Sequence record: NC_069154.1
DNA length: 39,791 nt
Source: Klebsiella phage VLCpiS11a
Reading direction: 5' to 3' (one strand)
The position numbers were made by a program, and so were the translations under genes. This document shows, piece after piece, positions 1 through 39,791 of the stretch (positions within the stretch are counted from its first letter, which is position 1; each line of letters starts with the position of its first letter). The notes beneath the pieces were generated by a model. That model ran no database searches. It had not been told where the DNA came from and worked only from the letters and a program-made list of their open reading frames with translations.

Positions 1-127
1 CCTCGGATTTACCCGTGCCGAAGCCCGCCACGAAAGCCGGGAATTTACAATGCATGTTGAGGAATGCCGCCTGCGGCTCAGTCGCCTTTATGCTGATTTG
101 CACCGACGACCTCCACGACGACTTTCT
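1..127. repeat. 127-bp direct terminal duplication (identical to 39665-39791); circular-permutation or assembly overlap of a roughly 39,664-bp genome unit
   Basis: Read directly: bases 1-127 (cctcggatttacccgtgccgaagcc...gacgactttct) recur exactly at 39665-39791. The duplicated segment is the 5' end of the terL gene and the 3' end of terS. Confidence 0.9.
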
Positions 128-581
128 GGATAGGCTGGTCTTTTTCTGGGTCTTCGCCCGCCGGCTCACGCATACCATGGTTGCATTTCAGAATGAAGGC
201 CGCACCGTTACCGCCTACCCCGGCGGCGGACAGCTCCATGAGAAATGCTTTCTGCAACGATTCGGCGTCGGCGTATGCGCGGTCCCATTCCGGCCAGTGA
301 TCACGCCAGTTGCGCAGCGTGTCACGGTTGACGCCGATCGACGCGGCGAAGCGCTCGAACGTCGGCAGCTTGCCTACCGGAATAACCTGGGCGGTGCCCT
401 TGGCGGATAGATGTATTTTCCACGACGCCGGCTCGGAGAAATAGCGCAGCAGCGCGCCGCAGTATTCCGGGCGGTAGTCGGTCGGTTTATCGTTGCTGCC
501 GATGTCGTGCGGAAAGCGCTCGCCTTTCTTCCGTTTCGGCGGGACTCCCCTTAGATGTTTCGGCTTCGGCTTTAGATTCAT
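78..581 (-). CDS. terS: terminase small subunit
   Basis: Carries the Terminase_2-type motifs (LPTFERFAASIGVNRDTLRNWRDHWPEW; GNGAAFILKCNHG). Lies immediately upstream of terL with a 26-nt overlap across the junction. Start set at the second ATG (MNLKPKPK...), which is preceded by a GGGGG RBS; the ORF-track start at 608 has no RBS. Confidence 0.65.
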   Translation of the reverse strand: MNLKPKPKHLRGVPPKRKKGERFPHDIGSNDKPTDYRPEYCGALLRYFSEPASWKIHLSAKGTAQVIPVGKLPTFERFAASIGVNRDTLRNWRDHWPEWDRAYADAESLQKAFLMELSAAGVGGNGAAFILKCNHGMREPAGEDPEKDQPIQKVVVEVVGANQHKGD

Positions 582-646
582 ATAACCCCCATTATGCTTG
601 CGTACCATACGCGCGCACCAGCGGCCCCCAGGGCCACGTTAATGGG

Positions 647-675
647 ATTATATAGCGGTGGTGAGGATTAGGCAA
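647..675 (-). promoter_or_regulatory. putative sigma70 promoter for terS (TTGCCT-17-TATAAT on the minus strand)
   Basis: -35 is rc of 670-675, spacer 17 nt, -10 is rc of 647-652. It sits just downstream of a terminator and about 65 nt upstream of the terS start. Confidence 0.45.
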
Positions 676-680
676 AAGAA

Positions 681-705
681 GCCCGCACGGAGGCGGGCAG
701 GTTGG
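681..705. terminator. rho-independent terminator (GCCCGCACGGAGGCGGGC stem-loop with T-runs on both strands) closing the lysis/small-gene transcription unit
   Basis: Hairpin 681-698 directly after the stop of the 706-1176 gene. The minus-strand RNA reads GCCCGCCUCCGUGCGGGCUUCUUUUG. Confidence 0.55.
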
Positions 706-1176
706 TTATTTTTGTGCTCTGGCCTCCCAGACTACCCAGGCCATAGCCATATCCCAGGCCATGTAACCTTGGTCGCCATTTTTGGCGCGGCGTCGGTCAA
801 CCGTATCACCGAATCGCCCCTCCATAAAAGCCTCGAAAGCCTCACGTTCATCTAATTTCTGCACTACCGGTGCCTGCTGCGCGTGGAGATAGAGCGGGAT
901 TGTGTAACCTTCGACAGCATTCCGCGCACGGTCAGCGGGCCACGCACGAAGATAAAGCCCGGTCGCATGCATGTTCGAAATTTCGTGCTTCTCGGTGTAC
1001 GCCACCGGCTCGCTGTCAGCCTTGCGGCGTTCCTGTAGCTCTTCCAGAGCAATCGTCAGCGCGTAATAAAACGAGTGGTCAACTCGATTGTCGGCGCGTT
1101 CTGCATTATCTCGCGCCAGTTTGACGCTGTTCAAAAGCTGGATGACGCTGTTTTCTGCTAACTGGTTATTGGTCAT
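706..1176 (-). CDS. hypothetical protein (156 aa)
   Basis: ORF with a GGGGAG RBS 7 nt before the ATG (MTNNQLAEN...). No recognisable motif. The ORF-track start at 1227 lacks an RBS. Confidence 0.45.
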   Translation of the reverse strand: MTNNQLAENSVIQLLNSVKLARDNAERADNRVDHSFYYALTIALEELQERRKADSEPVAYTEKHEISNMHATGLYLRAWPADRARNAVEGYTIPLYLHAQQAPVVQKLDEREAFEAFMEGRFGDTVDRRRAKNGDQGYMAWDMAMAWVVWEARAQK

Positions 1177-1290
1177 TGGTTGGCTCCCCGAAATAAAATT
1201 GCCTGCTGAAAACCGATTAAGAACCACAGCCCATCTGCGCGCTGGCTCATTTCGTACCAGTCCTCTTTGTTGAGGTCTGAAACGAGGTTG

Positions 1291-1698
1291 TCATTGCGAT
1301 TTTTCCTCTGCGAAATAGGCCAGCGCCAGGAGAAAGGCGCGCTGGGACTGCGGGTTTTTAAGCAGGCCGAAGCGGTGTCTGATGGTCGCCAGGTGTCGAT
1401 CGAACGAATCGCGGCACCCTTCTTCATCGGCCATTTGCACAACGGCAGCGAGTAACGCTTCGTGCTCCTCCTGCAATTCCTCCTCGCTGTACAGCACATC
1501 GTCAGCTACCGTTATCGGCTCGTATTCTTGGGCTACGGAAAACTCGGCGTCTTCCAGCATTGCTGTTCGGTATCCGGCGTTATGCGGCTCAATGCACCAC
1601 CGCACCCCATCATCGTCTTCTACCCGGTCATGGGTCATTTCGTACCCCCGGCCAACGGTGAACCAGTATACCGTTGACGCGGTGCAAATTAGTTTCAT
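1291..1698 (-). CDS. hypothetical acidic protein (135 aa)
   Basis: ORF whose start ATG overlaps the upstream stop in an ATGA arrangement (translational coupling). Confidence 0.45.
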   Translation of the reverse strand: MKLICTASTVYWFTVGRGYEMTHDRVEDDDGVRWCIEPHNAGYRTAMLEDAEFSVAQEYEPITVADDVLYSEEELQEEHEALLAAVVQMADEEGCRDSFDRHLATIRHRFGLLKNPQSQRAFLLALAYFAEEKSQ

Positions 1699-1880
1699 TC
1701 TGCACCACCTGTGATGCTATCGATGAAATCAATTAGCTCGCCGCGCGCGGCGGTAAGAGCGTTGTAGGCGGCCTTTTCCTGCTTCACACCTAGTATTTTG
1801 CCAGCGTGCCATTTGGTTAAAGCATCCGTTTCAGCCTCTATCAATTCTAATAGCTGCTCTGATTGTTCGCCGGTGATCAT
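1695..1880 (-). CDS. small hypothetical protein (61 aa, MITGEQSEQLLELIEAE...)
   Basis: Internal Met of ORF 1695-2015 is preceded by the perfect RBS AGGAGCAAACACA-ATG. The longer ORF would run through its own promoter elements. Confidence 0.5.
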   Translation of the reverse strand: MITGEQSEQLLELIEAETDALTKWHAGKILGVKQEKAAYNALTAARGELIDFIDSITGGAE

Positions 1881-1910
1881 TGTGTTTGCTCCTGTGTAAT
1901 TGACGATATG

Positions 1911-1940
1911 AGTATAATCATATTGCAACCAACATTGCAA
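1911..1940 (-). promoter_or_regulatory. putative promoter (TTGCAA-18-TATACT, minus strand) with a TTGGTTGC motif in the spacer
   Basis: Read on the minus strand: cTTGCAAtgttggttgcaatatgatTATACTcat, about 35 nt upstream of the 1880 start. Confidence 0.35.
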
Positions 1941-2028
1941 GTATCGCGCAAAGAAAAAGCCCCAGCTGTTAAGCCAGGGCTTTCGGACCGTCAGGAGCAA
2001 ATCAATCGTGTGCAATGAGACTATAGCA

Positions 2029-2523
2029 CTACTTCACGGCCCTGCCAATAGCCTCGGCCTCGGCCGCCGATTTGCCGTCGAACAGCGCGAGTCGCCCGGT
2101 TGCGCGCCGGCGCAGTCCCAGCATCACCTTACCGCCCTGATAGATGAACTGCGGCAGCTTGGTGCGCAGCGTCGCAATATCCCCGCGGCGCAATGCCTGT
2201 CCGGTGCCCGTATCGGCGCCGATCACTTTCGGCCCGGCATTGAATACCAGGTCCACCATAGCGTCGAAGTATGGGCCGGTGACCAGAGGATGCGCCACCG
2301 CATCGACCTGGCGCTCGGCCTCCGCCATATCCTGGCGCAGTAACGCCAGTGCATCTGGTTCGGTGATGCTCGCCGGCGCCTGGGCGCGCGTACCTGTATG
2401 GCCGTAACCCCAGGTCAGGATCCCGCGCTCCTTCTCTTTGGCGGTCGCGTAATACGGCACAGGCTTAAACGTCTCCCAGCGCCGGGCGAATTCAACGGCG
2501 TTATCGCTGACTGTTCTTCGCAT
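2029..2523 (-). CDS. endolysin, GH24 phage lysozyme family
   Basis: GILTWGYGHTG aligns with the P22/lambda lysozyme GIPTIGVGHTG catalytic region. The 164-aa size and the position next to holin-like genes fit an endolysin. Confidence 0.75.
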   Translation of the reverse strand: MRRTVSDNAVEFARRWETFKPVPYYATAKEKERGILTWGYGHTGTRAQAPASITEPDALALLRQDMAEAERQVDAVAHPLVTGPYFDAMVDLVFNAGPKVIGADTGTGQALRRGDIATLRTKLPQFIYQGGKVMLGLRRRATGRLALFDGKSAAEAEAIGRAVK

Positions 2524-2785
2524 GGATCAATCTCCGATACTTGATATAGCGCACCGACTTAACGCAGGCGCTGCGCAGAAATGAAAGGGTGACCAGCACA
2601 AGGAGTGTTGACCAGATGAATAACGGCGCGCTGCCGTCTTTGTAGATATGGATCAGCCCGGCGCCGCAGGTGAGAAACAGTCCCATGAACACCAGGCGGC
2701 CCAGCAGGCCGTCGTCGACCCAGTGGGCGTAAATGTTAAACAGCGCGGTCATGGCGATAACGGAAAGGCAGAAGGCACTAAGCAT
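2501..2785 (-). CDS. holin-like membrane protein (94 aa, about 3 TM segments)
   Basis: Three hydrophobic segments and a basic C-terminus (KYRRLIHAKNSQR). Located between the other holin-like gene and the endolysin. Confidence 0.5.
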   Translation of the reverse strand: MLSAFCLSVIAMTALFNIYAHWVDDGLLGRLVFMGLFLTCGAGLIHIYKDGSAPLFIWSTLLVLVTLSFLRSACVKSVRYIKYRRLIHAKNSQR

Positions 2786-2787
2786 GG

Positions 2788-3066
2788 CTATTTACCCCAC
2801 GGTAGTTTAAAGCTGCTCGCCGCTACTTCCAGGGCCTCGAAGAATTTCCACCAGAAGGCGCCGATCACGAATGGCACCAGGTATTGCCCGTCGGTATCCG
2901 CCAGCTCGAAATAGCGGATCCCAAAAGGTGAGAAGTAAACGGCACAAGCGGCACCGGCGGCCAGGTGTGCGCAGCGCTTCCACAACGGTAGCTGCTCCGC
3001 TTTCTTAACCTGGGCCACGATGCCGCCGCATACGGCAGCGACGACAAGCCAGAAATATCTGTCCAT
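2788..3066 (-). CDS. holin/antiholin-like membrane protein (92 aa)
   Basis: Two or three hydrophobic segments. It is the first gene of the lysis block. The ATG at rc 3064-3066 follows the terminator directly; the ORF-track start is a TTG one codon upstream. Confidence 0.5.
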   Translation of the reverse strand: MDRYFWLVVAAVCGGIVAQVKKAEQLPLWKRCAHLAAGAACAVYFSPFGIRYFELADTDGQYLVPFVIGAFWWKFFEALEVAASSFKLPWGK

Positions 3067-3100
3067 CAAAAAGGACCCCCGAATGAATAGTATTCGGGGG
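3067..3100 (-). terminator. rho-independent terminator ending the early-left accessory operon
   Basis: CCCCCGAAT-GAATAGT-ATTCGGGGG stem-loop (3076-3100) followed on the minus strand by UCCUUUUUG. Confidence 0.55.
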
Positions 3101-3132
3101 CAGTATAGGGCGATTTAGGATTAATCTGCAAA

Positions 3133-3480
3133 TTAGCGTCGCTCGAATTTATACCGGAGTATCTCTCCTGGTCGTATTTCCGGCTTATTTGGGATCGAAT
3201 CTTCCGGGTACTCCTTCGCCCAATGATGCCAAAGCCGGTAGGCTATCGCGGCGCGGGCTATTGACTTGAACGACCCGAGATTTACGTTTCTGCCACGCGA
3301 CCACACCATAGCCCGCCACTCGCAATGGTTCCCGCGGTTCAATCGACTAACGCCTTTAATGCCAGATGGTTCCGATTGTACTCGCCGCGGGACTGGTTTC
3401 ACCGGCGCTTTACAGGTGATCTTGCGCTTCGACGCCGGGAGATCGCCTGCGCGTTTCAGAATGTCGGTTGCAAGGCTCAT
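3133..3480 (-). CDS. AP2-domain DNA-binding protein with no HNH nuclease domain
   Basis: IKGVSRLNRGNHCEWRAMVW...GRNVNLGSFKSIARAAIAYRLW matches the AP2 pattern (GV..........W.A.I......LG.F...EEAA.AY) found in HNH homing endonucleases such as the 15913-16410 protein. Confidence 0.55.
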   Translation of the reverse strand: MSLATDILKRAGDLPASKRKITCKAPVKPVPRRVQSEPSGIKGVSRLNRGNHCEWRAMVWSRGRNVNLGSFKSIARAAIAYRLWHHWAKEYPEDSIPNKPEIRPGEILRYKFERR

Positions 3481-3797
3481 GGTTTCGTTCTCTCGATGTC
3501 ACATAGGGCGCATGATTGTATATTCGACCCAGTATGTCCTTGCCACACATGCGGGCATTCTACTTCCGGCGCCACCGGCTTACCCTCTATCTCGGCGATC
3601 AGCCGGTTCAAATACCATTGCGCCTTCTTCACGTCCTCCAGGCCGTTCTTCGACTCGTAGCGCCAGAGGTATTTGATAATGTTTGAGGTACATATGGCTT
3701 CTGCGCCCGATTTATTTATGGTAGCGGCTTCCATCGCGTCGATACATTCCACGCTGCCGTTGTTGTAGTGCGACGGGTGATTTACGTTGTCAGTCAT
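3477..3797 (-). CDS. DUF3310-like phage protein with a C-terminal Cys/His cluster
   Basis: NHPSHYN...VECIDAMEA...KYLWRYESKNG...DVKKAQWYL is the hallmark I recall for DUF3310. This is from memory and unverified. Confidence 0.4.
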   Translation of the reverse strand: MTDNVNHPSHYNNGSVECIDAMEAATINKSGAEAICTSNIIKYLWRYESKNGLEDVKKAQWYLNRLIAEIEGKPVAPEVECPHVWQGHTGSNIQSCALCDIERTKP

Positions 3798-4024
3798 TAG
3801 TCAACCTCCAGGCCCAGGCTTTCCAGCTCGTCCATGATCTCATCAATGCGGCGGTTAAGTTCGGCCAGAACAGCGGATCGAACCGCCTCGACCATAACTG
3901 CGTCCTGATACGCGCTGGCGATAGTGATCCCTAACCTGGTACCTCGTACAGATGCCAGCTGCTGGCGCAATTCGGCAATGCGCTGGTACTTGGCATACGC
4001 CATAGACAGATTTCCGATTTTCAT
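3797..4024 (-). CDS. hypothetical protein (75 aa)
   Basis: ORF packed tightly into the operon; no motif. Confidence 0.4.
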   Translation of the reverse strand: MKIGNLSMAYAKYQRIAELRQQLASVRGTRLGITIASAYQDAVMVEAVRSAVLAELNRRIDEIMDELESLGLEVD

Positions 4025-4027
4025 AGG

Positions 4028-4252
4028 TCATTTATCCTTACTAATTCGTTTCGGTGAACAGTACGCGCGGATCTGCGCGTCGGGGCGCTGGCCTTCGAAC
4101 AGCACCAGCGAGTTTTCCGCTTTACGGGCGGCCGCCTGGCACGCCTCCAGCGTATAGAACGTCTCGGTAGTGGGTGGCGCAAGGACCCCCTGCGCCAGCA
4201 CCCATATAAACAGGACCGATGTCATTTCAGTTTCGCTCCGCAATACAGACAT
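4028..4252 (-). CDS. small exported protein (probable start at internal MTSVLFIWVLAQGVLA signal-like segment)
   Basis: Hydrophobic N-terminal segment and two Cys residues. Start uncertain. Confidence 0.35.
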   Translation of the reverse strand: MSVLRSETEMTSVLFIWVLAQGVLAPPTTETFYTLEACQAAARKAENSLVLFEGQRPDAQIRAYCSPKRISKDK

Positions 4253-4520
4253 TTGTCGCGATGGTCATTTACCGAGAATTCATGGTCACACGGCGCCGGC
4301 GGCGTCGCGTCTCCGCATTCCTGGTGCGCGGCTGCCTCTGTGCGCTCCTCGACCGCCTGAATAACGGAGATGCGGACGCGGTCCGACGGCAGCGCCTGCA
4401 CGTGGCCGTTAGCGTTGACACGGATGAACGCCAGGCCGGTGATCTGCGCTTCGCGTAACGCCTCGGCGAACGCGTTCAATACTTCATGCTCACGGTTCAT
4501 AATCCGCAATCCCCTTTGCG
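4222..4520 (-). CDS. small protein with a C-terminal zinc-ribbon (CDHEF...CLYC)
   Basis: Start taken at MNREHEV, which has an AAGGGG RBS 10 nt upstream. Four Cys/His residues at the C-terminus. Confidence 0.4.
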
Positions 4521-4742
4521 GCAACCGCGTTGCCCAGGCGGCGCTTTGCGTGTCGGGCGCTCCTGGTAGTTGTTGCCGATTAAGTCGAAGTAATGCTCGA
4601 GATGCTTTGATACCCAATAAACCTGCCCTACTGGGGCGCGTCCTATTGTAGGCTTAGTCAGCCGCAGCACTCTTGGCCACTCTATGACGAGCACGGCGCT
4701 TCCGGTGAGTCTATGACGCAATATCTGGCCTTTCTTAAACAT
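4497..4742 (-). CDS. DUF2158-like small protein (MFKKGQILRHRLTGSAVLVIEW)
   Basis: The N-terminus resembles the YodC/DUF2158 pattern MxFKxGDxVxLKSGGPxMTV. This is from memory. Confidence 0.4.
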   Translation of the reverse strand: MFKKGQILRHRLTGSAVLVIEWPRVLRLTKPTIGRAPVGQVYWVSKHLEHYFDLIGNNYQERPTRKAPPGQRGCRKGDCGL

Positions 4743-4772
4743 GATATTTACTCCTGTCGTTTCGGTCCTCTT

Positions 4773-4801
4773 AGTATATGTCTAAACCAATGTTGGTTGC
4801 A
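4773..4801 (-). promoter_or_regulatory. putative promoter TTGCAA-17-TATACT (minus strand) for the 4742 operon, overlapping a TTGGTTGC motif
   Basis: -35 is rc of 4796-4801, -10 is rc of 4773-4778; the gene start lies 31 nt downstream. Confidence 0.45.
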
Positions 4802-5028
4802 ATACTGAATAGCAAAAATAAGGGCCGCGATAACTGGTATGGTAGTCAACTAGCCTACTTGCGTGCGTGGGGTGCTGAATTCGCTAGGACTAATCTTAAT
4901 ACCAATACCCACCATTCCCGACACTAAAACCTGCGTAACCAGCTGCCTGAATCACCGCAACCAACCAGAAAAATTATCCTGTCTCCTCGTACCGCATACT
5001 TGCTGCCGTTATATTTACATTCTGGCTA

Positions 5029-5057
5029 TTGCAAACTCGCAATTAAAATGATATGCT
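5029..5057 (+). promoter_or_regulatory. putative rightward promoter TTGCAA-17-TGaTATGCT inside the 555-bp non-coding region (candidate sRNA/antisense or origin transcript)
   Basis: -35 at 5029-5034, extended -10 at 5049-5057. An ACTCGCAA iteron lies in the spacer and structured GC-rich hairpins lie downstream (5078-5125). Confidence 0.35.
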
Positions 5058-5286
5058 CACTGCGTTCGCTTGGCAAAGCCCGCCAAGGCGACTTGCCTGC
5101 GACGCAAGAACGTGAGCATTTCAGGTTTTGCGAATAAAATCCCTCCCTAAATCAATCACTTACATACCGACTCGCAATCCATTTTTGCGAAAACCAACAA
5201 AAACACCCTAAGTTATTGAAAACGTTACTCGCAATTTCATTCGCAAAATTTTGCGAGTCTTGCGAGCCCATTCGCATTACTCGCAA
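5035..5286. repeat. iteron cluster 1: at least 9 copies of TCGCAA/ACTCGCAA in both orientations plus a 19/20-bp palindrome ATTCGCAAAATTTTGCGAGT (5239-5258)
   Basis: ACTCGCAA at 5035, 5170, 5227 and 5279. TTGCGA at 5129, 5185, 5251 and 5260. The cluster lies directly 3' of the primase-helicase gene. Confidence 0.6.
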
Positions 5287-5297
5287 CACGTATTATT

Positions 5298-7598
5298 TTA
5301 CGAGTTTAAGTCTTCATCACTTGCAACCAATTCCGGCGGGTCAAAGTCGTTTACGCCAGTCGGCAGCCTGTATTGTTGGTTGTAAACTTCGCCCGTATCC
5401 GGGTTGCGGCCATGCACTAAAACCCGTCGTCGCACTAACTCTTCCAGCACTTTTTTATAGTTGCCGCTGGTGAACTTGTTTCCGCCGGCGGTGCCGATCG
5501 CATAGGGTGAGTATCCCTCCGGGCGATCATCCAGCAGTTCGAGCTGGGCCACCATCACCTCTTCGGCCTTGTTCTTGGGCCCTGCGCCACCGGAGGCTTT
5601 CACCGCCTCCCGGGCTACTTCGGCAGCTGGCGATTCGAACGGGGTCAGGGCGACCGGTACCAGGTACAGCGTTTCGTCGCGCGGCGACATCTCCAGCGGT
5701 TTCGGCGTCCAGCCGGACAGCTGATCGGAAAAGTCCGGGCCCGCGGCGGTAGACAGATACGCGTCAACGCGGTCGGCGTGCGCCTGGGGGACGTCGATTT
5801 TACATTTCAGCAGGACGAAGCCACGCGGTGACTGTTTGATGCCGTTACGCGCTTTTTCGTGATAGAGGTTGATCTGGTGTGGCTTCGTCTCGTCCGGCTG
5901 CTCGATGAAAAAGGCGTAATCCACGGCGCCATGCAGCGCGCCGGAGCCGCGGGCGGTACGCTGGCCCGAGGATGACTTCGCCGGGTGGTGGATAACGCCG
6001 GCGCTGCCGCCAGTGGTCTCGGATATCTGTTTAAGCGCGCGGACAATTTCCCCCATATCGGTTGGGGAGTTTTCGTCGAACGGCTTTTTAGCGGTGCTGC
6101 GCATGGCGACGGTCTGGTTAAGCGAGTCGAAGGCCACCATGCCGACTGGCGAATCGCCGGCCGCGTCGCGGATGATTTTGCATACCTCTTTCACGCCACG
6201 CGCGTCGGTGATGTCGATGCCTTTATCCTGCAGGTCGATAATATGTAGCCAGTCCAGGTCGTCCTGGTACATCTTCTGCAGCGCCTGCTTACGGTGGAGG
6301 CTGGTTTCGCCGCCTTCCGCATCGAAATAAAAGTTGTGGGCGCGGACGACACGCCGTCCGCCGAACGGGATCCCGGCGGATATTGCCGCCATCTGGCCCA
6401 GGACGAAGAACGATTTACCGATGTTCGACTCGCCGGCGGCGTACCACGTCGATTTGAAGTTAACCAGGCCCTCAATGATGGGGTCACGCTTGGTGAACAG
6501 GGTAACCGGGTCGTCGTCCAGGTCCTCGTCGGTACACTGGCCGGCGGCGGGCCCGTCGAGCGCAGCCATCACCTCGGCCTCGTAGACGTGGGTGATCTCC
6601 TCTTCTGGCAAATCCGGCAGCAGTTCGGCGATCTGCTTTTTGCTGATATTATGCGCTTCGGGCAAATACTGGTCTGGCACGCCGCAAAGGCGCAGCATCA
6701 TGTGCTGGTGTGTGTTGTGCTTCCTGCAGTGGTCATGCTGGCACGCAAAGCGCACCTCGGGGTGAAGGGCGTCGGGCATCATGATCGCCGTGCTACCGTC
6801 GGTCCCGTCGTTGTCGCTGTGCTGGAAGTGGTTGGGGCATTGGATAGCGAAGCCACGACCAGAGGATAGCGGTTCGAGGCCCATCTCCCAGCACCACGCG
6901 GCGATTGCCTGGCTGTTCTCGCTGGCGTTCTCCAGCGCTTCGTCGGTCCAGTTGGTTGAGCCCGATTCGTCCGGCACGTCGAACCGGTGGCGCAGGACGC
7001 GGCGGACGCTGGCCGGCGCGCCGCGGTGGTCGACGGTTTCCGCTTCGATATGCGGGGCGAACATAAGGCGGGCGCGCTGGAATGCGGTTTCGTCCATCCC
7101 TTTCGCGCCGGTGAGCCCGAGCATATCGATGAATTTGTGCTGGCACGGCCAGATCTCATCCGCCAGCATCGGCCGGTCCGTTGGAATGATGAAACGCCAG
7201 GAGCGCGACTTAAAGCCGCCTTTCAGGTCGTGCCGGTCGCCGCAGGTGGAGTAGGCGAAGAACGTGTATCCGCCATCCTCCAGCGTGCGACGCACCCGGC
7301 GGATCTCTTTGCTGGATACTTTGTCGATATCGATAAACAGCAGGGACCGGGAAATGACGTTGTTGTTATTGCGCTTGTTGCGCTCAAACTCGGCGGCGAC
7401 ATACGGCAACCGGCCTTTCTTTTCTTCGTAACGATCTTCGGTCTCGCTGCCGTCAATGGATACCCCCAGCACGGGGTCGGCGCCGATCTCCAGCAGGTCG
7501 TCGATAAACTCATCCCAGGAGGATTCGAAAGCCTTCGGGCGATTGTCGGTTTTATGCCGGCCGAGAGAATAGGATATTTTTGATTTTAACCGTGGCAT
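5298..7598 (-). CDS. bifunctional primase-polymerase (AEP family) fused to a P-loop helicase
   Basis: Prim-pol DxD motif SLLFIDIDK. Cys/His zinc motif CPNHFQHS...CQHDHC. Walker A GESNIGKS and Walker B MVAFDSL. 766 aa. A GCAACCAA motif lies in its last codons. Confidence 0.85.
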   Translation of the reverse strand: MPRLKSKISYSLGRHKTDNRPKAFESSWDEFIDDLLEIGADPVLGVSIDGSETEDRYEEKKGRLPYVAAEFERNKRNNNNVISRSLLFIDIDKVSSKEIRRVRRTLEDGGYTFFAYSTCGDRHDLKGGFKSRSWRFIIPTDRPMLADEIWPCQHKFIDMLGLTGAKGMDETAFQRARLMFAPHIEAETVDHRGAPASVRRVLRHRFDVPDESGSTNWTDEALENASENSQAIAAWCWEMGLEPLSSGRGFAIQCPNHFQHSDNDGTDGSTAIMMPDALHPEVRFACQHDHCRKHNTHQHMMLRLCGVPDQYLPEAHNISKKQIAELLPDLPEEEITHVYEAEVMAALDGPAAGQCTDEDLDDDPVTLFTKRDPIIEGLVNFKSTWYAAGESNIGKSFFVLGQMAAISAGIPFGGRRVVRAHNFYFDAEGGETSLHRKQALQKMYQDDLDWLHIIDLQDKGIDITDARGVKEVCKIIRDAAGDSPVGMVAFDSLNQTVAMRSTAKKPFDENSPTDMGEIVRALKQISETTGGSAGVIHHPAKSSSGQRTARGSGALHGAVDYAFFIEQPDETKPHQINLYHEKARNGIKQSPRGFVLLKCKIDVPQAHADRVDAYLSTAAGPDFSDQLSGWTPKPLEMSPRDETLYLVPVALTPFESPAAEVAREAVKASGGAGPKNKAEEVMVAQLELLDDRPEGYSPYAIGTAGGNKFTSGNYKKVLEELVRRRVLVHGRNPDTGEVYNQQYRLPTGVNDFDPPELVASDEDLNS

Positions 7599-7638
7599 TG
7601 TTTATATTTACTCCTGGTATTTATGACGCGCTTCTGGT

Positions 7639-7677
7639 AAAGCCTCTCCGTTTTGGATGAGGCTTATTTTTTATCCG
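7639..7677 (+). terminator. hairpin plus U-tract oriented for rightward transcripts, overlapping the 3' end of the HTH gene
   Basis: AAGCCTC-TCCGTTTTGGA-TGAGGCTT followed by ATTTTTTAT on the + strand. On the minus strand only a weak UUU follows the stem. Confidence 0.4.
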
Positions 7678-7900
7678 GGGTGCCTTCCCCAAGCGCCAGC
7701 CAGCGAGCATCGCACTCCAGCGCATCCGCCAGGCGAAAAATCTGTTCCATACCTAAACTTTTAGTCCGCCCATTCTGCACAAAAGATAAAGCCGACTGCG
7801 AGAGACCACCGCGCATTACGACATCCGTCTGGCGCAGGCCAAGCTGTTTCATCCGCGCGTTAACGCGGAGCTGGAAAGGGTTACGGCGTGCTGTTGCCAT
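7664..7900 (-). CDS. Cro/XRE-family helix-turn-helix regulator (78 aa)
   Basis: LGLRQTDVVMRGGLSQSALSFVQNG is an HTH_XRE pattern. The gene is divergent from the early rightward operon. Confidence 0.7.
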   Translation of the reverse strand: MATARRNPFQLRVNARMKQLGLRQTDVVMRGGLSQSALSFVQNGRTKSLGMEQIFRLADALECDARWLALGEGTPDKK

Positions 7901-7939
7901 TATAGGAATCCTCTTAATAGATATGTTGACGTCTGCAAT

Positions 7940-7967
7940 ACTATAGTATCTAACCGCACATAATCAA
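7940..7967 (-). promoter_or_regulatory. putative leftward early promoter TTGATT-16-TATAGT whose -10 lies within the palindrome ACTATAGT
   Basis: rc of 7962-7967 and 7940-7945. An AAGAGGAT RBS precedes the HTH gene ATG. Confidence 0.4.
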
Positions 7968-8045
7968 GCCGTTTTAATGTGTGCCGCGGCGCAGAAAGGT
8001 AAGTTATTGATTTTAACGGCGCTGCAATTTAATTTGAAAAATCGC

Positions 8046-8075
8046 TTGCAATCCCGATTTATCTGGACATATTAT
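8046..8075 (+). promoter_or_regulatory. putative rightward early promoter TTGCAA-18-TATTAT with an AT-rich UP-like element upstream and a GCAACCAA motif at the predicted +1
   Basis: -35 at 8046-8051, -10 at 8070-8075. AT-rich segment aatttaatttgaaaaat at 8028-8044. Motif at 8080-8087. GTGAGGAT RBS for the 8120 gene. Confidence 0.5.
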
Positions 8076-8119
8076 TACATCGCCGAAACGCAACCAACTT
8101 AACTAAGTGAGGATTTACC

Positions 8120-8611
8120 ATGATCGAGAAATTTTACGCACTGCTGGAGCGCTTTGTTTTAGCCCATGAACTTTTGGCGGATGCCGCGCAAATGCAAGCG
8201 GGTAAAGGCGCACCTGTAGTGCCGTTATTACCCGCCGACGAGCCAGAAGAAAAAGCGCCATCAAAAACCACCCGTGGCCGCAAACCGGCAGCGAAGAAAG
8301 AAGAACCGGAAGACGACGAGCCGGAAGAGAAGACTACCACCAAAAAACGCGGTGGCAAAACCGAAGCGCCAGCAAAACCGGCCCGCAGTAAGAAAGGCGC
8401 CGACAAGCGCGCTGCGATCGGCGAAATGGCAAAAGTGGCTGTAGAAGGCGACGGCCTGGACGATGACGACGCCGACGCGCTGGTGGATAAGTTCGACGAC
8501 CTGCTGGAAGACTTCGAAGTTAAGAACGTCAAAGAGCTGGACGACGACCAGGTGGACGAATTCCACGACGCGCTTAAAGAGCTGATCGAAGAGTTCTACG
8601 ACGCTGAATAA
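8120..8611 (+). CDS. first-early acidic/basic low-complexity protein (163 aa)
   Basis: N-terminal helix, central Lys/Pro/Glu-rich segment (KPAAKKEEPEDDEPEEKTTTKKRGGK...), and a strongly acidic C-terminus (DDDDADALVDKFDDLLEDFE...EEFYDAE). It is the first gene after the early promoter and is followed by its own terminator. Confidence 0.5.
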   Translation: MIEKFYALLERFVLAHELLADAAQMQAGKGAPVVPLLPADEPEEKAPSKTTRGRKPAAKKEEPEDDEPEEKTTTKKRGGKTEAPAKPARSKKGADKRAAIGEMAKVAVEGDGLDDDDADALVDKFDDLLEDFEVKNVKELDDDQVDEFHDALKELIEEFYDAE

Positions 8612-8618
8612 CCGATCT

Positions 8619-8640
8619 GCCCCGGCGTGCCGGGGCTTTT
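8619..8640 (+). terminator. rho-independent terminator after the acidic early gene
   Basis: GCCCCGGC-GTGC-CGGGGC followed by TTTTAA. Confidence 0.55.
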
Positions 8641-8658
8641 AACCAGGAGTAAACCGTT

Positions 8659-9357
8659 ATGCGCCTTACCAAAGATATTAAAAACCAGCTGATCACTAAC
8701 TTGCTGAAACAAGCCCCTCTCGGCCTGCGTGCCATCGCGTGCATGGAAGAACGCCGCGACATCGTGAAGACCGCTCGCCTGCTGTGCCTCGCTGCCGAGA
8801 AGACAACCGACCTCGAGATCCGCGGCCTGCGTGAAATGATTAAGCGCAAGGGTGCGGCGGTCGACAATAATTTTGTAAGTGTCTATGCCGCGGTTTGCGA
8901 AGTGGACAAGGACAATTATCACTCTTACACCATAGACTTTGCCGTCGGTGGCGAGGTCCATTGTCGAATGCTGGACGGGTTCGACCGCCACTATCAGCCA
9001 GGGATCGGGCGTCGTGCGCTTCATGATTGTGAATATTTCGGCTGGTGGCTGTATGAGCTGGCGGAGTTCAAGGACGATGGATACTTCCTGCCGCGTGAGC
9101 GCGTCCTGATTGATGCCGACCCGGCATTGCAGGAGCGTATCGCGAAAGCGGATGCGGAGTATCGGGATCTGTTCTCGGAAGTTGTAGCATGGCGCGCGAC
9201 CATGCGCTCAAATCTGGCGGCGGTGAACACTTCCGAAAAATTGCGCGAAGTATGGCCGGAAGCATTCCCATTCTTACCGGCGCAGGCTAAAACGCAGACG
9301 GCAGCGATCGCGCTGTCACCTGAAACCCTTAACGCTTTATGTGGGCTGCCGAAATGA
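8659..9357 (+). CDS. hypothetical early protein (232 aa)
   Basis: ORF with a CAGGAGT RBS. No recognisable motif. Confidence 0.5.
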   Translation: MRLTKDIKNQLITNLLKQAPLGLRAIACMEERRDIVKTARLLCLAAEKTTDLEIRGLREMIKRKGAAVDNNFVSVYAAVCEVDKDNYHSYTIDFAVGGEVHCRMLDGFDRHYQPGIGRRALHDCEYFGWWLYELAEFKDDGYFLPRERVLIDADPALQERIAKADAEYRDLFSEVVAWRATMRSNLAAVNTSEKLREVWPEAFPFLPAQAKTQTAAIALSPETLNALCGLPK

Positions 9358-9614
9358 AATACACCCTTATGAAAGGCCGCGACTCTCGCGACAACGTGAT
9401 CGCCTTCTGGCTCCTGCGCACCGACGGCGAGACGAAAGAATGCGCATACCTCGGCAAATGCCCGCCGCCGGTTAACCGTGGCGCGCAGGCCGCCCGCATT
9501 AAGCAGGTGACCATGGTTAAGCCTGATTTTTATGTCTTTGAAGACCAGTCAATGTTTGCGCTTCACTGCGACTATGCGTCGGCGTCACTGGTCGCAACCT
9601 GGGAGACTGTGTAA
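9354..9614 (+). CDS. hypothetical protein (about 86 aa)
   Basis: Start taken at the ATG overlapping the upstream TGA in an ATGA arrangement (MKYTLMKGRD...). An alternative start lies at 9339. Confidence 0.4.
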   Translation: MKYTLMKGRDSRDNVIAFWLLRTDGETKECAYLGKCPPPVNRGAQAARIKQVTMVKPDFYVFEDQSMFALHCDYASASLVATWETV

Positions 9615-9784
9615 TGCGTAGGTTTAAGGTTGTGATTGAAACACCTTTTGTTAACGGCGAAATTATCGAATATTTCGAGGTTGAGAACGACGCAACTGAC
9701 GAAGAGATCGCCGCCGAAGCAAAAGATGTTTTCCATAACTCATGTAATTACGTATTTAGCGAGGTTTTTGGCGATGACGAATAG
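9614..9784 (+). CDS. small acidic protein (56 aa, MRRFKVVIETPFVNGEIIEYFEVENDATDEE...)
   Basis: TAATG stop/start overlap with the upstream gene. Below the 60-aa cutoff of the ORF track. Confidence 0.3.
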   Translation: MRRFKVVIETPFVNGEIIEYFEVENDATDEEIAAEAKDVFHNSCNYVFSEVFGDDE

Positions 9785-11138
9785 CAGCGGCAGCAATCAC
9801 GAACACGCCTTGCTGTCTCCGTCCGGGTCTAAAAAATGGCTGGGGTGCTCTGCATCCCTGCTGTGCGAGAAGGACATCCCGAACGAAAGCGGCCAGGCCG
9901 CCATTAACGGGACCGCGATGCACGCGGTATCCGAGGACCTTTTAAACCGGCACATTAAAGGCGAGACCGCTGTAACGGCGGCGCATTACAAGGGCGTCTA
10001 CGTCCTGAATGAAGGCAAAGGCCCGATTAAGGCGGTGGCGGGCAAGCCGCCAGCTGGCTCGGTACTCATCAACGATGAATTCGTGACCATGGTCGGGCGC
10101 TACACCGATTATGCGCTCGGGATCATCTCATCCGCGGAGTACGTGAAGATCGAGATGCGCGCCGAGCTGACTAAGCTACTGCACCCTGGCTATACGGCGG
10201 ATTTTGGTAAAGCGGACTTTATTACCGCGGATGGTAGAAAAGCCAATTTTAAGACGAAAAACGTCGAAATAATTTTTGTTAAAACTTTCGGCACGGCGGA
10301 TCTGGTTGCCGTAATCCCGCGTACAGATGGGACCTTTATGCTGTTTGTCGGTGACCTGAAAACCGGCCGGCACGCGGTCGACGCGAAAGAGAACAAGCAG
10401 CTGATGCTGTACGCGCTGGCTATCCTGGCGAAGCTGCGCAGGCTGTATGACATTACGCTGGTGCGCCTGGCGATATTCCAGCCTTATTGCGGTGGCCCGT
10501 CAGAATGGGACATCACGCCAGAGGGACTGGACATCTTCCGCAAGTTCGCCAGCAAGCGCGCGATCGAGGCGCTTGACGTCTACTACGGCGGTAAGAAAAA
10601 TCTTAAGGCCAGCCATTTCAGGCCGTCGGCGGACGCTTGCCAGTGGTGTCGGTTCAACGAGAAATGCAACGCCAGGACGAAGGCCGCTATCCAAACGGGC
10701 GGCACTACGGCGACGGATGCCGACCTGGGCGACGACAATCACGAAATGACGCCGGAAGAGCTGAAAGCGGCCTATGAAAAGCTGCCGGAGTTGCGCCAGC
10801 ACATTGCCACGATCGAAAAGGCTATGCATGCGGCGCTGCTGTCCGGCGTTGCTGTGCCCGGCTATAAGCTGGTTACCGGTAACGAGGGTAACCGTAAATG
10901 GTCCGACGCTGCGAAGGTTACCGAAATGCTGGAAGGCGCGCGTATCAAGCGCGATATGATGATTAAAGAGTCGCTGATCTCGCCTACCGACGCGGAGAAA
11001 GTCTTTAAGACCGAGAAGCCGCGTATCTGGCGGCGCCTTGAAAAGCTGATCGAGCGCGCCCCCGGCAAACCGACAATTGCGGCAGCGGACGACCCGCGCG
11101 CCGAGTGGAAACAGGCATCCGATGAGGATTTATCATGA
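9774..11138 (+). CDS. DUF2800-type PD-(D/E)XK nuclease (Cas4/RecB-like) with a C-terminal Cys cluster
   Basis: HALLSPSGSKKW N-terminal signature. FVGDLKTGRH is a D-x-K motif. CQWCRFNEKC is a Cas4-like Cys cluster. Start set at MTNSS (9774), which has a GAGG RBS. Confidence 0.7.
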   Translation: MTNSSGSNHEHALLSPSGSKKWLGCSASLLCEKDIPNESGQAAINGTAMHAVSEDLLNRHIKGETAVTAAHYKGVYVLNEGKGPIKAVAGKPPAGSVLINDEFVTMVGRYTDYALGIISSAEYVKIEMRAELTKLLHPGYTADFGKADFITADGRKANFKTKNVEIIFVKTFGTADLVAVIPRTDGTFMLFVGDLKTGRHAVDAKENKQLMLYALAILAKLRRLYDITLVRLAIFQPYCGGPSEWDITPEGLDIFRKFASKRAIEALDVYYGGKKNLKASHFRPSADACQWCRFNEKCNARTKAAIQTGGTTATDADLGDDNHEMTPEELKAAYEKLPELRQHIATIEKAMHAALLSGVAVPGYKLVTGNEGNRKWSDAAKVTEMLEGARIKRDMMIKESLISPTDAEKVFKTEKPRIWRRLEKLIERAPGKPTIAAADDPRAEWKQASDEDLS

Positions 11139-11386
11139 TTTATCGCATGTTGAAAGCTTTGGCCTATGTACTATCTATGGTTATATCTTGGGCTATGATT
11201 GCACCATGTCTGGTGATAGCTATGCCGTTTATCATGCTGGCTTTCACCTATGCCGGGACAATGGATGCCGATGAAATTATGGGCCAGGACACCCGCGCCG
11301 GCCGCCTCATGCGCTGGGTGAATGGCTGGGATTGGCCTAACATCTGGATTTCTTGGGTGGAGCGATTTACCGGGATTTATCATTGA
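11135..11386 (+). CDS. small membrane protein (83 aa, 2 TM)
   Basis: Two hydrophobic segments. ATGA overlap with the nuclease gene. Confidence 0.4.
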   Translation: MIYRMLKALAYVLSMVISWAMIAPCLVIAMPFIMLAFTYAGTMDADEIMGQDTRAGRLMRWVNGWDWPNIWISWVERFTGIYH

Positions 11387-11420
11387 CATCTGCAACCAAC
11401 TAAATTAACGTATTCATACC
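11384..11420 (+). promoter_or_regulatory. putative promoter with consensus -35 TTGACA and a GCAACCAAC motif in the spacer, upstream of the SSB gene
   Basis: TTGACA at 11384-11389; the motif at 11392-11400 overlaps the spacer. The -10 is weak (TAACGT). Confidence 0.35.
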
Positions 11421-11465
11421 GGCCCGGCGGTTTCCGGGAGAAACGCAAAAAGTGAGAAACGAAAA

Positions 11466-12215
11466 ATGGGAATCAAGGTAAATCTGAAAAATGTACGCAT
11501 CTCGTGGTTCTATGGGTTCGAGAAAGCGAAAGCAAAGAATGACGGCGAAAAGGACGCATATCGCGTCGAAATTCTGGTTGACAAGGACGACCACAAAAAT
11601 ATTGCCAAGCTGGACGAAGCGGCTTTAGTGGTAATGACCGAAGCGCTTAAATCGGAAAAGGCTGCCGAGAAATGGCTTAAACGCGAAAGCGGCCTTGATG
11701 GCAATATCTCCAAAGATTGCGCCATCAAAGACGGTGACGAGCGCGACACGGAAGACGAAAATTACGAGCACAAAATCTGGATCCGTGCCAAGTCCTACAA
11801 ACAGCCGCGTATCCTTACCAGCGAAGGTGAAGAGACCCGCGACGGCGAAGAAGACCTCGAAGGAAATGACCTGGAAGGCAAAGTGCCTTACGGCGGCTGC
11901 TTCGCCAACGTGTCGATCGAATTGTGGGGCCAGAATAACGACACAGGCAAAGGGCTGCGCTGTAACTGGCTTGGCGTTAAATTCGTCGAAGATGGTGAAG
12001 CGTTCGGCGGCGGTGGCTCCAGCGAGCGCGCCAATGACGACGATCTGTCCGATGACGAAGACGACGCACCACGCCGCGGCAAGTCCAAGCCGAAACCGTC
12101 CCGCCGCTCACGTGATGAGGATGAAGACGAAGAGGACGAAAAACCCCGCCGTCGCCGTTCTCGCGATGAGGACGAAGACGAGGAGGAAGAGCGACCGCGC
12201 CGCCGTCGCCGCTAA
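11466..12215 (+). CDS. DUF2815-type single-stranded-DNA-binding protein with a repetitive acidic/Arg-rich C-terminus
   Basis: VNLKNVRISWFYGFE N-terminus is typical of DUF2815 (T7 gp2.5-like SSB). It is adjacent to DUF2800 and PolA as in the conserved module. The C-terminus reads PRRRRSRDEDEDEEEERPRRRRR. Confidence 0.6.
   Translation: MGIKVNLKNVRISWFYGFEKAKAKNDGEKDAYRVEILVDKDDHKNIAKLDEAALVVMTEALKSEKAAEKWLKRESGLDGNISKDCAIKDGDERDTEDENYEHKIWIRAKSYKQPRILTSEGEETRDGEEDLEGNDLEGKVPYGGCFANVSIELWGQNNDTGKGLRCNWLGVKFVEDGEAFGGGGSSERANDDDLSDDEDDAPRRGKSKPKPSRRSRDEDEDEEDEKPRRRRSRDEDEDEEEERPRRRRR
12100..12212 (+). repeat. imperfect tandem repeat of about 45 bp (x2) encoding (P)RRRRSRDEDEDEE(D/E)E(K/R)P at the 3' end of the SSB gene
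   Basis: cgccgctcacgtgatgaggatgaagacgaagaggacgaaaaaccc is followed by cgccgtcgccgttctcgcgatgaggacgaagacgaggaggaagagcgaccg. Confidence 0.5.
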
Positions 12216-12262
12216 AACCAAGGCCCGCGAAAGCGGGCTTTTTCATATCCGGAGCGTGAACC

Positions 12263-12454
12263 ATGAAAGAATATTTCACTATCATAAGAACCATTGAAGC
12301 ATTAGGGCCTAATGTATGGTCCGTTGTGGCGCATGTAGAGGGTAAAGAGGCCGCAGACCATGCGCGTGACTTTTTCGAAGCTAACTGGCCTTATGAGAAA
12401 ACAGGTGTAGATGGCGTTGTGAATTACAGGTATGAGGTAATTCGTGATGTATAA
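12263..12454 (+). CDS. hypothetical protein (63 aa)
   Basis: ORF lying between the SSB and polymerase genes. Confidence 0.35.
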   Translation: MKEYFTIIRTIEALGPNVWSVVAHVEGKEAADHARDFFEANWPYEKTGVDGVVNYRYEVIRDV

Positions 12455-12635
12455 ACACAACCGAAACCGCCCCCATGAAACCAGGATCCCCGTCGGACTG
12501 CCGTTGGACGTTGAGGACGCCGGCGAGTATTTAACCCTCCGTCTCGGCCGCAAAATGTACCTGCGAATTGTAGACGTTGACGAACAAGCCCGCCGGCGCA
12601 AAGCAATGACGGCAACCGACGAGGACCTGGAATGA
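12444..12635 (+). CDS. hypothetical protein (63 aa)
   Basis: ORF overlapping its neighbours by a few nt. ATGA overlap with the polymerase start. Confidence 0.35.
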   Translation: MMYKHNRNRPHETRIPVGLPLDVEDAGEYLTLRLGRKMYLRIVDVDEQARRRKAMTATDEDLE

Positions 12636-14818
12636 AGTTCGATAACCTTTTTCTCGACACTGAAACATTCAGCGCCTGCGACCTGAAAAAATGCGGGTCA
12701 TATGCCTATGCTGAACACCCGTCCACCGAAATTATGATAACCACCTTCGCTATTGACGACGGCCCGGTTATGGAATGGGACGCAACGGCAGATCCCCGGA
12801 TGCCGCGGGTATTGCGCCGGGCGCTGCGAGAGGTATGCAAGCAGAACACGAAGAGCCGGATTGTTATGCAAAACGGCCTTTTGTTCGATCGCCTGCTCAT
12901 GCGTCACTGCTGGGGCATCGAGATCCCGGTAAAAAACATCATCGATACGATGATCTGCGCCTACCGGCTATCACTTCCTGGCTCCCTGGACGCGCTGTGC
13001 CGCGTTCTGGAGATATCCGAGGACTTAGCCAAGGATAAAGCCGGTAAAGCGCTGATACAGCGATTCTGTAAGCCTACGCCGAAAAATTACAAGATCCGCC
13101 GCTACACCCGCGAAACGCATCCGGAAGAGTGGCGCCGTTTTCTTAAATACGCCCGCAGCGATATATCGTCAATGCGTGAAGTGTTTTACACGCTGCCGAC
13201 CTGGGGTGACACCGAGAAAGAAAACGAGATACTCGCCATTGACCAGGCGATCAATGACCGCGGATTCTACGTCGACACGGTACTGGCTGAATCTGCGATC
13301 GCCGCGGTGAAACAGCATAAGCTGGACCTGCAGCGCGAGGCGATGGCGAAATACGGCGGCAGCCTGACCGGTAAGGACTTCCTCCCGATCCTGCGAGACC
13401 TGGCGCCGGCGTTTGAGATACCCAACGCGCAGAAGGCGACCCTGGGCGATTTACTCGACGATGAAGACCTGCCGGACGCCGCCCGCGCGCTCATCGAAAT
13501 GCGTCTCGGCGCCGCGTCCACCGCCTCCACCAAGTACGACCCACTGCTGCGCGGCTTATCAAGCGACGGCCGGCGCCGCGGCTGTTTGCAGTATGGCGGC
13601 GCGAAAAGGACGCTGCGCTGGGCGGGTAAAGGCTTCCAGCCGCAGAACCTGGCGCGCGGCCATTATGAAGGCGAAGACCTTGATTACGGGATCCGCTGTC
13701 TTAAGCGCAACCGCATCATGAAGGCTTTCGACATCGCCAAGCTAACGGCGACCACGGTTCGCGGGTGCATTATCGCCGCGCCCGGATGCAAGCTGGTTGT
13801 TGCCGACTACTCAAACGTCGAAGGCCGTGGCCTGGCGTGGATATCCGGCGAAGAGGCAACGCTTAATGTTTTCCGCGCCGGCACTGACCTGTATAAAACG
13901 CTCGCGTCTACCGTCTTCTGCGTGTCGTATGACGATGTGTCGAAGGACCAGCGCCAGATCGCCAAGGCGATGATCCTCGGGCTTGGCTACGGCGGCGGTG
14001 TGGCGGCATTCCTGACATTTGCCAAAAACCTCGGCCTTGACCTTGACCGGCTGGCGCACGACCTGGCGGGCACATTCCCGGACCATATCTGGAAGGCTGC
14101 GCGCCGGGGCTGGGAGTTTGCCCGCATCCAGGAGAAGAACAAGCGAGCACCGAAGGGCAAGAAGGCCGAGCGGCCGTCGTATGACCTGCCGAAAAAAGTA
14201 TGGCTGACCTGTGACGCATTGAAACGCATGTACCGCGAGGCTAACCCGAATATCGTTAATTTCTGGTCCGAGCTGGAAGCGGCAGCATTGAGCGCGATCC
14301 GCAATCCTGGCCGGTCATTTTGGGCGGGCGCCCGGGTACGCGAGAACGGCGACAAGGCTGTTAAGTTCACCCGCACCGTGAAGAACGGAAACCCGGGCTG
14401 GTGGCTTAAGGTTGAGCTGCCGTCTGGTCGCATCCTGTCATATCCAGGGATCGGCTTGTCGGTCGAAAAAGAGGAAGACGAGGACACCGGCGAGATCCGC
14501 ACGCGTACCCGCATCAAATACCAGGGAGAGAACCCGACGACGCGCCAGTGGGGATGGCAGTACACCTATGGCGGCAAGTTGGCGGAAAACATCGTACAGG
14601 CCCTTTGTCGTGACCTGCTGGCCTGGTCAATGCCTGGCGTCGAGGCCGCCGGGTATAAGATTATTCTGTCCGTGCATGACGAACTTTTAACCGAAGTTCC
14701 CGACACGCCGGAGTACACCGTTGCGGAGCTGGAGCGCCTTATGTGCGTGCTGCCGGCGTGGGCCAAAGACTTCCCATTGAGCGCCGAGGGCTGGGAAGGA
14801 AAAAGGTATAAAAAATAA
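12632..14818 (+). CDS. family-A DNA polymerase with 3'-5' exonuclease domain
   Basis: Exo I motif FLDTETFS. Motif A VVADYSNVEGR. Motif B RQIAKAMILGLGYGGG. Motif C SVHDEL. 728 aa. Confidence 0.9.
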   Translation: MKFDNLFLDTETFSACDLKKCGSYAYAEHPSTEIMITTFAIDDGPVMEWDATADPRMPRVLRRALREVCKQNTKSRIVMQNGLLFDRLLMRHCWGIEIPVKNIIDTMICAYRLSLPGSLDALCRVLEISEDLAKDKAGKALIQRFCKPTPKNYKIRRYTRETHPEEWRRFLKYARSDISSMREVFYTLPTWGDTEKENEILAIDQAINDRGFYVDTVLAESAIAAVKQHKLDLQREAMAKYGGSLTGKDFLPILRDLAPAFEIPNAQKATLGDLLDDEDLPDAARALIEMRLGAASTASTKYDPLLRGLSSDGRRRGCLQYGGAKRTLRWAGKGFQPQNLARGHYEGEDLDYGIRCLKRNRIMKAFDIAKLTATTVRGCIIAAPGCKLVVADYSNVEGRGLAWISGEEATLNVFRAGTDLYKTLASTVFCVSYDDVSKDQRQIAKAMILGLGYGGGVAAFLTFAKNLGLDLDRLAHDLAGTFPDHIWKAARRGWEFARIQEKNKRAPKGKKAERPSYDLPKKVWLTCDALKRMYREANPNIVNFWSELEAAALSAIRNPGRSFWAGARVRENGDKAVKFTRTVKNGNPGWWLKVELPSGRILSYPGIGLSVEKEEDEDTGEIRTRTRIKYQGENPTTRQWGWQYTYGGKLAENIVQALCRDLLAWSMPGVEAAGYKIILSVHDELLTEVPDTPEYTVAELERLMCVLPAWAKDFPLSAEGWEGKRYKK

Positions 14819-15162
14819 TGACTTACACAAAAATTAAAGTTGATGTATACGCCCGGGAAGTATGGGTGACCCGTGATATTGAAACCGCGAAACGACTCGC
14901 CTGGCGCTACTGCAAAATCAAGATCACAGACGAGGATTTCAAATGCAAAGGATTTACAGCTAACGGCCTCGGTAACAATGTTGTGTGGCTACACGAATCA
15001 TCTTGGGTGCAAACCCTGGCCCATGAGATGACGCATGTGGCCCTTAACATTTTCCATCACGCTGGCGCGAGCGTGGACACCAATAACCAGGAGCCCACCG
15101 CATATCTGGTGGGGTATCTAACCGGTGCCGCTTTTTACTGGCTGGAGGGTCAAAAGCCATGA
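14818..15162 (+). CDS. small HExxH-motif protein (putative zinc metallopeptidase-like, 114 aa)
   Basis: LAHEMTHVALNIFHHAG. ATGA overlaps with both neighbouring genes. Confidence 0.45.
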   Translation: MTYTKIKVDVYAREVWVTRDIETAKRLAWRYCKIKITDEDFKCKGFTANGLGNNVVWLHESSWVQTLAHEMTHVALNIFHHAGASVDTNNQEPTAYLVGYLTGAAFYWLEGQKP

Positions 15163-15449
15163 CGCCGGAGGGAAGAGTACAGGCTTACGCAATGGCTGAG
15201 TTTAAAAAACTCGGCGGCCTGGTAAGAAAAATAAAGTACGAGGGGCGCAACGGATGCCCCGATCTGCTGGTCATTCTGCCCGGCGGTCTGGTGGTGTTCA
15301 TCGAAATGAAAAAGGCCGCCAATCTCGGGCCTGATCCGCACCAGGCGCGCGAGCATAAGCGGATGCGCCGTCGAGGTGCCATAGTTCGCACAATCGGCAG
15401 CAAAGAGCAGGTGGACAAATTGGTTGCAGAATTAGGCTATAGTGTTTAG
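15159..15449 (+). CDS. VRR-NUC domain nuclease
   Basis: GCPDLLVILPGGLVVFIEMKK matches the VRR-NUC PD-(D/E)XK core. Position between PolA and the SNF2 helicase is the typical one. Confidence 0.75.
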   Translation: MTPEGRVQAYAMAEFKKLGGLVRKIKYEGRNGCPDLLVILPGGLVVFIEMKKAANLGPDPHQAREHKRMRRRGAIVRTIGSKEQVDKLVAELGYSV

Positions 15450-15476
15450 TATGTTGGTTGCTAAGGAGGATATACC

Positions 15477-15740
15477 ATGCCTAAACCTAAATTGAGAAAG
15501 GCCGGCCGGGAGCTGGTTGAAAAATATGGGTCGCTCTCTGCGGCCCCGGATGAGGCGCTTGCTGCCGTTACCAAGCGTTGCAACGGCCCGTGCCGTAAGC
15601 GCAAGCCCTTAAGCGAGTTCCACCGTTACAGCGGGCGCAGCGTGGACGGTTTCCGCGCAGTCTGCAAACAATGCCGCCGGGAAGCCGAACGCGAGCGCCA
15701 GCGGGTTAAGAGAAAACCAGCACAGGAAGAAACCGAATGA
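15477..15740 (+). CDS. Cys-rich (CxxxC...CxxC) zinc-finger-like basic protein (87 aa)
   Basis: CNGPCRKRKP...CKQCRRE. Strong AAGGAGGA RBS. Two TTGGTTGC motifs and a TATAGT lie upstream. Confidence 0.45.
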   Translation: MPKPKLRKAGRELVEKYGSLSAAPDEALAAVTKRCNGPCRKRKPLSEFHRYSGRSVDGFRAVCKQCRREAERERQRVKRKPAQEETE

Positions 15741-15916
15741 GAGTTTTAGCGGGAGCAATCAAACGTGGCGACGTGCTGCAGGTTGGTGATGTTCTGGAAA
15801 CTGTTTTCGATGCCTTCCGATCGCTTGATGCACAGAAACAGGAGATCCGCGTTATCCAGTTCGAAAGCGGGACAGTTATGATCCTGGAATATTCCGATAT
15901 CGTGGAGCGCGTATGA
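15737..15916 (+). CDS. small hypothetical protein (59 aa)
   Basis: ATGA overlaps at both ends. Below the ORF-track cutoff. Confidence 0.3.
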   Translation: MRVLAGAIKRGDVLQVGDVLETVFDAFRSLDAQKQEIRVIQFESGTVMILEYSDIVERV

Positions 15917-16410
15917 AAAAACCGATAAATCTGGACCGCATAAAGAGACTGCTTACGTACGACCCGGAAACAGGTGTTTTTACCCGGCTGGTCTCTGTCA
16001 AAGGCAGAAATGCGGGCGACATTGCCGGGTGTCTGTCAGACCGCGGATACGTAAATATCGTTGTTGATGGCGTGCGATTGAAAGGCCATCGTCTCGCGTG
16101 GGCTTTTGTCCACGGGGTCTATCCAGAATTCGAGATCGACCACAAAGACCGCAATCGGTCTAATAACGCCATTGACAATTTAAGACCTGCGACGCGAAGT
16201 CAGCAGATAGTAAATCGCGATACATCTGCCAGAAATACCAGTGGGGCAAAAGGTGTGTATATGCTGCCGTCTGGACGCTGGCGAGCTCGCATTTGTAAGG
16301 GCCGGAAATATATCCATCTCGGCTATTTCGATTCTATGGCAGAGGCTGAATCAGTTTACAAAAAAGCCGCTTCTGAATTGTTTGGGGAGTTCGCCGATGT
16401 CACGCTTTAA
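15913..16410 (+). CDS. HNH homing endonuclease with C-terminal AP2 domain
   Basis: HNH_3 motif EIDHKDRNRSNNAIDNLRPATRSQQ. AP2 motif GVYMLPSGRWRARI...HLGYFDSMAEAESVY. Confidence 0.8.
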   Translation: MKKPINLDRIKRLLTYDPETGVFTRLVSVKGRNAGDIAGCLSDRGYVNIVVDGVRLKGHRLAWAFVHGVYPEFEIDHKDRNRSNNAIDNLRPATRSQQIVNRDTSARNTSGAKGVYMLPSGRWRARICKGRKYIHLGYFDSMAEAESVYKKAASELFGEFADVTL

Positions 16411-17818
16411 GCGACGCCCTTACCAGCGGCAGATTACGCAATTCATGCTGCGCCATCCGCGTTGCAATATCTACGCGACTATGGGATCAGGGAAGACGGG
16501 CTCTGTAATGTGGACCCTGGACCGCCTGTTTCAGACTGGTGATCTCGTCGACGGCGAAGACCGCGTGCTTATTCTGGCGCCGCTGCGCGTCGCGTCCGGC
16601 ACATGGCCGGCGGAACAGGAGAAATGGCAATTCCCTAACCTACGTGTCGGTGACGCCACTGGCCCGGCGGCGCACCGCGTCGCCACGCTGGAAGAAGATT
16701 TCAACGTCATATGCCTGAATTACGAGTGCATAGAGTGGTTGACCGGGCTTTATGGCCCGGACTACTGGCCGTTTACCGTTATCGTCGCCGATGAGTCAAC
16801 CAAACTAAAATCGTACCGGTCAAAGAGTGGCGGCAGCAAACGCGCGAAGGCTCTAAGTCGTGTCGCCTGGGGCCGCGTTAAGCGCTTCATCAATCTGACC
16901 GGTACGCCGTCGCCTAACGGGTTAAAGGACCTGTGGGGGCAAAACTGGTTTATCGACGCCGGCGAGCGCCTCGGGACGTCTTACGCGGCATTTACCGATC
17001 GCTGGTTCATCACCGAGTCAAAAGGCGACCACCACGCCGCTAAAGGCTACCGGCCGCGCCGGGGTGCCGACGATGAGATCCACCGGGCGATGAAAGATAT
17101 TTCGTTGACGGTTGACGCTGCCGAGTTCTTCGGCTGTGAAGAGCCAGTGCTGGTCCCGGTGCTGGTAGACCTGCCGAAGAAAGCCCGCAAGATTTATGAC
17201 CAGATGGAAAAGGAGCTTTTCGCGGAGCTGGAAAACGGCGAGGTAGAAGCGGCCAATGCGGCAGCACGCACGTCTAAATGCCTGCAGATCGCCAGCGGCG
17301 CGGTATACGTCACCAACGAAGACGGCGAGCGCTCCACCGAGTGGGAGAAAATCCACGACGCGAAACTGGACGCGCTGGACTCCATCATAGACGAGCTGGC
17401 GGGCGCGCCGCTCCTGGTGGCCTACCAGTACAGGCACGACCTGGCGCGCATCAAAAAGCGGTTCCCGTTTGCCGAGGACCTGAAAAAGGGAGCTGCCGGT
17501 AATAAGCAGATCGACCGCTGGAACCGTGGCGAGATTGAAGTGCTGCTGGTGCACCCGGCATCCGCTGGTCATGGCCTTAACCTGCAGGACGGCGGTTGCC
17601 ATCTCGCCTTCTTTAGCGACACCTGGAACTACGAACATTATGCGCAGGTGGTAGAGCGTATCGGGCCGGTGCGCCAGCACCAGGCAGGCCACCCGCGGCC
17701 AGTGTTTATCTACCTGATTCAGGCCAAGGGTACGCTTGACGAAGTTATGGTGGCGCGGCGCGGTGATAAGGCGTCGGTTCAATCGGTGCTTATGGATTAC
17801 ATGAAGAGGAAGAAATGA
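16395..17818 (+). CDS. SNF2/DEAD-like superfamily-2 helicase
   Basis: Walker A MGSGKTG. Motif II VIVADESTKLK. Helicase C-terminal domain. The internal ATG at 16395 avoids running through the HNH gene. Confidence 0.8.
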
Positions 17819-18516
17819 TGGTTGTCTGGAGCCTGTTCTACGGGTCTGGGTTAATGGTTAACCCTTGGGCGGAAGCCGGCCATACTTGCTATTGCTTCAA
17901 CTTCGAAGACGAGGACCACGGCAGCTATAAAGACGTTGCTGTGCGCCATGAAAACATTCATTACGTGAACGCGTGGATCAACTCCTCTTTTGCGCGTCGA
18001 GCCATCCGGGGTAAATGGCCTAAGCCAGATATTATTTTCGCGTTTCCGCCATGCACGGATATGGCGTCGAGCGGTGCCCGATGGTTCGCTTCAAAACTCG
18101 CTGCAGATCCAGAATGCCAAAATAAAGCCGTCGCCACCGCGCGTATTGCGGAATACCTGGCTAACTATTTCGGGGCCCCGTACATGGTGGAGAATCCGCG
18201 CAGTGTGCTGTCGAGCCTTTGGCGTAAGCCTAACAAGATATTCCATCCGTGGCATTACGGCGGCTACCTGCCCGAAGACGACGTGCATCCTAACTTCCCG
18301 CAGTACATCAAAGCGCGGGACGCCTACCCGAAGGAGACGTGGTTATGGACCGGGAACGGGTTCAAGATGCCCGAGGCCAAGGCGGTGCCGCTCGATGACG
18401 GGTATAGTGAACAATATTCACGGCTGGGCGGGAAGACCGCGCGCACGAAGCTGATCCGGTCGCTCACCCCACGCGGTTTCGCTATCGCGGTATGTGAGGC
18501 CAACTATGGCGGATAA
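17815..18516 (+). CDS. short DNA C5-cytosine methyltransferase-like protein (233 aa)
   Basis: Motif I LFYGSGL (FxGxG). Motif IV AFPPCTDMASSG (PC). Motif VI MVENPRSV (ENV-like). Too short for a canonical target-recognition domain. Confidence 0.5.
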   Translation: MMVVWSLFYGSGLMVNPWAEAGHTCYCFNFEDEDHGSYKDVAVRHENIHYVNAWINSSFARRAIRGKWPKPDIIFAFPPCTDMASSGARWFASKLAADPECQNKAVATARIAEYLANYFGAPYMVENPRSVLSSLWRKPNKIFHPWHYGGYLPEDDVHPNFPQYIKARDAYPKETWLWTGNGFKMPEAKAVPLDDGYSEQYSRLGGKTARTKLIRSLTPRGFAIAVCEANYGG

Positions 18517-18997
18517 ATCCAACACCGCACCAGAGGATAAGGACTGCTGGCGAACGCCGCCGGAGATATTCGAACCGCTTAACGAGAGGTTTAATTTCCG
18601 CTATGACATGGCGGCAGCAGACCATAACGCCCTTTGCGCACGGTACTACACCGAACAGGATAGCGCCCTGGGTATCGAGTGGCCTGCGGCGTGGAAGTGG
18701 TGCAATCCGCCGTATTCTAAGCCGCTGCCGTGGTTCCAGCACGCCGCGCAGTACCGTAGAACGGTGTTACTCCTGCACCTGGCCGTTGCTACGCAGTGGA
18801 TGGATATAGCGCGCCGGGAGGCGAATACCATTATTCAGCTGACCGAGCGCATCCAGTTTATCCACGCCAGGACCGGCGAGCGCGCGGCGACGAAGAACAA
18901 CCGCGACTCGCAGATCATTATCTTCGGCCGGCGACCTAATCCCGACGGCGCGCGCATCGTCCAGTGCTCGATCGCGGATATCGCAAAATATCTGTAA
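18506..18997 (+). CDS. phage-type DNA N6-adenine methyltransferase (Dam-like, pfam05869 type)
   Basis: WRTPPEIFEPLNERFNFRYDMAA and the catalytic CNPPYS motif. Start at MADKSNT, which has a GTGAGG RBS. Confidence 0.8.
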   Translation: MADKSNTAPEDKDCWRTPPEIFEPLNERFNFRYDMAAADHNALCARYYTEQDSALGIEWPAAWKWCNPPYSKPLPWFQHAAQYRRTVLLLHLAVATQWMDIARREANTIIQLTERIQFIHARTGERAATKNNRDSQIIIFGRRPNPDGARIVQCSIADIAKYL

Positions 18998-19004
18998 ATG
19001 TTGG

Positions 19005-19033
19005 TTGCAATCTTAGTGGAGTCATATTATAGT
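19005..19033 (+). promoter_or_regulatory. strong sigma70-type promoter TTGCAA-17-TATAGT (copy A of the 42-bp twin promoter)
   Basis: AATGTTGGTTGCAATcttagTGGAGTCATATTATAGTTA. Copy B at 34809-34848 is near-identical. Confidence 0.6.
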
Positions 19034-19077
19034 TAATTCATAGGGCGGCGCGGTGCGGCCTTAAATAGGAGATTAAA

Positions 19078-19326
19078 ATGTTTGGATTCGGAGAGGCAGT
19101 AGCTCAATTAAATGCCGGGGTTAAAGTCGCCCGTAGCGGTTGGAACGGAAAAGGCATGTTTCTTTTCTTGGTCAGTGGTAATTCCTGGGACTTTACTACT
19201 GACGTTGAGGGTGTGGACGGCCTCGACACGCTGCCTTTTGTGTGTATGAAAACAGCGGACGGGAAATTGGTCCCCTGGCTGGCTAGCCAAACGGACATAA
19301 TCGCCACCGATTGGGTGGTTGTCTAA
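19078..19326 (+). CDS. DUF2829-like small protein (82 aa; family that includes Thoeris anti-defence Tad2)
   Basis: The N-terminus FGFGEAVAQLNAGVKVARSGWNGKGMF matches the F-x-E-A-x-x-x-L-K-x-G-x-K-V-A-R-x-G-W pattern I recall for DUF2829. TAGGAGAT RBS. Driven by the twin promoter. Confidence 0.4.
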   Translation: MFGFGEAVAQLNAGVKVARSGWNGKGMFLFLVSGNSWDFTTDVEGVDGLDTLPFVCMKTADGKLVPWLASQTDIIATDWVVV

Positions 19327-19368
19327 TATCACAGGCCCCTCGCGGGGCCACTTTCAGGAGCAAACACA

Positions 19369-19608
19369 ATGAAACGTATTACCGCAATCGCAATCACTCT
19401 GGCCGCCGTTCTGGGCTGCTCGTATGCTGGATCCGCCGCTGCCGCCACTCCGGTCGAAATGTGCCAGGAGCTGGCCGAAATGGGCGGGGTTATCGTCGAC
19501 GCCAGGAACCGTGGCGACTCGCTGGAAAACGTAACCAGCATTATCAACGGCAGCGATATGATCCCGAGCCTTAAAGCCGGTATGACGCGCATCGCTGAAA
19601 CGCGCTGA
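19369..19608 (+). CDS. exported protein (signal peptide; possible lipoprotein), candidate Cor-like superinfection-exclusion factor
   Basis: MKRITAIAITLAAVLGCSYAGSAAAA signal sequence. 79 aa. Lies next to the tail-fibre genes, as cor does in T1/phi80-type phages. The lipobox is non-canonical (VLGC). Confidence 0.45.
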   Translation: MKRITAIAITLAAVLGCSYAGSAAAATPVEMCQELAEMGGVIVDARNRGDSLENVTSIINGSDMIPSLKAGMTRIAETR

Positions 19609-19664
19609 CGTCGTGGCGTATGGGTTTAAAGGTTGTATTGACGGAATGTCGGAGGATATGTGAG

Positions 19665-19690
19665 AAAAGGGCCTTGCGGCCCTTTTAATT
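19665..19690. terminator. bidirectional rho-independent terminator between the moron cassette and the tail-gene operon end
   Basis: AAAAGGGCC-TTGC-GGCCCTTTT perfect hairpin with A/T runs on both sides. Confidence 0.6.
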
Positions 19691-19877
19691 ATGACGATAA
19701 CAGCTCTATAGCTTTTTTAACCGATTCTTTCGCTGTAAGTCCCTCAGAAAAATAATCGACCCATTTCCCCTTATAGGCAACAATATCCATTGAATGTCCG
19801 TCATTTTTAACCAGTTCTACCACTTCCCTGAACCAGGTTTCAAAGGGCGGCTCAGTAAGTTCTGTTTCTTTTTCCAT
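19689..19877 (-). CDS. small protein (62 aa) at the 3' end of the late operon
   Basis: ATG (MEKETELTEPPFETW...) with a GTAGGAG RBS. The ORF-track start is a GTG two codons upstream. Confidence 0.4.
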   Translation of the reverse strand: MEKETELTEPPFETWFREVVELVKNDGHSMDIVAYKGKWVDYFSEGLTAKESVKKAIELLSS

Positions 19878-19885
19878 TTTCACTC

Positions 19886-21787
19886 CTACATTGAGGGCAA
19901 CATAGAAACGTTAACAGTTCTTGCCTGGCCGTCAACGTTAGTTAAAAGCACCGTTATCAATCCCGTAGCGCTATCAATTGATAGCGCCACTGTAACACCT
20001 GTGCCAGAAATACCAATTCTTCCGGAACTAGCCACAATGCCAGCTGTTATAACATCAATATAGTAACTTCCTTCACGTCTAATACGCACTGGTATTTTAA
20101 TGTCATCACCAAGGGCAGAAGAACCAATTCTACACTCTATAAGAACAGTTCTTGTGACATATGTATCATAAGCATTTTGTGATATGTTGGTCTTGGTCAG
20201 CGATAACGTTGCGCCCGCAGAACCTGCCAACGTACCTGATGACTGTGAACCAATAATTCGCCTGCCTTTAACAACCTGGGTCATACCAATATTTACATCG
20301 TCGTCCATACCAAGGTTGCCGGTTATAGACTTATTTAACGTGGTCGCCTTCTGGTTAATTGCCGAAGTAACAAAACCTGTCATATCACTTCCGGAAACCA
20401 GAAGCGAACCGCCACCAGAGCCAAGAACCGAAATGTTAAACGATGGTGAAGTTGTGCCCCCATCGCCGCTGTCATTCGCACCGACACCAGTTCTTACCCC
20501 TGAGAGTTCAATTTTACCGTCATCAATAATAATAAAGTTTGCGGAATAGTCATTTCCCACGGGCTGATTAGCCCCACTGCGCCGGACGTTAACGCCGTTT
20601 AGAATCCATGACGACTGACCCGCGGCAACTACACCACCTCTTCCGGCCCTGTCGCAAAGTTCACCGGAAATTTGGTTCTCCACCGACTGGAACGCATACC
20701 AGTTATCGCCGGAGTTCCATTCGTTGCGACATCCGCCGAAAAAGTTATTGTTTGCTCCACCGGTAAGGGCCACTCCTCTGTCATTAGCATTGATTGTGCA
20801 AGCAATCATCATGGAGTCTATAAGATTCCGGACCCCATCTACGTTTCCAGATATTGAACAAAAGAAAGCCTTTACCGTACCCATATATCGAGACCAACCA
20901 ACACCGACAGCAAAGCGGTAAATTCCGCATCCCTCAAGTCGGGTGCCGTTGAATTGGGCTGATGTATCTGCGGAATAAAAAAGGTACGTTGTTTTATCTC
21001 GGCCATCAAAAACAATATCCCGGAATACATGACGACCAGTTGAATAAAATGGGAAACTTGCACCAGCTGCTACGCGGATGACGACACCACAATTAATAAA
21101 GCTACTATCACCTGCTATTGTGTAAGGCCGGCGACAGCCCCACCCTATAAGTGAGAATCCCAATGGAAGGGTCGCGGGATCGCTGCCAAGTTCAATAATT
21201 CCCAGATTCCATGGTATATCAAGGATCATAACTCCCGCAGCTATAGCGGCTTTTAACGCATAGTCCGCTGCGACTACTGCTCCAGCAGTCGTAAGTAATG
21301 CTTGTTGATCTGATTCGGTAAGGTATTCGAAAAGTGACGCACGAATTATTCTGTCCAGAGGCGAGTTGTTCCGGTGCACCATTAACGCCCCCGTCTCCGA
21401 CGATAATTCCTGCCGCAATAGCTGGTCGGTGCGAGGTTTCCAGTTGGCATCTAATAGCGGGTTTGCACCTGGCGTCACAACATGCGGCAGCGCACCGGCC
21501 CATGAATACCAGTTATTATCGGCCGGGTTATAAACCACGGTGTCACGCGCGGTAATGGTGCCGCCGGTGGTGAAATCGAACGCGGCCGGGTTAAAACCCA
21601 TGTCGCGCAGGATCGCCGGGAGAGTTTTTTGGACTTGCCCGGTAACCTGGTTAGTTGCAAAGTCAATCTCCGCACCGGAAGATACACCGCCCGCACGCCC
21701 AGTGATAACTTCGGCCTCGAAGGTCTGGTGCTTCTTGGCTGTTTTCAGATCTTCCAGCGATAAGACGTCGCCGCATCCGCTTGACAT
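19886..21787 (-). CDS. tailspike/tail fibre protein, probably with a beta-helix glycanase (depolymerase) domain
   Basis: 633 aa and the last structural gene. Gly/Asn/Ser-rich repetitive beta-helix-like composition. Strong AAGAGGA RBS. Confidence 0.6.
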   Translation of the reverse strand: MSSGCGDVLSLEDLKTAKKHQTFEAEVITGRAGGVSSGAEIDFATNQVTGQVQKTLPAILRDMGFNPAAFDFTTGGTITARDTVVYNPADNNWYSWAGALPHVVTPGANPLLDANWKPRTDQLLRQELSSETGALMVHRNNSPLDRIIRASLFEYLTESDQQALLTTAGAVVAADYALKAAIAAGVMILDIPWNLGIIELGSDPATLPLGFSLIGWGCRRPYTIAGDSSFINCGVVIRVAAGASFPFYSTGRHVFRDIVFDGRDKTTYLFYSADTSAQFNGTRLEGCGIYRFAVGVGWSRYMGTVKAFFCSISGNVDGVRNLIDSMMIACTINANDRGVALTGGANNNFFGGCRNEWNSGDNWYAFQSVENQISGELCDRAGRGGVVAAGQSSWILNGVNVRRSGANQPVGNDYSANFIIIDDGKIELSGVRTGVGANDSGDGGTTSPSFNISVLGSGGGSLLVSGSDMTGFVTSAINQKATTLNKSITGNLGMDDDVNIGMTQVVKGRRIIGSQSSGTLAGSAGATLSLTKTNISQNAYDTYVTRTVLIECRIGSSALGDDIKIPVRIRREGSYYIDVITAGIVASSGRIGISGTGVTVALSIDSATGLITVLLTNVDGQARTVNVSMLPSM

Positions 21788-21799
21788 ATCAGAATCCTC

Positions 21800-24391
21800 T
21801 TATGAAAAACCAGTATCAAAACCGGTGCTAAACGCCCGCCCGAACGGCGACACGCCATCTTTTTCGTAGTACCCGTCGGAATAATTGTATCCGGTAATCA
21901 CCACGGTGCGATTATTACCCGGCGTCACGGTACTAACTAACATCATTTGCGCGGAGTGCCGCGCATCGCTGCCGAAGGAAAACTCGGTCTTTAGTGCATC
22001 GTTACCAGTATAAATGGATTCAGCCGGCGCGGAAAGCATAACCACTTCCTGCGCGTTAGCCCCTGGCGTAACACCAACGCTTTGCACCGACCCATCGCGT
22101 TTTTTGAGTATGATCGAATGGTCTTCACCCTGCGTGAATTCCACCGGTTGCGAAAGCGTGAGAGTAAGCCCATTTACCGCGATAACATATCCGTCAAAAG
22201 GCGCGACGCGCGATCCTTTAACCACGCTGATCGGCCGCCCTGGTACGGCGAGAGCACCTTCCTCCAGCGCGGTAAACTCAACGGCAACACGGTTAAGACT
22301 ATTACGCTGATACCGGCGCCAGGCGTGCCAGTAGGCTTGATGATAGTTGCGGATGCCTTTCGAGTCGTAGGTGTCGGTCTTAACACCGCCGGTCTCTGGG
22401 ATCTGGATGGTCTCTTTGATGTTGGTGTCCGGGTCAATATAGCTGAATTTAAGCGAGTCATAGGCCGTGCGGTCATTAAACTGCCGGGTCCATTTTTCCC
22501 CGGATGGCGCTTTACTGCGGTGTGTGAATACCATTTCAGGGCCGGCCCGCGGGCGTTCCAGGTCCAGATAAATGCTGTGCCCCCGGCGCGACGCAGAGCA
22601 AAAGATAGCCTCGGCTATCGTCGTGATAATGTCCTGCGCCGTTGTCTCGTAGGAGTCGAACGTGTAACAGAATTGCCCGGCAAGCGGCGTGCCAAAATAT
22701 GCCTCTACCTCGGCCTGGGTGGCGATCAGTTTATCCATGTTCGCCGCGGTGAGATTTAGGTTGCCAACTACCGGGTCGCGCATCAACCGGATCAGGGATT
22801 GCACAGCCTGAGTGTTTTCGGTTAACGCCGTATCAAATACCCCGCCGCCGAGATATTTGTAAAGTTTCTCGGTAACGATTAGCGCCAGTTTCGGCGATTT
22901 AACCGATGTGGCGCGCGGCGTCTGCTTGCGCGCTGTGTGAACGGTTGTTCGGTTGCCGTAATCATGGGTGCGCTCGTAAACCTGCCCGTAAAGCGCATCG
23001 TATTTTATTTCGTCGACGACCTGGCCCTCGAAGTCGAAATCGACATCCGTCACCCGGCGCGCCCGGACACGCACGCGGGATGCAAACGGCAGATCAGCGA
23101 TAATGCTGACGCCGGTTGAGTTTGACGACCTGCCAGATACGGTTCCCTGCACCGCGTAAATATCGCCATATGGCGTGTTGTTCTGGTCAAGCAGCTGGTA
23201 CTGTACCTCGGCGGTTACGCTGGCCGGCTTTTTGCTACTGCTGCCGTTGTCCTTGTACATACCGTTATCGGCGCTGATATTCACCAGGACGCGCTCACAC
23301 TCCAGACTGGTGATAGACACCCAATCTGTCAAACTCTTCTCCACGGTGTTTACAGGGCCGATCTCTGCGGCATTCCCGGCGGGGTCCGCGGCGTTCACCT
23401 GATTAACGGTCGGACTAACCACCTGCCAGGCTGACAGGTTACTGGAGACGTCCAGAACGATGTCGACCTCGCTAACCGAAATAACCGGATAATAGCCGTC
23501 CAGATACGGGTCCGGGCCTCCCGGGTCATTCAGCGTGACGTTAGCCAGCCGTGCCGTGTCTCCGGCCTCCAGGTACGCGTTAAAGGCCGCATTACCTGAT
23601 GCGTCGGTAATAGTCCCGGTTGTGCCGGATAACGACGCTATCGTGCCTCCGTCGCCGGTAATGCTGGCGTTAAGGTCGTTAGGCGCTCTTAGTGTCTGAC
23701 CGTCGATCTCGTTCGACGCGTAAGTTATGAACAGCGGCTCGGTAATCGGGTCGCCTACCAGCGTTTGCGGAGCGTCGCCGCTGTTCGGCGAAGTGTATGG
23801 AGCGTATACGGCAGCAGATGATCCGGTGATCTCTGAAAGCAGTGTATCGCCGTCCGTGATGCCGCCCGCCGGCGTCGACACAGGCCCGCGGGCGACGTCG
23901 TAATAACCGAACTCGATAACCTGGCCGGCGCTGTTATAGAGTTGGTAGCTGTTCATAAGGATCGCCGGAATACTTTGCACCGTGCCGCAAATATCGTAAG
24001 TGCGCTCGTAAGGGCGGGCCTTGTTCGTCCGGTCCGTTAAGCTGTTATTCGGGCTCTCGGCCTGCTGGTTGGACAACCCCGCCGACACCGACGTTTTTTG
24101 TGATGGCATTAACAGTTTCAGAATGGGATTAAGAATTTTCCCAACGAAACTGAAAACGGCGCCCACCGCGCCGCCGCCCGGCGATTCAACGACGTAATAC
24201 TCGGCGTTAAGTTCGAGGCGGTCGAAATCCTCGGTCACGTCGTTATCTTCGCCTATGCTGCCGAGGTATACGCGGAACGGGACGCCGTCCGGGATGTGTT
24301 GCAGCACGATCTGCATCGGCGAGGCCCAAAAACTTTTCGTCTGAAATTCGCCGTTTTCATCGCGCGTGATTAAGTGTGTTTTCATCGCCAA
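21800..24391 (-). CDS. tail tip / central fibre protein (lambda J-like host-specificity protein family)
   Basis: 863 aa. Sits downstream of the K-like and L/M-like minor tail genes in the conserved siphovirus order. Confidence 0.6.
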   Translation of the reverse strand: MAMKTHLITRDENGEFQTKSFWASPMQIVLQHIPDGVPFRVYLGSIGEDNDVTEDFDRLELNAEYYVVESPGGGAVGAVFSFVGKILNPILKLLMPSQKTSVSAGLSNQQAESPNNSLTDRTNKARPYERTYDICGTVQSIPAILMNSYQLYNSAGQVIEFGYYDVARGPVSTPAGGITDGDTLLSEITGSSAAVYAPYTSPNSGDAPQTLVGDPITEPLFITYASNEIDGQTLRAPNDLNASITGDGGTIASLSGTTGTITDASGNAAFNAYLEAGDTARLANVTLNDPGGPDPYLDGYYPVISVSEVDIVLDVSSNLSAWQVVSPTVNQVNAADPAGNAAEIGPVNTVEKSLTDWVSITSLECERVLVNISADNGMYKDNGSSSKKPASVTAEVQYQLLDQNNTPYGDIYAVQGTVSGRSSNSTGVSIIADLPFASRVRVRARRVTDVDFDFEGQVVDEIKYDALYGQVYERTHDYGNRTTVHTARKQTPRATSVKSPKLALIVTEKLYKYLGGGVFDTALTENTQAVQSLIRLMRDPVVGNLNLTAANMDKLIATQAEVEAYFGTPLAGQFCYTFDSYETTAQDIITTIAEAIFCSASRRGHSIYLDLERPRAGPEMVFTHRSKAPSGEKWTRQFNDRTAYDSLKFSYIDPDTNIKETIQIPETGGVKTDTYDSKGIRNYHQAYWHAWRRYQRNSLNRVAVEFTALEEGALAVPGRPISVVKGSRVAPFDGYVIAVNGLTLTLSQPVEFTQGEDHSIILKKRDGSVQSVGVTPGANAQEVVMLSAPAESIYTGNDALKTEFSFGSDARHSAQMMLVSTVTPGNNRTVVITGYNYSDGYYEKDGVSPFGRAFSTGFDTGFS

Positions 24392-24747
24392 AACTCAATT
24401 TCCTGGTAACGGTCCCGAATATCCGCCAGCGCTTCTAAGCGCACCTGGCGGGCCGCAAGTTCGCAATGGCTAACCATACCGTCGAAGTATACCCCAGCAT
24501 GCCACACAATGCGCGACCCAACACGGCAACCCATTAACACCGCGTCAAAGTTCTGCGGAACGTCTACCCGGGAGAGCCCGGACGGATCCCGATGCCCGGC
24601 GTCAAAAGCCGCGTCTATCTTGGTCGGGGAAATCACGTCGAAGATCGGCGTATCGAGCCCAGCCGCCGCGCGCACGCGGCGAACGTGATGCCAGCAATGG
24701 TACGTCCTGAAATTGTATGGCGTGCCGGTGTAGTCATTTATGTTCAC
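24382..24747 (-). CDS. tail assembly protein with NlpC/P60-like Cys-His core (lambda K-like)
   Basis: YHCWHHV Cys/His motif. Position between the L-like and J-like genes. Confidence 0.45.
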   Translation of the reverse strand: MNINDYTGTPYNFRTYHCWHHVRRVRAAAGLDTPIFDVISPTKIDAAFDAGHRDPSGLSRVDVPQNFDAVLMGCRVGSRIVWHAGVYFDGMVSHCELAARQVRLEALADIRDRYQEIEFWR

Positions 24748-25274
24748 GATGCGAGTACCCCGCGCAATAATGGGATCTCTGTCGGCGTCGCTAAAAGGCC
24801 GGTGCCGCGCTCGTTAAGCCGTGGCACGCCGACGTCGGCGGTAAAAACGCCCTTTTCCTGTGACAGCGACTGCAGGTCATAAGTAACCGGCCCGTCACAG
24901 GGATAGGATAAATCTGTACTGATAAACCGGCGATAGGTGAAAACAGGCCACTCCTGGTTATCCAGCGGAATATTCTGCATTTCGTCGTCAAGCTGGTTAC
25001 CGACATCCGGCAGCGTGAAAGATGCCTGCTGGTCCAGGTTGTTGCTGTTCGCTGCATTATTCGCGTTCATCGGCGACGGCTCAAACGTCACCGTCTCCCC
25101 GGTCTCCAGCGTTGCCGTTAATGTGGAGGTCCCTTTGACGATCAGATACCGCTTCGAAAGCAGCGGGTGCGTTATCTCGACCGTCTCATAGTCAATCTGG
25201 CCTTCCGGGTTAGAGGCCAGCTTGCGCTTGTAGGCTTCGATTACCGATTCTTCGCTCATTGCATCGGGTCCCAT
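24744..25274 (-). CDS. minor tail protein (lambda L-like position)
   Basis: Gene order only. Confidence 0.4.
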   Translation of the reverse strand: MGPDAMSEESVIEAYKRKLASNPEGQIDYETVEITHPLLSKRYLIVKGTSTLTATLETGETVTFEPSPMNANNAANSNNLDQQASFTLPDVGNQLDDEMQNIPLDNQEWPVFTYRRFISTDLSYPCDGPVTYDLQSLSQEKGVFTADVGVPRLNERGTGLLATPTEIPLLRGVLAS

Positions 25275-25750
25275 ATCCGCGGAAAGTGGGTCTGGTCGTA
25301 GGCATACTGCGCCAGGAATCGGTTAAGGCTATCGCCATAGCAGCCGAATAGTTCCGGCAGATTGGCGGTAAGACAATCGCTGTCCTGGTTGGGTGTGCGC
25401 TCGGCGGTCAGCGTGAACGAAATAACCCAGTTTTTTCCGTCCTGCGTGGTGTCGCTGATCGTGCTGGTGATCCATACCTGGTGGTCCTGCAGACCCAGGC
25501 CACTGTCCAGCGTCATAACGAACGAATTGGCGCCGCCGTCTATCTGGTTGAGGAATGCGTAGAACGCCTGCCGGCCGAGCGACGAAACAACCAGCACGAC
25601 GCTAAACGGCACCGCGTCGTAAAAGGTATCGCGCCCCTGGCGCGGTGCGCCGCCTTGCACGTCGTTACGGTAAATGTTGTTACCGCGGGTCAACGAGTAA
25701 CCCTGGTTCACTATCGGCCGCAGAGAGGCTGGAAATCGTAAATCACTCAT
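25256..25750 (-). CDS. minor tail protein (lambda M-like / distal tail position)
   Basis: Gene order; lies immediately downstream of the tape measure gene. Confidence 0.4.
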   Translation of the reverse strand: MSDLRFPASLRPIVNQGYSLTRGNNIYRNDVQGGAPRQGRDTFYDAVPFSVVLVVSSLGRQAFYAFLNQIDGGANSFVMTLDSGLGLQDHQVWITSTISDTTQDGKNWVISFTLTAERTPNQDSDCLTANLPELFGCYGDSLNRFLAQYAYDQTHFPRIWDPMQ

Positions 25751-25752
25751 CG

Positions 25753-28092
25753 TTAGAATCCTGGCTGGTTGCGCGTGTTACGGCGGGAAAGCGAGATCTG
25801 CGAGTTGCTGTCCTGCAGGTCCCCGGATACCGTTTCGCGGATTATCACCCGCAAACGCCCTTCATCATCGCGTTCTGTGCTGGCCTGGTCAATACGCCCG
25901 GTAGTTTGGTTGACGATCACCACACTATCGCTACTGTTCTGCTTGCTGCCGTTCTCACCCATAATCTGGCGCATCTGCTGCGCGGTGCGCACGCGAGACG
26001 CCGAGGCGGGCATAATCACTTCCGGCTTGCCACGCTCGGCGATAGTCGACGCCTGCCCGGCCGACAGTGTGCCGCCCTGCTCGCGCGCCGACCGGATTTT
26101 AGCGACGTTAGCTGCGCCCGCAGCTACGGCAGCGGCGGCAGCGGCTACGCCCAGCGCCGGGCCAATGATAGGGATAGGGGCGAGGGCGGAATAGGCCGCG
26201 GTAGCCGCTTTGTAGGTGTTGATCACCGTTTCGGTGATGGCGGCGGCTTTATATAGCGCGTTACCTTCGCCGAGGGCTGATTTAAGCGACGACGTGGTGT
26301 CGCTTAACGTTTTCGAGTAGGAGTCCAAGCGCTTCTCGTCCGCCTGCTGCGCAATCTGCAAAAGCGCATTTTGATACTCCTGCTCGCTTATGATCCCTCG
26401 ATCGTAAAACTCTTTGGCTTTGTCCTCTTTTGCTTTCTGCTGTACGTCGATAAGCTCCAGCTCTGTCGCGTTCAGCGCCTGGATATCGGCGATATACTGG
26501 TCGTGCTGGCCCTGTTTCCTGGCGGCTTCCTGCTGCCGCTTATCCAGTTCTTTCTGGCGGGCTGCGCCGGCTTCGAGCACTATCGCGGTTTTCGCGTCTT
26601 CATACTCTTTTTGAGTAATGTTTCCCGCTTCCAGATATTGTTTAGCCTTTTCTAATTTTTGCTGTTCCTTCGCATCTATCTCCTTTATCTCGTCCGAATT
26701 AGTGCGAGCTATCTGGTCTAAAAAAGATTGGGCGTTTTTGTCCTGTGTAGCTTTCGCGTTAGCTTCACGTTTAGCTGCAGCCGCGGCACGGGTGGCAGCA
26801 GCTTTTTCCTGCGCCGCTGTTTTTTTAGCCTCTCTTTCATCGAACTTTTTCAGTTCATAGGCCGCCTCGGCGTCACGGGCTTTGTTAAATTCAGCGATTT
26901 GGGCCTTAGTTACGCCTTGTCTTTTGGCAAAAGCCTCTTTATCAAGTTTAGCCTGGGCCGCAAAGCGGTCCCGCTCGGCCATGCCCTGAATCTTAGTCGC
27001 GGCGATTATTGCATCGTTCTGGTCCCGTATTTGTCGTGTGGCTTCGTTAGTTGCAGCTCCCATCTTTTTCTGGGATTCGGTAACAAGATCCTGTTGTTTC
27101 TGCGCGGTCGCCAGTGCGTTCGCGTTCTGCTGCGCGGCGGTGGCCTGGTCCAGCAGTTCTTTCTTGTTTTCCTTGGCAGCTACCGCCGCGGCTGCCGTTG
27201 CGTCGGCGACCTTCTGCGCGTTTTCGGCCGACGGCTCGGCGTTAAACTGGCGCTGGGCCACCAGCATGTCGGAAATTTCTTTTGTGCCTACGCCATAAGT
27301 CGCGGCCAGCTCATTCACCGCGGCGGCCAGGTTACCGTATTTCGCGCTGTTCGCATCGGCGAGCACGTTGATATTGGACAGCGTATCGCCGACATTCATG
27401 TTACGCGCGATCATATCGTCCAGGGTGGCGATATTGGTCTGCGCAGCGACGCTGCTACCGAGTAGCTCTTTTCCCTGCTCGCGGATCGCCGTCGTGGCCC
27501 GCTCGATTTGCTGCGCCGCCTGCAGGCCGATAAGCTTAACCATACTGCCGTATGCGGCGTCGCCGTTCTGGCTAAGTTGCACCAGCGCGTCGGAAAACTC
27601 AATCGTGCCATCTTTGGCGGTCTGGAACGACTTGGAAAGCTCGCTCGCGCCTTTCTCCAGGTCTTTAGCGCTGGCGCCGGTGTCGGTGAATGCCTTATAC
27701 AATACACCGCCAACGGCAGAAGCCAGGGCGATAACGGCGCCCAGCACCGCGCCGCCCGGGCCGAATGCGCCGGCAAGCTGGCTACCCTGCTGGCCGATAG
27801 CGACGAAGGCCGACGTGCCGCTCTGCAGCTGTACGACCATATCCTGGACCTGGAAACCGACTTGCTGCGCGCCGTTACGAAAAGCCGACATCCCACCTTT
27901 AGCGGCTTTAACCATCTCGTCATTGGATTTCTTAACGTCCGGCGTTAGCCGGTTAACCGACGCGTCGGCACGGTCGGCGGAGGAGGCAAACTGATCAAGC
28001 TGTTTCGCCCCGGCGTCCGCACCTTCCGTCTTCACCCTTGCAACTAGTGACGCTGTGTCAGCCATCGTGTCTGCCCTCGAAAATGGCGTCAA
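25753..28092 (-). CDS. tail tape measure protein
   Basis: 779 aa. Ala/Gln/Glu/Lys-rich coiled-coil composition. Located after the chaperone pair. Confidence 0.85.
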   Translation of the reverse strand: MTPFSRADTMADTASLVARVKTEGADAGAKQLDQFASSADRADASVNRLTPDVKKSNDEMVKAAKGGMSAFRNGAQQVGFQVQDMVVQLQSGTSAFVAIGQQGSQLAGAFGPGGAVLGAVIALASAVGGVLYKAFTDTGASAKDLEKGASELSKSFQTAKDGTIEFSDALVQLSQNGDAAYGSMVKLIGLQAAQQIERATTAIREQGKELLGSSVAAQTNIATLDDMIARNMNVGDTLSNINVLADANSAKYGNLAAAVNELAATYGVGTKEISDMLVAQRQFNAEPSAENAQKVADATAAAAVAAKENKKELLDQATAAQQNANALATAQKQQDLVTESQKKMGAATNEATRQIRDQNDAIIAATKIQGMAERDRFAAQAKLDKEAFAKRQGVTKAQIAEFNKARDAEAAYELKKFDEREAKKTAAQEKAAATRAAAAAKREANAKATQDKNAQSFLDQIARTNSDEIKEIDAKEQQKLEKAKQYLEAGNITQKEYEDAKTAIVLEAGAARQKELDKRQQEAARKQGQHDQYIADIQALNATELELIDVQQKAKEDKAKEFYDRGIISEQEYQNALLQIAQQADEKRLDSYSKTLSDTTSSLKSALGEGNALYKAAAITETVINTYKAATAAYSALAPIPIIGPALGVAAAAAAVAAGAANVAKIRSAREQGGTLSAGQASTIAERGKPEVIMPASASRVRTAQQMRQIMGENGSKQNSSDSVVIVNQTTGRIDQASTERDDEGRLRVIIRETVSGDLQDSNSQISLSRRNTRNQPGF

Positions 28093-28423
28093 TACGCATA
28101 ATCAAATCCGCTTCCATAATGCTGATCCGCTGCCCGGTTACCGCCTTGTAATCGACGATATCGGACCACTTAAGCATTTCTCGCGGGTATATCATCATAG
28201 TATCATTAGTTTCGCGCTGTATGAATTTTAGTTCCCGGTATTTCTCGAACACACCAGCAAAAATTAAGGGGCACTCGGGCCCCTTTAATTCTTCGCGCTG
28301 CGCGCCGGATATGACCCCCATCGAGACCAGCGCGGCCTCATGCCCCGCCGATATCTGGTCGAACTCCTGCCGGCGCTGCCGTGTTACGAATTGCCAGGTC
28401 GCAAACTCACACAGCGCTCTCAC
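28058..28423 (-). CDS. -1 frame extension ORF of the tail assembly chaperone (GT-like frameshift product)
   Basis: The ORF starts one nt before the chaperone stop in the -1 frame. This is the conserved G/GT architecture between the major tail and tape measure genes. It contains a hairpin plus U-tract at 28266-28290. Confidence 0.35.
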   Translation of the reverse strand: MRALCEFATWQFVTRQRRQEFDQISAGHEAALVSMGVISGAQREELKGPECPLIFAGVFEKYRELKFIQRETNDTMMIYPREMLKWSDIVDYKAVTGQRISIMEADLIMRIDAIFEGRHDG

Positions 28424-28836
28424 TTTGCGTTCAGTTCTTCCCGGATCTTGGTATGGAAGGTGGCAACCTGCGGCGCGAGTCCGCGATATTGGCGCAGCAA
28501 TTCCGCGAAGCCTTCACGGCTAAACTCTTCATCGAACGACCAGCCGGTAACCAGCTCAACCGCGAGTTCACGATTAAGGCTCTCCACCTGAATATTTCGC
28601 TTCTCGTTCCATTCGGTATAGTTGTCTTTCGCTTTACAGGCTGCTTCCAGATCTTCCAGCGAAGCGTCGACGGCCCGCACGGCTGCCGTGTATGCGCGGC
28701 CGGCTTCGATCGAGGCGTCGCAATCCGGCCCGCGCACCTGCAGCCATTCGCCGGAGTCCTCACCATTCGGCAGCAAGATTGGCATACGCGATCCGGCTTC
28801 GTGTTTGTCGGCAAAGTAGAAATCTTTCAGCTTCAT
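28420..28836 (-). CDS. tail assembly chaperone (lambda G-like)
   Basis: 138-aa acidic protein between the major tail protein and tape measure genes. Confidence 0.5.
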   Translation of the reverse strand: MKLKDFYFADKHEAGSRMPILLPNGEDSGEWLQVRGPDCDASIEAGRAYTAAVRAVDASLEDLEAACKAKDNYTEWNEKRNIQVESLNRELAVELVTGWSFDEEFSREGFAELLRQYRGLAPQVATFHTKIREELNAK

Positions 28837-28850
28837 TTTTAACCCGCTAT

Positions 28851-28880
28851 GGTTGATTTGTTGGTTGCGATATGTTTATA
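28851..28880 (+). promoter_or_regulatory. possible promoter (TTGATT-18-TATATA) with a TTGGTTGC motif, for the opposite-strand moron gene
   Basis: Elements read by eye; spacing is marginal. Confidence 0.3.
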
Positions 28881-28911
28881 TACATGTAGAACTTTCAAAG
28901 AGGAATATACC

Positions 28912-29166
28912 ATGACGCAATTCATTATAGCAATTCTGGCGATGGGGCTAAACCTTGTCGTGCTGTTCTTCGTGGTGCGCTACGCTACGCGGTCAAGCGA
29001 ACAGGTCGAATTGTTGCGCCAGATTCTCGCGACGGCGAAACCGGAAGTAAAAAGCGAAATCGTCAAACTGACAGAAGAGAGGGCGAAACGTAGTCTTGCT
29101 CCGCAAAAGAGCCCGGTATGCATTCATGGGTGCCATATCCGTGGCGGACATATTCGAAATAACTAA
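28912..29166 (+). CDS. small membrane protein (84 aa, 1 TM) encoded antisense within the tail module (moron)
   Basis: MTQFIIAILAMGLNLVVLFFVV TM segment. GAGGAA RBS. A terminator follows directly. Confidence 0.45.
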   Translation: MTQFIIAILAMGLNLVVLFFVVRYATRSSEQVELLRQILATAKPEVKSEIVKLTEERAKRSLAPQKSPVCIHGCHIRGGHIRNN

Positions 29167-29190
29167 GGGGCCTAATGGCCCCTTTCTTTT
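29165..29190. terminator. rho-independent terminator (AAGGGGCC-TAAT-GGCCCCTT plus TCTTTT)
   Basis: Hairpin directly after the moron gene; it overlaps the stop of the major tail gene. Confidence 0.55.
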
Positions 29191-30355
29191 ACGCGTACAC
29201 AAGGCGCTGAATGACGATAGACGACTGCTGGCTGTTTCCGGTCGCCTGGCCCTCAATGCTCTGCGTCACGGACTCTGCACCGCCAATTTCCGGGGTTACC
29301 GCTGTCAGTTCGGCGCGCTTCATCGAGATAGACATTGCGCCCTTCACACCGGACAGAATCGAGTTAATTTCGACCTGCGTCTCGTTAATGAATTTCTGGA
29401 TCATCGCCATGTCGTAAAGTTTACCGGCGATGGAGAAGGTGTTGACCGCACGACCGCGCTCAACGAACGCCACGCTATTATTACCCAGCTCGAATTGCGC
29501 CGATGCACCATTATCGTTGGTAAAGGTCAGCGTATCGCACTTAAGCGGCTGAATACCATCGAACACGGATACATCAACCGACGAGAACGGCTCCGCGTCA
29601 AAGGTGATCTGTGAGAAGTCCGAACCGGCCGGCGGCGCAGTGAGGATCTCCTGATTCATGCCGATAAAGGGGAAAGAGCCGGTAACCATGGCATTTACTG
29701 CCTGCTCAATGGTAAAGCCGGAGATCTCAACACCGCGGGTGATAACGAAGCTGTCCGGGTTACCGCACTGGCCTTTGAACCAGGTAAGGATCGAGAAGGT
29801 CTTACACAGGTTACCAGTTTCCAGCTTGTCGCCGGTGGCGTAATCGGTCTCCGCGGCGGCTGCAGTGGTCAGCGGGTACTGGATAGCCGCGCCGGTTACT
29901 ACGGTAGACGTTACCGCAGTGACAATGAACGGCAGCCCATTATTACCCGGCAGGTCCGCGAAGCGAATGAGATCGCCGACTTCTACGCCGTCGGTGAGAA
30001 AGTCTCCCGCCGAACGAGTAAAAGTCTTAGCCCCAGCGTCTACAGCGACGTCTACGGCGGTGCCGGTTACTCCGGCCACCCAGGAAGACGTCATCGCACC
30101 CGCGAGAAAATCATCCTGGCTGCGGGAACTAAGCTCGATCGCGTATTCGCCGGAGACCTGTTTATTCCCGGTGCGGATGAAAGATGTTTCCCGGCTGCCG
30201 TCGAGCTCGTTGGATGTCAGCGCGTCGCGGGTTACCGCAGGCACACCGCCGGTGTTGCGCAGCGGTGACCATACCGGGCTGGTCGGTGTAGTTCCTGGCG
30301 TTGTCTCCGCAACGTAAAATTGTGCGGTAAGCGCGCCCTTATATGGCTGTACCAT
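29189..30355 (-). CDS. major tail (tube) protein
   Basis: 388 aa. Lies immediately upstream of the chaperone pair. GAGG RBS. Confidence 0.6.
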   Translation of the reverse strand: MVQPYKGALTAQFYVAETTPGTTPTSPVWSPLRNTGGVPAVTRDALTSNELDGSRETSFIRTGNKQVSGEYAIELSSRSQDDFLAGAMTSSWVAGVTGTAVDVAVDAGAKTFTRSAGDFLTDGVEVGDLIRFADLPGNNGLPFIVTAVTSTVVTGAAIQYPLTTAAAAETDYATGDKLETGNLCKTFSILTWFKGQCGNPDSFVITRGVEISGFTIEQAVNAMVTGSFPFIGMNQEILTAPPAGSDFSQITFDAEPFSSVDVSVFDGIQPLKCDTLTFTNDNGASAQFELGNNSVAFVERGRAVNTFSIAGKLYDMAMIQKFINETQVEINSILSGVKGAMSISMKRAELTAVTPEIGGAESVTQSIEGQATGNSQQSSIVIQRLVYA

Positions 30356-30357
30356 TT

Positions 30358-30771
30358 TTATAACCTCGCAGTAAATGCTATGAAATTAATGGATAAAGGG
30401 CGTTTGGCCCATCCGTTTTGCACTATCAGAGGCCCCAGGCTCACCGATTGCACCTCGGCGCAGATTGCGTTACGCGACACCGCCGATCCGGCTTTGAATG
30501 CCGTATTCAATAAGTCTGCCATTTTATTGATTGACGCGCTACCTTTCGCCTGTGCGTAGTTGATATCGATCTGATAGACGCCGGCGCGCTGCTCTGTCCA
30601 GAACAAGTCCGCCTGTTCAGTATTGGCCAGTAGCATATAGCTCGCAAGGTAAGGCACGTCCGTCGACGTCGGCGCGTCGATATTCTCCAGCGCTATTTTA
30701 ATGTTGTTCGTCGTGCCGAAAGCCATCAATGCGACGTCGAAAGCCTTCGTTAAATCCTCAAAGTATCCCAT
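30358..30771 (-). CDS. tail-neck protein (tail terminator-like position)
   Basis: Gene order only. Confidence 0.35.
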   Translation of the reverse strand: MGYFEDLTKAFDVALMAFGTTNNIKIALENIDAPTSTDVPYLASYMLLANTEQADLFWTEQRAGVYQIDINYAQAKGSASINKMADLLNTAFKAGSAVSRNAICAEVQSVSLGPLIVQNGWAKRPLSINFIAFTARL

Positions 30772-31298
30772 TATCGCACCTTCGCGGCTTCGGCCTCCAG
30801 GAGCGCATTGAATCGGGTTATGTTAACCCTAACAACGCCCTGGGGGGCCTGTTTTGAATACCCATTGACAGTTTTTTGTTCTCTTTGCCTTTTCGGGCCC
30901 ACAAAACTAGATAGTTTCATTGGCCCCTGGAATGATGCCAGGCTGCTCGCGTCGGGCCTTTCAGGGCCCGTGAATCCCGTCGGGTATCCTCCGAATTCTA
31001 TGACCTCTGCATACGGCAGGTTATTCGTTAACGTGAAATCAGTCCAGTAATCCGATTTTGTCACGAAATTAGTCATCGCCGCTATCGCAGATTCCCCGGA
31101 TTTATCTTCCCCCGGGAGAACGCCGGAGGCAGGAAGCCCTCCGGCGGCCTGCCAGTTCATGCGAAAGCGCCCGGTGTCGACCGGGCTTGCCTTGATTATC
31201 GCGGAGAATAGTTTCAGTGTCACCTGGCGCATAACGGTTTCGTTATTCTGTTTCGTCTTCTCGACGAATGCCCGGACATCAAGCGAGAAGGCGCCCAT
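30771..31298 (-). CDS. tail completion / neck protein
   Basis: Gene order. Start set at the TAATG-overlapping Met. Confidence 0.35.
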   Translation of the reverse strand: MGAFSLDVRAFVEKTKQNNETVMRQVTLKLFSAIIKASPVDTGRFRMNWQAAGGLPASGVLPGEDKSGESAIAAMTNFVTKSDYWTDFTLTNNLPYAEVIEFGGYPTGFTGPERPDASSLASFQGPMKLSSFVGPKRQREQKTVNGYSKQAPQGVVRVNITRFNALLEAEAAKVR

Positions 31299-31657
31299 TA
31301 TTTTCGCACCTGAATAAACCACGCGATCACATCATCATTGACCATCTTTGTTTCGATGGCCACGATGGACCATTCAGCGCCGTTAAATGAAACTTTATCT
31401 TCCATCGTCGGCAGCACGCTGTGATCGGCTTTAACAATCATATCGCCAGCTTGTATGGTAGTTCCATTAACCAGCCCCACGTTAACCGGTACTGGCACCG
31501 AAGTTAGCGGGATCGTAGTTGGCGGCGATTCGACGTATTCGCCCTCGTCCGGATCCCAGACTTTCGACCCGGCGCGGATCAGATTAACCGTGCTGCCGTA
31601 CTTACCTAAAAGACGGGTCGCGGTTTTCTGCATACGCTTGCTGAATGCACTGGACAT
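31298..31657 (-). CDS. head closure / neck protein
   Basis: Gene order. Start set at MSSAFSK, which overlaps the upstream stop. Confidence 0.35.
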   Translation of the reverse strand: MSSAFSKRMQKTATRLLGKYGSTVNLIRAGSKVWDPDEGEYVESPPTTIPLTSVPVPVNVGLVNGTTIQAGDMIVKADHSVLPTMEDKVSFNGAEWSIVAIETKMVNDDVIAWFIQVRK

Positions 31658-32271
31658 TATACCGGCTCCAGTCGTGAGATAACGAGAAGCCCCGATGGCG
31701 CGGTGCCCCAAGCGGTAACCGTGGCGACCTGCGGATATACCCCGCCAAAGTTCGAGCCGGCGCTATCCCGCATAATCTGGATCGCCATCGTCTGGCCTGC
31801 GGTGGCGTTAATAACGACGCGCGACTCTGTCGGTGTGGTGGCATCGGTGGACGTCATTCGAACCGCCGCAGCGGACCCAATCTGTGCGCCGTTAAAGAGG
31901 ATGCGGCTTAACAGGATAGACGTTCCTGATGCGCCGGTGCGCCCGCACTGCAATTTAATGCGTACGGCATAATTCCCGGCAACGTTAAACGTTACCAGGC
32001 CAGCGGCCGAGATAGAAACCGGATCAGTAGGCGCGCCCTGGGCGGCTCCGAAGGCAACCTGCAGCGGCGTATCGACAGCTGTTGGCGCCTGCGCCACCGT
32101 AGACGCCGCCCGCAACACTTCAACCTCTTTCACGCCGGCTGCGGCGTAAAGCATGGAATCAGCGGTTTGCGTCAAAACCTCGCGCAGTTTTTCAGGGGTG
32201 ATCGCACCTGTGGTGTTATCCGCCAGATTGGTAGCGATTAGGGTAAAAAGCTCGGTTTTAGTCTTCGCCAT
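31657..32271 (-). CDS. virion structural protein (204 aa, Ala/Thr/Gly-rich)
   Basis: Gene order and composition only. Confidence 0.35.
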   Translation of the reverse strand: MAKTKTELFTLIATNLADNTTGAITPEKLREVLTQTADSMLYAAAGVKEVEVLRAASTVAQAPTAVDTPLQVAFGAAQGAPTDPVSISAAGLVTFNVAGNYAVRIKLQCGRTGASGTSILLSRILFNGAQIGSAAAVRMTSTDATTPTESRVVINATAGQTMAIQIMRDSAGSNFGGVYPQVATVTAWGTAPSGLLVISRLEPV

Positions 32272-32272
32272 A

Positions 32273-32782
32273 TCAGCCCCTGTCTACCCGGAAAGAGTAA
32301 CCGTTAGTTGACCCGCAAAGCAGAGGCGCCAGCGCATCAAGCGCTGCAGTGATTTCCACCGTAGACCCGGTGCTGCCGTTGTTGAAATACTGGACTGTTA
32401 CCGCGCCCTCGACGCGTTCGAGCGATGTAGCCCGGCCGTCGGATGATGCGCGGACGTCTGTACCCATCCCGTATTCGACGGCAGCGGCGACTTGCGCACG
32501 GATAACTTGCGATGGGATCGTGTTGCTTGCAACATCAAATCCGTAAAGGACGACACCACGCCGCGGGTACGCCAGTTCCTGCGCAGCGGATACACGGCTT
32601 CCGCACATAGCAGGCTCCTGCAAACCGACGTATCCGGCACCATTACGTAGCGCCTGCTCGGCTTCGGTATCATCGGTGGGCAAATCCCAGCCATAACGAT
32701 CTGCGAGCGTGCGGGCGTCCGACAAGCTAACATAGCTATCGGCCCCAGCTACGATGCTGCCATCCTCGACTATGAGCGACAT
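32273..32782 (-). CDS. head-tail connector / head completion protein
   Basis: Gene order. Confidence 0.35.
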   Translation of the reverse strand: MSLIVEDGSIVAGADSYVSLSDARTLADRYGWDLPTDDTEAEQALRNGAGYVGLQEPAMCGSRVSAAQELAYPRRGVVLYGFDVASNTIPSQVIRAQVAAAVEYGMGTDVRASSDGRATSLERVEGAVTVQYFNNGSTGSTVEITAALDALAPLLCGSTNGYSFRVDRG

Positions 32783-32785
32783 CGG

Positions 32786-33007
32786 TTATTCCTCTGGCTG
32801 CTCTGCGGTTTTGCTGCGACGTGCTTTGCGGGCCGGTTTGTCCGCATCGCCCTGAATGGTCGCAGTGCGCTCAACGCCGTCGGCATGAGTCTCGATAACA
32901 GCATCCGCCGGCGCGAATCGTGCATCGATAACGCGAAAGCCCTGGCGGTGATATTCTTTCTTCTGCTCGACCGTGATCGGCATAGCAACGTATTTAACTT
33001 GCAACAT
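32786..33007 (-). CDS. small protein after the capsid gene (73 aa)
   Basis: ORF located just after a terminator. Confidence 0.35.
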   Translation of the reverse strand: MLQVKYVAMPITVEQKKEYHRQGFRVIDARFAPADAVIETHADGVERTATIQGDADKPARKARRSKTAEQPEE

Positions 33008-33026
33008 GGATAAGGCTCCGGAAAAG

Positions 33027-33049
33027 AAGGGGCCGAAGCCCCTTTTTAT
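33027..33049. terminator. terminator/attenuator hairpin immediately 3' of the major capsid gene
   Basis: AAGGGGC-CGAA-GCCCCTT with T-runs on both strands. Confidence 0.5.
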
Positions 33050-34017
33050 TACTCGTCAGCGTCGACGATCGCCAGCGTACCCAGGGTATGCTTGTTCTCG
33101 GCAACGGATTTATCCCAGTTGGACGCGGTCGCCAATTCGGCGTCGGTCGGAGACTTACCGCCGTTGGTCACATCCCAGGAATAGCCTTTCAGTTTCAGAC
33201 CGAAGGAGTAATCAGCCTGCCAGGTGGTTTCGATACGGGTTTTACCGTTCGAGGTTTCCATATTGGTGATGATGTCGCTGGTGTTGTCAACGACAATACC
33301 CTGTGCGACCACGGAAAGCACCTTCGCCTTGTTCGGCGTGCCGGCCTCATACAGCGCCGGGGAGTCGGTAACCACGTAACGCTTGCCGAGGATGTCGACC
33401 ACCAGCACATTGCTGGAGACAAACAGCTGGTTGGCGTTGGTGATCGCCTGGCCGATCAGCTTGTGATAGGTGGCACCGGTCATCACGTCGGTGATCAGGA
33501 GCTGCGACTGATCGCCGAATTTCGCATGGCTGTTGTTCAGCGCTCCGAGACTGATACCCGCCGTTGCGGATACGTCATTCACCAGCGCCGCCTGGCCGGA
33601 TACCGCAGCAACCGCTGCCGCAAGTGCAGTATTCAGCTGGTCCGCCAGCAGGGCGTCGGCGAAACCTTCGGAAATCGCCATGACGGCTTCGGTCGGGTTG
33701 CGCTGCAGCCAGGTCAGCTGGGACGGTTCGAATACAATCGGGCCAAAGCCGCCGGCAACTTTAACGCCTACGTTCTCGCCCTGGGTAAGGTTCGTGCCGG
33801 TCTGCGCGGCAATCGCTGCGTAACGGTCAACACGGCGCTGCGCTGCGGCGATCTGGTTGTAAAACGATTCTTTGGTGAAATCGCCTTCCCACGCCTGCGA
33901 GGACAGGACGATTGCGCCGCCGGAGTTGGCGTTGAACTGATCGGTTTTCTGACCCAGCAGTTCGATAGTCGCGCCGTAAATCTGGCGGTCGTAAACCTTC
34001 ATGTTCGAAAGAGACAT
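33049..34017 (-). CDS. major capsid protein
   Basis: 322 aa. AAGGG RBS. Follows the scaffold gene and is followed by a terminator. The translation in the antisense frame has no stops, as is typical of highly expressed capsid genes. Confidence 0.7.
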   Translation of the reverse strand: MSLSNMKVYDRQIYGATIELLGQKTDQFNANSGGAIVLSSQAWEGDFTKESFYNQIAAAQRRVDRYAAIAAQTGTNLTQGENVGVKVAGGFGPIVFEPSQLTWLQRNPTEAVMAISEGFADALLADQLNTALAAAVAAVSGQAALVNDVSATAGISLGALNNSHAKFGDQSQLLITDVMTGATYHKLIGQAITNANQLFVSSNVLVVDILGKRYVVTDSPALYEAGTPNKAKVLSVVAQGIVVDNTSDIITNMETSNGKTRIETTWQADYSFGLKLKGYSWDVTNGGKSPTDAELATASNWDKSVAENKHTLGTLAIVDADE

Positions 34018-34020
34018 ATC

Positions 34021-34712
34021 TTAACCCTTATTTTCTGCGTCGAGACGCTTACGGAGATCGGCCCGAGTTTTTTCGATGCCTGTTAGTTGCTCGCCACCGG
34101 CCCCGCCAGTAGGATTCCTGTTCCCGGCAGCCCCGCCGCCGTTCGCTGTGTCCGCCTGCATGAGGTGGGAGATCACCTTATGCTTTTTACAGAAGTCGAT
34201 AAACTTATCGACGTCCGTCGTAATAACTGCGCCGTCCGGACCGACAAACTTCGTCACCAGGTCATCGCCGTCAAACTCGACTTTGATAAATGGGGCGATC
34301 AGGTCTGCGGCGTCTGCATCAATAAATTTGCCCTTGGCAATTACCGAGCCCATAACGGCTTTACGTTCGCTGCCGAGGATGCGCTCGGCCAGCTTGGTGA
34401 TCTTACCGTCTTTCTCGGCGATCACCGGGTCGTACTGACCACGAATCGACTTTTCGAATTCTTCCATCTGGCCGGATTGCTTCGCCGCTTCCTGCTGTAT
34501 GCGTACGCGTTCTGCTTCGGCTTCGCGGGCCTTCTGGGCCGCTTTCTTCTTCTCGTCCAGTAAAGCAGTGTTCTGGTTTTTAAGACCATTCACCATTTCA
34601 TCGACTTCGGCCTGGGTGTAGGTTTTAGGTGGTTCATCACCGCCTCCGCCTTGATGCTCTTCACCGGCTTCGGACTGATACGAGTAAAGGAAAGACTGTA
34701 AAAAACGATTCA
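34021..34712 (-). CDS. scaffolding protein
   Basis: Start at MNRFLQ (AGGGG RBS). Charged coiled-coil composition (EAEAERVRIQQEAAKQ). Lies upstream of the capsid gene. Confidence 0.5.
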
Positions 34713-34815
34713 TAGTGCGTAGACCCCTGGTCTTCATGAATCCGGGCCACCCGGATTTACATACGCTAAATATACAGCGCGCTGCAAGTATTAACAATAT
34801 ACGTGCAAATGTTGG

Positions 34816-34844
34816 TTGCAATATGAATGGAGTCATATTATAGT
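34816..34844 (+). promoter_or_regulatory. strong sigma70-type promoter TTGCAA-17-TATAGT (copy B of the twin promoter)
   Basis: AATGTTGGTTGCAATatgaaTGGAGTCATATTATAGTTA; 39 of 42 positions match the copy at 18997-19038. Confidence 0.6.
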
Positions 34845-34874
34845 TAGGTAACCAACAACAAGAGGATCGAAATT

Positions 34875-35027
34875 ATGTATATCAGAACTAAATATCGGAA
34901 TTCTGGAAAGGTAGACTTGCGTCGACTACGTCGGTGCGCCCGCAGACTGTCCGCGGCATATCGCGTCCTTGGCTTAGGTAAAACTGAAAAATGGATTCGG
35001 AAAGCGGCCAGGAGATTTGGTAAATGA
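34875..35027 (+). CDS. very basic 50-aa protein (MYIRTKYRNSGKVDLRRLRRCARRLSAAYRVLGLGKTEKWIRKAARRFGK)
   Basis: AAGAGGAT RBS 8 nt upstream. Lies downstream of the twin promoter. Below the ORF-track cutoff. Confidence 0.35.
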   Translation: MYIRTKYRNSGKVDLRRLRRCARRLSAAYRVLGLGKTEKWIRKAARRFGK

Positions 35028-35164
35028 AACCAATGGCAAAGCGTAACCCAACGAAACACCAGCAACGTCGCCGGGTTTTCCTGGTGTATCTACCTGCAGC
35101 ATGGGCGGCTATCGCCTTAGTCTGCTGGGGCCTTGCCTGGCTCATAAAAAACGCCCCGCTATAG
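35024..35164 (+). CDS. 46-aa membrane peptide (MKPMAKRNPTKHQQRRRVFLVYLPAAWAAIALVCWGLAWLIKNAPL)
   Basis: ATGA overlap with the preceding ORF. One TM segment. Ends inside the terminator hairpin. Confidence 0.35.
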   Translation: MKPMAKRNPTKHQQRRRVFLVYLPAAWAAIALVCWGLAWLIKNAPL

Positions 35165-35172
35165 GGGCGTTG
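35143..35172. terminator. rho-independent terminator shared by the convergent moron cassette and the Rz/Rz1 genes
   Basis: ACGCCCC-GCTATA-GGGGCGT. The minus-strand U-tract is strong (UUUUUUAU) and the plus-strand U-tract is weak. Confidence 0.55.
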
Positions 35173-35407
35173 TCACATTCTTAACCCAGTCCTGCAGCTG
35201 GTACACCTGCAACCGCAACCGCCGGCCACAATCCATATTCTGCACATCCGCGTTTAGATCCGCGTCACTGTCCTTTTCCGCTGCCTGAAACTGGCACGGC
35301 TTCGTCATCATAGCCGGGGATGGCGTTGGCATTGTCGATAGCACGCTGTTTGAGTTGCACCCGGTCATCGTCAAAATTACAGCGAACGCGATCAAGATTC
35401 TGCACAT
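35159..35407 (-). CDS. o-spanin (Rz1-like lipoprotein) in the +1 frame, overlapping the end of Rz
   Basis: MCRILIAFAVILTMTGC signal with a Cys, then Pro-rich PTPSP. Strong internal RBS AAGAGGTGG. The lipobox is non-canonical. Confidence 0.5.
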   Translation of the reverse strand: MCRILIAFAVILTMTGCNSNSVLSTMPTPSPAMMTKPCQFQAAEKDSDADLNADVQNMDCGRRLRLQVYQLQDWVKNVTTPL

Positions 35408-35651
35408 ATTTAACCACCTCTTTCGTTATCACAACGGTTTTTGCCGCTCCGGCCCGATCGGCTTCTACGGCCTTCTTGTCGTTAACCTGCTGCGCGGCCA
35501 CTCGTTTAGCGAGCGCCGATCTCGCTTTCTCTTCCTGCTGGCTAACCAGTTTCGCGCGGCCGTCGTTCCAGCCGTTATGGTATTGCCATTTACCGAAACC
35601 AACAAGGGTAAGGATAACCGCTACCGCAACCAAGATATAAACTTTCCACAT
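35265..35651 (-). CDS. i-spanin (Rz-like)
   Basis: N-terminal TM VYILVAVAVILTLVGFG followed by a charged coiled-coil periplasmic domain. AAAGGTGG RBS. 128 aa. Confidence 0.6.
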   Translation of the reverse strand: MWKVYILVAVAVILTLVGFGKWQYHNGWNDGRAKLVSQQEEKARSALAKRVAAQQVNDKKAVEADRAGAAKTVVITKEVVKYVQNLDRVRCNFDDDRVQLKQRAIDNANAIPGYDDEAVPVSGSGKGQ

Positions 35652-35683
35652 ATCGCCACCTTTACAATTGCTGCCGTTGATTT

Positions 35684-35915
35684 CTCGCAAAATAAATGAT
35701 ACGATCAGCTTCGCTTTTGAGCGACGCCTCGCAAAGGCGGGCGCGCAACAAGCAATTGAAGTGATCGATTCAGCCCACCACGTTATAACTCCTTGATTTA
35801 TCTTACTTATTTTCACCACTCGCAAACTAAAACGGCAGCAACCAACGAAAATGACGTAAGTCCTTGATAAATATACTCGCAATTCGACTCGCAAAATTTT
35901 GCGAGTCTTGCGAAT
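35684..35915. repeat. iteron cluster 2: 7 or more TCGCAA/ACTCGCAA copies plus a perfect 20-bp palindrome ACTCGCAAAATTTTGCGAGT (35887-35906)
   Basis: TCGCAA at 35684, 35729, 35820, 35877 and 35889. TTGCGA at 35901 and 35910. Homologous over about 70 bp to 5227-5306. Confidence 0.6.
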
Positions 35916-35934
35916 CGGTGCTACACGTAATTTA

Positions 35935-36984
35935 TTACGAGTTCCCGGACAAGAATTTGGCTACGCGTTTATCGTTGTCCGCCATCTCGCGCAGGGTCAA
36001 CGGGCGCCCGAAACCGTCAACCGAAGCCGCCCGGAATTCCTCCGCCGTCATGCCGCTATTGCGGAAGATATTACCGCGCACTGGTCCGAGTGCCTCATCC
36101 TGGAACCATGCCGGCTGCATACGGAGGAACTCATAATATGACGTGTCCGCATCAACCTGGGTCCCTCCGTCAGCGCCGCGCGCCGCACGTTTAGCGCCTG
36201 CGTCCAGGAAGTCAAATGATTTGTCGATCACTGGTGCGGTTGTCGTCCGGCAGTTCGGATGCAACGGCGGCAGCGGCCCCTTACCGATGTCGTACACCTT
36301 ACCGTGCGGCAGGTTTCGACAGATAGACGACGTCCGCTTGTCCAGGGTCACCACCAGCTCGTAGCCCTCCACAATATCGTCGTTTTTCTGGTAGGTTAAA
36401 TTCTTCGCCTCGGTCGACACGTGATTCATCGCCGTGCGCACCACCGTTGCCGCATTGCGGTTTGACACGTCGGCCAGCCCGCCCGGGCCGACTACCTGGC
36501 GCACGATATCGCGCGTCGACATGCCCTGCACAAAGCCCGATTTAACGCCGGTGACCAGACGATTAATTTCCGTGTCCTGCCAGCTGGTCAACATGTCCTG
36601 GAAGTCTACCGGTTTACCTTCCAGCTGCAGCGGGTTGAATTTAATGGCCGACCAGACTTGATCCGGCGCTGGTGTGGTGAAATTGGCGTTGACGAATTCA
36701 CCCATCGTGTTCGCTGACCAGGCGGCTTCGTATTCGGCAATAGCCCTGAGGTCCGCTATAAGGCGGCCCTCCCATTTTCCGGAGGTGCCATACAAAATAT
36801 CCTCCATGTCTTTTAACATCTTCTCCAGTCGCGCGCGGGTGCGGCTCTCGTCCCCGAAAGCCAGCACCTTTTGCTTTACCTCATCGCGCATCTGCTGGAT
36901 GAACGGCTCCAGCTCGTTCACCTCATGCGAGGCGTTGCGCTGGAGCCAGATCTGGTGGCTAATGAATGCGGTTAAGAGGCTCAT
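35935..36984 (-). CDS. head morphogenesis protein (SPP1 gp7 / Mu F-like)
   Basis: 349 aa and directly downstream of the portal gene with an overlap. Assignment by gene order. Confidence 0.55.
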   Translation of the reverse strand: MSLLTAFISHQIWLQRNASHEVNELEPFIQQMRDEVKQKVLAFGDESRTRARLEKMLKDMEDILYGTSGKWEGRLIADLRAIAEYEAAWSANTMGEFVNANFTTPAPDQVWSAIKFNPLQLEGKPVDFQDMLTSWQDTEINRLVTGVKSGFVQGMSTRDIVRQVVGPGGLADVSNRNAATVVRTAMNHVSTEAKNLTYQKNDDIVEGYELVVTLDKRTSSICRNLPHGKVYDIGKGPLPPLHPNCRTTTAPVIDKSFDFLDAGAKRAARGADGGTQVDADTSYYEFLRMQPAWFQDEALGPVRGNIFRNSGMTAEEFRAASVDGFGRPLTLREMADNDKRVAKFLSGNS

Positions 36985-38483
36985 ACGGACGCCGCCTGGT
37001 CGCTGCCGGTTTGCTGATTAGCCGACGCTGGGATGTCACCGTTAACCGTCGTCGCAGTGCCGCGAGTCGGGATCGGCTGATCTGCAATAGCATCCTCGAT
37101 CTGTTCGTTGGTCCAGTTCGTCACTCCAGCCTCGCGCAGCGCTTCGTAATAAGCGGTTGCAGGGAGAAGTCCCGCATTAATATCGGATACCCAAGCGGCG
37201 CGGTCCTGCGCGGTCATCGGCTTGAGGAAGAACTCCATGTTCAGCTTAAACTCGATGTCGGCCGTGTCCGCATTAAGCATGCCGGCGACCCACTTAAGCG
37301 CGTCGGTGTAGGCCTGGCTCACGTTACGGGCGATCGTAGACATAACTGACGTATCGGCCCCGCGCTGCAGCCGCGCGGATTCGGCGGTGATCTGCACCGT
37401 TGGGGTGATCAGCTGCGCGCCGATCTGCACCGCCTGCTGCTCCTTGTCCAGCATGTTTTGCTTCGCCAGGTTATTCTCGGCAGCCTGAATAAGCTGCGCG
37501 GTGCCGCCGGCGCCGATATTGTGGCCGGTACGCGAGCCCATCTTAACACCGCCCGGGTTGGCCTTGTTGAATTGTTCGAGGTTCATATTCTCGCCAGGGG
37601 ACATAAACAGCGTAGGCTGCCCGACGACGAAACTGGACTCTTCATTATCAGCACTGTTTCGGAAATGACCGATATTCAGTTCTGCCAGGGGCAGGATCGG
37701 CGGGTCATCCGGCGTGTGGTCGTTATTGGTCGCACCGATGAACGTAAACGGGATGATCCCCGCGGGCACGCTGGCGAGGTTAGGGAAAATCTCCTTCACG
37801 TCGCCGCGCATAACGCCCTTCTGGTCGAATTGATACAGGCGCTGCCGATATTTACCCTCTACGATGTCGAGCACGCGGTACTGTTCGCCGTAGCTGGTGC
37901 TGAATTCATCCTGCCCGCTGTTGTACTCGTAGGACTCGCGCAGGACGATCAGCGAAACGCGGTTAACCGACCCTACCCGGGTGAGACGCCAGTTAATGAT
38001 GTTCTCGGCAGTATAGAAAACGATGACCGGGTTTAATAATCCCTCGTTCTGCTCCGCCATTGTCGCGGCGCCCGTCTCCGGGGCATCAACCAGCAGGCCG
38101 CCGCGGCCGATTGAGTCGATCTCCATTAGCGTGTCCTGGGCGTGCTGCCAAAGGCCGACACCGGAACCGTCGCAGTTGGTCAGCAGATATTCCAGCTGAT
38201 CGGGGATCGTCTGTTCCGGGTCCTTACGCATCACGCTGCCGACCATCCCGGATAACGTGCGCTTGGTGAAGTTGTAGCAGATCGCCCCGTCTTCGTATTC
38301 CCGCTGGCGCTGCTTGCCGTATTCCGGGTCGCCTTCGTTCTTCCCTACATTGCGCAGATATTCCTTAAGCTCGCCAGCGATGGCGTGGCGCACCTTCTGC
38401 CATTTCGGCATGTATTTTTCATAATCCGGATGCAGGGTTTTGACGTTCATCCCCGATCCGGCGTTGATATTGGCTGTCGTCAT
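36981..38483 (-). CDS. portal protein
   Basis: 500 aa. Directly downstream of terL. GAGGA RBS. Confidence 0.8.
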   Translation of the reverse strand: MTTANINAGSGMNVKTLHPDYEKYMPKWQKVRHAIAGELKEYLRNVGKNEGDPEYGKQRQREYEDGAICYNFTKRTLSGMVGSVMRKDPEQTIPDQLEYLLTNCDGSGVGLWQHAQDTLMEIDSIGRGGLLVDAPETGAATMAEQNEGLLNPVIVFYTAENIINWRLTRVGSVNRVSLIVLRESYEYNSGQDEFSTSYGEQYRVLDIVEGKYRQRLYQFDQKGVMRGDVKEIFPNLASVPAGIIPFTFIGATNNDHTPDDPPILPLAELNIGHFRNSADNEESSFVVGQPTLFMSPGENMNLEQFNKANPGGVKMGSRTGHNIGAGGTAQLIQAAENNLAKQNMLDKEQQAVQIGAQLITPTVQITAESARLQRGADTSVMSTIARNVSQAYTDALKWVAGMLNADTADIEFKLNMEFFLKPMTAQDRAAWVSDINAGLLPATAYYEALREAGVTNWTNEQIEDAIADQPIPTRGTATTVNGDIPASANQQTGSDQAASV

Positions 38484-38495
38484 AGCGTCCTCGTC

Positions 38496-39767
38496 TTAGA
38501 GCGGGAAAGAAACAGGAATGTTGATTACCGGCTTCACGATCGGCATCTCGTAAGCGATAGGATAACCCGTCGCGTCGTTCTGGTGGTCATTATTTCCGGA
38601 TTTATCAGGCTCGCCGTTTTTATTATAGGCCTGCTGTTCCAGGCACCGGGCCGTCACCGGGCATGCCTGCTCGTTAACCCGCAGCCGTCCGGACTCTAAG
38701 GCTTTATTGACGGCGGCCACTCTGTCCTTTACCGCCGGGTTGCTGGCGTTTGCCCGCACTTCGAAGCCGGCTTGCTCCAGCTGCGCGATATCCGACCGTG
38801 ACGCGTCCTGCGATTTACGGTTTTTCCCGCTGGCGTCCGGGTACATGACAATGTGATGCCCGGCGCGCTGCCAGCGCTCGGAAATAGTCCGCACCATATC
38901 CGGCGTATCAAACATATCGACAAGTTCGGCCACGGCGTGCCATACGTAGCCGCGTTGCACGTATACGGTTGACGCCATGTGCCCGACGTTAAAATCCTGG
39001 CCTATGTACAGCGTTTCGCCGGGCTGGATGGTCTCCCGACTGCTGCACTTGTTGCGATTGTAGGCATAGTAAACGGTGCCGGAAGTCAGGTTGACGAATT
39101 CGCCGTTAATGTACGCCTCGATCAGCTGTTCCGGGTAGGTCGCGCGCAGCGAATCGACATAATCCTCGGGCAGGAAGGGGTTCGATAACGTCGAGGCCTG
39201 GATCATGTCGTAACCTGGCATTTTGTTTACCACCCAGCGATCGTGGACAAAACGGAATCCTTCCGGCGTGGTGAATATCGATACGGTGTTGATCGGCTTC
39301 GGCGACGTCGCCCGATAAGTATCGGGCCGCTGGCGGTTACGCGCGATTATCTTATTCCAGGCATCAGCAGCATGTTCCATTTTCAGGGTGTCGAGTTCGT
39401 CGACTTTGGCCCGGAATGATTCATAACCGACGATGCGCGCGGGGTTGTCCAGTGTACGCAATACAAAATCACCCAGCTGCCGGTTGCTGGTGTAAATTAT
39501 GTTGTCGGACTTATTGTAACGGTATCGTACGCCCCATTCCTGCAGCTTTTCCTCCATGCGTGGGGCCAGAATAAGGCGCACAAGGTCATAGGTCGGTTCG
39601 TACATGGCAATCATCGACGACGCGCCGCCTTCCAGGCTGTCAAGCAACGCAGAATTGCACATCACCTCGGATTTACCCGTGCCGAAGCCCGCCACGAAAG
39701 CCGGGAATTTACAATGCATGTTGAGGAATGCCGCCTGCGGCTCAGTCGCCTTTATGCTGATTTGCAC
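38496..39767 (-). CDS. terL: terminase large subunit
   Basis: Walker A AGFGTGKSE ATPase motif and a C-terminal nuclease-like domain. Its 5' end is the terminal duplication; it overlaps the terS stop by 26 nt. Confidence 0.85.
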   Translation of the reverse strand: MQISIKATEPQAAFLNMHCKFPAFVAGFGTGKSEVMCNSALLDSLEGGASSMIAMYEPTYDLVRLILAPRMEEKLQEWGVRYRYNKSDNIIYTSNRQLGDFVLRTLDNPARIVGYESFRAKVDELDTLKMEHAADAWNKIIARNRQRPDTYRATSPKPINTVSIFTTPEGFRFVHDRWVVNKMPGYDMIQASTLSNPFLPEDYVDSLRATYPEQLIEAYINGEFVNLTSGTVYYAYNRNKCSSRETIQPGETLYIGQDFNVGHMASTVYVQRGYVWHAVAELVDMFDTPDMVRTISERWQRAGHHIVMYPDASGKNRKSQDASRSDIAQLEQAGFEVRANASNPAVKDRVAAVNKALESGRLRVNEQACPVTARCLEQQAYNKNGEPDKSGNNDHQNDATGYPIAYEMPIVKPVINIPVSFPL

Positions 39768-39791
39768 CGACGACCTCCACGACGACTTTCT
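39665..39791. repeat. second copy of the 127-bp terminal duplication
   Basis: Identical to 1-127. Confidence 0.9.

Follow-up and report, generated by a model that had tools for sequence, protein, structure and literature searches.

A candidate iteron-type replication origin and its second copy in Klebsiella phage VLCpiS11a

The primase-helicase gene of Klebsiella phage VLCpiS11a, a Guernseyvirinae-like siphophage, is followed by an ORF-free gap of 555 bp (4743-5297) that ends at the next gene (4497..4742, - strand). The gap is crowded with short repeats, and a first-pass annotation had read it as a candidate origin of replication. Is this where the phage starts to replicate? We analyzed the whole 39,791-nt sequence (NC_069154.1), hereafter the window. 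The features discussed are collected in Table 1. The conserved part of the gap, module A, was nearly invariant in eight close relatives, with the exception of two hairpin alleles.

Table 1. Positions of the features of modules A and B and of the neighboring genes and sites in the window.
Feature	Position	Strand	Description and basis
Separate sigma-70-like promoter, downstream operon	4773..4802	-	TTGCAA, 18-nt spacer, TATACT; promoter scan
Module A	5000..5306	.	Conserved non-coding, TTGCTGCCGT to TTACGAGTT; TTACGAGTT overlaps the primase-helicase stop codon
Inward sigma-70-like promoter site	5029..5057	+ (antisense to genes)	TTGCAA 5029-5034, 17-nt spacer, TATGCT 5052-5057; sequence reading
Imperfect hairpin, GC-rich, 75 nt	5049..5123	.	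Inverted repeat; -10 hexamer within hairpin base
A/T-rich segment, candidate unwinding element	5124..5228	.	Iterons 5128-, 5172+, 5185-
IHF-consensus site, module A	5150-5162	+	Exact; sequence match
IHF-consensus site, module A	5209-5221	-	One mismatch; sequence match
Four-site iteron cluster	5227..5267	.	ACTCGCAA (5227), ATTCGCAA (5239), TTGCGAGT (5251-5258), CTTGCGAG (5259-5266)
Last iteron and degenerate palindrome	5279..5305	.	ACTCGCAA (5279-5286), ACACGTATTATTTTACGAGT (5286-5305); sequence reading, relatives
Primase-helicase, 766 aa, candidate initiator	5298..7598	-	Pfam PF08800, PF13481; PHROG 'replicative helicase-primase', E = 3.6e-266
Module B, paralogue of module A	35668..35943	.	Whole ~300-bp module duplicated; alignment
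Module B promoter-like site	35677-35682, 35700-35705		TTGATT, 17-nt spacer, TACGAT
Module B hairpin	35697-35772
Module B IHF-consensus sites	35786-35798, 35857-35869	-
Module B TCGCAA cores	35685+, 35729+, 35820+, 35877+, 35889+, 35899-, 35908-
Module B perfect 20-bp palindrome	35887-35906		ACTCGCAAAATTTTGCGAGT

Nine exact TCGCAA cores were counted between 5037 and 5286 (5037+, 5128-, 5172+, 5185-, 5229+, 5241+, 5251-, 5260- and 5281+), five of them within the full word ACTCGCAA. The hexamer was not enriched over the window as a whole (33 copies found, 33.6 expected), and 16 of the 33 copies were confined to a pair of stretches, each about 250 bp long. At the rate observed outside the clusters, 272 bp would hold 0.12 copies rather than the nine seen (Poisson P ~1e-14). 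Module A and its paralogue, module B, were the two top-ranked segments of 272 bp genome-wide for the count of any 6-mer; when the region itself was shuffled conservatively, at least nine copies of some 6-mer arose in 14 of 5000 trials.

Four of the sites in module A form a cluster spaced at 12, 10 and 9 bp, in which the 20-bp near-palindrome ATTCGCAAAATTTTGCGAGT (5239-5258) is followed by CTTGCGAG. This cluster did not vary among the 14 distinct A and B modules, an invariance partly enforced by retrieval, because the modules were retrieved with a 25-nt probe taken from it. TTACGAGTT was likewise invariant across all A and B modules compared. The degenerate palindrome that overlaps the primase-helicase stop codon (5298-5300) is perfect in one relative, L019, as a CTCGTAAT/ATTACGAG pair.

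The GC content fell to 33-42% over 5120-5300, compared with about 55% for the genome. The window contained four exact matches to the IHF consensus WATCAANNNNTTR, where 0.97 would be expected, three of them in modules A or B. A search of the whole window for DnaA boxes (TTWTNCACA) gave no match. Cumulative GC skew reached its minimum in the 5-6 kb bin; this counts weakly for an origin, because the skew is confounded by gene orientation.

The inward promoter-like site has a TG at 5049-5050, and the iteron ACTCGCAA (5035-5042) lies in its spacer. It was omitted by our consensus scan because it matches 8 of 12 consensus positions and the cut-off was 9. The TTG at -35, the 17-nt spacer, the TG and a TAnGnT -10 were kept in 14 of 14 distinct A and B modules, and similar sites were found in L024 (61% identity; TTGATT-17-TATGCT) and L025 (60%; TTGACT-17-TAAGCT). 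The site is thus a conserved match to the consensus, and the case for a promoter rests on this conservation in relatives. The separate promoter of the downstream operon also lies within the 555-bp gap, outside module A; its -35 is part of a dispersed ATTGCAACCAACAT motif, and it is conserved in relatives L005-L011.

Folded as single-stranded DNA, the hairpin reached -21.7 kcal/mol on the + strand (z = -4.5) and -22.2 kcal/mol on the - strand (z = -5.1), and none of 200 shuffled sequences was as stable; across both strands, z for the stem-loop fold was -4.2 to -5.1. Homologous, longer hairpins are present in L024 and L025. From eight distinct versions of the hairpin, RNAalifold predicted 20 pairs, eight with compensatory double changes, which indicates that the pairing is kept through such changes. 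Two covarying pairs fall within the -10 hexamer, ahead of any possible start of a + strand transcript, and the pairing therefore appears to be selected in DNA or in RNA of the opposite strand. The first-pass annotation had listed a 555-bp gap, at least nine direct and inverted iterons in 250 bp, the near-palindrome, an A/T-rich core and an inward promoter with an iteron as its spacer, and all of these were borne out, the last as a promoter-like site. It had also placed hairpins at 5078-5125; a hairpin is indeed there, as one long conserved stem-loop with different limits.

That annotation had treated the candidate origin as a single module and had overlooked module B. The two modules align with a mean column identity of 77%, the offset being 30,648 bp throughout. 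In the six iterons common to both, 44 of 48 positions are identical (92%), compared with 126 of 235 (54%) in the rest of the module, which marks the iterons as its constrained part. Module B is located between a MuF-like head morphogenesis gene (35935..36984, - strand) on one side and an Rz-like spanin gene (35265..35651, - strand) and the scaffold and major head genes on the other, and is about 9 kb from module A if the window is a circular map. It was also found in Klebsiella phage 37P2 (1605-1820) and in at least five of the seven IMG/VR relatives found. Among other phages, Dhillonvirus Pride (7101-7351) and Edwardsiella phage eiAU (at the record ends) have a second repeat cluster elsewhere, at genome positions that differ from those in the window lineage; none was found in Salmonella phage VSiP, or within 10 kb to either side in the five metagenomic lineages L023-L027. 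The second locus is therefore limited to some lineages rather than conserved throughout the phage group.

As the first-pass annotation recognized, an origin would be hard to defend if relatives with the same replication genes lacked the repeats. The idea withstood this check: a repeat cluster was present in the same place, 3' of the primase-helicase gene, in every relative examined whose primase-helicase was at least 48% identical, and its word was usually specific to the lineage: ACTCGCAA in the window and 37P2, TCGCAA in L023 (10 copies), TGTGCGGAA in L024, AGGGATAA in L027, GGGAT(C/T) in L026, GGGGGAGA in VSiP, GCGGGACA in Pride and GCAACCAAC in eiAU. A fixed position with a changing word is what would be expected if the sites and the protein that binds them co-evolve. 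The more distant Jerseyvirus and Kagunavirus phages were without a 3' repeat field.

The candidate for such a binding protein is the primase-helicase, which has a PrimPol-like N-terminal domain, a RepA/AAA_25 helicase core, a predicted C-terminal winged helix and an acidic tail. AlphaFold2 modeled the last 171 aa as helix-helix-helix-strand-strand (pLDDT 84-89), and nearly all of the 50 PDB matches listed by Foldseek were winged-helix proteins (MarR family, linker histones H1/H5), the best with a probability of 0.97-1.0 and weak E-values (0.03-0.3). We therefore predict that the protein ends in a winged-helix domain. Its C-terminal part is the most divergent (30-57% identity, compared with 52-64% for the core). 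L023, the sole lineage that has the TCGCAA word in common with the window, has the most similar C-terminal domain (57% versus 47%, with cores equal at 64%), so that the link between C-terminal domain and iteron word is drawn from this one shared-word pair. L026 and L027 have the GGGAT core in common and similar C-terminal domains, among few comparisons overall. A first prediction from this link, a common word for P0006 and P0011, held only once the L026 repeats had been re-read as GGGAT. In the PLSDB plasmids, a homologous primase-helicase with a repeat unit was not found as an independent replicon.

Module A is probably an iteron-type origin recognized by a self-loading primase-helicase, with module B as its second copy. 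This reading of the gap is strengthened by the repeat fields fixed in position, the fast-diverging predicted winged helix, the concentration of IHF sites and the SPP1-like second module; the original picture is amended in that there are two modules, one stem-loop and a separate promoter for the downstream operon. Under the proposed mechanism, the hexameric primase-helicase would dock through its C-terminal winged-helix domains on AC(T/A)CG(C/T)AA words, of which six are conserved between A and B and four of these lie about one helical turn apart around the 20-bp palindrome. The adjacent 100 bp of A/T-rich DNA would be bent by IHF and then melt, allowing the enzyme to load itself and to prime with its PrimPol-like domain; the phage PolA-type polymerase would extend the primer. 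The inward promoter and the 75-nt hairpin, on the far side of the A/T-rich stretch, may assist opening or priming, and both transcriptional activation and a structure-specific start signal are possible roles. Module B would be a second start site, or an initiator-bound barrier that aids the switch to concatemer synthesis, as proposed for oriR of SPP1.

As an origin, module A would be a further example of a kind that is already known from characterized systems. In Staphylococcus aureus pathogenicity islands (SaPIs), the winged helix of the self-loading initiator-helicases Rep and PriRep5 binds 6-12 penta- or hexanucleotide iterons directly downstream of the rep ORF and around an A/T-rich region; the words differ between elements and both orientations are present (PMC9371898). 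Here, nine hexanucleotide cores extend from the stop codon of the candidate initiator gene in both orientations, on both strands within the A/T-rich stretch and on both sides of it, although less symmetrically than in the SaPIs, and a C-terminal winged helix is predicted. The SaPI primase is fused to, or lies beside, a hexameric helicase, a pairing also present here, but with a RepA/AAA_25-like core and a PF08800 PrimPol-like N-terminus; the phage is a lytic 40-kb element of a Gram-negative host with its own PolA, and it adds the conserved hairpin with promoter and the second module.

SPP1, a Bacillus siphophage of about 40 kb with the origin-binding protein gp38, also has two repeat loci, one of them at the initiator gene. 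The two, oriL and oriR, are built from common repeats together with an A/T-rich unwinding element; oriR splits the block of late genes, within a stretch that also contains moron genes (PMC6316719). In the window, too, the candidate initiator gene and the late region each have a locus with common repeats and an A/T-rich element, about 9 kb apart if the map is circular, compared with about 13 kb between oriL and oriR on the circular SPP1 map. In the standard SPP1 gene order, the oriR slot follows gene 7 (head morphogenesis) and precedes the scaffold gene, which matches the slot of module B. In contrast to the one multifunctional candidate protein here, SPP1 divides the work among a distinct origin-binding protein, a loader for the helicase, a DnaB-type helicase and host DnaG; oriL lies inside gene 38, whereas module A is non-coding and only some lineages have a second copy.

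The alpha protein of P4, in the work cited in PMC4234260, is a multifunctional primase-helicase whose winged-helix domain binds origin repeats. At about 770 aa it is close in size to the 766-aa protein here, but it combines a Toprim primase with an SF3 helicase, so that the domain families differ. P4 also needs crr, a second, distant repeat cluster with the same octamers as ori. In pRN1, a small repressor gene (orf56) precedes the gene for a protein with archaeo-eukaryotic-type primase, helicase and winged-helix domains (orf904), an essential cis element of about 100 nt forms a stem-loop just downstream of the ORF904 gene, and the authors pointed out similar layouts in some phages (PMC4234260). 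The window has, in the same order, a gene for a 78-aa HTH protein, then the primase-helicase gene and finally the 75-nt stem-loop, whose pairing is apparently under selection; pRN1, however, has no iterons and an SF3 helicase, whereas iterons dominate here and the hairpin is distal to them and overlaps the promoter.

In the oriV of the IncQ plasmid RSF1010, the RepB' primase starts on ssiA and ssiB, two inverted-repeat hairpins of 40 nt (PMC8567376). The AAA_25 family of the phage helicase core is annotated as RepA-like, but RSF1010 RepA, RepB' and RepC are three proteins in place of one polypeptide, and the phage hairpin is only a putative priming signal. In RSF1010, RepC-bound iterons and an A/T-rich region adjoin the ssi hairpins. 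At the lambda ori with pR, the T7 primary origin and T4 oriF and oriG, a promoter fires into or beside an A/T-rich unwinding element; the corresponding site in module A is a conserved consensus match.

It is doubtful, although conceivable, that these elements make up a composite origin of a type not yet described in tailed enterobacterial phages. Docked on the six conserved iterons, a single hexameric PrimPol/RepA-like/winged-helix enzyme would then open the IHF-bent A/T-rich stretch. The hairpin, selected at the DNA level, would be a structure-dependent priming signal or an on/off signal, since its extrusion would destroy the promoter and vice versa. Module B would be a second origin or a programmed barrier to forks, bringing about the change from theta to concatemeric replication, and the fast turnover of iteron words would define replication-specificity groups among otherwise similar phages.

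We weighed four other explanations. The one that survives best takes each module for a transcriptional boundary, in which the repeats would be operators of a phage regulator other than the initiator and, with the hairpin and the convergent promoter, would stop or gate read-through from the upstream genes into the next transcription unit. Both modules lie between co-directional genes at plausible unit boundaries, the 20-bp palindrome is typical for the operator of a dimeric regulator, and a convergent promoter might act through transcriptional interference. Read in the gene direction, the hairpin of the window lineage is followed by T-rich tails (TTTTAATT, TATTTTTT, TTTATTTT) that could terminate transcripts. 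The tail is apart from the main stem, however, and is an A-run in L024 and L025, where the opposite-strand promoter is retained. A terminator scan found no terminator-like site on either strand over 4600-5400, and a second scan found a single site, outside the module B hairpin; a GC-rich stem leading directly into a T-run and conserved in relatives, as in an intrinsic terminator, was not found. Nine sites in both orientations over 250 bp would be unusual for an operator, and module B has late genes on both sides. The early divergent promoter region, the expected place of action for a Cro-like regulator, had no cluster of the iteron words, and the word was absent from that region and from all other promoters. 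The only recognizable regulator is the 78-aa HTH_3 protein, and its similarity does not track the iteron word. We consider a boundary function unlikely.

The promoter-like site, kept in both modules and in two further lineages and with a stable structure just downstream, could also drive a structured + strand RNA that regulates the upstream gene, running antisense into its 3' end. The position of the two covarying pairs in the -10 hexamer argues against selection of the pairing in such an RNA. We found no conserved + strand terminator and, with Rfam 15, no match at the gathering threshold in the window, the two hits in 4700-5400 being at chance level (E 0.47 and 0.77). The two targets, the primase-helicase and MuF-like genes, have just 9 nt in common, and the iterons and IHF-consensus sites would be left unexplained. 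An RNA unit is therefore quite improbable.

Repeats with IHF-consensus sites are also typical of pac, cos and att complexes, and the presence of two copies per genome might fit another DNA-protein assembly site, such as one for pac recognition, a recombination hotspot or a nucleoid-organizing site. Neither module adjoins the small-terminase gene (78..608, - strand), which is about 4.4 kb from A and about 4 kb from B (across the window ends, if the map is circular), and across genera with rearranged late regions the universal copy always accompanies the primase-helicase gene rather than packaging genes, which makes such a site highly improbable. Least probable of all is a functionless selfish or neutral repeat: the module was evidently duplicated in one piece, together with 9 nt from the end of the upstream gene, and the two Pride copies hardly differ across a core of about 190 bp, a sign of recent copying or gene conversion, but neither the differential conservation of iterons and remainder, nor the compensatory changes in the hairpin, nor the position conserved across genera despite turnover of the word would be expected of it.

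In the searchable literature, we found no origin mapped or described for the small enterobacterial siphophages of the 37P2 lineage, Cornellvirus, Dhillonvirus, Eiauvirus and several metagenomic lineages. If module A is an iteron-type origin, it would provide a defined cis-element of 300 bp with a predicted cognate binding domain, as a basis for origin cloning, phage-derived replicons and synthetic phage work. Iteron words particular to each lineage may sort these phages into replication-specificity groups, and extra origin copies on a plasmid might confer decoy resistance by titrating the initiator. The finding may also bear on the way in which these phages are perceived by defence systems that sense the start of replication; mutants of Dhillonvirus HK578 that escape the OLD system map to the helicase-primase. 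Module B would offer a Gram-negative counterpart to the question raised by SPP1 oriR, namely whether it is a second binding site for the initiator that makes replication switch to concatemers.

The window is essentially the complete 39.8-kb genome of a small siphophage. In the 1.7 kb searched (4300-6000), 78% of the length matches Klebsiella phage 37P2 (Guernseyvirinae) at 93% identity; the primase-helicases of the two phages are 98% identical. The minus strand carries the genes between about 7.9 kb and position 1 and those between 39.8 and 19.9 kb, which read in the order HTH gene, primase-helicase, small genes, lysis, terminase, portal, MuF-like, spanin, scaffold, capsid and tail. Plus-strand genes occupy 8.1 to 19 kb and encode Nmad5, a PD-(D/E)XK protein, an Enc34-type SSB, PolA, an SNF2 helicase and Dam. 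Cumulative GC skew (1-kb bins) was lowest in the 5-6 kb bin and highest near 19-20 kb. As evidence for an origin this minimum is weak, since gene orientation confounds it; the minus-strand primase-helicase gene shows positive skew over 6-8 kb, which puts the switch in skew nearer module A (5000-5306, directly 3' of this gene) than the gene-orientation switch at about 8 kb.

The first-pass annotation had proposed that repeats and a palindrome in this non-coding gap mark a candidate replication origin. The repeat field proved to be real. Over the whole window, TCGCAA, the core of the fuller word AC(T/A)CG(C/T)AA, occurs at chance level (33 copies against 33.6 expected), with nine copies in 5037-5286, far above chance, and seven more in 35685-35913. 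At the rate seen outside both clusters, a 272-bp stretch should hold 0.12 copies (P ~1e-14), and when windows of the genome are ranked by copy number of any hexamer, these clusters take first and second place. When the module A region was shuffled, some 6-mer reached at least nine copies in only 14 of 5000 trials, in a shuffle that keeps the dinucleotides contributed by the repeats themselves. The near-palindrome, the A/T-rich stretch (33-42% GC) and the promoter-like site described earlier were also found; the "GC-rich hairpins" were reduced to a single imperfect hairpin of 75 nt. Against about one expected, the window contains four exact copies of the IHF consensus WATCAANNNNTTR, three of them in the modules. 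No DnaA boxes were found in the window, and Rfam gave no meaningful match, either at the gathering threshold for the whole window or at an E-value threshold for 4700-5400. A module-edge element, ACGGCAGCA, seemed conserved across lineages and was dropped, since CGGCAGC is very common genome-wide (70 copies; ACGGCAGC recurs 21-22 times per 22 kb in relatives), an abundance that codon usage probably explains.

Positions of features in the window and, where named, in related phages and contigs
Feature	Position	Detail
Primase-helicase ORF	5298..7598(-)	555 bp from the next ORF
Next ORF	4497..4742(-)	
Promoter of downstream operon	4802-4773	
Module A promoter-like site	5029-5034, 5049-5057	TTGCAA, 17-nt spacer, TG-n-TATGCT
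Module A hairpin	5049-5123	
Module A near-palindrome	5239-5258	
Module B promoter-like site		TTGATT, 17-nt spacer, TACGAT; TG and iteron inside spacer
Module B hairpin	35697-35772	size as in module A; z = -4.7
Module B iteron cores	35820, 35877, 35889, 35899, 35908	
Module B palindrome	35887-35906	four-site cluster; perfect 20 bp, ACTCGCAAAATTTTGCGAGT
Exact IHF-consensus matches in modules	5150+, 35786-, 35857-	
Additional IHF-consensus site, module A	5209-5221	one mismatch
Identical gene ends	5298-5306, 35935-35943	AAC TCG TAA
Acidic tail of primase-helicase	5298-5330	...SDEDLNS
Second-motif sites	1925+, 4793-, 4957+, 5323+, 8090+, 11392+, 15420-, 15454-, 19001-, 28861-, 34812-, 35626+, 35838+	GCAACCAA(C)
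Nmad5 gene	8659-9357(+)	nucleotide-modification-associated
HNH endonuclease gene	15913-16410(+)	AP2 domain
Dam gene	18494-18997(+)	adenine methyltransferase
MKQITVSDK... ORF	L001 about 10891-10711; L007, L010, L011	downstream of module A in L007, L010, L011
GAATAGTTATGCA element	VSiP 37150-37190; Pride about 35410-35430; L027 12310-12345	1-2 copies
Second cluster, Pride	7101-7351	
Gap after primase-helicase gene, eiAU	26895-27791	898 bp
Intergenic region upstream of replication operon, SETP13	780-1030	AACTTAAA copies and GC-rich hairpins

The HNH endonuclease of the replication arm is probably a homing endonuclease.

The second TCGCAA cluster lies in a paralogue of module A, module B (35668-35943), with a MuF-like head-morphogenesis gene on one side and the Rz-like spanin, scaffold and major head genes on the other. 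Module B has the same set of parts in the same order, including an A/T-rich stretch. Alignment of 4990-5320 with 35650-35960 gave 77% column identity over the whole module, and the cores tabulated for module B are offset from those of module A by exactly 30,648 bp. Module B ends in TTACGAGTT, which overlaps the stop codon of the upstream gene. The primase-helicase and MuF-like genes are unrelated and share their last 9 nt; both proteins end in Asn-Ser because the terminal element overlaps the stop codons. As the terminal half-site overlaps both, the duplicated block took in the end of the coding region.

Module A is present in 37P2 and in seven IMG/VR contigs (primase-helicases 97-99% identical), and B-type modules were recovered from 37P2 and at least five of the seven contigs; nucleotide searches of the phage collection with the module matched 37P2 alone. 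The iteron part is nearly invariant among these close relatives. In about half of them the module edge (ACGGCAGCAAGTAT) is directly followed by a small ORF that starts MKQITVSDK... and has a ribosome-binding site of its own; at that place the window and the remaining close relatives have about 250 bp of non-coding DNA. Because the two alternate there, the module edge is a recombination or insertion boundary.

Absence of the repeats from relatives with the same replication genes had been named in the first-pass annotation as evidence against an origin. That comparison was run and did not refute an origin: every phage or contig examined with a 48-61% identical primase-helicase had a cluster of short words, in both orientations, in the gap 3' of the gene. 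The word itself mostly differs among lineages. Among the metagenomic lineages, L023 shares the window's core, TCGCAA (10 copies); L024 has TGTGCGGAA (4-5 copies; this type of word is also written TTCCGCACA); L027 has AGGGATAA (5-7 copies); and L025 has TTCTGCAAAA and CACCTA, which are weaker. For L026, GCTGCCAACA was rejected as the iteron, since it is one form of a second motif family with dispersed copies, GCNNCCAAC; GGGAT(C/T) (6 copies) is more likely the local word. The named phages carry GGGGGAGA (VSiP, Cornellvirus; 7 copies), GCGGGACA (Pride, Dhillonvirus; 6-7 copies) and GCAACCAAC (eiAU, Eiauvirus; about 10 copies). Second clusters of the same word precede the tape-measure gene in Pride, where a core of about 190 bp is nearly identical to the first, and likewise in eiAU, where the cluster lies at the record ends. 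VSiP showed no such cluster, nor did the five metagenomic loci within +/-10 kb.

VSiP, Pride and L027 share a conserved element, GAATAGTTATGCA, just 3' of the primase-helicase stop codon despite otherwise different iteron words. The eiAU gap, also with GCAACCAAC copies, holds a long-range inverted repeat whose arms, GCCCCGGGGGCACTTATTGATTTATAAGG and CCTTATAAATCAATAAGTGCCCCGGGGC, are separated by about 230 bp. Jerseyvirus SETP13 and Kagunavirus K1ind2 have helicases only about 30% identical and a different organization. SETP13 lacks a cluster of repeats 3' of its primase-helicase gene. Upstream of its replication operon it has an intergenic region with five AACTTAAA copies and GC-rich hairpins, which may be an equivalent element in a different place.

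The primase-helicase comprises a PrimPol-like domain (PF08800), a Cys/His cluster and a RepA/AAA_25 core, and its last ~100 residues are far more divergent than any other part. In an AlphaFold2 model the last 171 residues form a helix-helix-helix-strand-strand unit (pLDDT 84-89). Nearly all of the 50 Foldseek matches listed from the PDB were winged-helix DNA binders, including the MarR family, linker histones, Fur, ScpB and one plasmid initiator; as the best matches had probabilities of 0.97-1.0 with E-values of only 0.03-0.3, the likeness is at fold level only. Over the first 650 residues L023, L024 and L025 are all 64% identical to the window protein, and over the C-terminal domain L023, which shares TCGCAA, is 57% identical and the others 47%. 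These few comparisons are suggestive of an iteron word that tracks the C-terminal domain. Similarity of the 78-aa HTH_3 protein encoded upstream, the only other recognizable DNA binder of the early region, does not follow the word. The primase-helicase also has a conserved acidic C-terminal tail (DDLE or DDLEN in relatives), which recalls those of T7 gp4 and gp2.5, where such tails tether the proteins to the polymerase. A tblastn search of plasmids for the gene and repeats as an independent replicon gave a single full-length match, 28% identical; its 44-kb record is probably a phage deposited among plasmids.

We rank first, and consider probable, that module A is a replication origin recognized by the primase-helicase, because its anatomy matches documented iteron origins of self-loading initiator-helicases. 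In SaPI Rep and the fused PriRep5, a C-terminal winged helix binds 6-12 penta- or hexanucleotide iterons, which lie immediately downstream of the initiator's own gene around an A/T-rich region and have element-specific words (PMC9371898). The winged helix of P4 alpha likewise binds origin repeats, and in pRN1 a small repressor gene precedes a primase-helicase-winged-helix gene that needs a ~100-nt stem-loop just downstream (PMC4234260). The RSF1010 primase starts on hairpins within oriV (PMC8567376). SPP1 has two origins with the same repeats and A/T-rich element, one at the initiator gene and the other interrupting late genes; the latter, as proposed, would halt forks and set off the switch to concatemer synthesis (PMC6316719, PMC3485210).

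A transcriptional boundary or operator module is an unlikely alternative reading of the same features. All 14 distinct A and B modules retain the plus-strand promoter, as do L024 (TTGATT-17-TG-n-TATGCT) and L025 (TTGACT-17-TG-n-TAAGCT). In the window lineage the hairpin and its T-rich tail may also terminate transcripts in the gene direction. Scanning both strands for intrinsic terminators gave no site in module A, nor any at the module B hairpin, and the T-rich tail is lineage-specific: L024 and L025 have a longer hairpin with an A-run in place of the gene-direction T-run. As these lineages keep the promoter without the T-run, the conserved function is more readily seen as a promoter facing the A/T-rich stretch than as a terminator. 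Iteron words did not cluster in the early divergent promoter region of the window or five other lineages; operators of the Cro-like HTH protein were rejected on this ground and because HTH similarity does not track the word.

A second motif, GCAACCAA(C), often longer (ATTGCAACCAACAT), has 13 copies in the window against about one expected for an 8-mer. It lies mostly at gene boundaries, some copies forming the -35 of promoter-like sites (as at the downstream operon), and several flank the origin-like modules. Lineage variants are GCGGCCAAC (nine times in L023), GCTGCCAAC (six times in L026), GCAACCAAT (Pride) and many GCAACCAAC (eiAU). The motif probably serves as an element of promoters or of a regulator, and the conserved Cro-like HTH protein may be what recognizes it.

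An antisense RNA unit is quite improbable. Two hairpin alleles in module A and a third version in module B show compensatory differences (GCTCAC/GTGAGC vs GATCAC/GTGATC, GGCAA/TTGCC vs GGCGA/TCGCC and GCCT..AGGC vs GCCC..GGGC), and RNAalifold on eight distinct versions predicted 20 pairs, eight of them with double changes. Two covarying pairs fall inside the plus-strand -10 hexamer, 5' of the would-be transcript start, so the pairing is under selection as DNA or as RNA of the opposite strand, not as part of the plus-strand transcript. A minus-strand scan match, TTGCCA-17-TATCAT, was rejected because its -35 varies (TCGCCA, TCGCTC, GCGCCA or CCGCCA in other versions), and the plus-strand promoter is therefore preferred. 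Two GATC sites occur at the hairpin base in module A allele 2 and in module B, and none in allele 1.

Some other assembly site, such as pac, is highly improbable, and pac was rejected as the modules are not close to the small-terminase gene. A functionless duplicated repeat is the least credible reading: between modules A and B the six shared iterons match at 44/48 positions and the remainder at 126/235, and the iteron words are thus the constrained part.

If module A is an origin, the primase-helicase would bind it, IHF would bend the DNA, the A/T-rich stretch would then melt, and the primase-helicase would load itself and prime; the promoter or hairpin may contribute. Module B could be a second origin or an initiator-bound barrier. 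In the standard SPP1 gene order, oriR falls between gene 7 and the scaffold gene. The searchable literature gave neither a mapped origin nor any account of an origin or of these repeats for 37P2-like phages, Cornellvirus, Dhillonvirus or Eiauvirus. Every ingredient of the origin-like module has precedent; what adds interest is that the word turns over among many lineages while its position stays fixed, that the module is duplicated, and that a promoter is embedded in a covarying hairpin.

Follow-up and report, generated by a model that had tools for sequence, protein, structure and literature searches.

A Tad2-like gene in a variable slot, and a truncated lipoprotein gene, between dam and the tailspike of Klebsiella phage VLCpiS11a

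What do the two small genes between the methylase genes and the tailspike gene of Klebsiella phage VLCpiS11a encode, and are they counter-defence cargo? The window analysed is the whole 39,791-nucleotide stretch (NC_069154.1), from a phage related to 37P2 of the Guernseyvirinae. A preliminary description had seen here an anti-defence and exclusion cargo island, a Tad2-like gene behind twin promoters followed by a gene for an exported Cor-like protein. All the features it placed here are confirmed except the second of the twin promoters:

17815-18516, second methyltransferase gene (phrog_757 DNA methyltransferase, E=1e-84)
18494-18997, + strand, Dam-type N6-adenine DNA methyltransferase gene (Pfam PF05869, E=2e-34; phrog_111)
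19005-19033, + strand, sigma-70-type promoter-like element TTGCAA-17-TATAGT, 9 of 12 consensus positions, directly 3' of the dam stop codon
19067-19071, + strand, Shine-Dalgarno sequence AGGAG of the Tad2-like gene, 6 nt 5' of the ATG
19078-19326, + strand, Tad2-like (DUF2829) gene, 82 aa, N-terminus MFGFGEAVAQLNAGVKVARSGWNGKGMF, PF11195 match
19334-19349, + strand, GC hairpin GGCCCC-TCGC-GGGGCC, -13.9 kcal/mol, z=-2.7, without a U-tract
19369-19608, + strand, truncated lipoprotein gene (gene 2), 79 aa against 106, phrog_2315 family, RBS AGGAG at 19356-19360
19594-19596, + strand, junction of a 26-nt deletion relative to genome L010 and 37P2 (DNA alignment and sequence check)
19610-19663, + strand, out-of-frame remnant encoding the normal family C-terminus VVAYGFKGCIDGMSEDM up to its stop, including the second invariant cysteine, C98
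19665-19686, either strand, bidirectional intrinsic terminator AAAAGGGCC-TTGC-GGCCCTTTT, common to the unit and the converging tailspike operon
19689-19883, - strand, small ORF of 62-64 aa, 3' of the tailspike gene, 39.5% GC
19886-21787, - strand, tailspike gene, convergent with the Tad2/lipoprotein unit

The region appears to be the 3' end of a rightward replication/methylase cluster in a siphophage related to 37P2, with dam as the final conserved gene ahead of a variable slot. The Tad2/lipoprotein unit is co-directional with the upstream replication and methylase genes, no terminator was found between dam and the unit, and the unit converges on the tailspike operon, opposed to the late genes as had been described. 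A promoter-driven two-gene unit, in which a swap slot carries a sponge for the signal 1''-3' gcADPR and the second gene is a truncated lipoprotein gene, is as a whole the probable account of this locus.

The 82-aa protein is an ordinary member of the known Tad2/DUF2829 family. This membership had been proposed from the N-terminus, with a profile search and a structure prediction named as the check, and both bear it out. The ORF matches Pfam PF11195 at E=1.1e-24 and 87.2 bits (gathering score 25 bits) over profile positions 3-73 of 73. NCBIfam and PADLOC searches gave no match for the protein. A phmmer search of the PDB retrieved SPO1 Tad2, HgmTad2/AcrIIA7, SptTad2 and ModTad2 at E=1e-16 to 1e-14, and six solved Tad2 sequences match at E of about 1e-15. 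The AlphaFold2 monomer model (pLDDT 83) has a helix at residues 4-12, four strands, a helix at 71-75 and a last strand. In a Foldseek search of the PDB the best 24 matches are all Tad2 structures (TM 0.69-0.76, probability 1.00), and the first match after them has E=0.55.

The pocket residues agree with this assignment. SPO1 Tad2 (Gp34.65; PDB 8SME, 8SMF, 8SMG) is, like the query, a single DUF2829 domain, of 89 aa against 82, and the two share the predicted fold (TM about 0.7; 36-44% identity in structural alignments). Its gcADPR contacts are W25, N26, I63, T65, D67, H71, W73, S76, T78 and D79 (bioRxiv 10.1101/2023.05.01.538930). These align with W22, N23, M57, T59, D61, V65, W67, S70, T72 and D73 of the query, identical at eight of the ten. 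The change of Ile to Met is conservative and is seen also in HgmTad2, whereas the water-coordinating H71 is replaced by V65. Most pocket positions are invariant across 32 close homologues. In HgmTad2, where the pocket includes W21/N22 and S90/T92/D93, mutation of the W-N-G and W-L-x-S-x-T-D motifs abolishes gcADPR binding (10.1101/2023.11.15.567273). Both motifs are intact in the query.

By sequence the closest solved proteins are HgmTad2/AcrIIA7 (PDB 8KBI to 8KBM) and SptTad2 (8WJD). The N-terminal GWNGKGMF of the query is identical in both, a hydrophobic Met at the adenine contact is common to all three, and the C-terminal motif WLASQTDiiAtDW of the query corresponds to WLASQTDMLANDW in HgmTad2 and WLASQTDMQAEDW in SptTad2. 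They differ in the insert between the second strand and the next: in HgmTad2 and SptTad2 about 41 residues build a second pocket, which takes cGG and cGAMP. With about 21 residues there, the query is a short, SPO1-type protein, and thus neither a second cyclic-dinucleotide pocket nor dual specificity is expected. The query insert (residues 33-53) is a few residues shorter than that of SPO1 Tad2 and carries its own motif, W37, F39, D42, G45 and D47, strongly conserved in the subfamily. F39 aligns with SPO1 F44, the residue that occludes the second pocket. The conservation of the insert could point to a function of its own.

The most likely role of the protein, as judged from its family and pocket, is to capture the Thoeris signal 1''-3' gcADPR. 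By homology, it would form a homotetramer with two inter-protomer pockets. These would bind and sequester 1''-3' gcADPR, the product of the ThsB TIR protein, and the ThsA effector of type I Thoeris would then stay inactive. Unlike SPO1 Tad2, the VLCpiS11a protein would act in a Gram-negative host, and its binding and tetramer formation are predictions.

The same protein might instead, or in addition, be a sponge for another signal, such as His-ADPR of type II Thoeris, N7-cADPR of type IV Thoeris or a CBASS or Pycsar cyclic nucleotide. Ligands do vary among Tad2 members, comprising 3'cADPR, His-ADPR, N7-cADPR, cyclic dinucleotides and cUMP/cCMP, and the homologues that have been assayed inhibit CBASS, Pycsar and three Thoeris types, many of them more than one (PMC12393519). 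A case in point is ModTad2 from a Myroides odoratus prophage (PDB 8V3E, 9EIB), which belongs to the same family and fold, binds His-ADPR and cUMP, and keeps much of the pocket motif yet does not inhibit type I Thoeris. It matches the query at E=1.2e-15, as well as SPO1 Tad2 does (4.6e-15), and the high conservation of the 33-53 insert within the subfamily would also suit a ligand of its own. The details of the pocket point the other way. The query motif WLASQTD is identical to that of the gcADPR binders HgmTad2 and SptTad2, and SPO1 Tad2 has WVPSQTD, whereas ModTad2 has WTPSVSD. The insert falls short of that of SPO1 Tad2 and reaches about half the length of the HgmTad2 insert that binds cyclic dinucleotides, and the occluding Phe is in place. 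Another signal is therefore the unlikely choice, and gcADPR the preferred ligand.

The sigma-70-type element at 19005-19033 is real, with a 9 of 12 match to consensus. Sites of this quality occur at chance frequency (5 found in the 6 kb scanned against 5.1 expected), and its credibility thus rests on position and conservation. It lies directly 3' of dam in 13 related genomes (L001-L008, L010, L026, L028-L030), independent of which gene follows, and is the conserved left edge of the slot, part of the backbone rather than of the Tad2 cassette. The second of the "twin" promoters was not borne out. The sole overlapping candidate, TTGGTT-18-TATTAT at 19001-19030, matches at 8 of 12 positions by eye and failed the scan.

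The strong RBS described for the Tad2-like gene is confirmed, the AGGAG at 19067-19071. It came in with the Tad2 cassette, since most sister genomes share another leader and RBS. The hairpin reported behind the gene is likewise real, and it is the conserved right edge of the slot, directly 5' of the lipoprotein-gene RBS, with the stem kept and the loop variable in most relatives. Also upheld is the bidirectional terminator, stable on both strands (-15.3 kcal/mol on the + strand, -14.8 kcal/mol on the - strand; no shuffled sequence was as stable). Transcription from the post-dam promoter would cover both genes of the unit and stop at this terminator, which also serves the converging tail operon. 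A stoichiometric sponge has to be made early and in quantity, and a promoter of host type, a strong RBS and a hairpin at the 3' end would fit that need.

Between these conserved edges (the promoter on the left, the hairpin and the gene-2 RBS on the right) the contents differ. Across about 17 sister genomes (L001-L008, L010, L023-L030), the interval holds at least eight unrelated small genes or an ORF-less insert, with one or two genes where genes are present. Besides Tad2, the occupants are a 58-aa protein (37P2), a second 58-aa type, a pair of 73 and 61 aa, and proteins of 69-74 aa, 72 aa, 63 aa (DUF7438) and 53 aa (UBA-like). The ORF-less insert of about 170 nt (L002, L006, L024) was considered as a structured RNA and rejected, having no Rfam match and a fold z of +0.37. 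The closest Tad2 homologue, with 94% identity, is in the same slot of L010; one with 75% identity is in a T7-like podophage. Pattern scans of viral and metagenome collections for a wider survey added only a few further genomes.

Thus "cargo island" holds for half of the unit. The Tad2 gene is true cargo, as sister genomes carry other genes at the identical position, while almost all examined genomes of the lineage have gene 2, which is conserved and not cargo. Polymorphism among close relatives, a mark of morons, is found for the Tad2 gene only, and it takes the form of replacement rather than simple insertion. As for a terminator of its own, the Tad2 gene has a 3' hairpin without a U-tract, and the true terminator lies after gene 2.

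The slot resembles the anti-defence hot spots of other phages, such as the anti-Gabija locus of SPbeta-like phages (10.1101/2023.05.01.538930), in having a fixed position, differing small genes and one anti-defence gene among them. It differs in that Tad2 is the only occupant with a known function; a Pfam search of the occupants for known anti-defence genes gave only the DUF7438 and weak UBA-like matches. We propose tentatively, and at somewhat less than even odds, that the slot is a dedicated counter-defence position of the lineage and that the occupants alternating with Tad2 are uncharacterised anti-defence proteins. In L007 a second Tad2-like gene, a divergent one, lies beyond the terminator at the position of the small ORF at 19689-19883, which suggests that genes of the anti-defence type gather along the entire convergent junction. 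The slot is the most useful lead from this locus, as a short list of small proteins for anti-defence screening. Klebsiella phages are considered for therapy, and here their counter-defence cargo differs at one easily found position, a difference that could affect host range on Thoeris-carrying strains.

The second gene had been described as encoding an exported 79-aa protein. Its coordinates, RBS and export signal stand (MKR, a hydrophobic core and V-L-G-C17, in agreement with the PROSITE lipobox rule), but 79 aa is the length of a copy truncated from 106 aa that lacks an invariant cysteine. The family, phrog_2315, is uncharacterised and has no Pfam entry; its members are exported and helical and share two invariant cysteines. 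The window copy aligns with positions 1-61 of the 109 in its profile (E=9e-6), and the full-length relative P0001 matches at E=3.7e-9. In a profile search, homologues of about 100 aa scored E=1e-4 to 1e-6. Among 48 close homologues 32 are exactly 106 aa long, and C32 and C98 are invariant in the family down to 24% identity. The AlphaFold2 model of the gene-2 protein is a helical bundle.

The truncation results from the 26-nt deletion, which lies between two imperfect repeats, CATCGC and CATCAC. It changes the reading frame, and a new stop codon arises at 19606-19608. The window copy ends at residue 79, without C98 and the final two helices, and the remnant encoding the normal C-terminus follows out of frame. 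The full form would be a small lipoprotein whose helical periplasmic domain spans about 80 residues; with Ser at +2, its sorting to the outer membrane is probable. The window copy is probably inactive, since the deletion truncates it, though the truncated lipoprotein could retain some activity, and relatives also have truncated copies (P0044, P0045, P0047; L008).

The description of this protein as Cor-like did not survive at the level of homology. T1 Cor falls in phrog_1119 (E=3e-30), and both the 79-aa and the 106-aa forms of gene 2 fall in phrog_2315 only; a BLASTP alignment of T1 Cor with gene 2 covers the lipoprotein signal peptide only (E=0.17). Gene 2 might still be Cor-like in function, an outer-membrane lipoprotein blocking the receptor or DNA entry in superinfection exclusion and travelling as cargo with Tad2. 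Like Cor of T1, phi80 and N15 (phrog_1119), it encodes a small lipoprotein and is convergent at the end of a tail cluster, a parallel to T1 cor (29623-29850, - strand), just after the tail genes. The lipobox signal peptide with Ser at +2, probable early expression and two invariant cysteines, which suit a periplasmic protein, are also in keeping with such a role. However, the sequence is unrelated to Cor, predicted all-helical with two conserved cysteines, and searches of Pfam, NCBIfam, PADLOC and the PDB with the gene-2 protein gave no match. Most distant homologues have ordinary signal peptides, not lipoboxes. The position next to the tailspike gene, on which the comparison had leaned, is a weak argument because distant homologues (the two whose neighbourhoods were read) sit among early genes and not near receptor-binding genes. 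With gene 2 conserved in the lineage rather than cargo, and the window copy frameshifted, an exclusion role is quite improbable, and a truncated, probably inactive lipoprotein gene is the preferred reading.

Genomes of isolated phages with a Tad2 homologue number at least 204, including 24 from Klebsiella phages, and nearly all of these homologues bear the label "hypothetical protein". That the DUF2829 protein is an AcrIIA7-type anti-CRISPR and not a signal sponge is very improbable. The top PDB sequence match does carry the deposited name "Inhibitor of Type II CRISPR-Cas system"/AcrIIA7 and one phage homologue is annotated "anti-CRISPR protein", but no type II-A CRISPR system is known to us from Klebsiella. 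The protein so deposited is HgmTad2, which binds gcADPR and cGG, and its anti-Cas9 activity was not reproduced in vitro or in vivo (10.1101/2023.11.15.567273). Tad2 sponges being already well characterised, the VLCpiS11a gene adds annotation, not mechanism.

The right end of the unit records an exchange. The terminator at 19665-19686 is the junction with a tailspike module of another phage lineage. Similarity to VLCpiS10a begins at 19661, L010 and 37P2 have the terminator loop in the opposite orientation, and the small ORF at 19689-19883 belongs to the imported module. The truncated lipoprotein gene and its scattered 3' fragments mark sites of tailspike-module exchange between Klebsiella phages.

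The first gene of the unit encodes an 82-aa protein that is 100% identical to PF628_gp33 of Klebsiella phage VLCpiS11a, labeled "hypothetical protein". It matched the Tad2-like Pfam family PF11195 across the entire domain (E=1.1e-24), and phmmer recovered all solved Tad2 proteins, HgmTad2/AcrIIA7, ModTad2, SptTad2 and SPO1 Gp34.65, at E=1e-16 to 1e-14. The best 24 PDB structure matches of its AF2 model (pLDDT 83) are all Tad2, with TM-scores of 0.69-0.76; the next one has E=0.55. The DUF2829/Tad2 assignment of the preliminary description is thus borne out, the protein agreeing with the family on every testable point.

The gcADPR contacts of SPO1 Tad2 are W25, N26, I63, T65, D67, H71, W73, S76, T78 and D79 (10.1101/2023.05.01.538930). 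In a HMMER alignment these correspond to W22, N23, M57, T59, D61, V65, W67, S70, T72 and D73 of the window protein, 8 of the 10 being identical. M57 is matched by a Met in HgmTad2, and V65 replaces the water-coordinating His. The HgmTad2 residues whose mutation abolishes gcADPR binding, W21/N22 and S90/T92/D93, are all conserved, and most of these pocket positions are invariant across 32 close homologues. The segment from strand 2 to the next strand is ~21 residues long, versus 41 in HgmTad2, where it builds a cyclic-dinucleotide pocket, and 24 in SPO1 Tad2, a short type that is closest to the window protein in architecture. In SPO1 Tad2 the pocket is closed by F44, with which F39 of the window protein aligns. 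From the short segment and F39, a gcADPR-only sponge of the SPO1 type would be expected. Since the tested Tad2 homologues, taken together, inhibit CBASS, Pycsar and three Thoeris types (PMC12393519), this ligand is a prediction. Tad2 homologues were found by tblastn in 204 isolated phages, 24 of them Klebsiella phages. In a T7-like podophage, a Tad2 with 75% identity is encoded between the capsid and tail-tube genes.

Among the isolated phages of the collection, Klebsiella phage 37P2 (Guernseyvirinae) is the nearest, with 93% identity across 72% of window 1-20000. Replication and modification genes occupy the + strand up to 19608; the tailspike, tail fiber and further structural genes occupy the - strand from 19689 on.

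Features of the unit and the genes upstream
16241-17818, + strand: SNF2 helicase
17815-18516, + strand: DNA methyltransferase, phrog_757 type
18494-18997, + strand: Dam
19005-19033, + strand: promoter-like TTGCAA-17-TATAGT, 9/12 consensus match
19078-19326, + strand: Tad2 ORF, 82 aa, AGGAG 6 nt upstream
19334-19349, + strand: GC hairpin, -13.9 kcal/mol
19369-19608, + strand: gene-2 ORF, 79 aa, AGGAG 8 nt upstream
19665-19686, both strands: terminator hairpin, 9-bp stem, ~-15 kcal/mol on either strand

Both ORFs, the ribosome binding site, the promoter-like element, the hairpin and the bidirectional terminator are all present as first described. None of 200 shuffled sequences folded as well as the terminator. 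Shuffled sequence gives about as many promoter-grade matches as this region does (5.1 expected versus 5 found), and the post-dam promoter is credible because it is conserved among relatives, not because of its match score. The "twin" promoters are not supported: the promoter scan found no second one. The unit was also said to be transcribed against the neighboring late operon. It does converge on the tail operon, but it is co-oriented with the genes upstream, from which no terminator separates it. The two methyltransferase genes (17815-18997) lie directly upstream of the Tad2 locus. In 37P2 an HNH endonuclease gene stands in place of the phrog_757-type gene, and in the related locus L010 an 88-aa ORF does; the rightward operon therefore has a mosaic end with many likely counter-restriction functions.

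The Tad2 gene occupies a hypervariable slot, as a comparison of the equivalent region in 37P2 and ~16 metagenomic relatives showed. The dam stop, promoter and leader start are conserved in 13 of these, most of which also keep the GC hairpin and gene-2 ribosome binding site (GGCCCC-N4-GGGGCC-ACTTTCAGGAGCAAACACAATG). The DNA between differs, and the hairpin forms its right edge.

Occupants of the slot (L numbers denote relatives' loci)
Tad2: window, L010 (protein 94% identical)
58-aa ORF: 37P2
73-aa and 61-aa ORFs: L003
69-74-aa ORF: L004, L007, L025
53-aa ORF with weak UBA-like matches: L005
63-aa DUF7438 protein: L008, L027
72-aa ORF: L026
58-aa ORF unlike that of 37P2: L028-L030
ORF-less insert of ~170 nt: L002, L006 (2812-2990), L024

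The ORF-less insert lacks any ORF of at least 35 codons, matches nothing in Rfam and folds no more stably than expected (z=+0.37). L031 and L032, without dam and promoter, have a 45-aa coiled-coil ORF in place. None of the alternative occupants matched any known anti-defense family. Most share the backbone leader and ribosome binding site. Two types come with a leader of their own: the 58-aa ORF of L028-L030 and the Tad2 cassette, whose ribosome binding site is its own as well. The GC content of the Tad2 gene is 51%, versus 55.5% for the genome. The window Tad2, encoded in a public genome, is an uncharacterized representative of a much-studied family and as such an ordinary finding; the variable slot behind a conserved promoter is a new observation of modest weight and a convenient place to look for candidate anti-defense genes.

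The hairpin stem GGCCCC/GGGGCC is kept in most of L001, L004, L005, L007, L008, L010, L026 and L028-L032, with one change in the 3' arm in L004 and in L010, while the 4-nt loop varies (TCGC, GCTA, GCGA, TTGC, GCAA, GTGA, GCCA, GTTT). This pattern suggests selection on structure.

Gene 2 is a conserved lipoprotein gene that is broken in the window. The close family comprises 48 proteins: 32 have a length of exactly 106 aa, a few are shorter or truncated, and many are encoded on ~40-kb phage contigs. Common to them are the lipobox LGC17, a short Ala/Ser linker and a domain modeled by AF2 as a helical bundle (pLDDT 80-95 for residues 31-90). At ~19595 the window lacks 26 nt present in L010 and 37P2, the gap falling between the imperfect repeats CATCGC and CATCAC. 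The resulting frameshift leads to a stop at 19606-19608, and the normal C-terminus, VVAYGFKGCIDGMSEDM*, persists out of frame at 19610-19663. The 79-aa product, without the last two helices and C98, is probably inactive. An independent frameshift in L008 (3001-3320), a second instance of decay, leaves 71-aa and 43-aa pieces. With further truncated forms among relatives, gene 2 seems dispensable.

Searching 1.8 billion representatives with a profile turned up exported relatives of ~100 aa at E=1e-4 to 1e-6, most with ordinary signal peptides, sharing the motif C...ARD(R/K)G...(I/V)Y..P...C, some of them occurring as tandem duplications. C32 and C98 do not vary in the joint alignment, even at 24% identity, which fits a periplasmic disulfide. 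The two distant members whose neighborhoods were read are encoded on phage-like contigs, where small early genes surround them and no tail genes adjoin. Pfam, NCBIfam, PADLOC and PDB gave no match to gene 2; the sole family match is phrog_2315, of no assigned function. The exported protein had been called Cor-like, after the superinfection-exclusion lipoprotein. Homology is rejected, as T1 Cor belongs to phrog_1119 and the likeness is confined to the signal peptide; what survives is an analogy of position and lipoprotein nature.

From homology and anatomy we infer each step of the following mechanism. Host RNA polymerase would initiate early in infection at the post-dam promoter, or read through from upstream genes. 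Abundant Tad2 would form tetramers and sequester the gcADPR made by ThsB, leaving ThsA inactive and the infected cell alive until the phage cycle ends. The GC hairpin may stabilize the upstream message or lower read-through into gene 2. The intact gene-2 protein would be exported and lipidated and, given Ser at +2, probably end up in the outer membrane; it would act at the envelope, exclusion of superinfecting phages being one possibility by analogy.

Window 19661-21414 (tailspike, the following 64-aa ORF and the terminator) is 87% identical to Klebsiella phage VLCpiS10a; the remainder of the genome resembles 37P2. The junction falls in the terminator hairpin; compared with 37P2 and L010, the loop of this hairpin is inverted (TTGC vs GCAA). 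The tailspike gene has a GC content of 49% and the small ORF downstream of it (19689-19883, - strand, 62-64 aa) one of 39.5%, versus 55.5% in the genome. Neither the small ORF's match to phrog_519, of no assigned function, nor its homologues in Klebsiella phages and K. pneumoniae genomes, one labeled DUF5419, gave a function. At its site in L007, across the terminator on the opposite strand and just after the tailspike, is a second, divergent Tad2-like gene (3348-3617, - strand, 89 aa, PF11195 E=9.6e-10), with the motifs DDWKNG (vs GWNGKG) and WVPSQSE (vs WLASQTD).

The last ~85 nt of gene 2 (aa 79-106; window 19610-19690) are also found, with 83-90% identity at the amino-acid level, in Klebsiella phages that are unrelated: Geezett (Jedunavirus; L014 3501-3584), vB_Kpn_HF1013, PCCM_KpPS2, VLCpiM12a and P12620-1 (L015 3501-3563). 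No annotated gene covers the fragment in 6 of 8 records, and in Geezett the fragment adjoins a terminator, a small ORF and a tail-fiber gene. These fragments look like the scar of tail-fiber/tailspike cassette exchange with breakpoints within gene 2.

Follow-up and report, generated by a model that had tools for sequence, protein, structure and literature searches.

Two kinds of described system are among the closest to the locus discussed here. Phage accessory regions are hotspots, flanked by conserved genes, where accessory or anti-defence genes vary (Silas et al., bioRxiv 10.1101/2023.04.06.535777), and the lambdoid phages carry morons, of which HK97 gene 15 is an example (PMC3594210). Klebsiella phage VLCpiS11a (NC_069154.1), whose 39,791 nt are called the window below, carries on its plus strand a promoter block followed by two small open reading frames, ORF1 and ORF2, lying between the genes for the head scaffolding protein and the spanins (Table 1). 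The reading we favour, with moderate confidence, is that this locus is a promoter-driven, moron-like accessory-gene slot, in which ORF1 would serve counter-defence or host takeover and ORF2 would be an envelope factor.

VLCpiS11a is a Guernseyvirinae-like siphophage, and its nearest relative is phage 37P2, at ~83% nucleotide identity. Phages of this family or subfamily are regarded as virulent, and no integrase is annotated in the VLCpiS11a genome or in that of 37P2. An Rfam scan of positions 34500-35400 returned only sub-threshold snoRNA noise.

Table 1. Coordinates in the window of the slot, its flanking genes and its sister cassette
Feature	Position	Strand	Remarks
Paralogous promoter copy	18996-19035	+	Heads sister cassette (Tad2-like gene, lipoprotein-like gene)
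Tad2-like gene, sister cassette	19078-19326	+	PF11195, E 1.1e-24
Conserved lipoprotein-like gene, sister cassette	19369-19608	+	Constant gene after variable cargo
Head scaffolding protein gene	34021-34713	-	phrog_206, E 4.7e-34; left conserved flank of slot
Double hairpin in 5' untranslated region of scaffold mRNA	34714-34770	-	Conserved in relatives; larger hairpin also in Kagunavirus NTEC3
Divergent promoter-like site TTGTTA-N17-TATATT for scaffold and capsid genes	34769-34797	-	Region conserved in relatives
Conserved promoter block	34807-34846	+	-35 TTGCAA 34816-34821; 17-nt spacer; -10 TATAGT 34839-34844
Shine-Dalgarno of ORF1, AAGAGGAT	34860-34867	+	7 nt from last base to ATG at 34875, 9 nt past GAGG core; equivalents in relatives
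ORF1, 50 aa, Arg/Lys-rich, variable cargo of slot	34875-35027	+	18 K+R vs 2 D+E; pI 11.9
AGGAG within 3' end of ORF1	35010-35014	+	9 nt ahead of ORF2 start codon; putative ribosome-binding site for downstream gene
ORF2, 46-aa single-pass membrane peptide, constant gene of slot	35024-35164	+	Kyte-Doolittle 19-residue peak 1.98
Hairpin common to ORF2 and Rz1	35150-35171		8 bp (6 G-C), 6-nt loop CTATAG; stem invariant in relatives
Rz1-type o-spanin gene, convergent with ORF2	35159-35407	-	phrog_5672, E 1.1e-19
Rz-type i-spanin gene	35265-35651	-	phrog_2536, E 3.4e-44

The duplicated promoter block and its variable cargo

The 40-nt block, defined by 35 fixed positions (AAATGTTGGTTGCAAT-N5-TGGAGTCATATTATAGTTA), occurs exactly twice in the window, against an expectation of 0 from shuffled sequences, and the simpler pattern TTGCAA-N17-TATAGT was found at the same two sites only (0.07 expected). 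The duplicated region extends to ~55 nt in VLCpiS11a, and a phage-wide motif, TGTTGGTTGCAAT, lies inside the block at 34810-34822. An earlier, sequence-only reading had described a near-exact copy, 39 of 42 nt, of a promoter near position 19,000; the second copy is present, but the count was too high, the best 42-nt window giving 38/42 matches and the best 40-nt window 37/40. It had also set the promoter between the head-morphogenesis and scaffold genes. The site does adjoin the scaffold side, but the genes on its other side are those of the spanins Rz and Rz1, and the head-morphogenesis gene lies one gene further.

The block was kept at the ORF1/ORF2 locus in every relative examined, and in each of them a copy stands at the head of the Tad2-like cassette as well. 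That the block is an active promoter, and when it would act, are predictions from the sigma-70-like consensus alone; the unit would be transcribed by host RNA polymerase from the strand opposite the late genes. Because the motif TGTTGGTTGCRAT of the block also occurs at three sites that lack a good -10 hexamer, it may be a regulator site instead of, or besides, a -35 element.

More than 20 related loci had the same layout, a conserved promoter, a variable cargo slot, a constant ORF2 and the terminator common to Rz1. Nine cargo states were found in the slot: none, ORF1, a 75-aa gene, the 75-aa gene together with ORF1, genes of 83, 88, 71 and 65 aa, and a 283-aa PAPS-reductase-like gene. The cargo genes match unrelated PHROGs, namely 1585, 11449 and 424 (PAPS reductase). 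In most of the siphophage relatives ORF1 is missing, replaced, or joined by unrelated genes. ORF2 occurs without it at loci L004, L013, L023, L028, L040, L073 and L074, standing alone with no cargo at L004 and behind the PAPS-reductase-like gene at L023. A search for the cassette at the same locus in relatives, which had been proposed from the VLCpiS11a sequence, thus recovered the promoter and ORF2 in all of them and ORF1 in a minority.

Kagunavirus NTEC3 and phage RP180 have no cassette here: ~80 nt separate the Rz1 stop from the start of the scaffold gene in NTEC3, and the annotated distance from scaffold to spanin, 191 nt, is the same in RP180. By comparison with Kagunavirus, the promoter-cargo-ORF2 unit is an insertion. 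An integron-like cassette array was considered and rejected, as there is no integrase or attC, and all that the junctions have in common is the short string GAAACCAA and ribosome-binding sites.

Across relatives the sister cassette follows an equivalent logic, with the promoter, a variable cargo (Tad2-like in VLCpiS11a) and a conserved lipoprotein-like gene. A third plus-strand cassette carries a gene for a YebO-like membrane protein (28912-29166) that is similar to gp15/YebO.

ORF2 and the hairpin shared with Rz1

ORF2 was found in all relatives of the siphophage clade, and a profile search gave matches confined to that clade; tblastn against plasmids gave a single chance match. The peptide had been read as having one transmembrane segment, and the model agrees, with one predicted helix at residues 9-43 (AlphaFold2, pLDDT 80.6). 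A basic tail occupies residues 1-17, the predicted transmembrane helix follows, and the chain stops five residues past the helix, its C-terminal IKNAPL being specified by the nucleotides that form the stem and U-tract of the terminator of Rz1. Values of dN/dS for ORF2 were 0.05-0.2, and a Shine-Dalgarno-like site 8-10 nt ahead of its ATG is kept in every slot variant.

ORF2 and Rz1 are convergent and overlap by 6 nt, and the loop of the shared hairpin contains both stops, the TAG of ORF2 at 35162-35164 and that of Rz1 (CTA on the plus strand) at 35159-35161. A terminator scan flagged the hairpin on the minus strand only, where UUUUUU follows it; the plus-strand sequence after it is GUUGUCACAUUCUU, a poor U-tract. 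This agrees with the earlier description of ORFs ending inside a hairpin that is a strong terminator for the Rz/Rz1 strand and a weak one for the cassette.

The sequence-only reading had gone on to join the basic and the membrane peptide into one two-component module, toxin-like or concerned with exclusion or lysis timing, with plus-strand read-through that would be antisense to Rz1 and Rz and tune the spanins. The arrangement of the genes is compatible with this: the predicted ATGA overlap is present and couples the ORFs in VLCpiS11a and four relatives, the unit is convergent with Rz1, and read in the plus direction the hairpin is followed by a poor U-tract. The comparative data do not bear out a two-component module, in that ORF2 is constant and ORF1 variable, ORF2 standing alone or behind seven other unrelated cargo combinations, and ORF1 is found without ORF2 in Drulisvirus. 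A canonical cassette of two holin-like genes and a lysozyme gene lies elsewhere in VLCpiS11a (2029-3069), Kagunavirus has the same spanins in the same place without the cassette, and neither peptide matched a toxin, holin or antiholin family. We consider the two-component reading very unlikely.

It is also quite improbable, if slightly less so, that ORF2 by itself is a lysis-related membrane factor, antiholin-like or spanin-modulating, and that this is why it has stayed beside the spanins. ORF2 does not vary in presence within the clade, always adjoins Rz1 and has its terminator in common with it, and a small transmembrane peptide with a predicted N-in orientation and a charged cytoplasmic tail would suit such a role. 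Yet it lies on the strand opposite all of the lysis genes, behind a promoter whose other copy heads a Tad2-like accessory gene, and has no homology to known lysis regulators, while the spanins of Kagunavirus work without it; its adjacency to Rz1 is equally explained by insertion at a transcription-unit boundary.

The tail of ORF2 invites a further comparison, with a bare twin-arginine (Tat) signal peptide that would use or block the TatBC receptor of the host. Residues R15-R17 are invariant and are followed by V/I-F-L or W-L-I, giving RRRVFL, RRRIFL or RRRWLI in all variants, patterns of the form RRxFL or RRx-hydrophobic-hydrophobic. In Pfam the Rieske Tat signal matches weakly (PF10399, E 0.067), although at 13.1 bits it falls below the cut-off of 24. 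The hydrophobic stretch is long and strong, more like a Sec/YidC membrane anchor, ORF2 has neither an AxA cleavage site nor a passenger domain, and arginines beside a transmembrane helix are what the positive-inside rule would produce anyway. We regard the Tat look-alike as highly improbable.

On the accessory-slot reading that we favour, ORF2 would be inserted in the inner membrane so that its N-terminal tail, basic and invariant, faces the cytoplasm, and would act on the envelope, most likely by excluding superinfecting phages or by modulating a complex of membrane proteins. In this it would parallel the conserved lipoprotein-like gene behind the Tad2-like cargo and, in the third cassette, the YebO-like membrane protein.

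ORF1, a cargo gene shared with Drulisvirus podophages

ORF1 had been read as a 50-aa peptide very rich in arginine and lysine with its own ribosome-binding site, both of which are present (Table 1). Its GC content is 47.7%, compared with 54.6% for ORF2 and 55.5% for the genome. The predicted structure is a helical hairpin (helices 15-31 and 37-49), with a pLDDT of 65 that denotes low confidence. Across all homologs T5, K6, Y7, R8, S10, G11 and L15-L25 (LRRLRRCARRL) are invariant.

Homologs with 70-72% amino acid identity occur in Drulisvirus podophages, where they sit between gp17 and the DNA polymerase gene, without ORF2. The gene is present in ~11 of the ~250 Drulisvirus podophage records that match the locus and absent from ~95%. 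Many of the records without ORF1 lack just the ORF1 segment, aligning in two pieces that cover 84% of the query, and that of SU552A is 146 nt shorter; KpV74 compared with SU552A has a seamless 147-nt insertion at the ATGA overlap ahead of the DNA polymerase gene. Other Drulisvirus records carry a different insert at the ORF1 position, in some cases an HNH endonuclease gene. That ORF1 might be a decayed piece of such an endonuclease was ruled out because it is under purifying selection in both lineages. On these comparisons ORF1 is horizontally mobile between siphophages and Drulisvirus podophages, and from its absence in relatives we infer that it is non-essential.

Between VLCpiS11a and KpV74 the nucleotide identity of ORF1 is 63%, with pS 0.88 and pN 0.21, and in codons 5-25 there are 14 codons that differ synonymously and 2 that differ non-synonymously; pairwise dN/dS is 0.12-0.29. 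These values bear on whether the two ORFs are open only by chance, in non-coding filler that separates two late transcription units, as might be supposed from their shortness, their lack of a database family and their being mostly unannotated (the 37P2 and KpV74 records leave ORF1 out). The sequence-only reading had expected frame disruptions in related phages if they were filler; both ORFs are kept in frame. Purifying selection is strong with synonymous change saturated, two phage families preserve the length and frame, the ribosome-binding sites are conserved, and alternative frames are broken. The comparative data refute the chance-frame reading, to which we give almost no credence, within the limits of sequence evidence. 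ORF1 and ORF2 are conserved genes that look translated, independent of each other and under purifying selection. A conserved ORF on the opposite strand was also considered and rejected, the minus-strand frames of 85 and 73 aa being broken by stops in relatives.

Neither ORF matched a family in Pfam, PHROGs, NCBIfam or PADLOC, including toxin, holin, antiholin, spanin, Sie, exclusion and defence families, nor an entry in the PDB by sequence (chance S16 matches, E>1) or by fold (Foldseek with the ORF1 model). An exhaustive HMMER profile search of 1.84 billion representatives with ORF1 found its own cluster only, a literature search on the ORF1 motif found nothing, and a paper on Klebsiella phage KlebP_265, followed as a lead, proved unrelated. 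Because ORF1 patterns found no relative in 185,579 species genomes, ORF1 is not a prophage or bacterial gene.

As the current cargo of the VLCpiS11a slot, ORF1 would keep the downstream gene translated through the AGGAG in its 3' end and the overlapping stop and start codons; the same AGGAG arrangement precedes the DNA polymerase start in Drulisvirus. The protein would be cytoplasmic and bind nucleic acid or an acidic host protein. It is probably a counter-defence or host-takeover factor, because the variable slots are shared with Tad2-like, PAPS-reductase-like and other accessory genes.

The coupling of ORF1 to replication genes in Drulisvirus could point to a part in the DNA metabolism of the phage itself. 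Instead of serving counter-defence, ORF1 might bind DNA or RNA as a small accessory factor in phage replication or transcription. This would agree with the extreme basicity of ORF1, its predicted helical hairpin, and its translationally coupled position between a replication-module gene and DNA polymerase, but ORF1 is dispensable, missing from most siphophage relatives as well as nearly all of the matching Drulisvirus-type records, and the siphophage accessory slot is far from the replication genes. We think this role decidedly unlikely.

A bolder reading of both ORFs, unlikely though a little less so, would make ORF1 a plug-and-play mini-gene that crosses between unrelated Klebsiella phages by inserting at the start of a downstream gene (in Drulisvirus exactly at the stop/start overlap) and brings with it a ribosome-binding site and a coupled start. 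ORF1 would then represent a new family of inhibitors, small and basic, that serve counter-defence or host takeover, and the twin-arginine tail of ORF2 would target an inner-membrane machine such as the Tat translocase.

Comparison with known systems

The accessory-slot reading does not overturn current ideas; it adds a new example of a known phenomenon and two uncharacterised small-protein families. It describes a cleanly bounded, promoter-defined slot where Klebsiella phages would swap small accessory genes, and this yields a list of candidates for counter-defence and host-takeover screens, comprising ORF1, the 65-, 71-, 75-, 83- and 88-aa cargo genes and the cargo of the sister slot. The slot is relevant to the choice and engineering of therapeutic Klebsiella phages, and ORF1 is common to the siphophage lineage and the Drulisvirus podophages, both of which are used in phage-therapy work. 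As conserved putative envelope proteins, the products of ORF2 and of the lipoprotein-like gene behind the Tad2-like cargo may decide whether phages of a cocktail exclude one another when they infect the same cell.

Arginine-rich motif peptides are exemplified by the N-terminus of lambda N. ORF1 resembles it in having a predicted helical arginine-rich stretch (LRRLRRCARRL), a lead and not a sign of membership; the sequences are not homologous, and ORF1, a whole protein of 50 aa, is found also in phages with an RNA polymerase of their own. MgrB, AcrZ, Hok and TisB are enterobacterial examples of small single-pass membrane regulators and type I toxins. ORF2 is like them in architecture only, with a length in the range of 42-46 aa, a single transmembrane helix and very little on the periplasmic side. 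It has no sequence similarity to them, the invariant polybasic cytoplasmic tail of 17 residues in ORF2 is absent there, and ORF2 is not known to be toxic or to be paired with an antisense RNA.

The moron of HK97 provides another parallel. As with gene 15, the VLCpiS11a unit is extra DNA between genes that are adjacent in relatives, within the late structural region, and has its own predicted promoter, a terminal hairpin and a small predicted inner-membrane protein. In contrast, gp15 is expressed from a prophage, whereas VLCpiS11a belongs to a family without integrase that is regarded as virulent; the VLCpiS11a unit runs opposite to the late genes, with a terminator borrowed from the convergent Rz1 that looks weak in this direction; and ORF2 has no sequence similarity to gp15/YebO, which the gene of the third cassette does have.

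A further comparison is with the accessory regions. The slot differs from them in being precisely bounded, running from a fixed promoter and 5' untranslated region to the start codon of a fixed membrane-peptide gene, and in that the whole design occurs twice in the VLCpiS11a genome together with its duplicated promoter, and counter-defence by its cargo is putative only. It is like them in lying between conserved flanks, here the scaffold gene and promoter on one side and ORF2 and the spanin gene on the other, with content that is highly variable among close genomes. As in those regions, the cargo genes are small, putative in function and horizontally exchanged, and the sister slot holds a known anti-defence fold in its Tad2-like gene.

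The locus and the evidence for two genes

The closest match of a 2-kb query from the region was Klebsiella phage 37P2 (ON107243.1, Guernseyvirinae, 39.1 kb; 92% coverage, 82.9% identity), whose annotations include no integrase, and Kagunavirus phages were more distant matches to the region around the locus. Neighbouring minus-strand genes were identified by profile searches (see table); a canonical cassette of two holin-like genes and a lysozyme lies away from the locus. The head-morphogenesis gene of one relative (L008, 1130-2992) encodes 620 aa with an intein inside (PF14890). The scaffold mRNA has a double hairpin in its 5' UTR (AGACC...GGTCT and AATCCGGG...CCCGGATT), possibly a leader that stabilises or regulates the mRNA; all relatives keep it, and Kagunavirus NTEC3 has the larger of the two.

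Features of the window, and cargo between promoter and ORF2 in related loci (L-numbers are loci compared)
Feature	Window position	Strand	Basis or loci
Head morphogenesis gene	35935-36984	-	profile search
Rz-type i-spanin	35265-35651	-	profile search
Rz1-type o-spanin	35159-35407	-	profile search
Scaffold gene	34021-34713	-	profile search
Major capsid gene	33049-34017	-	profile search
ORF1	34875-35027	+	
ORF2	35024-35164	+	
Shared hairpin	35150-35171		
Scaffold 5' UTR hairpins	34714-34770	-	
Holin-like/lysozyme cassette	2029-3069		
TGTTGGTTGCRAT sites	1922-1934 (-), 4791-4803, 18999-19011, 28859-28871, 34810-34822		motif scan of window
Non-coding stretch with TCGCAA/TTGCGA repeats	4742-5298		
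Lipoprotein-like gene	19369-19608		
caggagcaaacacaATG copies	19353-19371, ~1860-1880 (-)		
Third cassette	28859-29190	+	
YebO-like gene	28912-29166	+	
No cargo; promoter and strong TAAGGAGG site directly drive ORF2			L004-L006
Cargo ORF1			window, 37P2, L007/L008, L056/L071
Cargo 75-aa gene (phrog_1585)			L013, L072
Cargo 75-aa gene + ORF1			L044/L070
Cargo 83-aa gene (phrog_11449)			L028
Cargo 88-aa gene			L040
Cargo 71-aa gene			L073
Cargo 65-aa gene			L074
Cargo 283-aa PAPS-reductase-like gene (phrog_424)			L023

As the sequence-only reading had described, ORF1 (50 aa, Arg/Lys-rich, pI 11.9) and ORF2 (46 aa) share an ATGA, ORF1 is preceded by the ribosome-binding site AAGAGGAT, and ORF2 has a single transmembrane segment (hydrophobic peak 1.98; modelled as a single helix, residues 9-43, pLDDT 80.6). 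Both peptides are kept as open frames in 37P2, with no indels at ~19% divergence, and a 5.8-billion-protein collection held relatives of each (ORF1 n=8, ORF2 n=9). Across loci, dN/dS was 0.12-0.29 for ORF1, with synonymous sites near saturation, and 0.05-0.2 for ORF2; every ORF2 variant has a Shine-Dalgarno-like site 8-10 nt upstream of its ATG, and no opposite-strand ORF is conserved, minus-strand frames being broken in relatives. Judged by this sequence conservation, ORF1 and ORF2 are genuine genes. The most divergent ORF2 protein (P0017, 42 aa) retains the N-terminal MKPMAKRNPTKY..RRR with a hydrophobic helix of other sequence. Among the variants P0009 (L074, 2501-2656), P0013 and P0014 are forms with an internal 8-residue duplication (54 aa) and further forms in which the hairpin-loop stop codon is lost (64-78 aa).

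The hairpin at the end of ORF2 scores as a terminator on the minus strand only, in line with the earlier reading, which overlooked that its loop, CTATAG, supplies the stop codons of both convergent genes, ORF2 and Rz1. Each takes its last codons from one stem arm (ORF2 ...NAPL-stop, Rz1 ...TTPL-stop), and the Rz1 terminator's U-tract lies antisense to the ORF2 I-K-N codons. The IKNAPL codons thus double as U-tract and stem of that terminator, which accounts for the invariance of IKNAPL in ORF2. On sequence grounds, antisense read-through from ORF2 into the spanins would be possible.

A duplicated promoter and a variable slot

The 40-nt pattern AAATGTTGGTTGCAAT-N5-TGGAGTCATATTATAGTTA has exactly two sites in the window, 18996 and 34807 (0 in 100 shuffles), and TTGCAA-N17-TATAGT, flagged by a promoter scan, is confined to the same two. 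The proposed near-exact duplication therefore stands, with the reported identity of 39/42 slightly high (best 42-nt window, 38/42). The duplicated block, which every relative carries at both genome positions, covers ~55 nt: it opens with A/T-rich sequence ahead of the -35 hexamer and runs into the first transcript bases. Co-regulation of the two copies is plausible. Its core motif, TGTTGGTTGCRAT, occurs 5 times in the window vs 0.08 expected; a good -10 hexamer, spaced by 17 nt, accompanies two of the five sites but not the other three, and a phage regulator may therefore bind the motif, whether or not it also acts as a -35 element. Upstream of the helicase gene, numerous TCGCAA/TTGCGA repeats, similar to iterons or an operator array, lie in ~550 nt of non-coding sequence.

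Relatives were gathered by scanning IMG/VR with the promoter's first 16 nt, by tracing proteins to contigs and by scanning a metagenome collection. These yielded more than 20 related loci, some being one genome recovered from separate collections. All of them share a common frame of scaffold gene, divergent promoter region, conserved plus-strand promoter, ORF2, hairpin and Rz1. The content between promoter and ORF2 varies, and the proposed two-peptide module therefore gives way to a constant gene, ORF2, and an interchangeable cargo, of which ORF1 is one; the comparison shows that the two are independent and the slot variable. GC content is 47.7% in ORF1, below the genome (55.5%), and 54.6% in ORF2. 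In Kagunavirus NTEC3 the Rz1 stop lies ~80 nt from the scaffold start, the annotated gap is identical in RP180, and nothing but the conserved scaffold 5' UTR hairpin lies in that gap. The promoter-ORF2-terminator unit was thus inserted in the 37P2-like clade specifically.

ORF1 in a second phage family

By tblastn, ORF1 was found at full length and 70-72% identity in 11 Drulisvirus (Autographiviridae) Klebsiella podophages. In KpV74 (L002, 2501-2650) it is unannotated and lies between the gp17 and DNA polymerase genes, its ATG overlapping the gp17 stop (ATGA) and its stop the polymerase start (GTGA); compared with SU552A it is 147 nt of extra sequence, joined seamlessly at the ATGA. About 250 records, mostly Drulisvirus-type Klebsiella podophages, match the KpV74-type locus. 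Many that span it align as two pieces (84% of the query), as expected if the ORF1 segment alone is missing, and others hold a different insert at the ORF1 site, in some an HNH endonuclease gene. The gp17-polymerase site is itself a variable slot: empty, ORF1 or other insert.

The window and KpV74 copies of ORF1 share 63% nucleotide identity (pS 0.88, pN 0.21), with synonymous differences in 14 codons of the conserved block (codons 5-25) and non-synonymous ones in 2, and selection therefore acts on the protein, not the DNA. In both phage families its conserved C-terminal codons (AGG AGA TTY ...AAR TGA) form a ribosome-binding site and coupled start for the next gene. Only these two phage contexts were found in IMG/VR; 1.84 billion representatives, searched exhaustively by profile, yielded nothing beyond ORF1's own single cluster, and no copy was present in 185,579 species genomes. 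These distributions show that ORF1 is horizontally mobile. It was modelled as a helical hairpin at low confidence (AlphaFold2, pLDDT 65), and neither its sequence nor its fold matched a PDB entry.

Related cassettes and proposed roles

The promoter copy at 18996 follows a Dam methylase gene. Its cargo is Tad2-like in the window (PF11195, E 1e-24) and other 53-74 aa genes, or none, in relatives; downstream is a conserved lipoprotein-like gene (N-terminus MKRITAIAITLAAVLGC...). By gene content this cassette shares the logic of the ORF1/ORF2 locus, variable cargo and then a conserved gene. The lipoprotein-like gene, split in L034, encodes 79 aa in the window vs 105-106 aa in most relatives and departs from them past ...MTRIA, pointing to a frameshift or truncation in the window phage. 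An identical ribosome-binding site and spacer, caggagcaaacacaATG, stands before both this gene and the one downstream of the 1922(-) motif, suggesting shuffling of expression modules.

A third plus-strand cassette lies within the tail module, where a degenerate promoter-motif copy, TGTTGGTTGCGAT, precedes the gene for an 84-aa YebO-like membrane protein (PF13974, E 6.9e-6; 26.6 bits, just under the cut-off of 27), followed by the hairpin AAGGGGCCTAATGGCCCCTT. Its 37P2 counterpart is annotated "superinfection immunity protein".

Host RNA polymerase would transcribe the promoter-ORF1-ORF2 unit opposite to the late-gene direction. ORF1, very basic and predicted to be helical, is probably a counter-defence or host-takeover factor with a nucleic acid or an acidic protein as its binding partner, to judge from the Tad2-like and other accessory genes that occupy variable slots as it does. 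ORF2 would be an inner-membrane factor: its polybasic cytoplasmic tail is invariant, a single helix follows, and five residues remain outside. Its likeliest role, as for the two further small envelope proteins of the plus strand, is to exclude other phages or to act on a membrane complex. The RRRVFL motif of ORF2 resembles a twin-arginine signal, a speculative lead; the Pfam match falls far short of threshold, and the hydrophobic stretch has the look of an ordinary anchor.

Notable at the locus are the slot, precisely bounded and repeated behind the second copy of the promoter, and two uncharacterised families of small proteins, one of which unrelated Klebsiella phages have in common. The locus is a well-supported new instance of the phage accessory-gene slot, a fairly ordinary kind of feature. 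The closest concepts are phage accessory regions (bioRxiv 10.1101/2023.04.06.535777) and morons (PMC3594210), among which the HK97 gene 15 moron (PMC3594210) parallels the third plus-strand cassette in arrangement.
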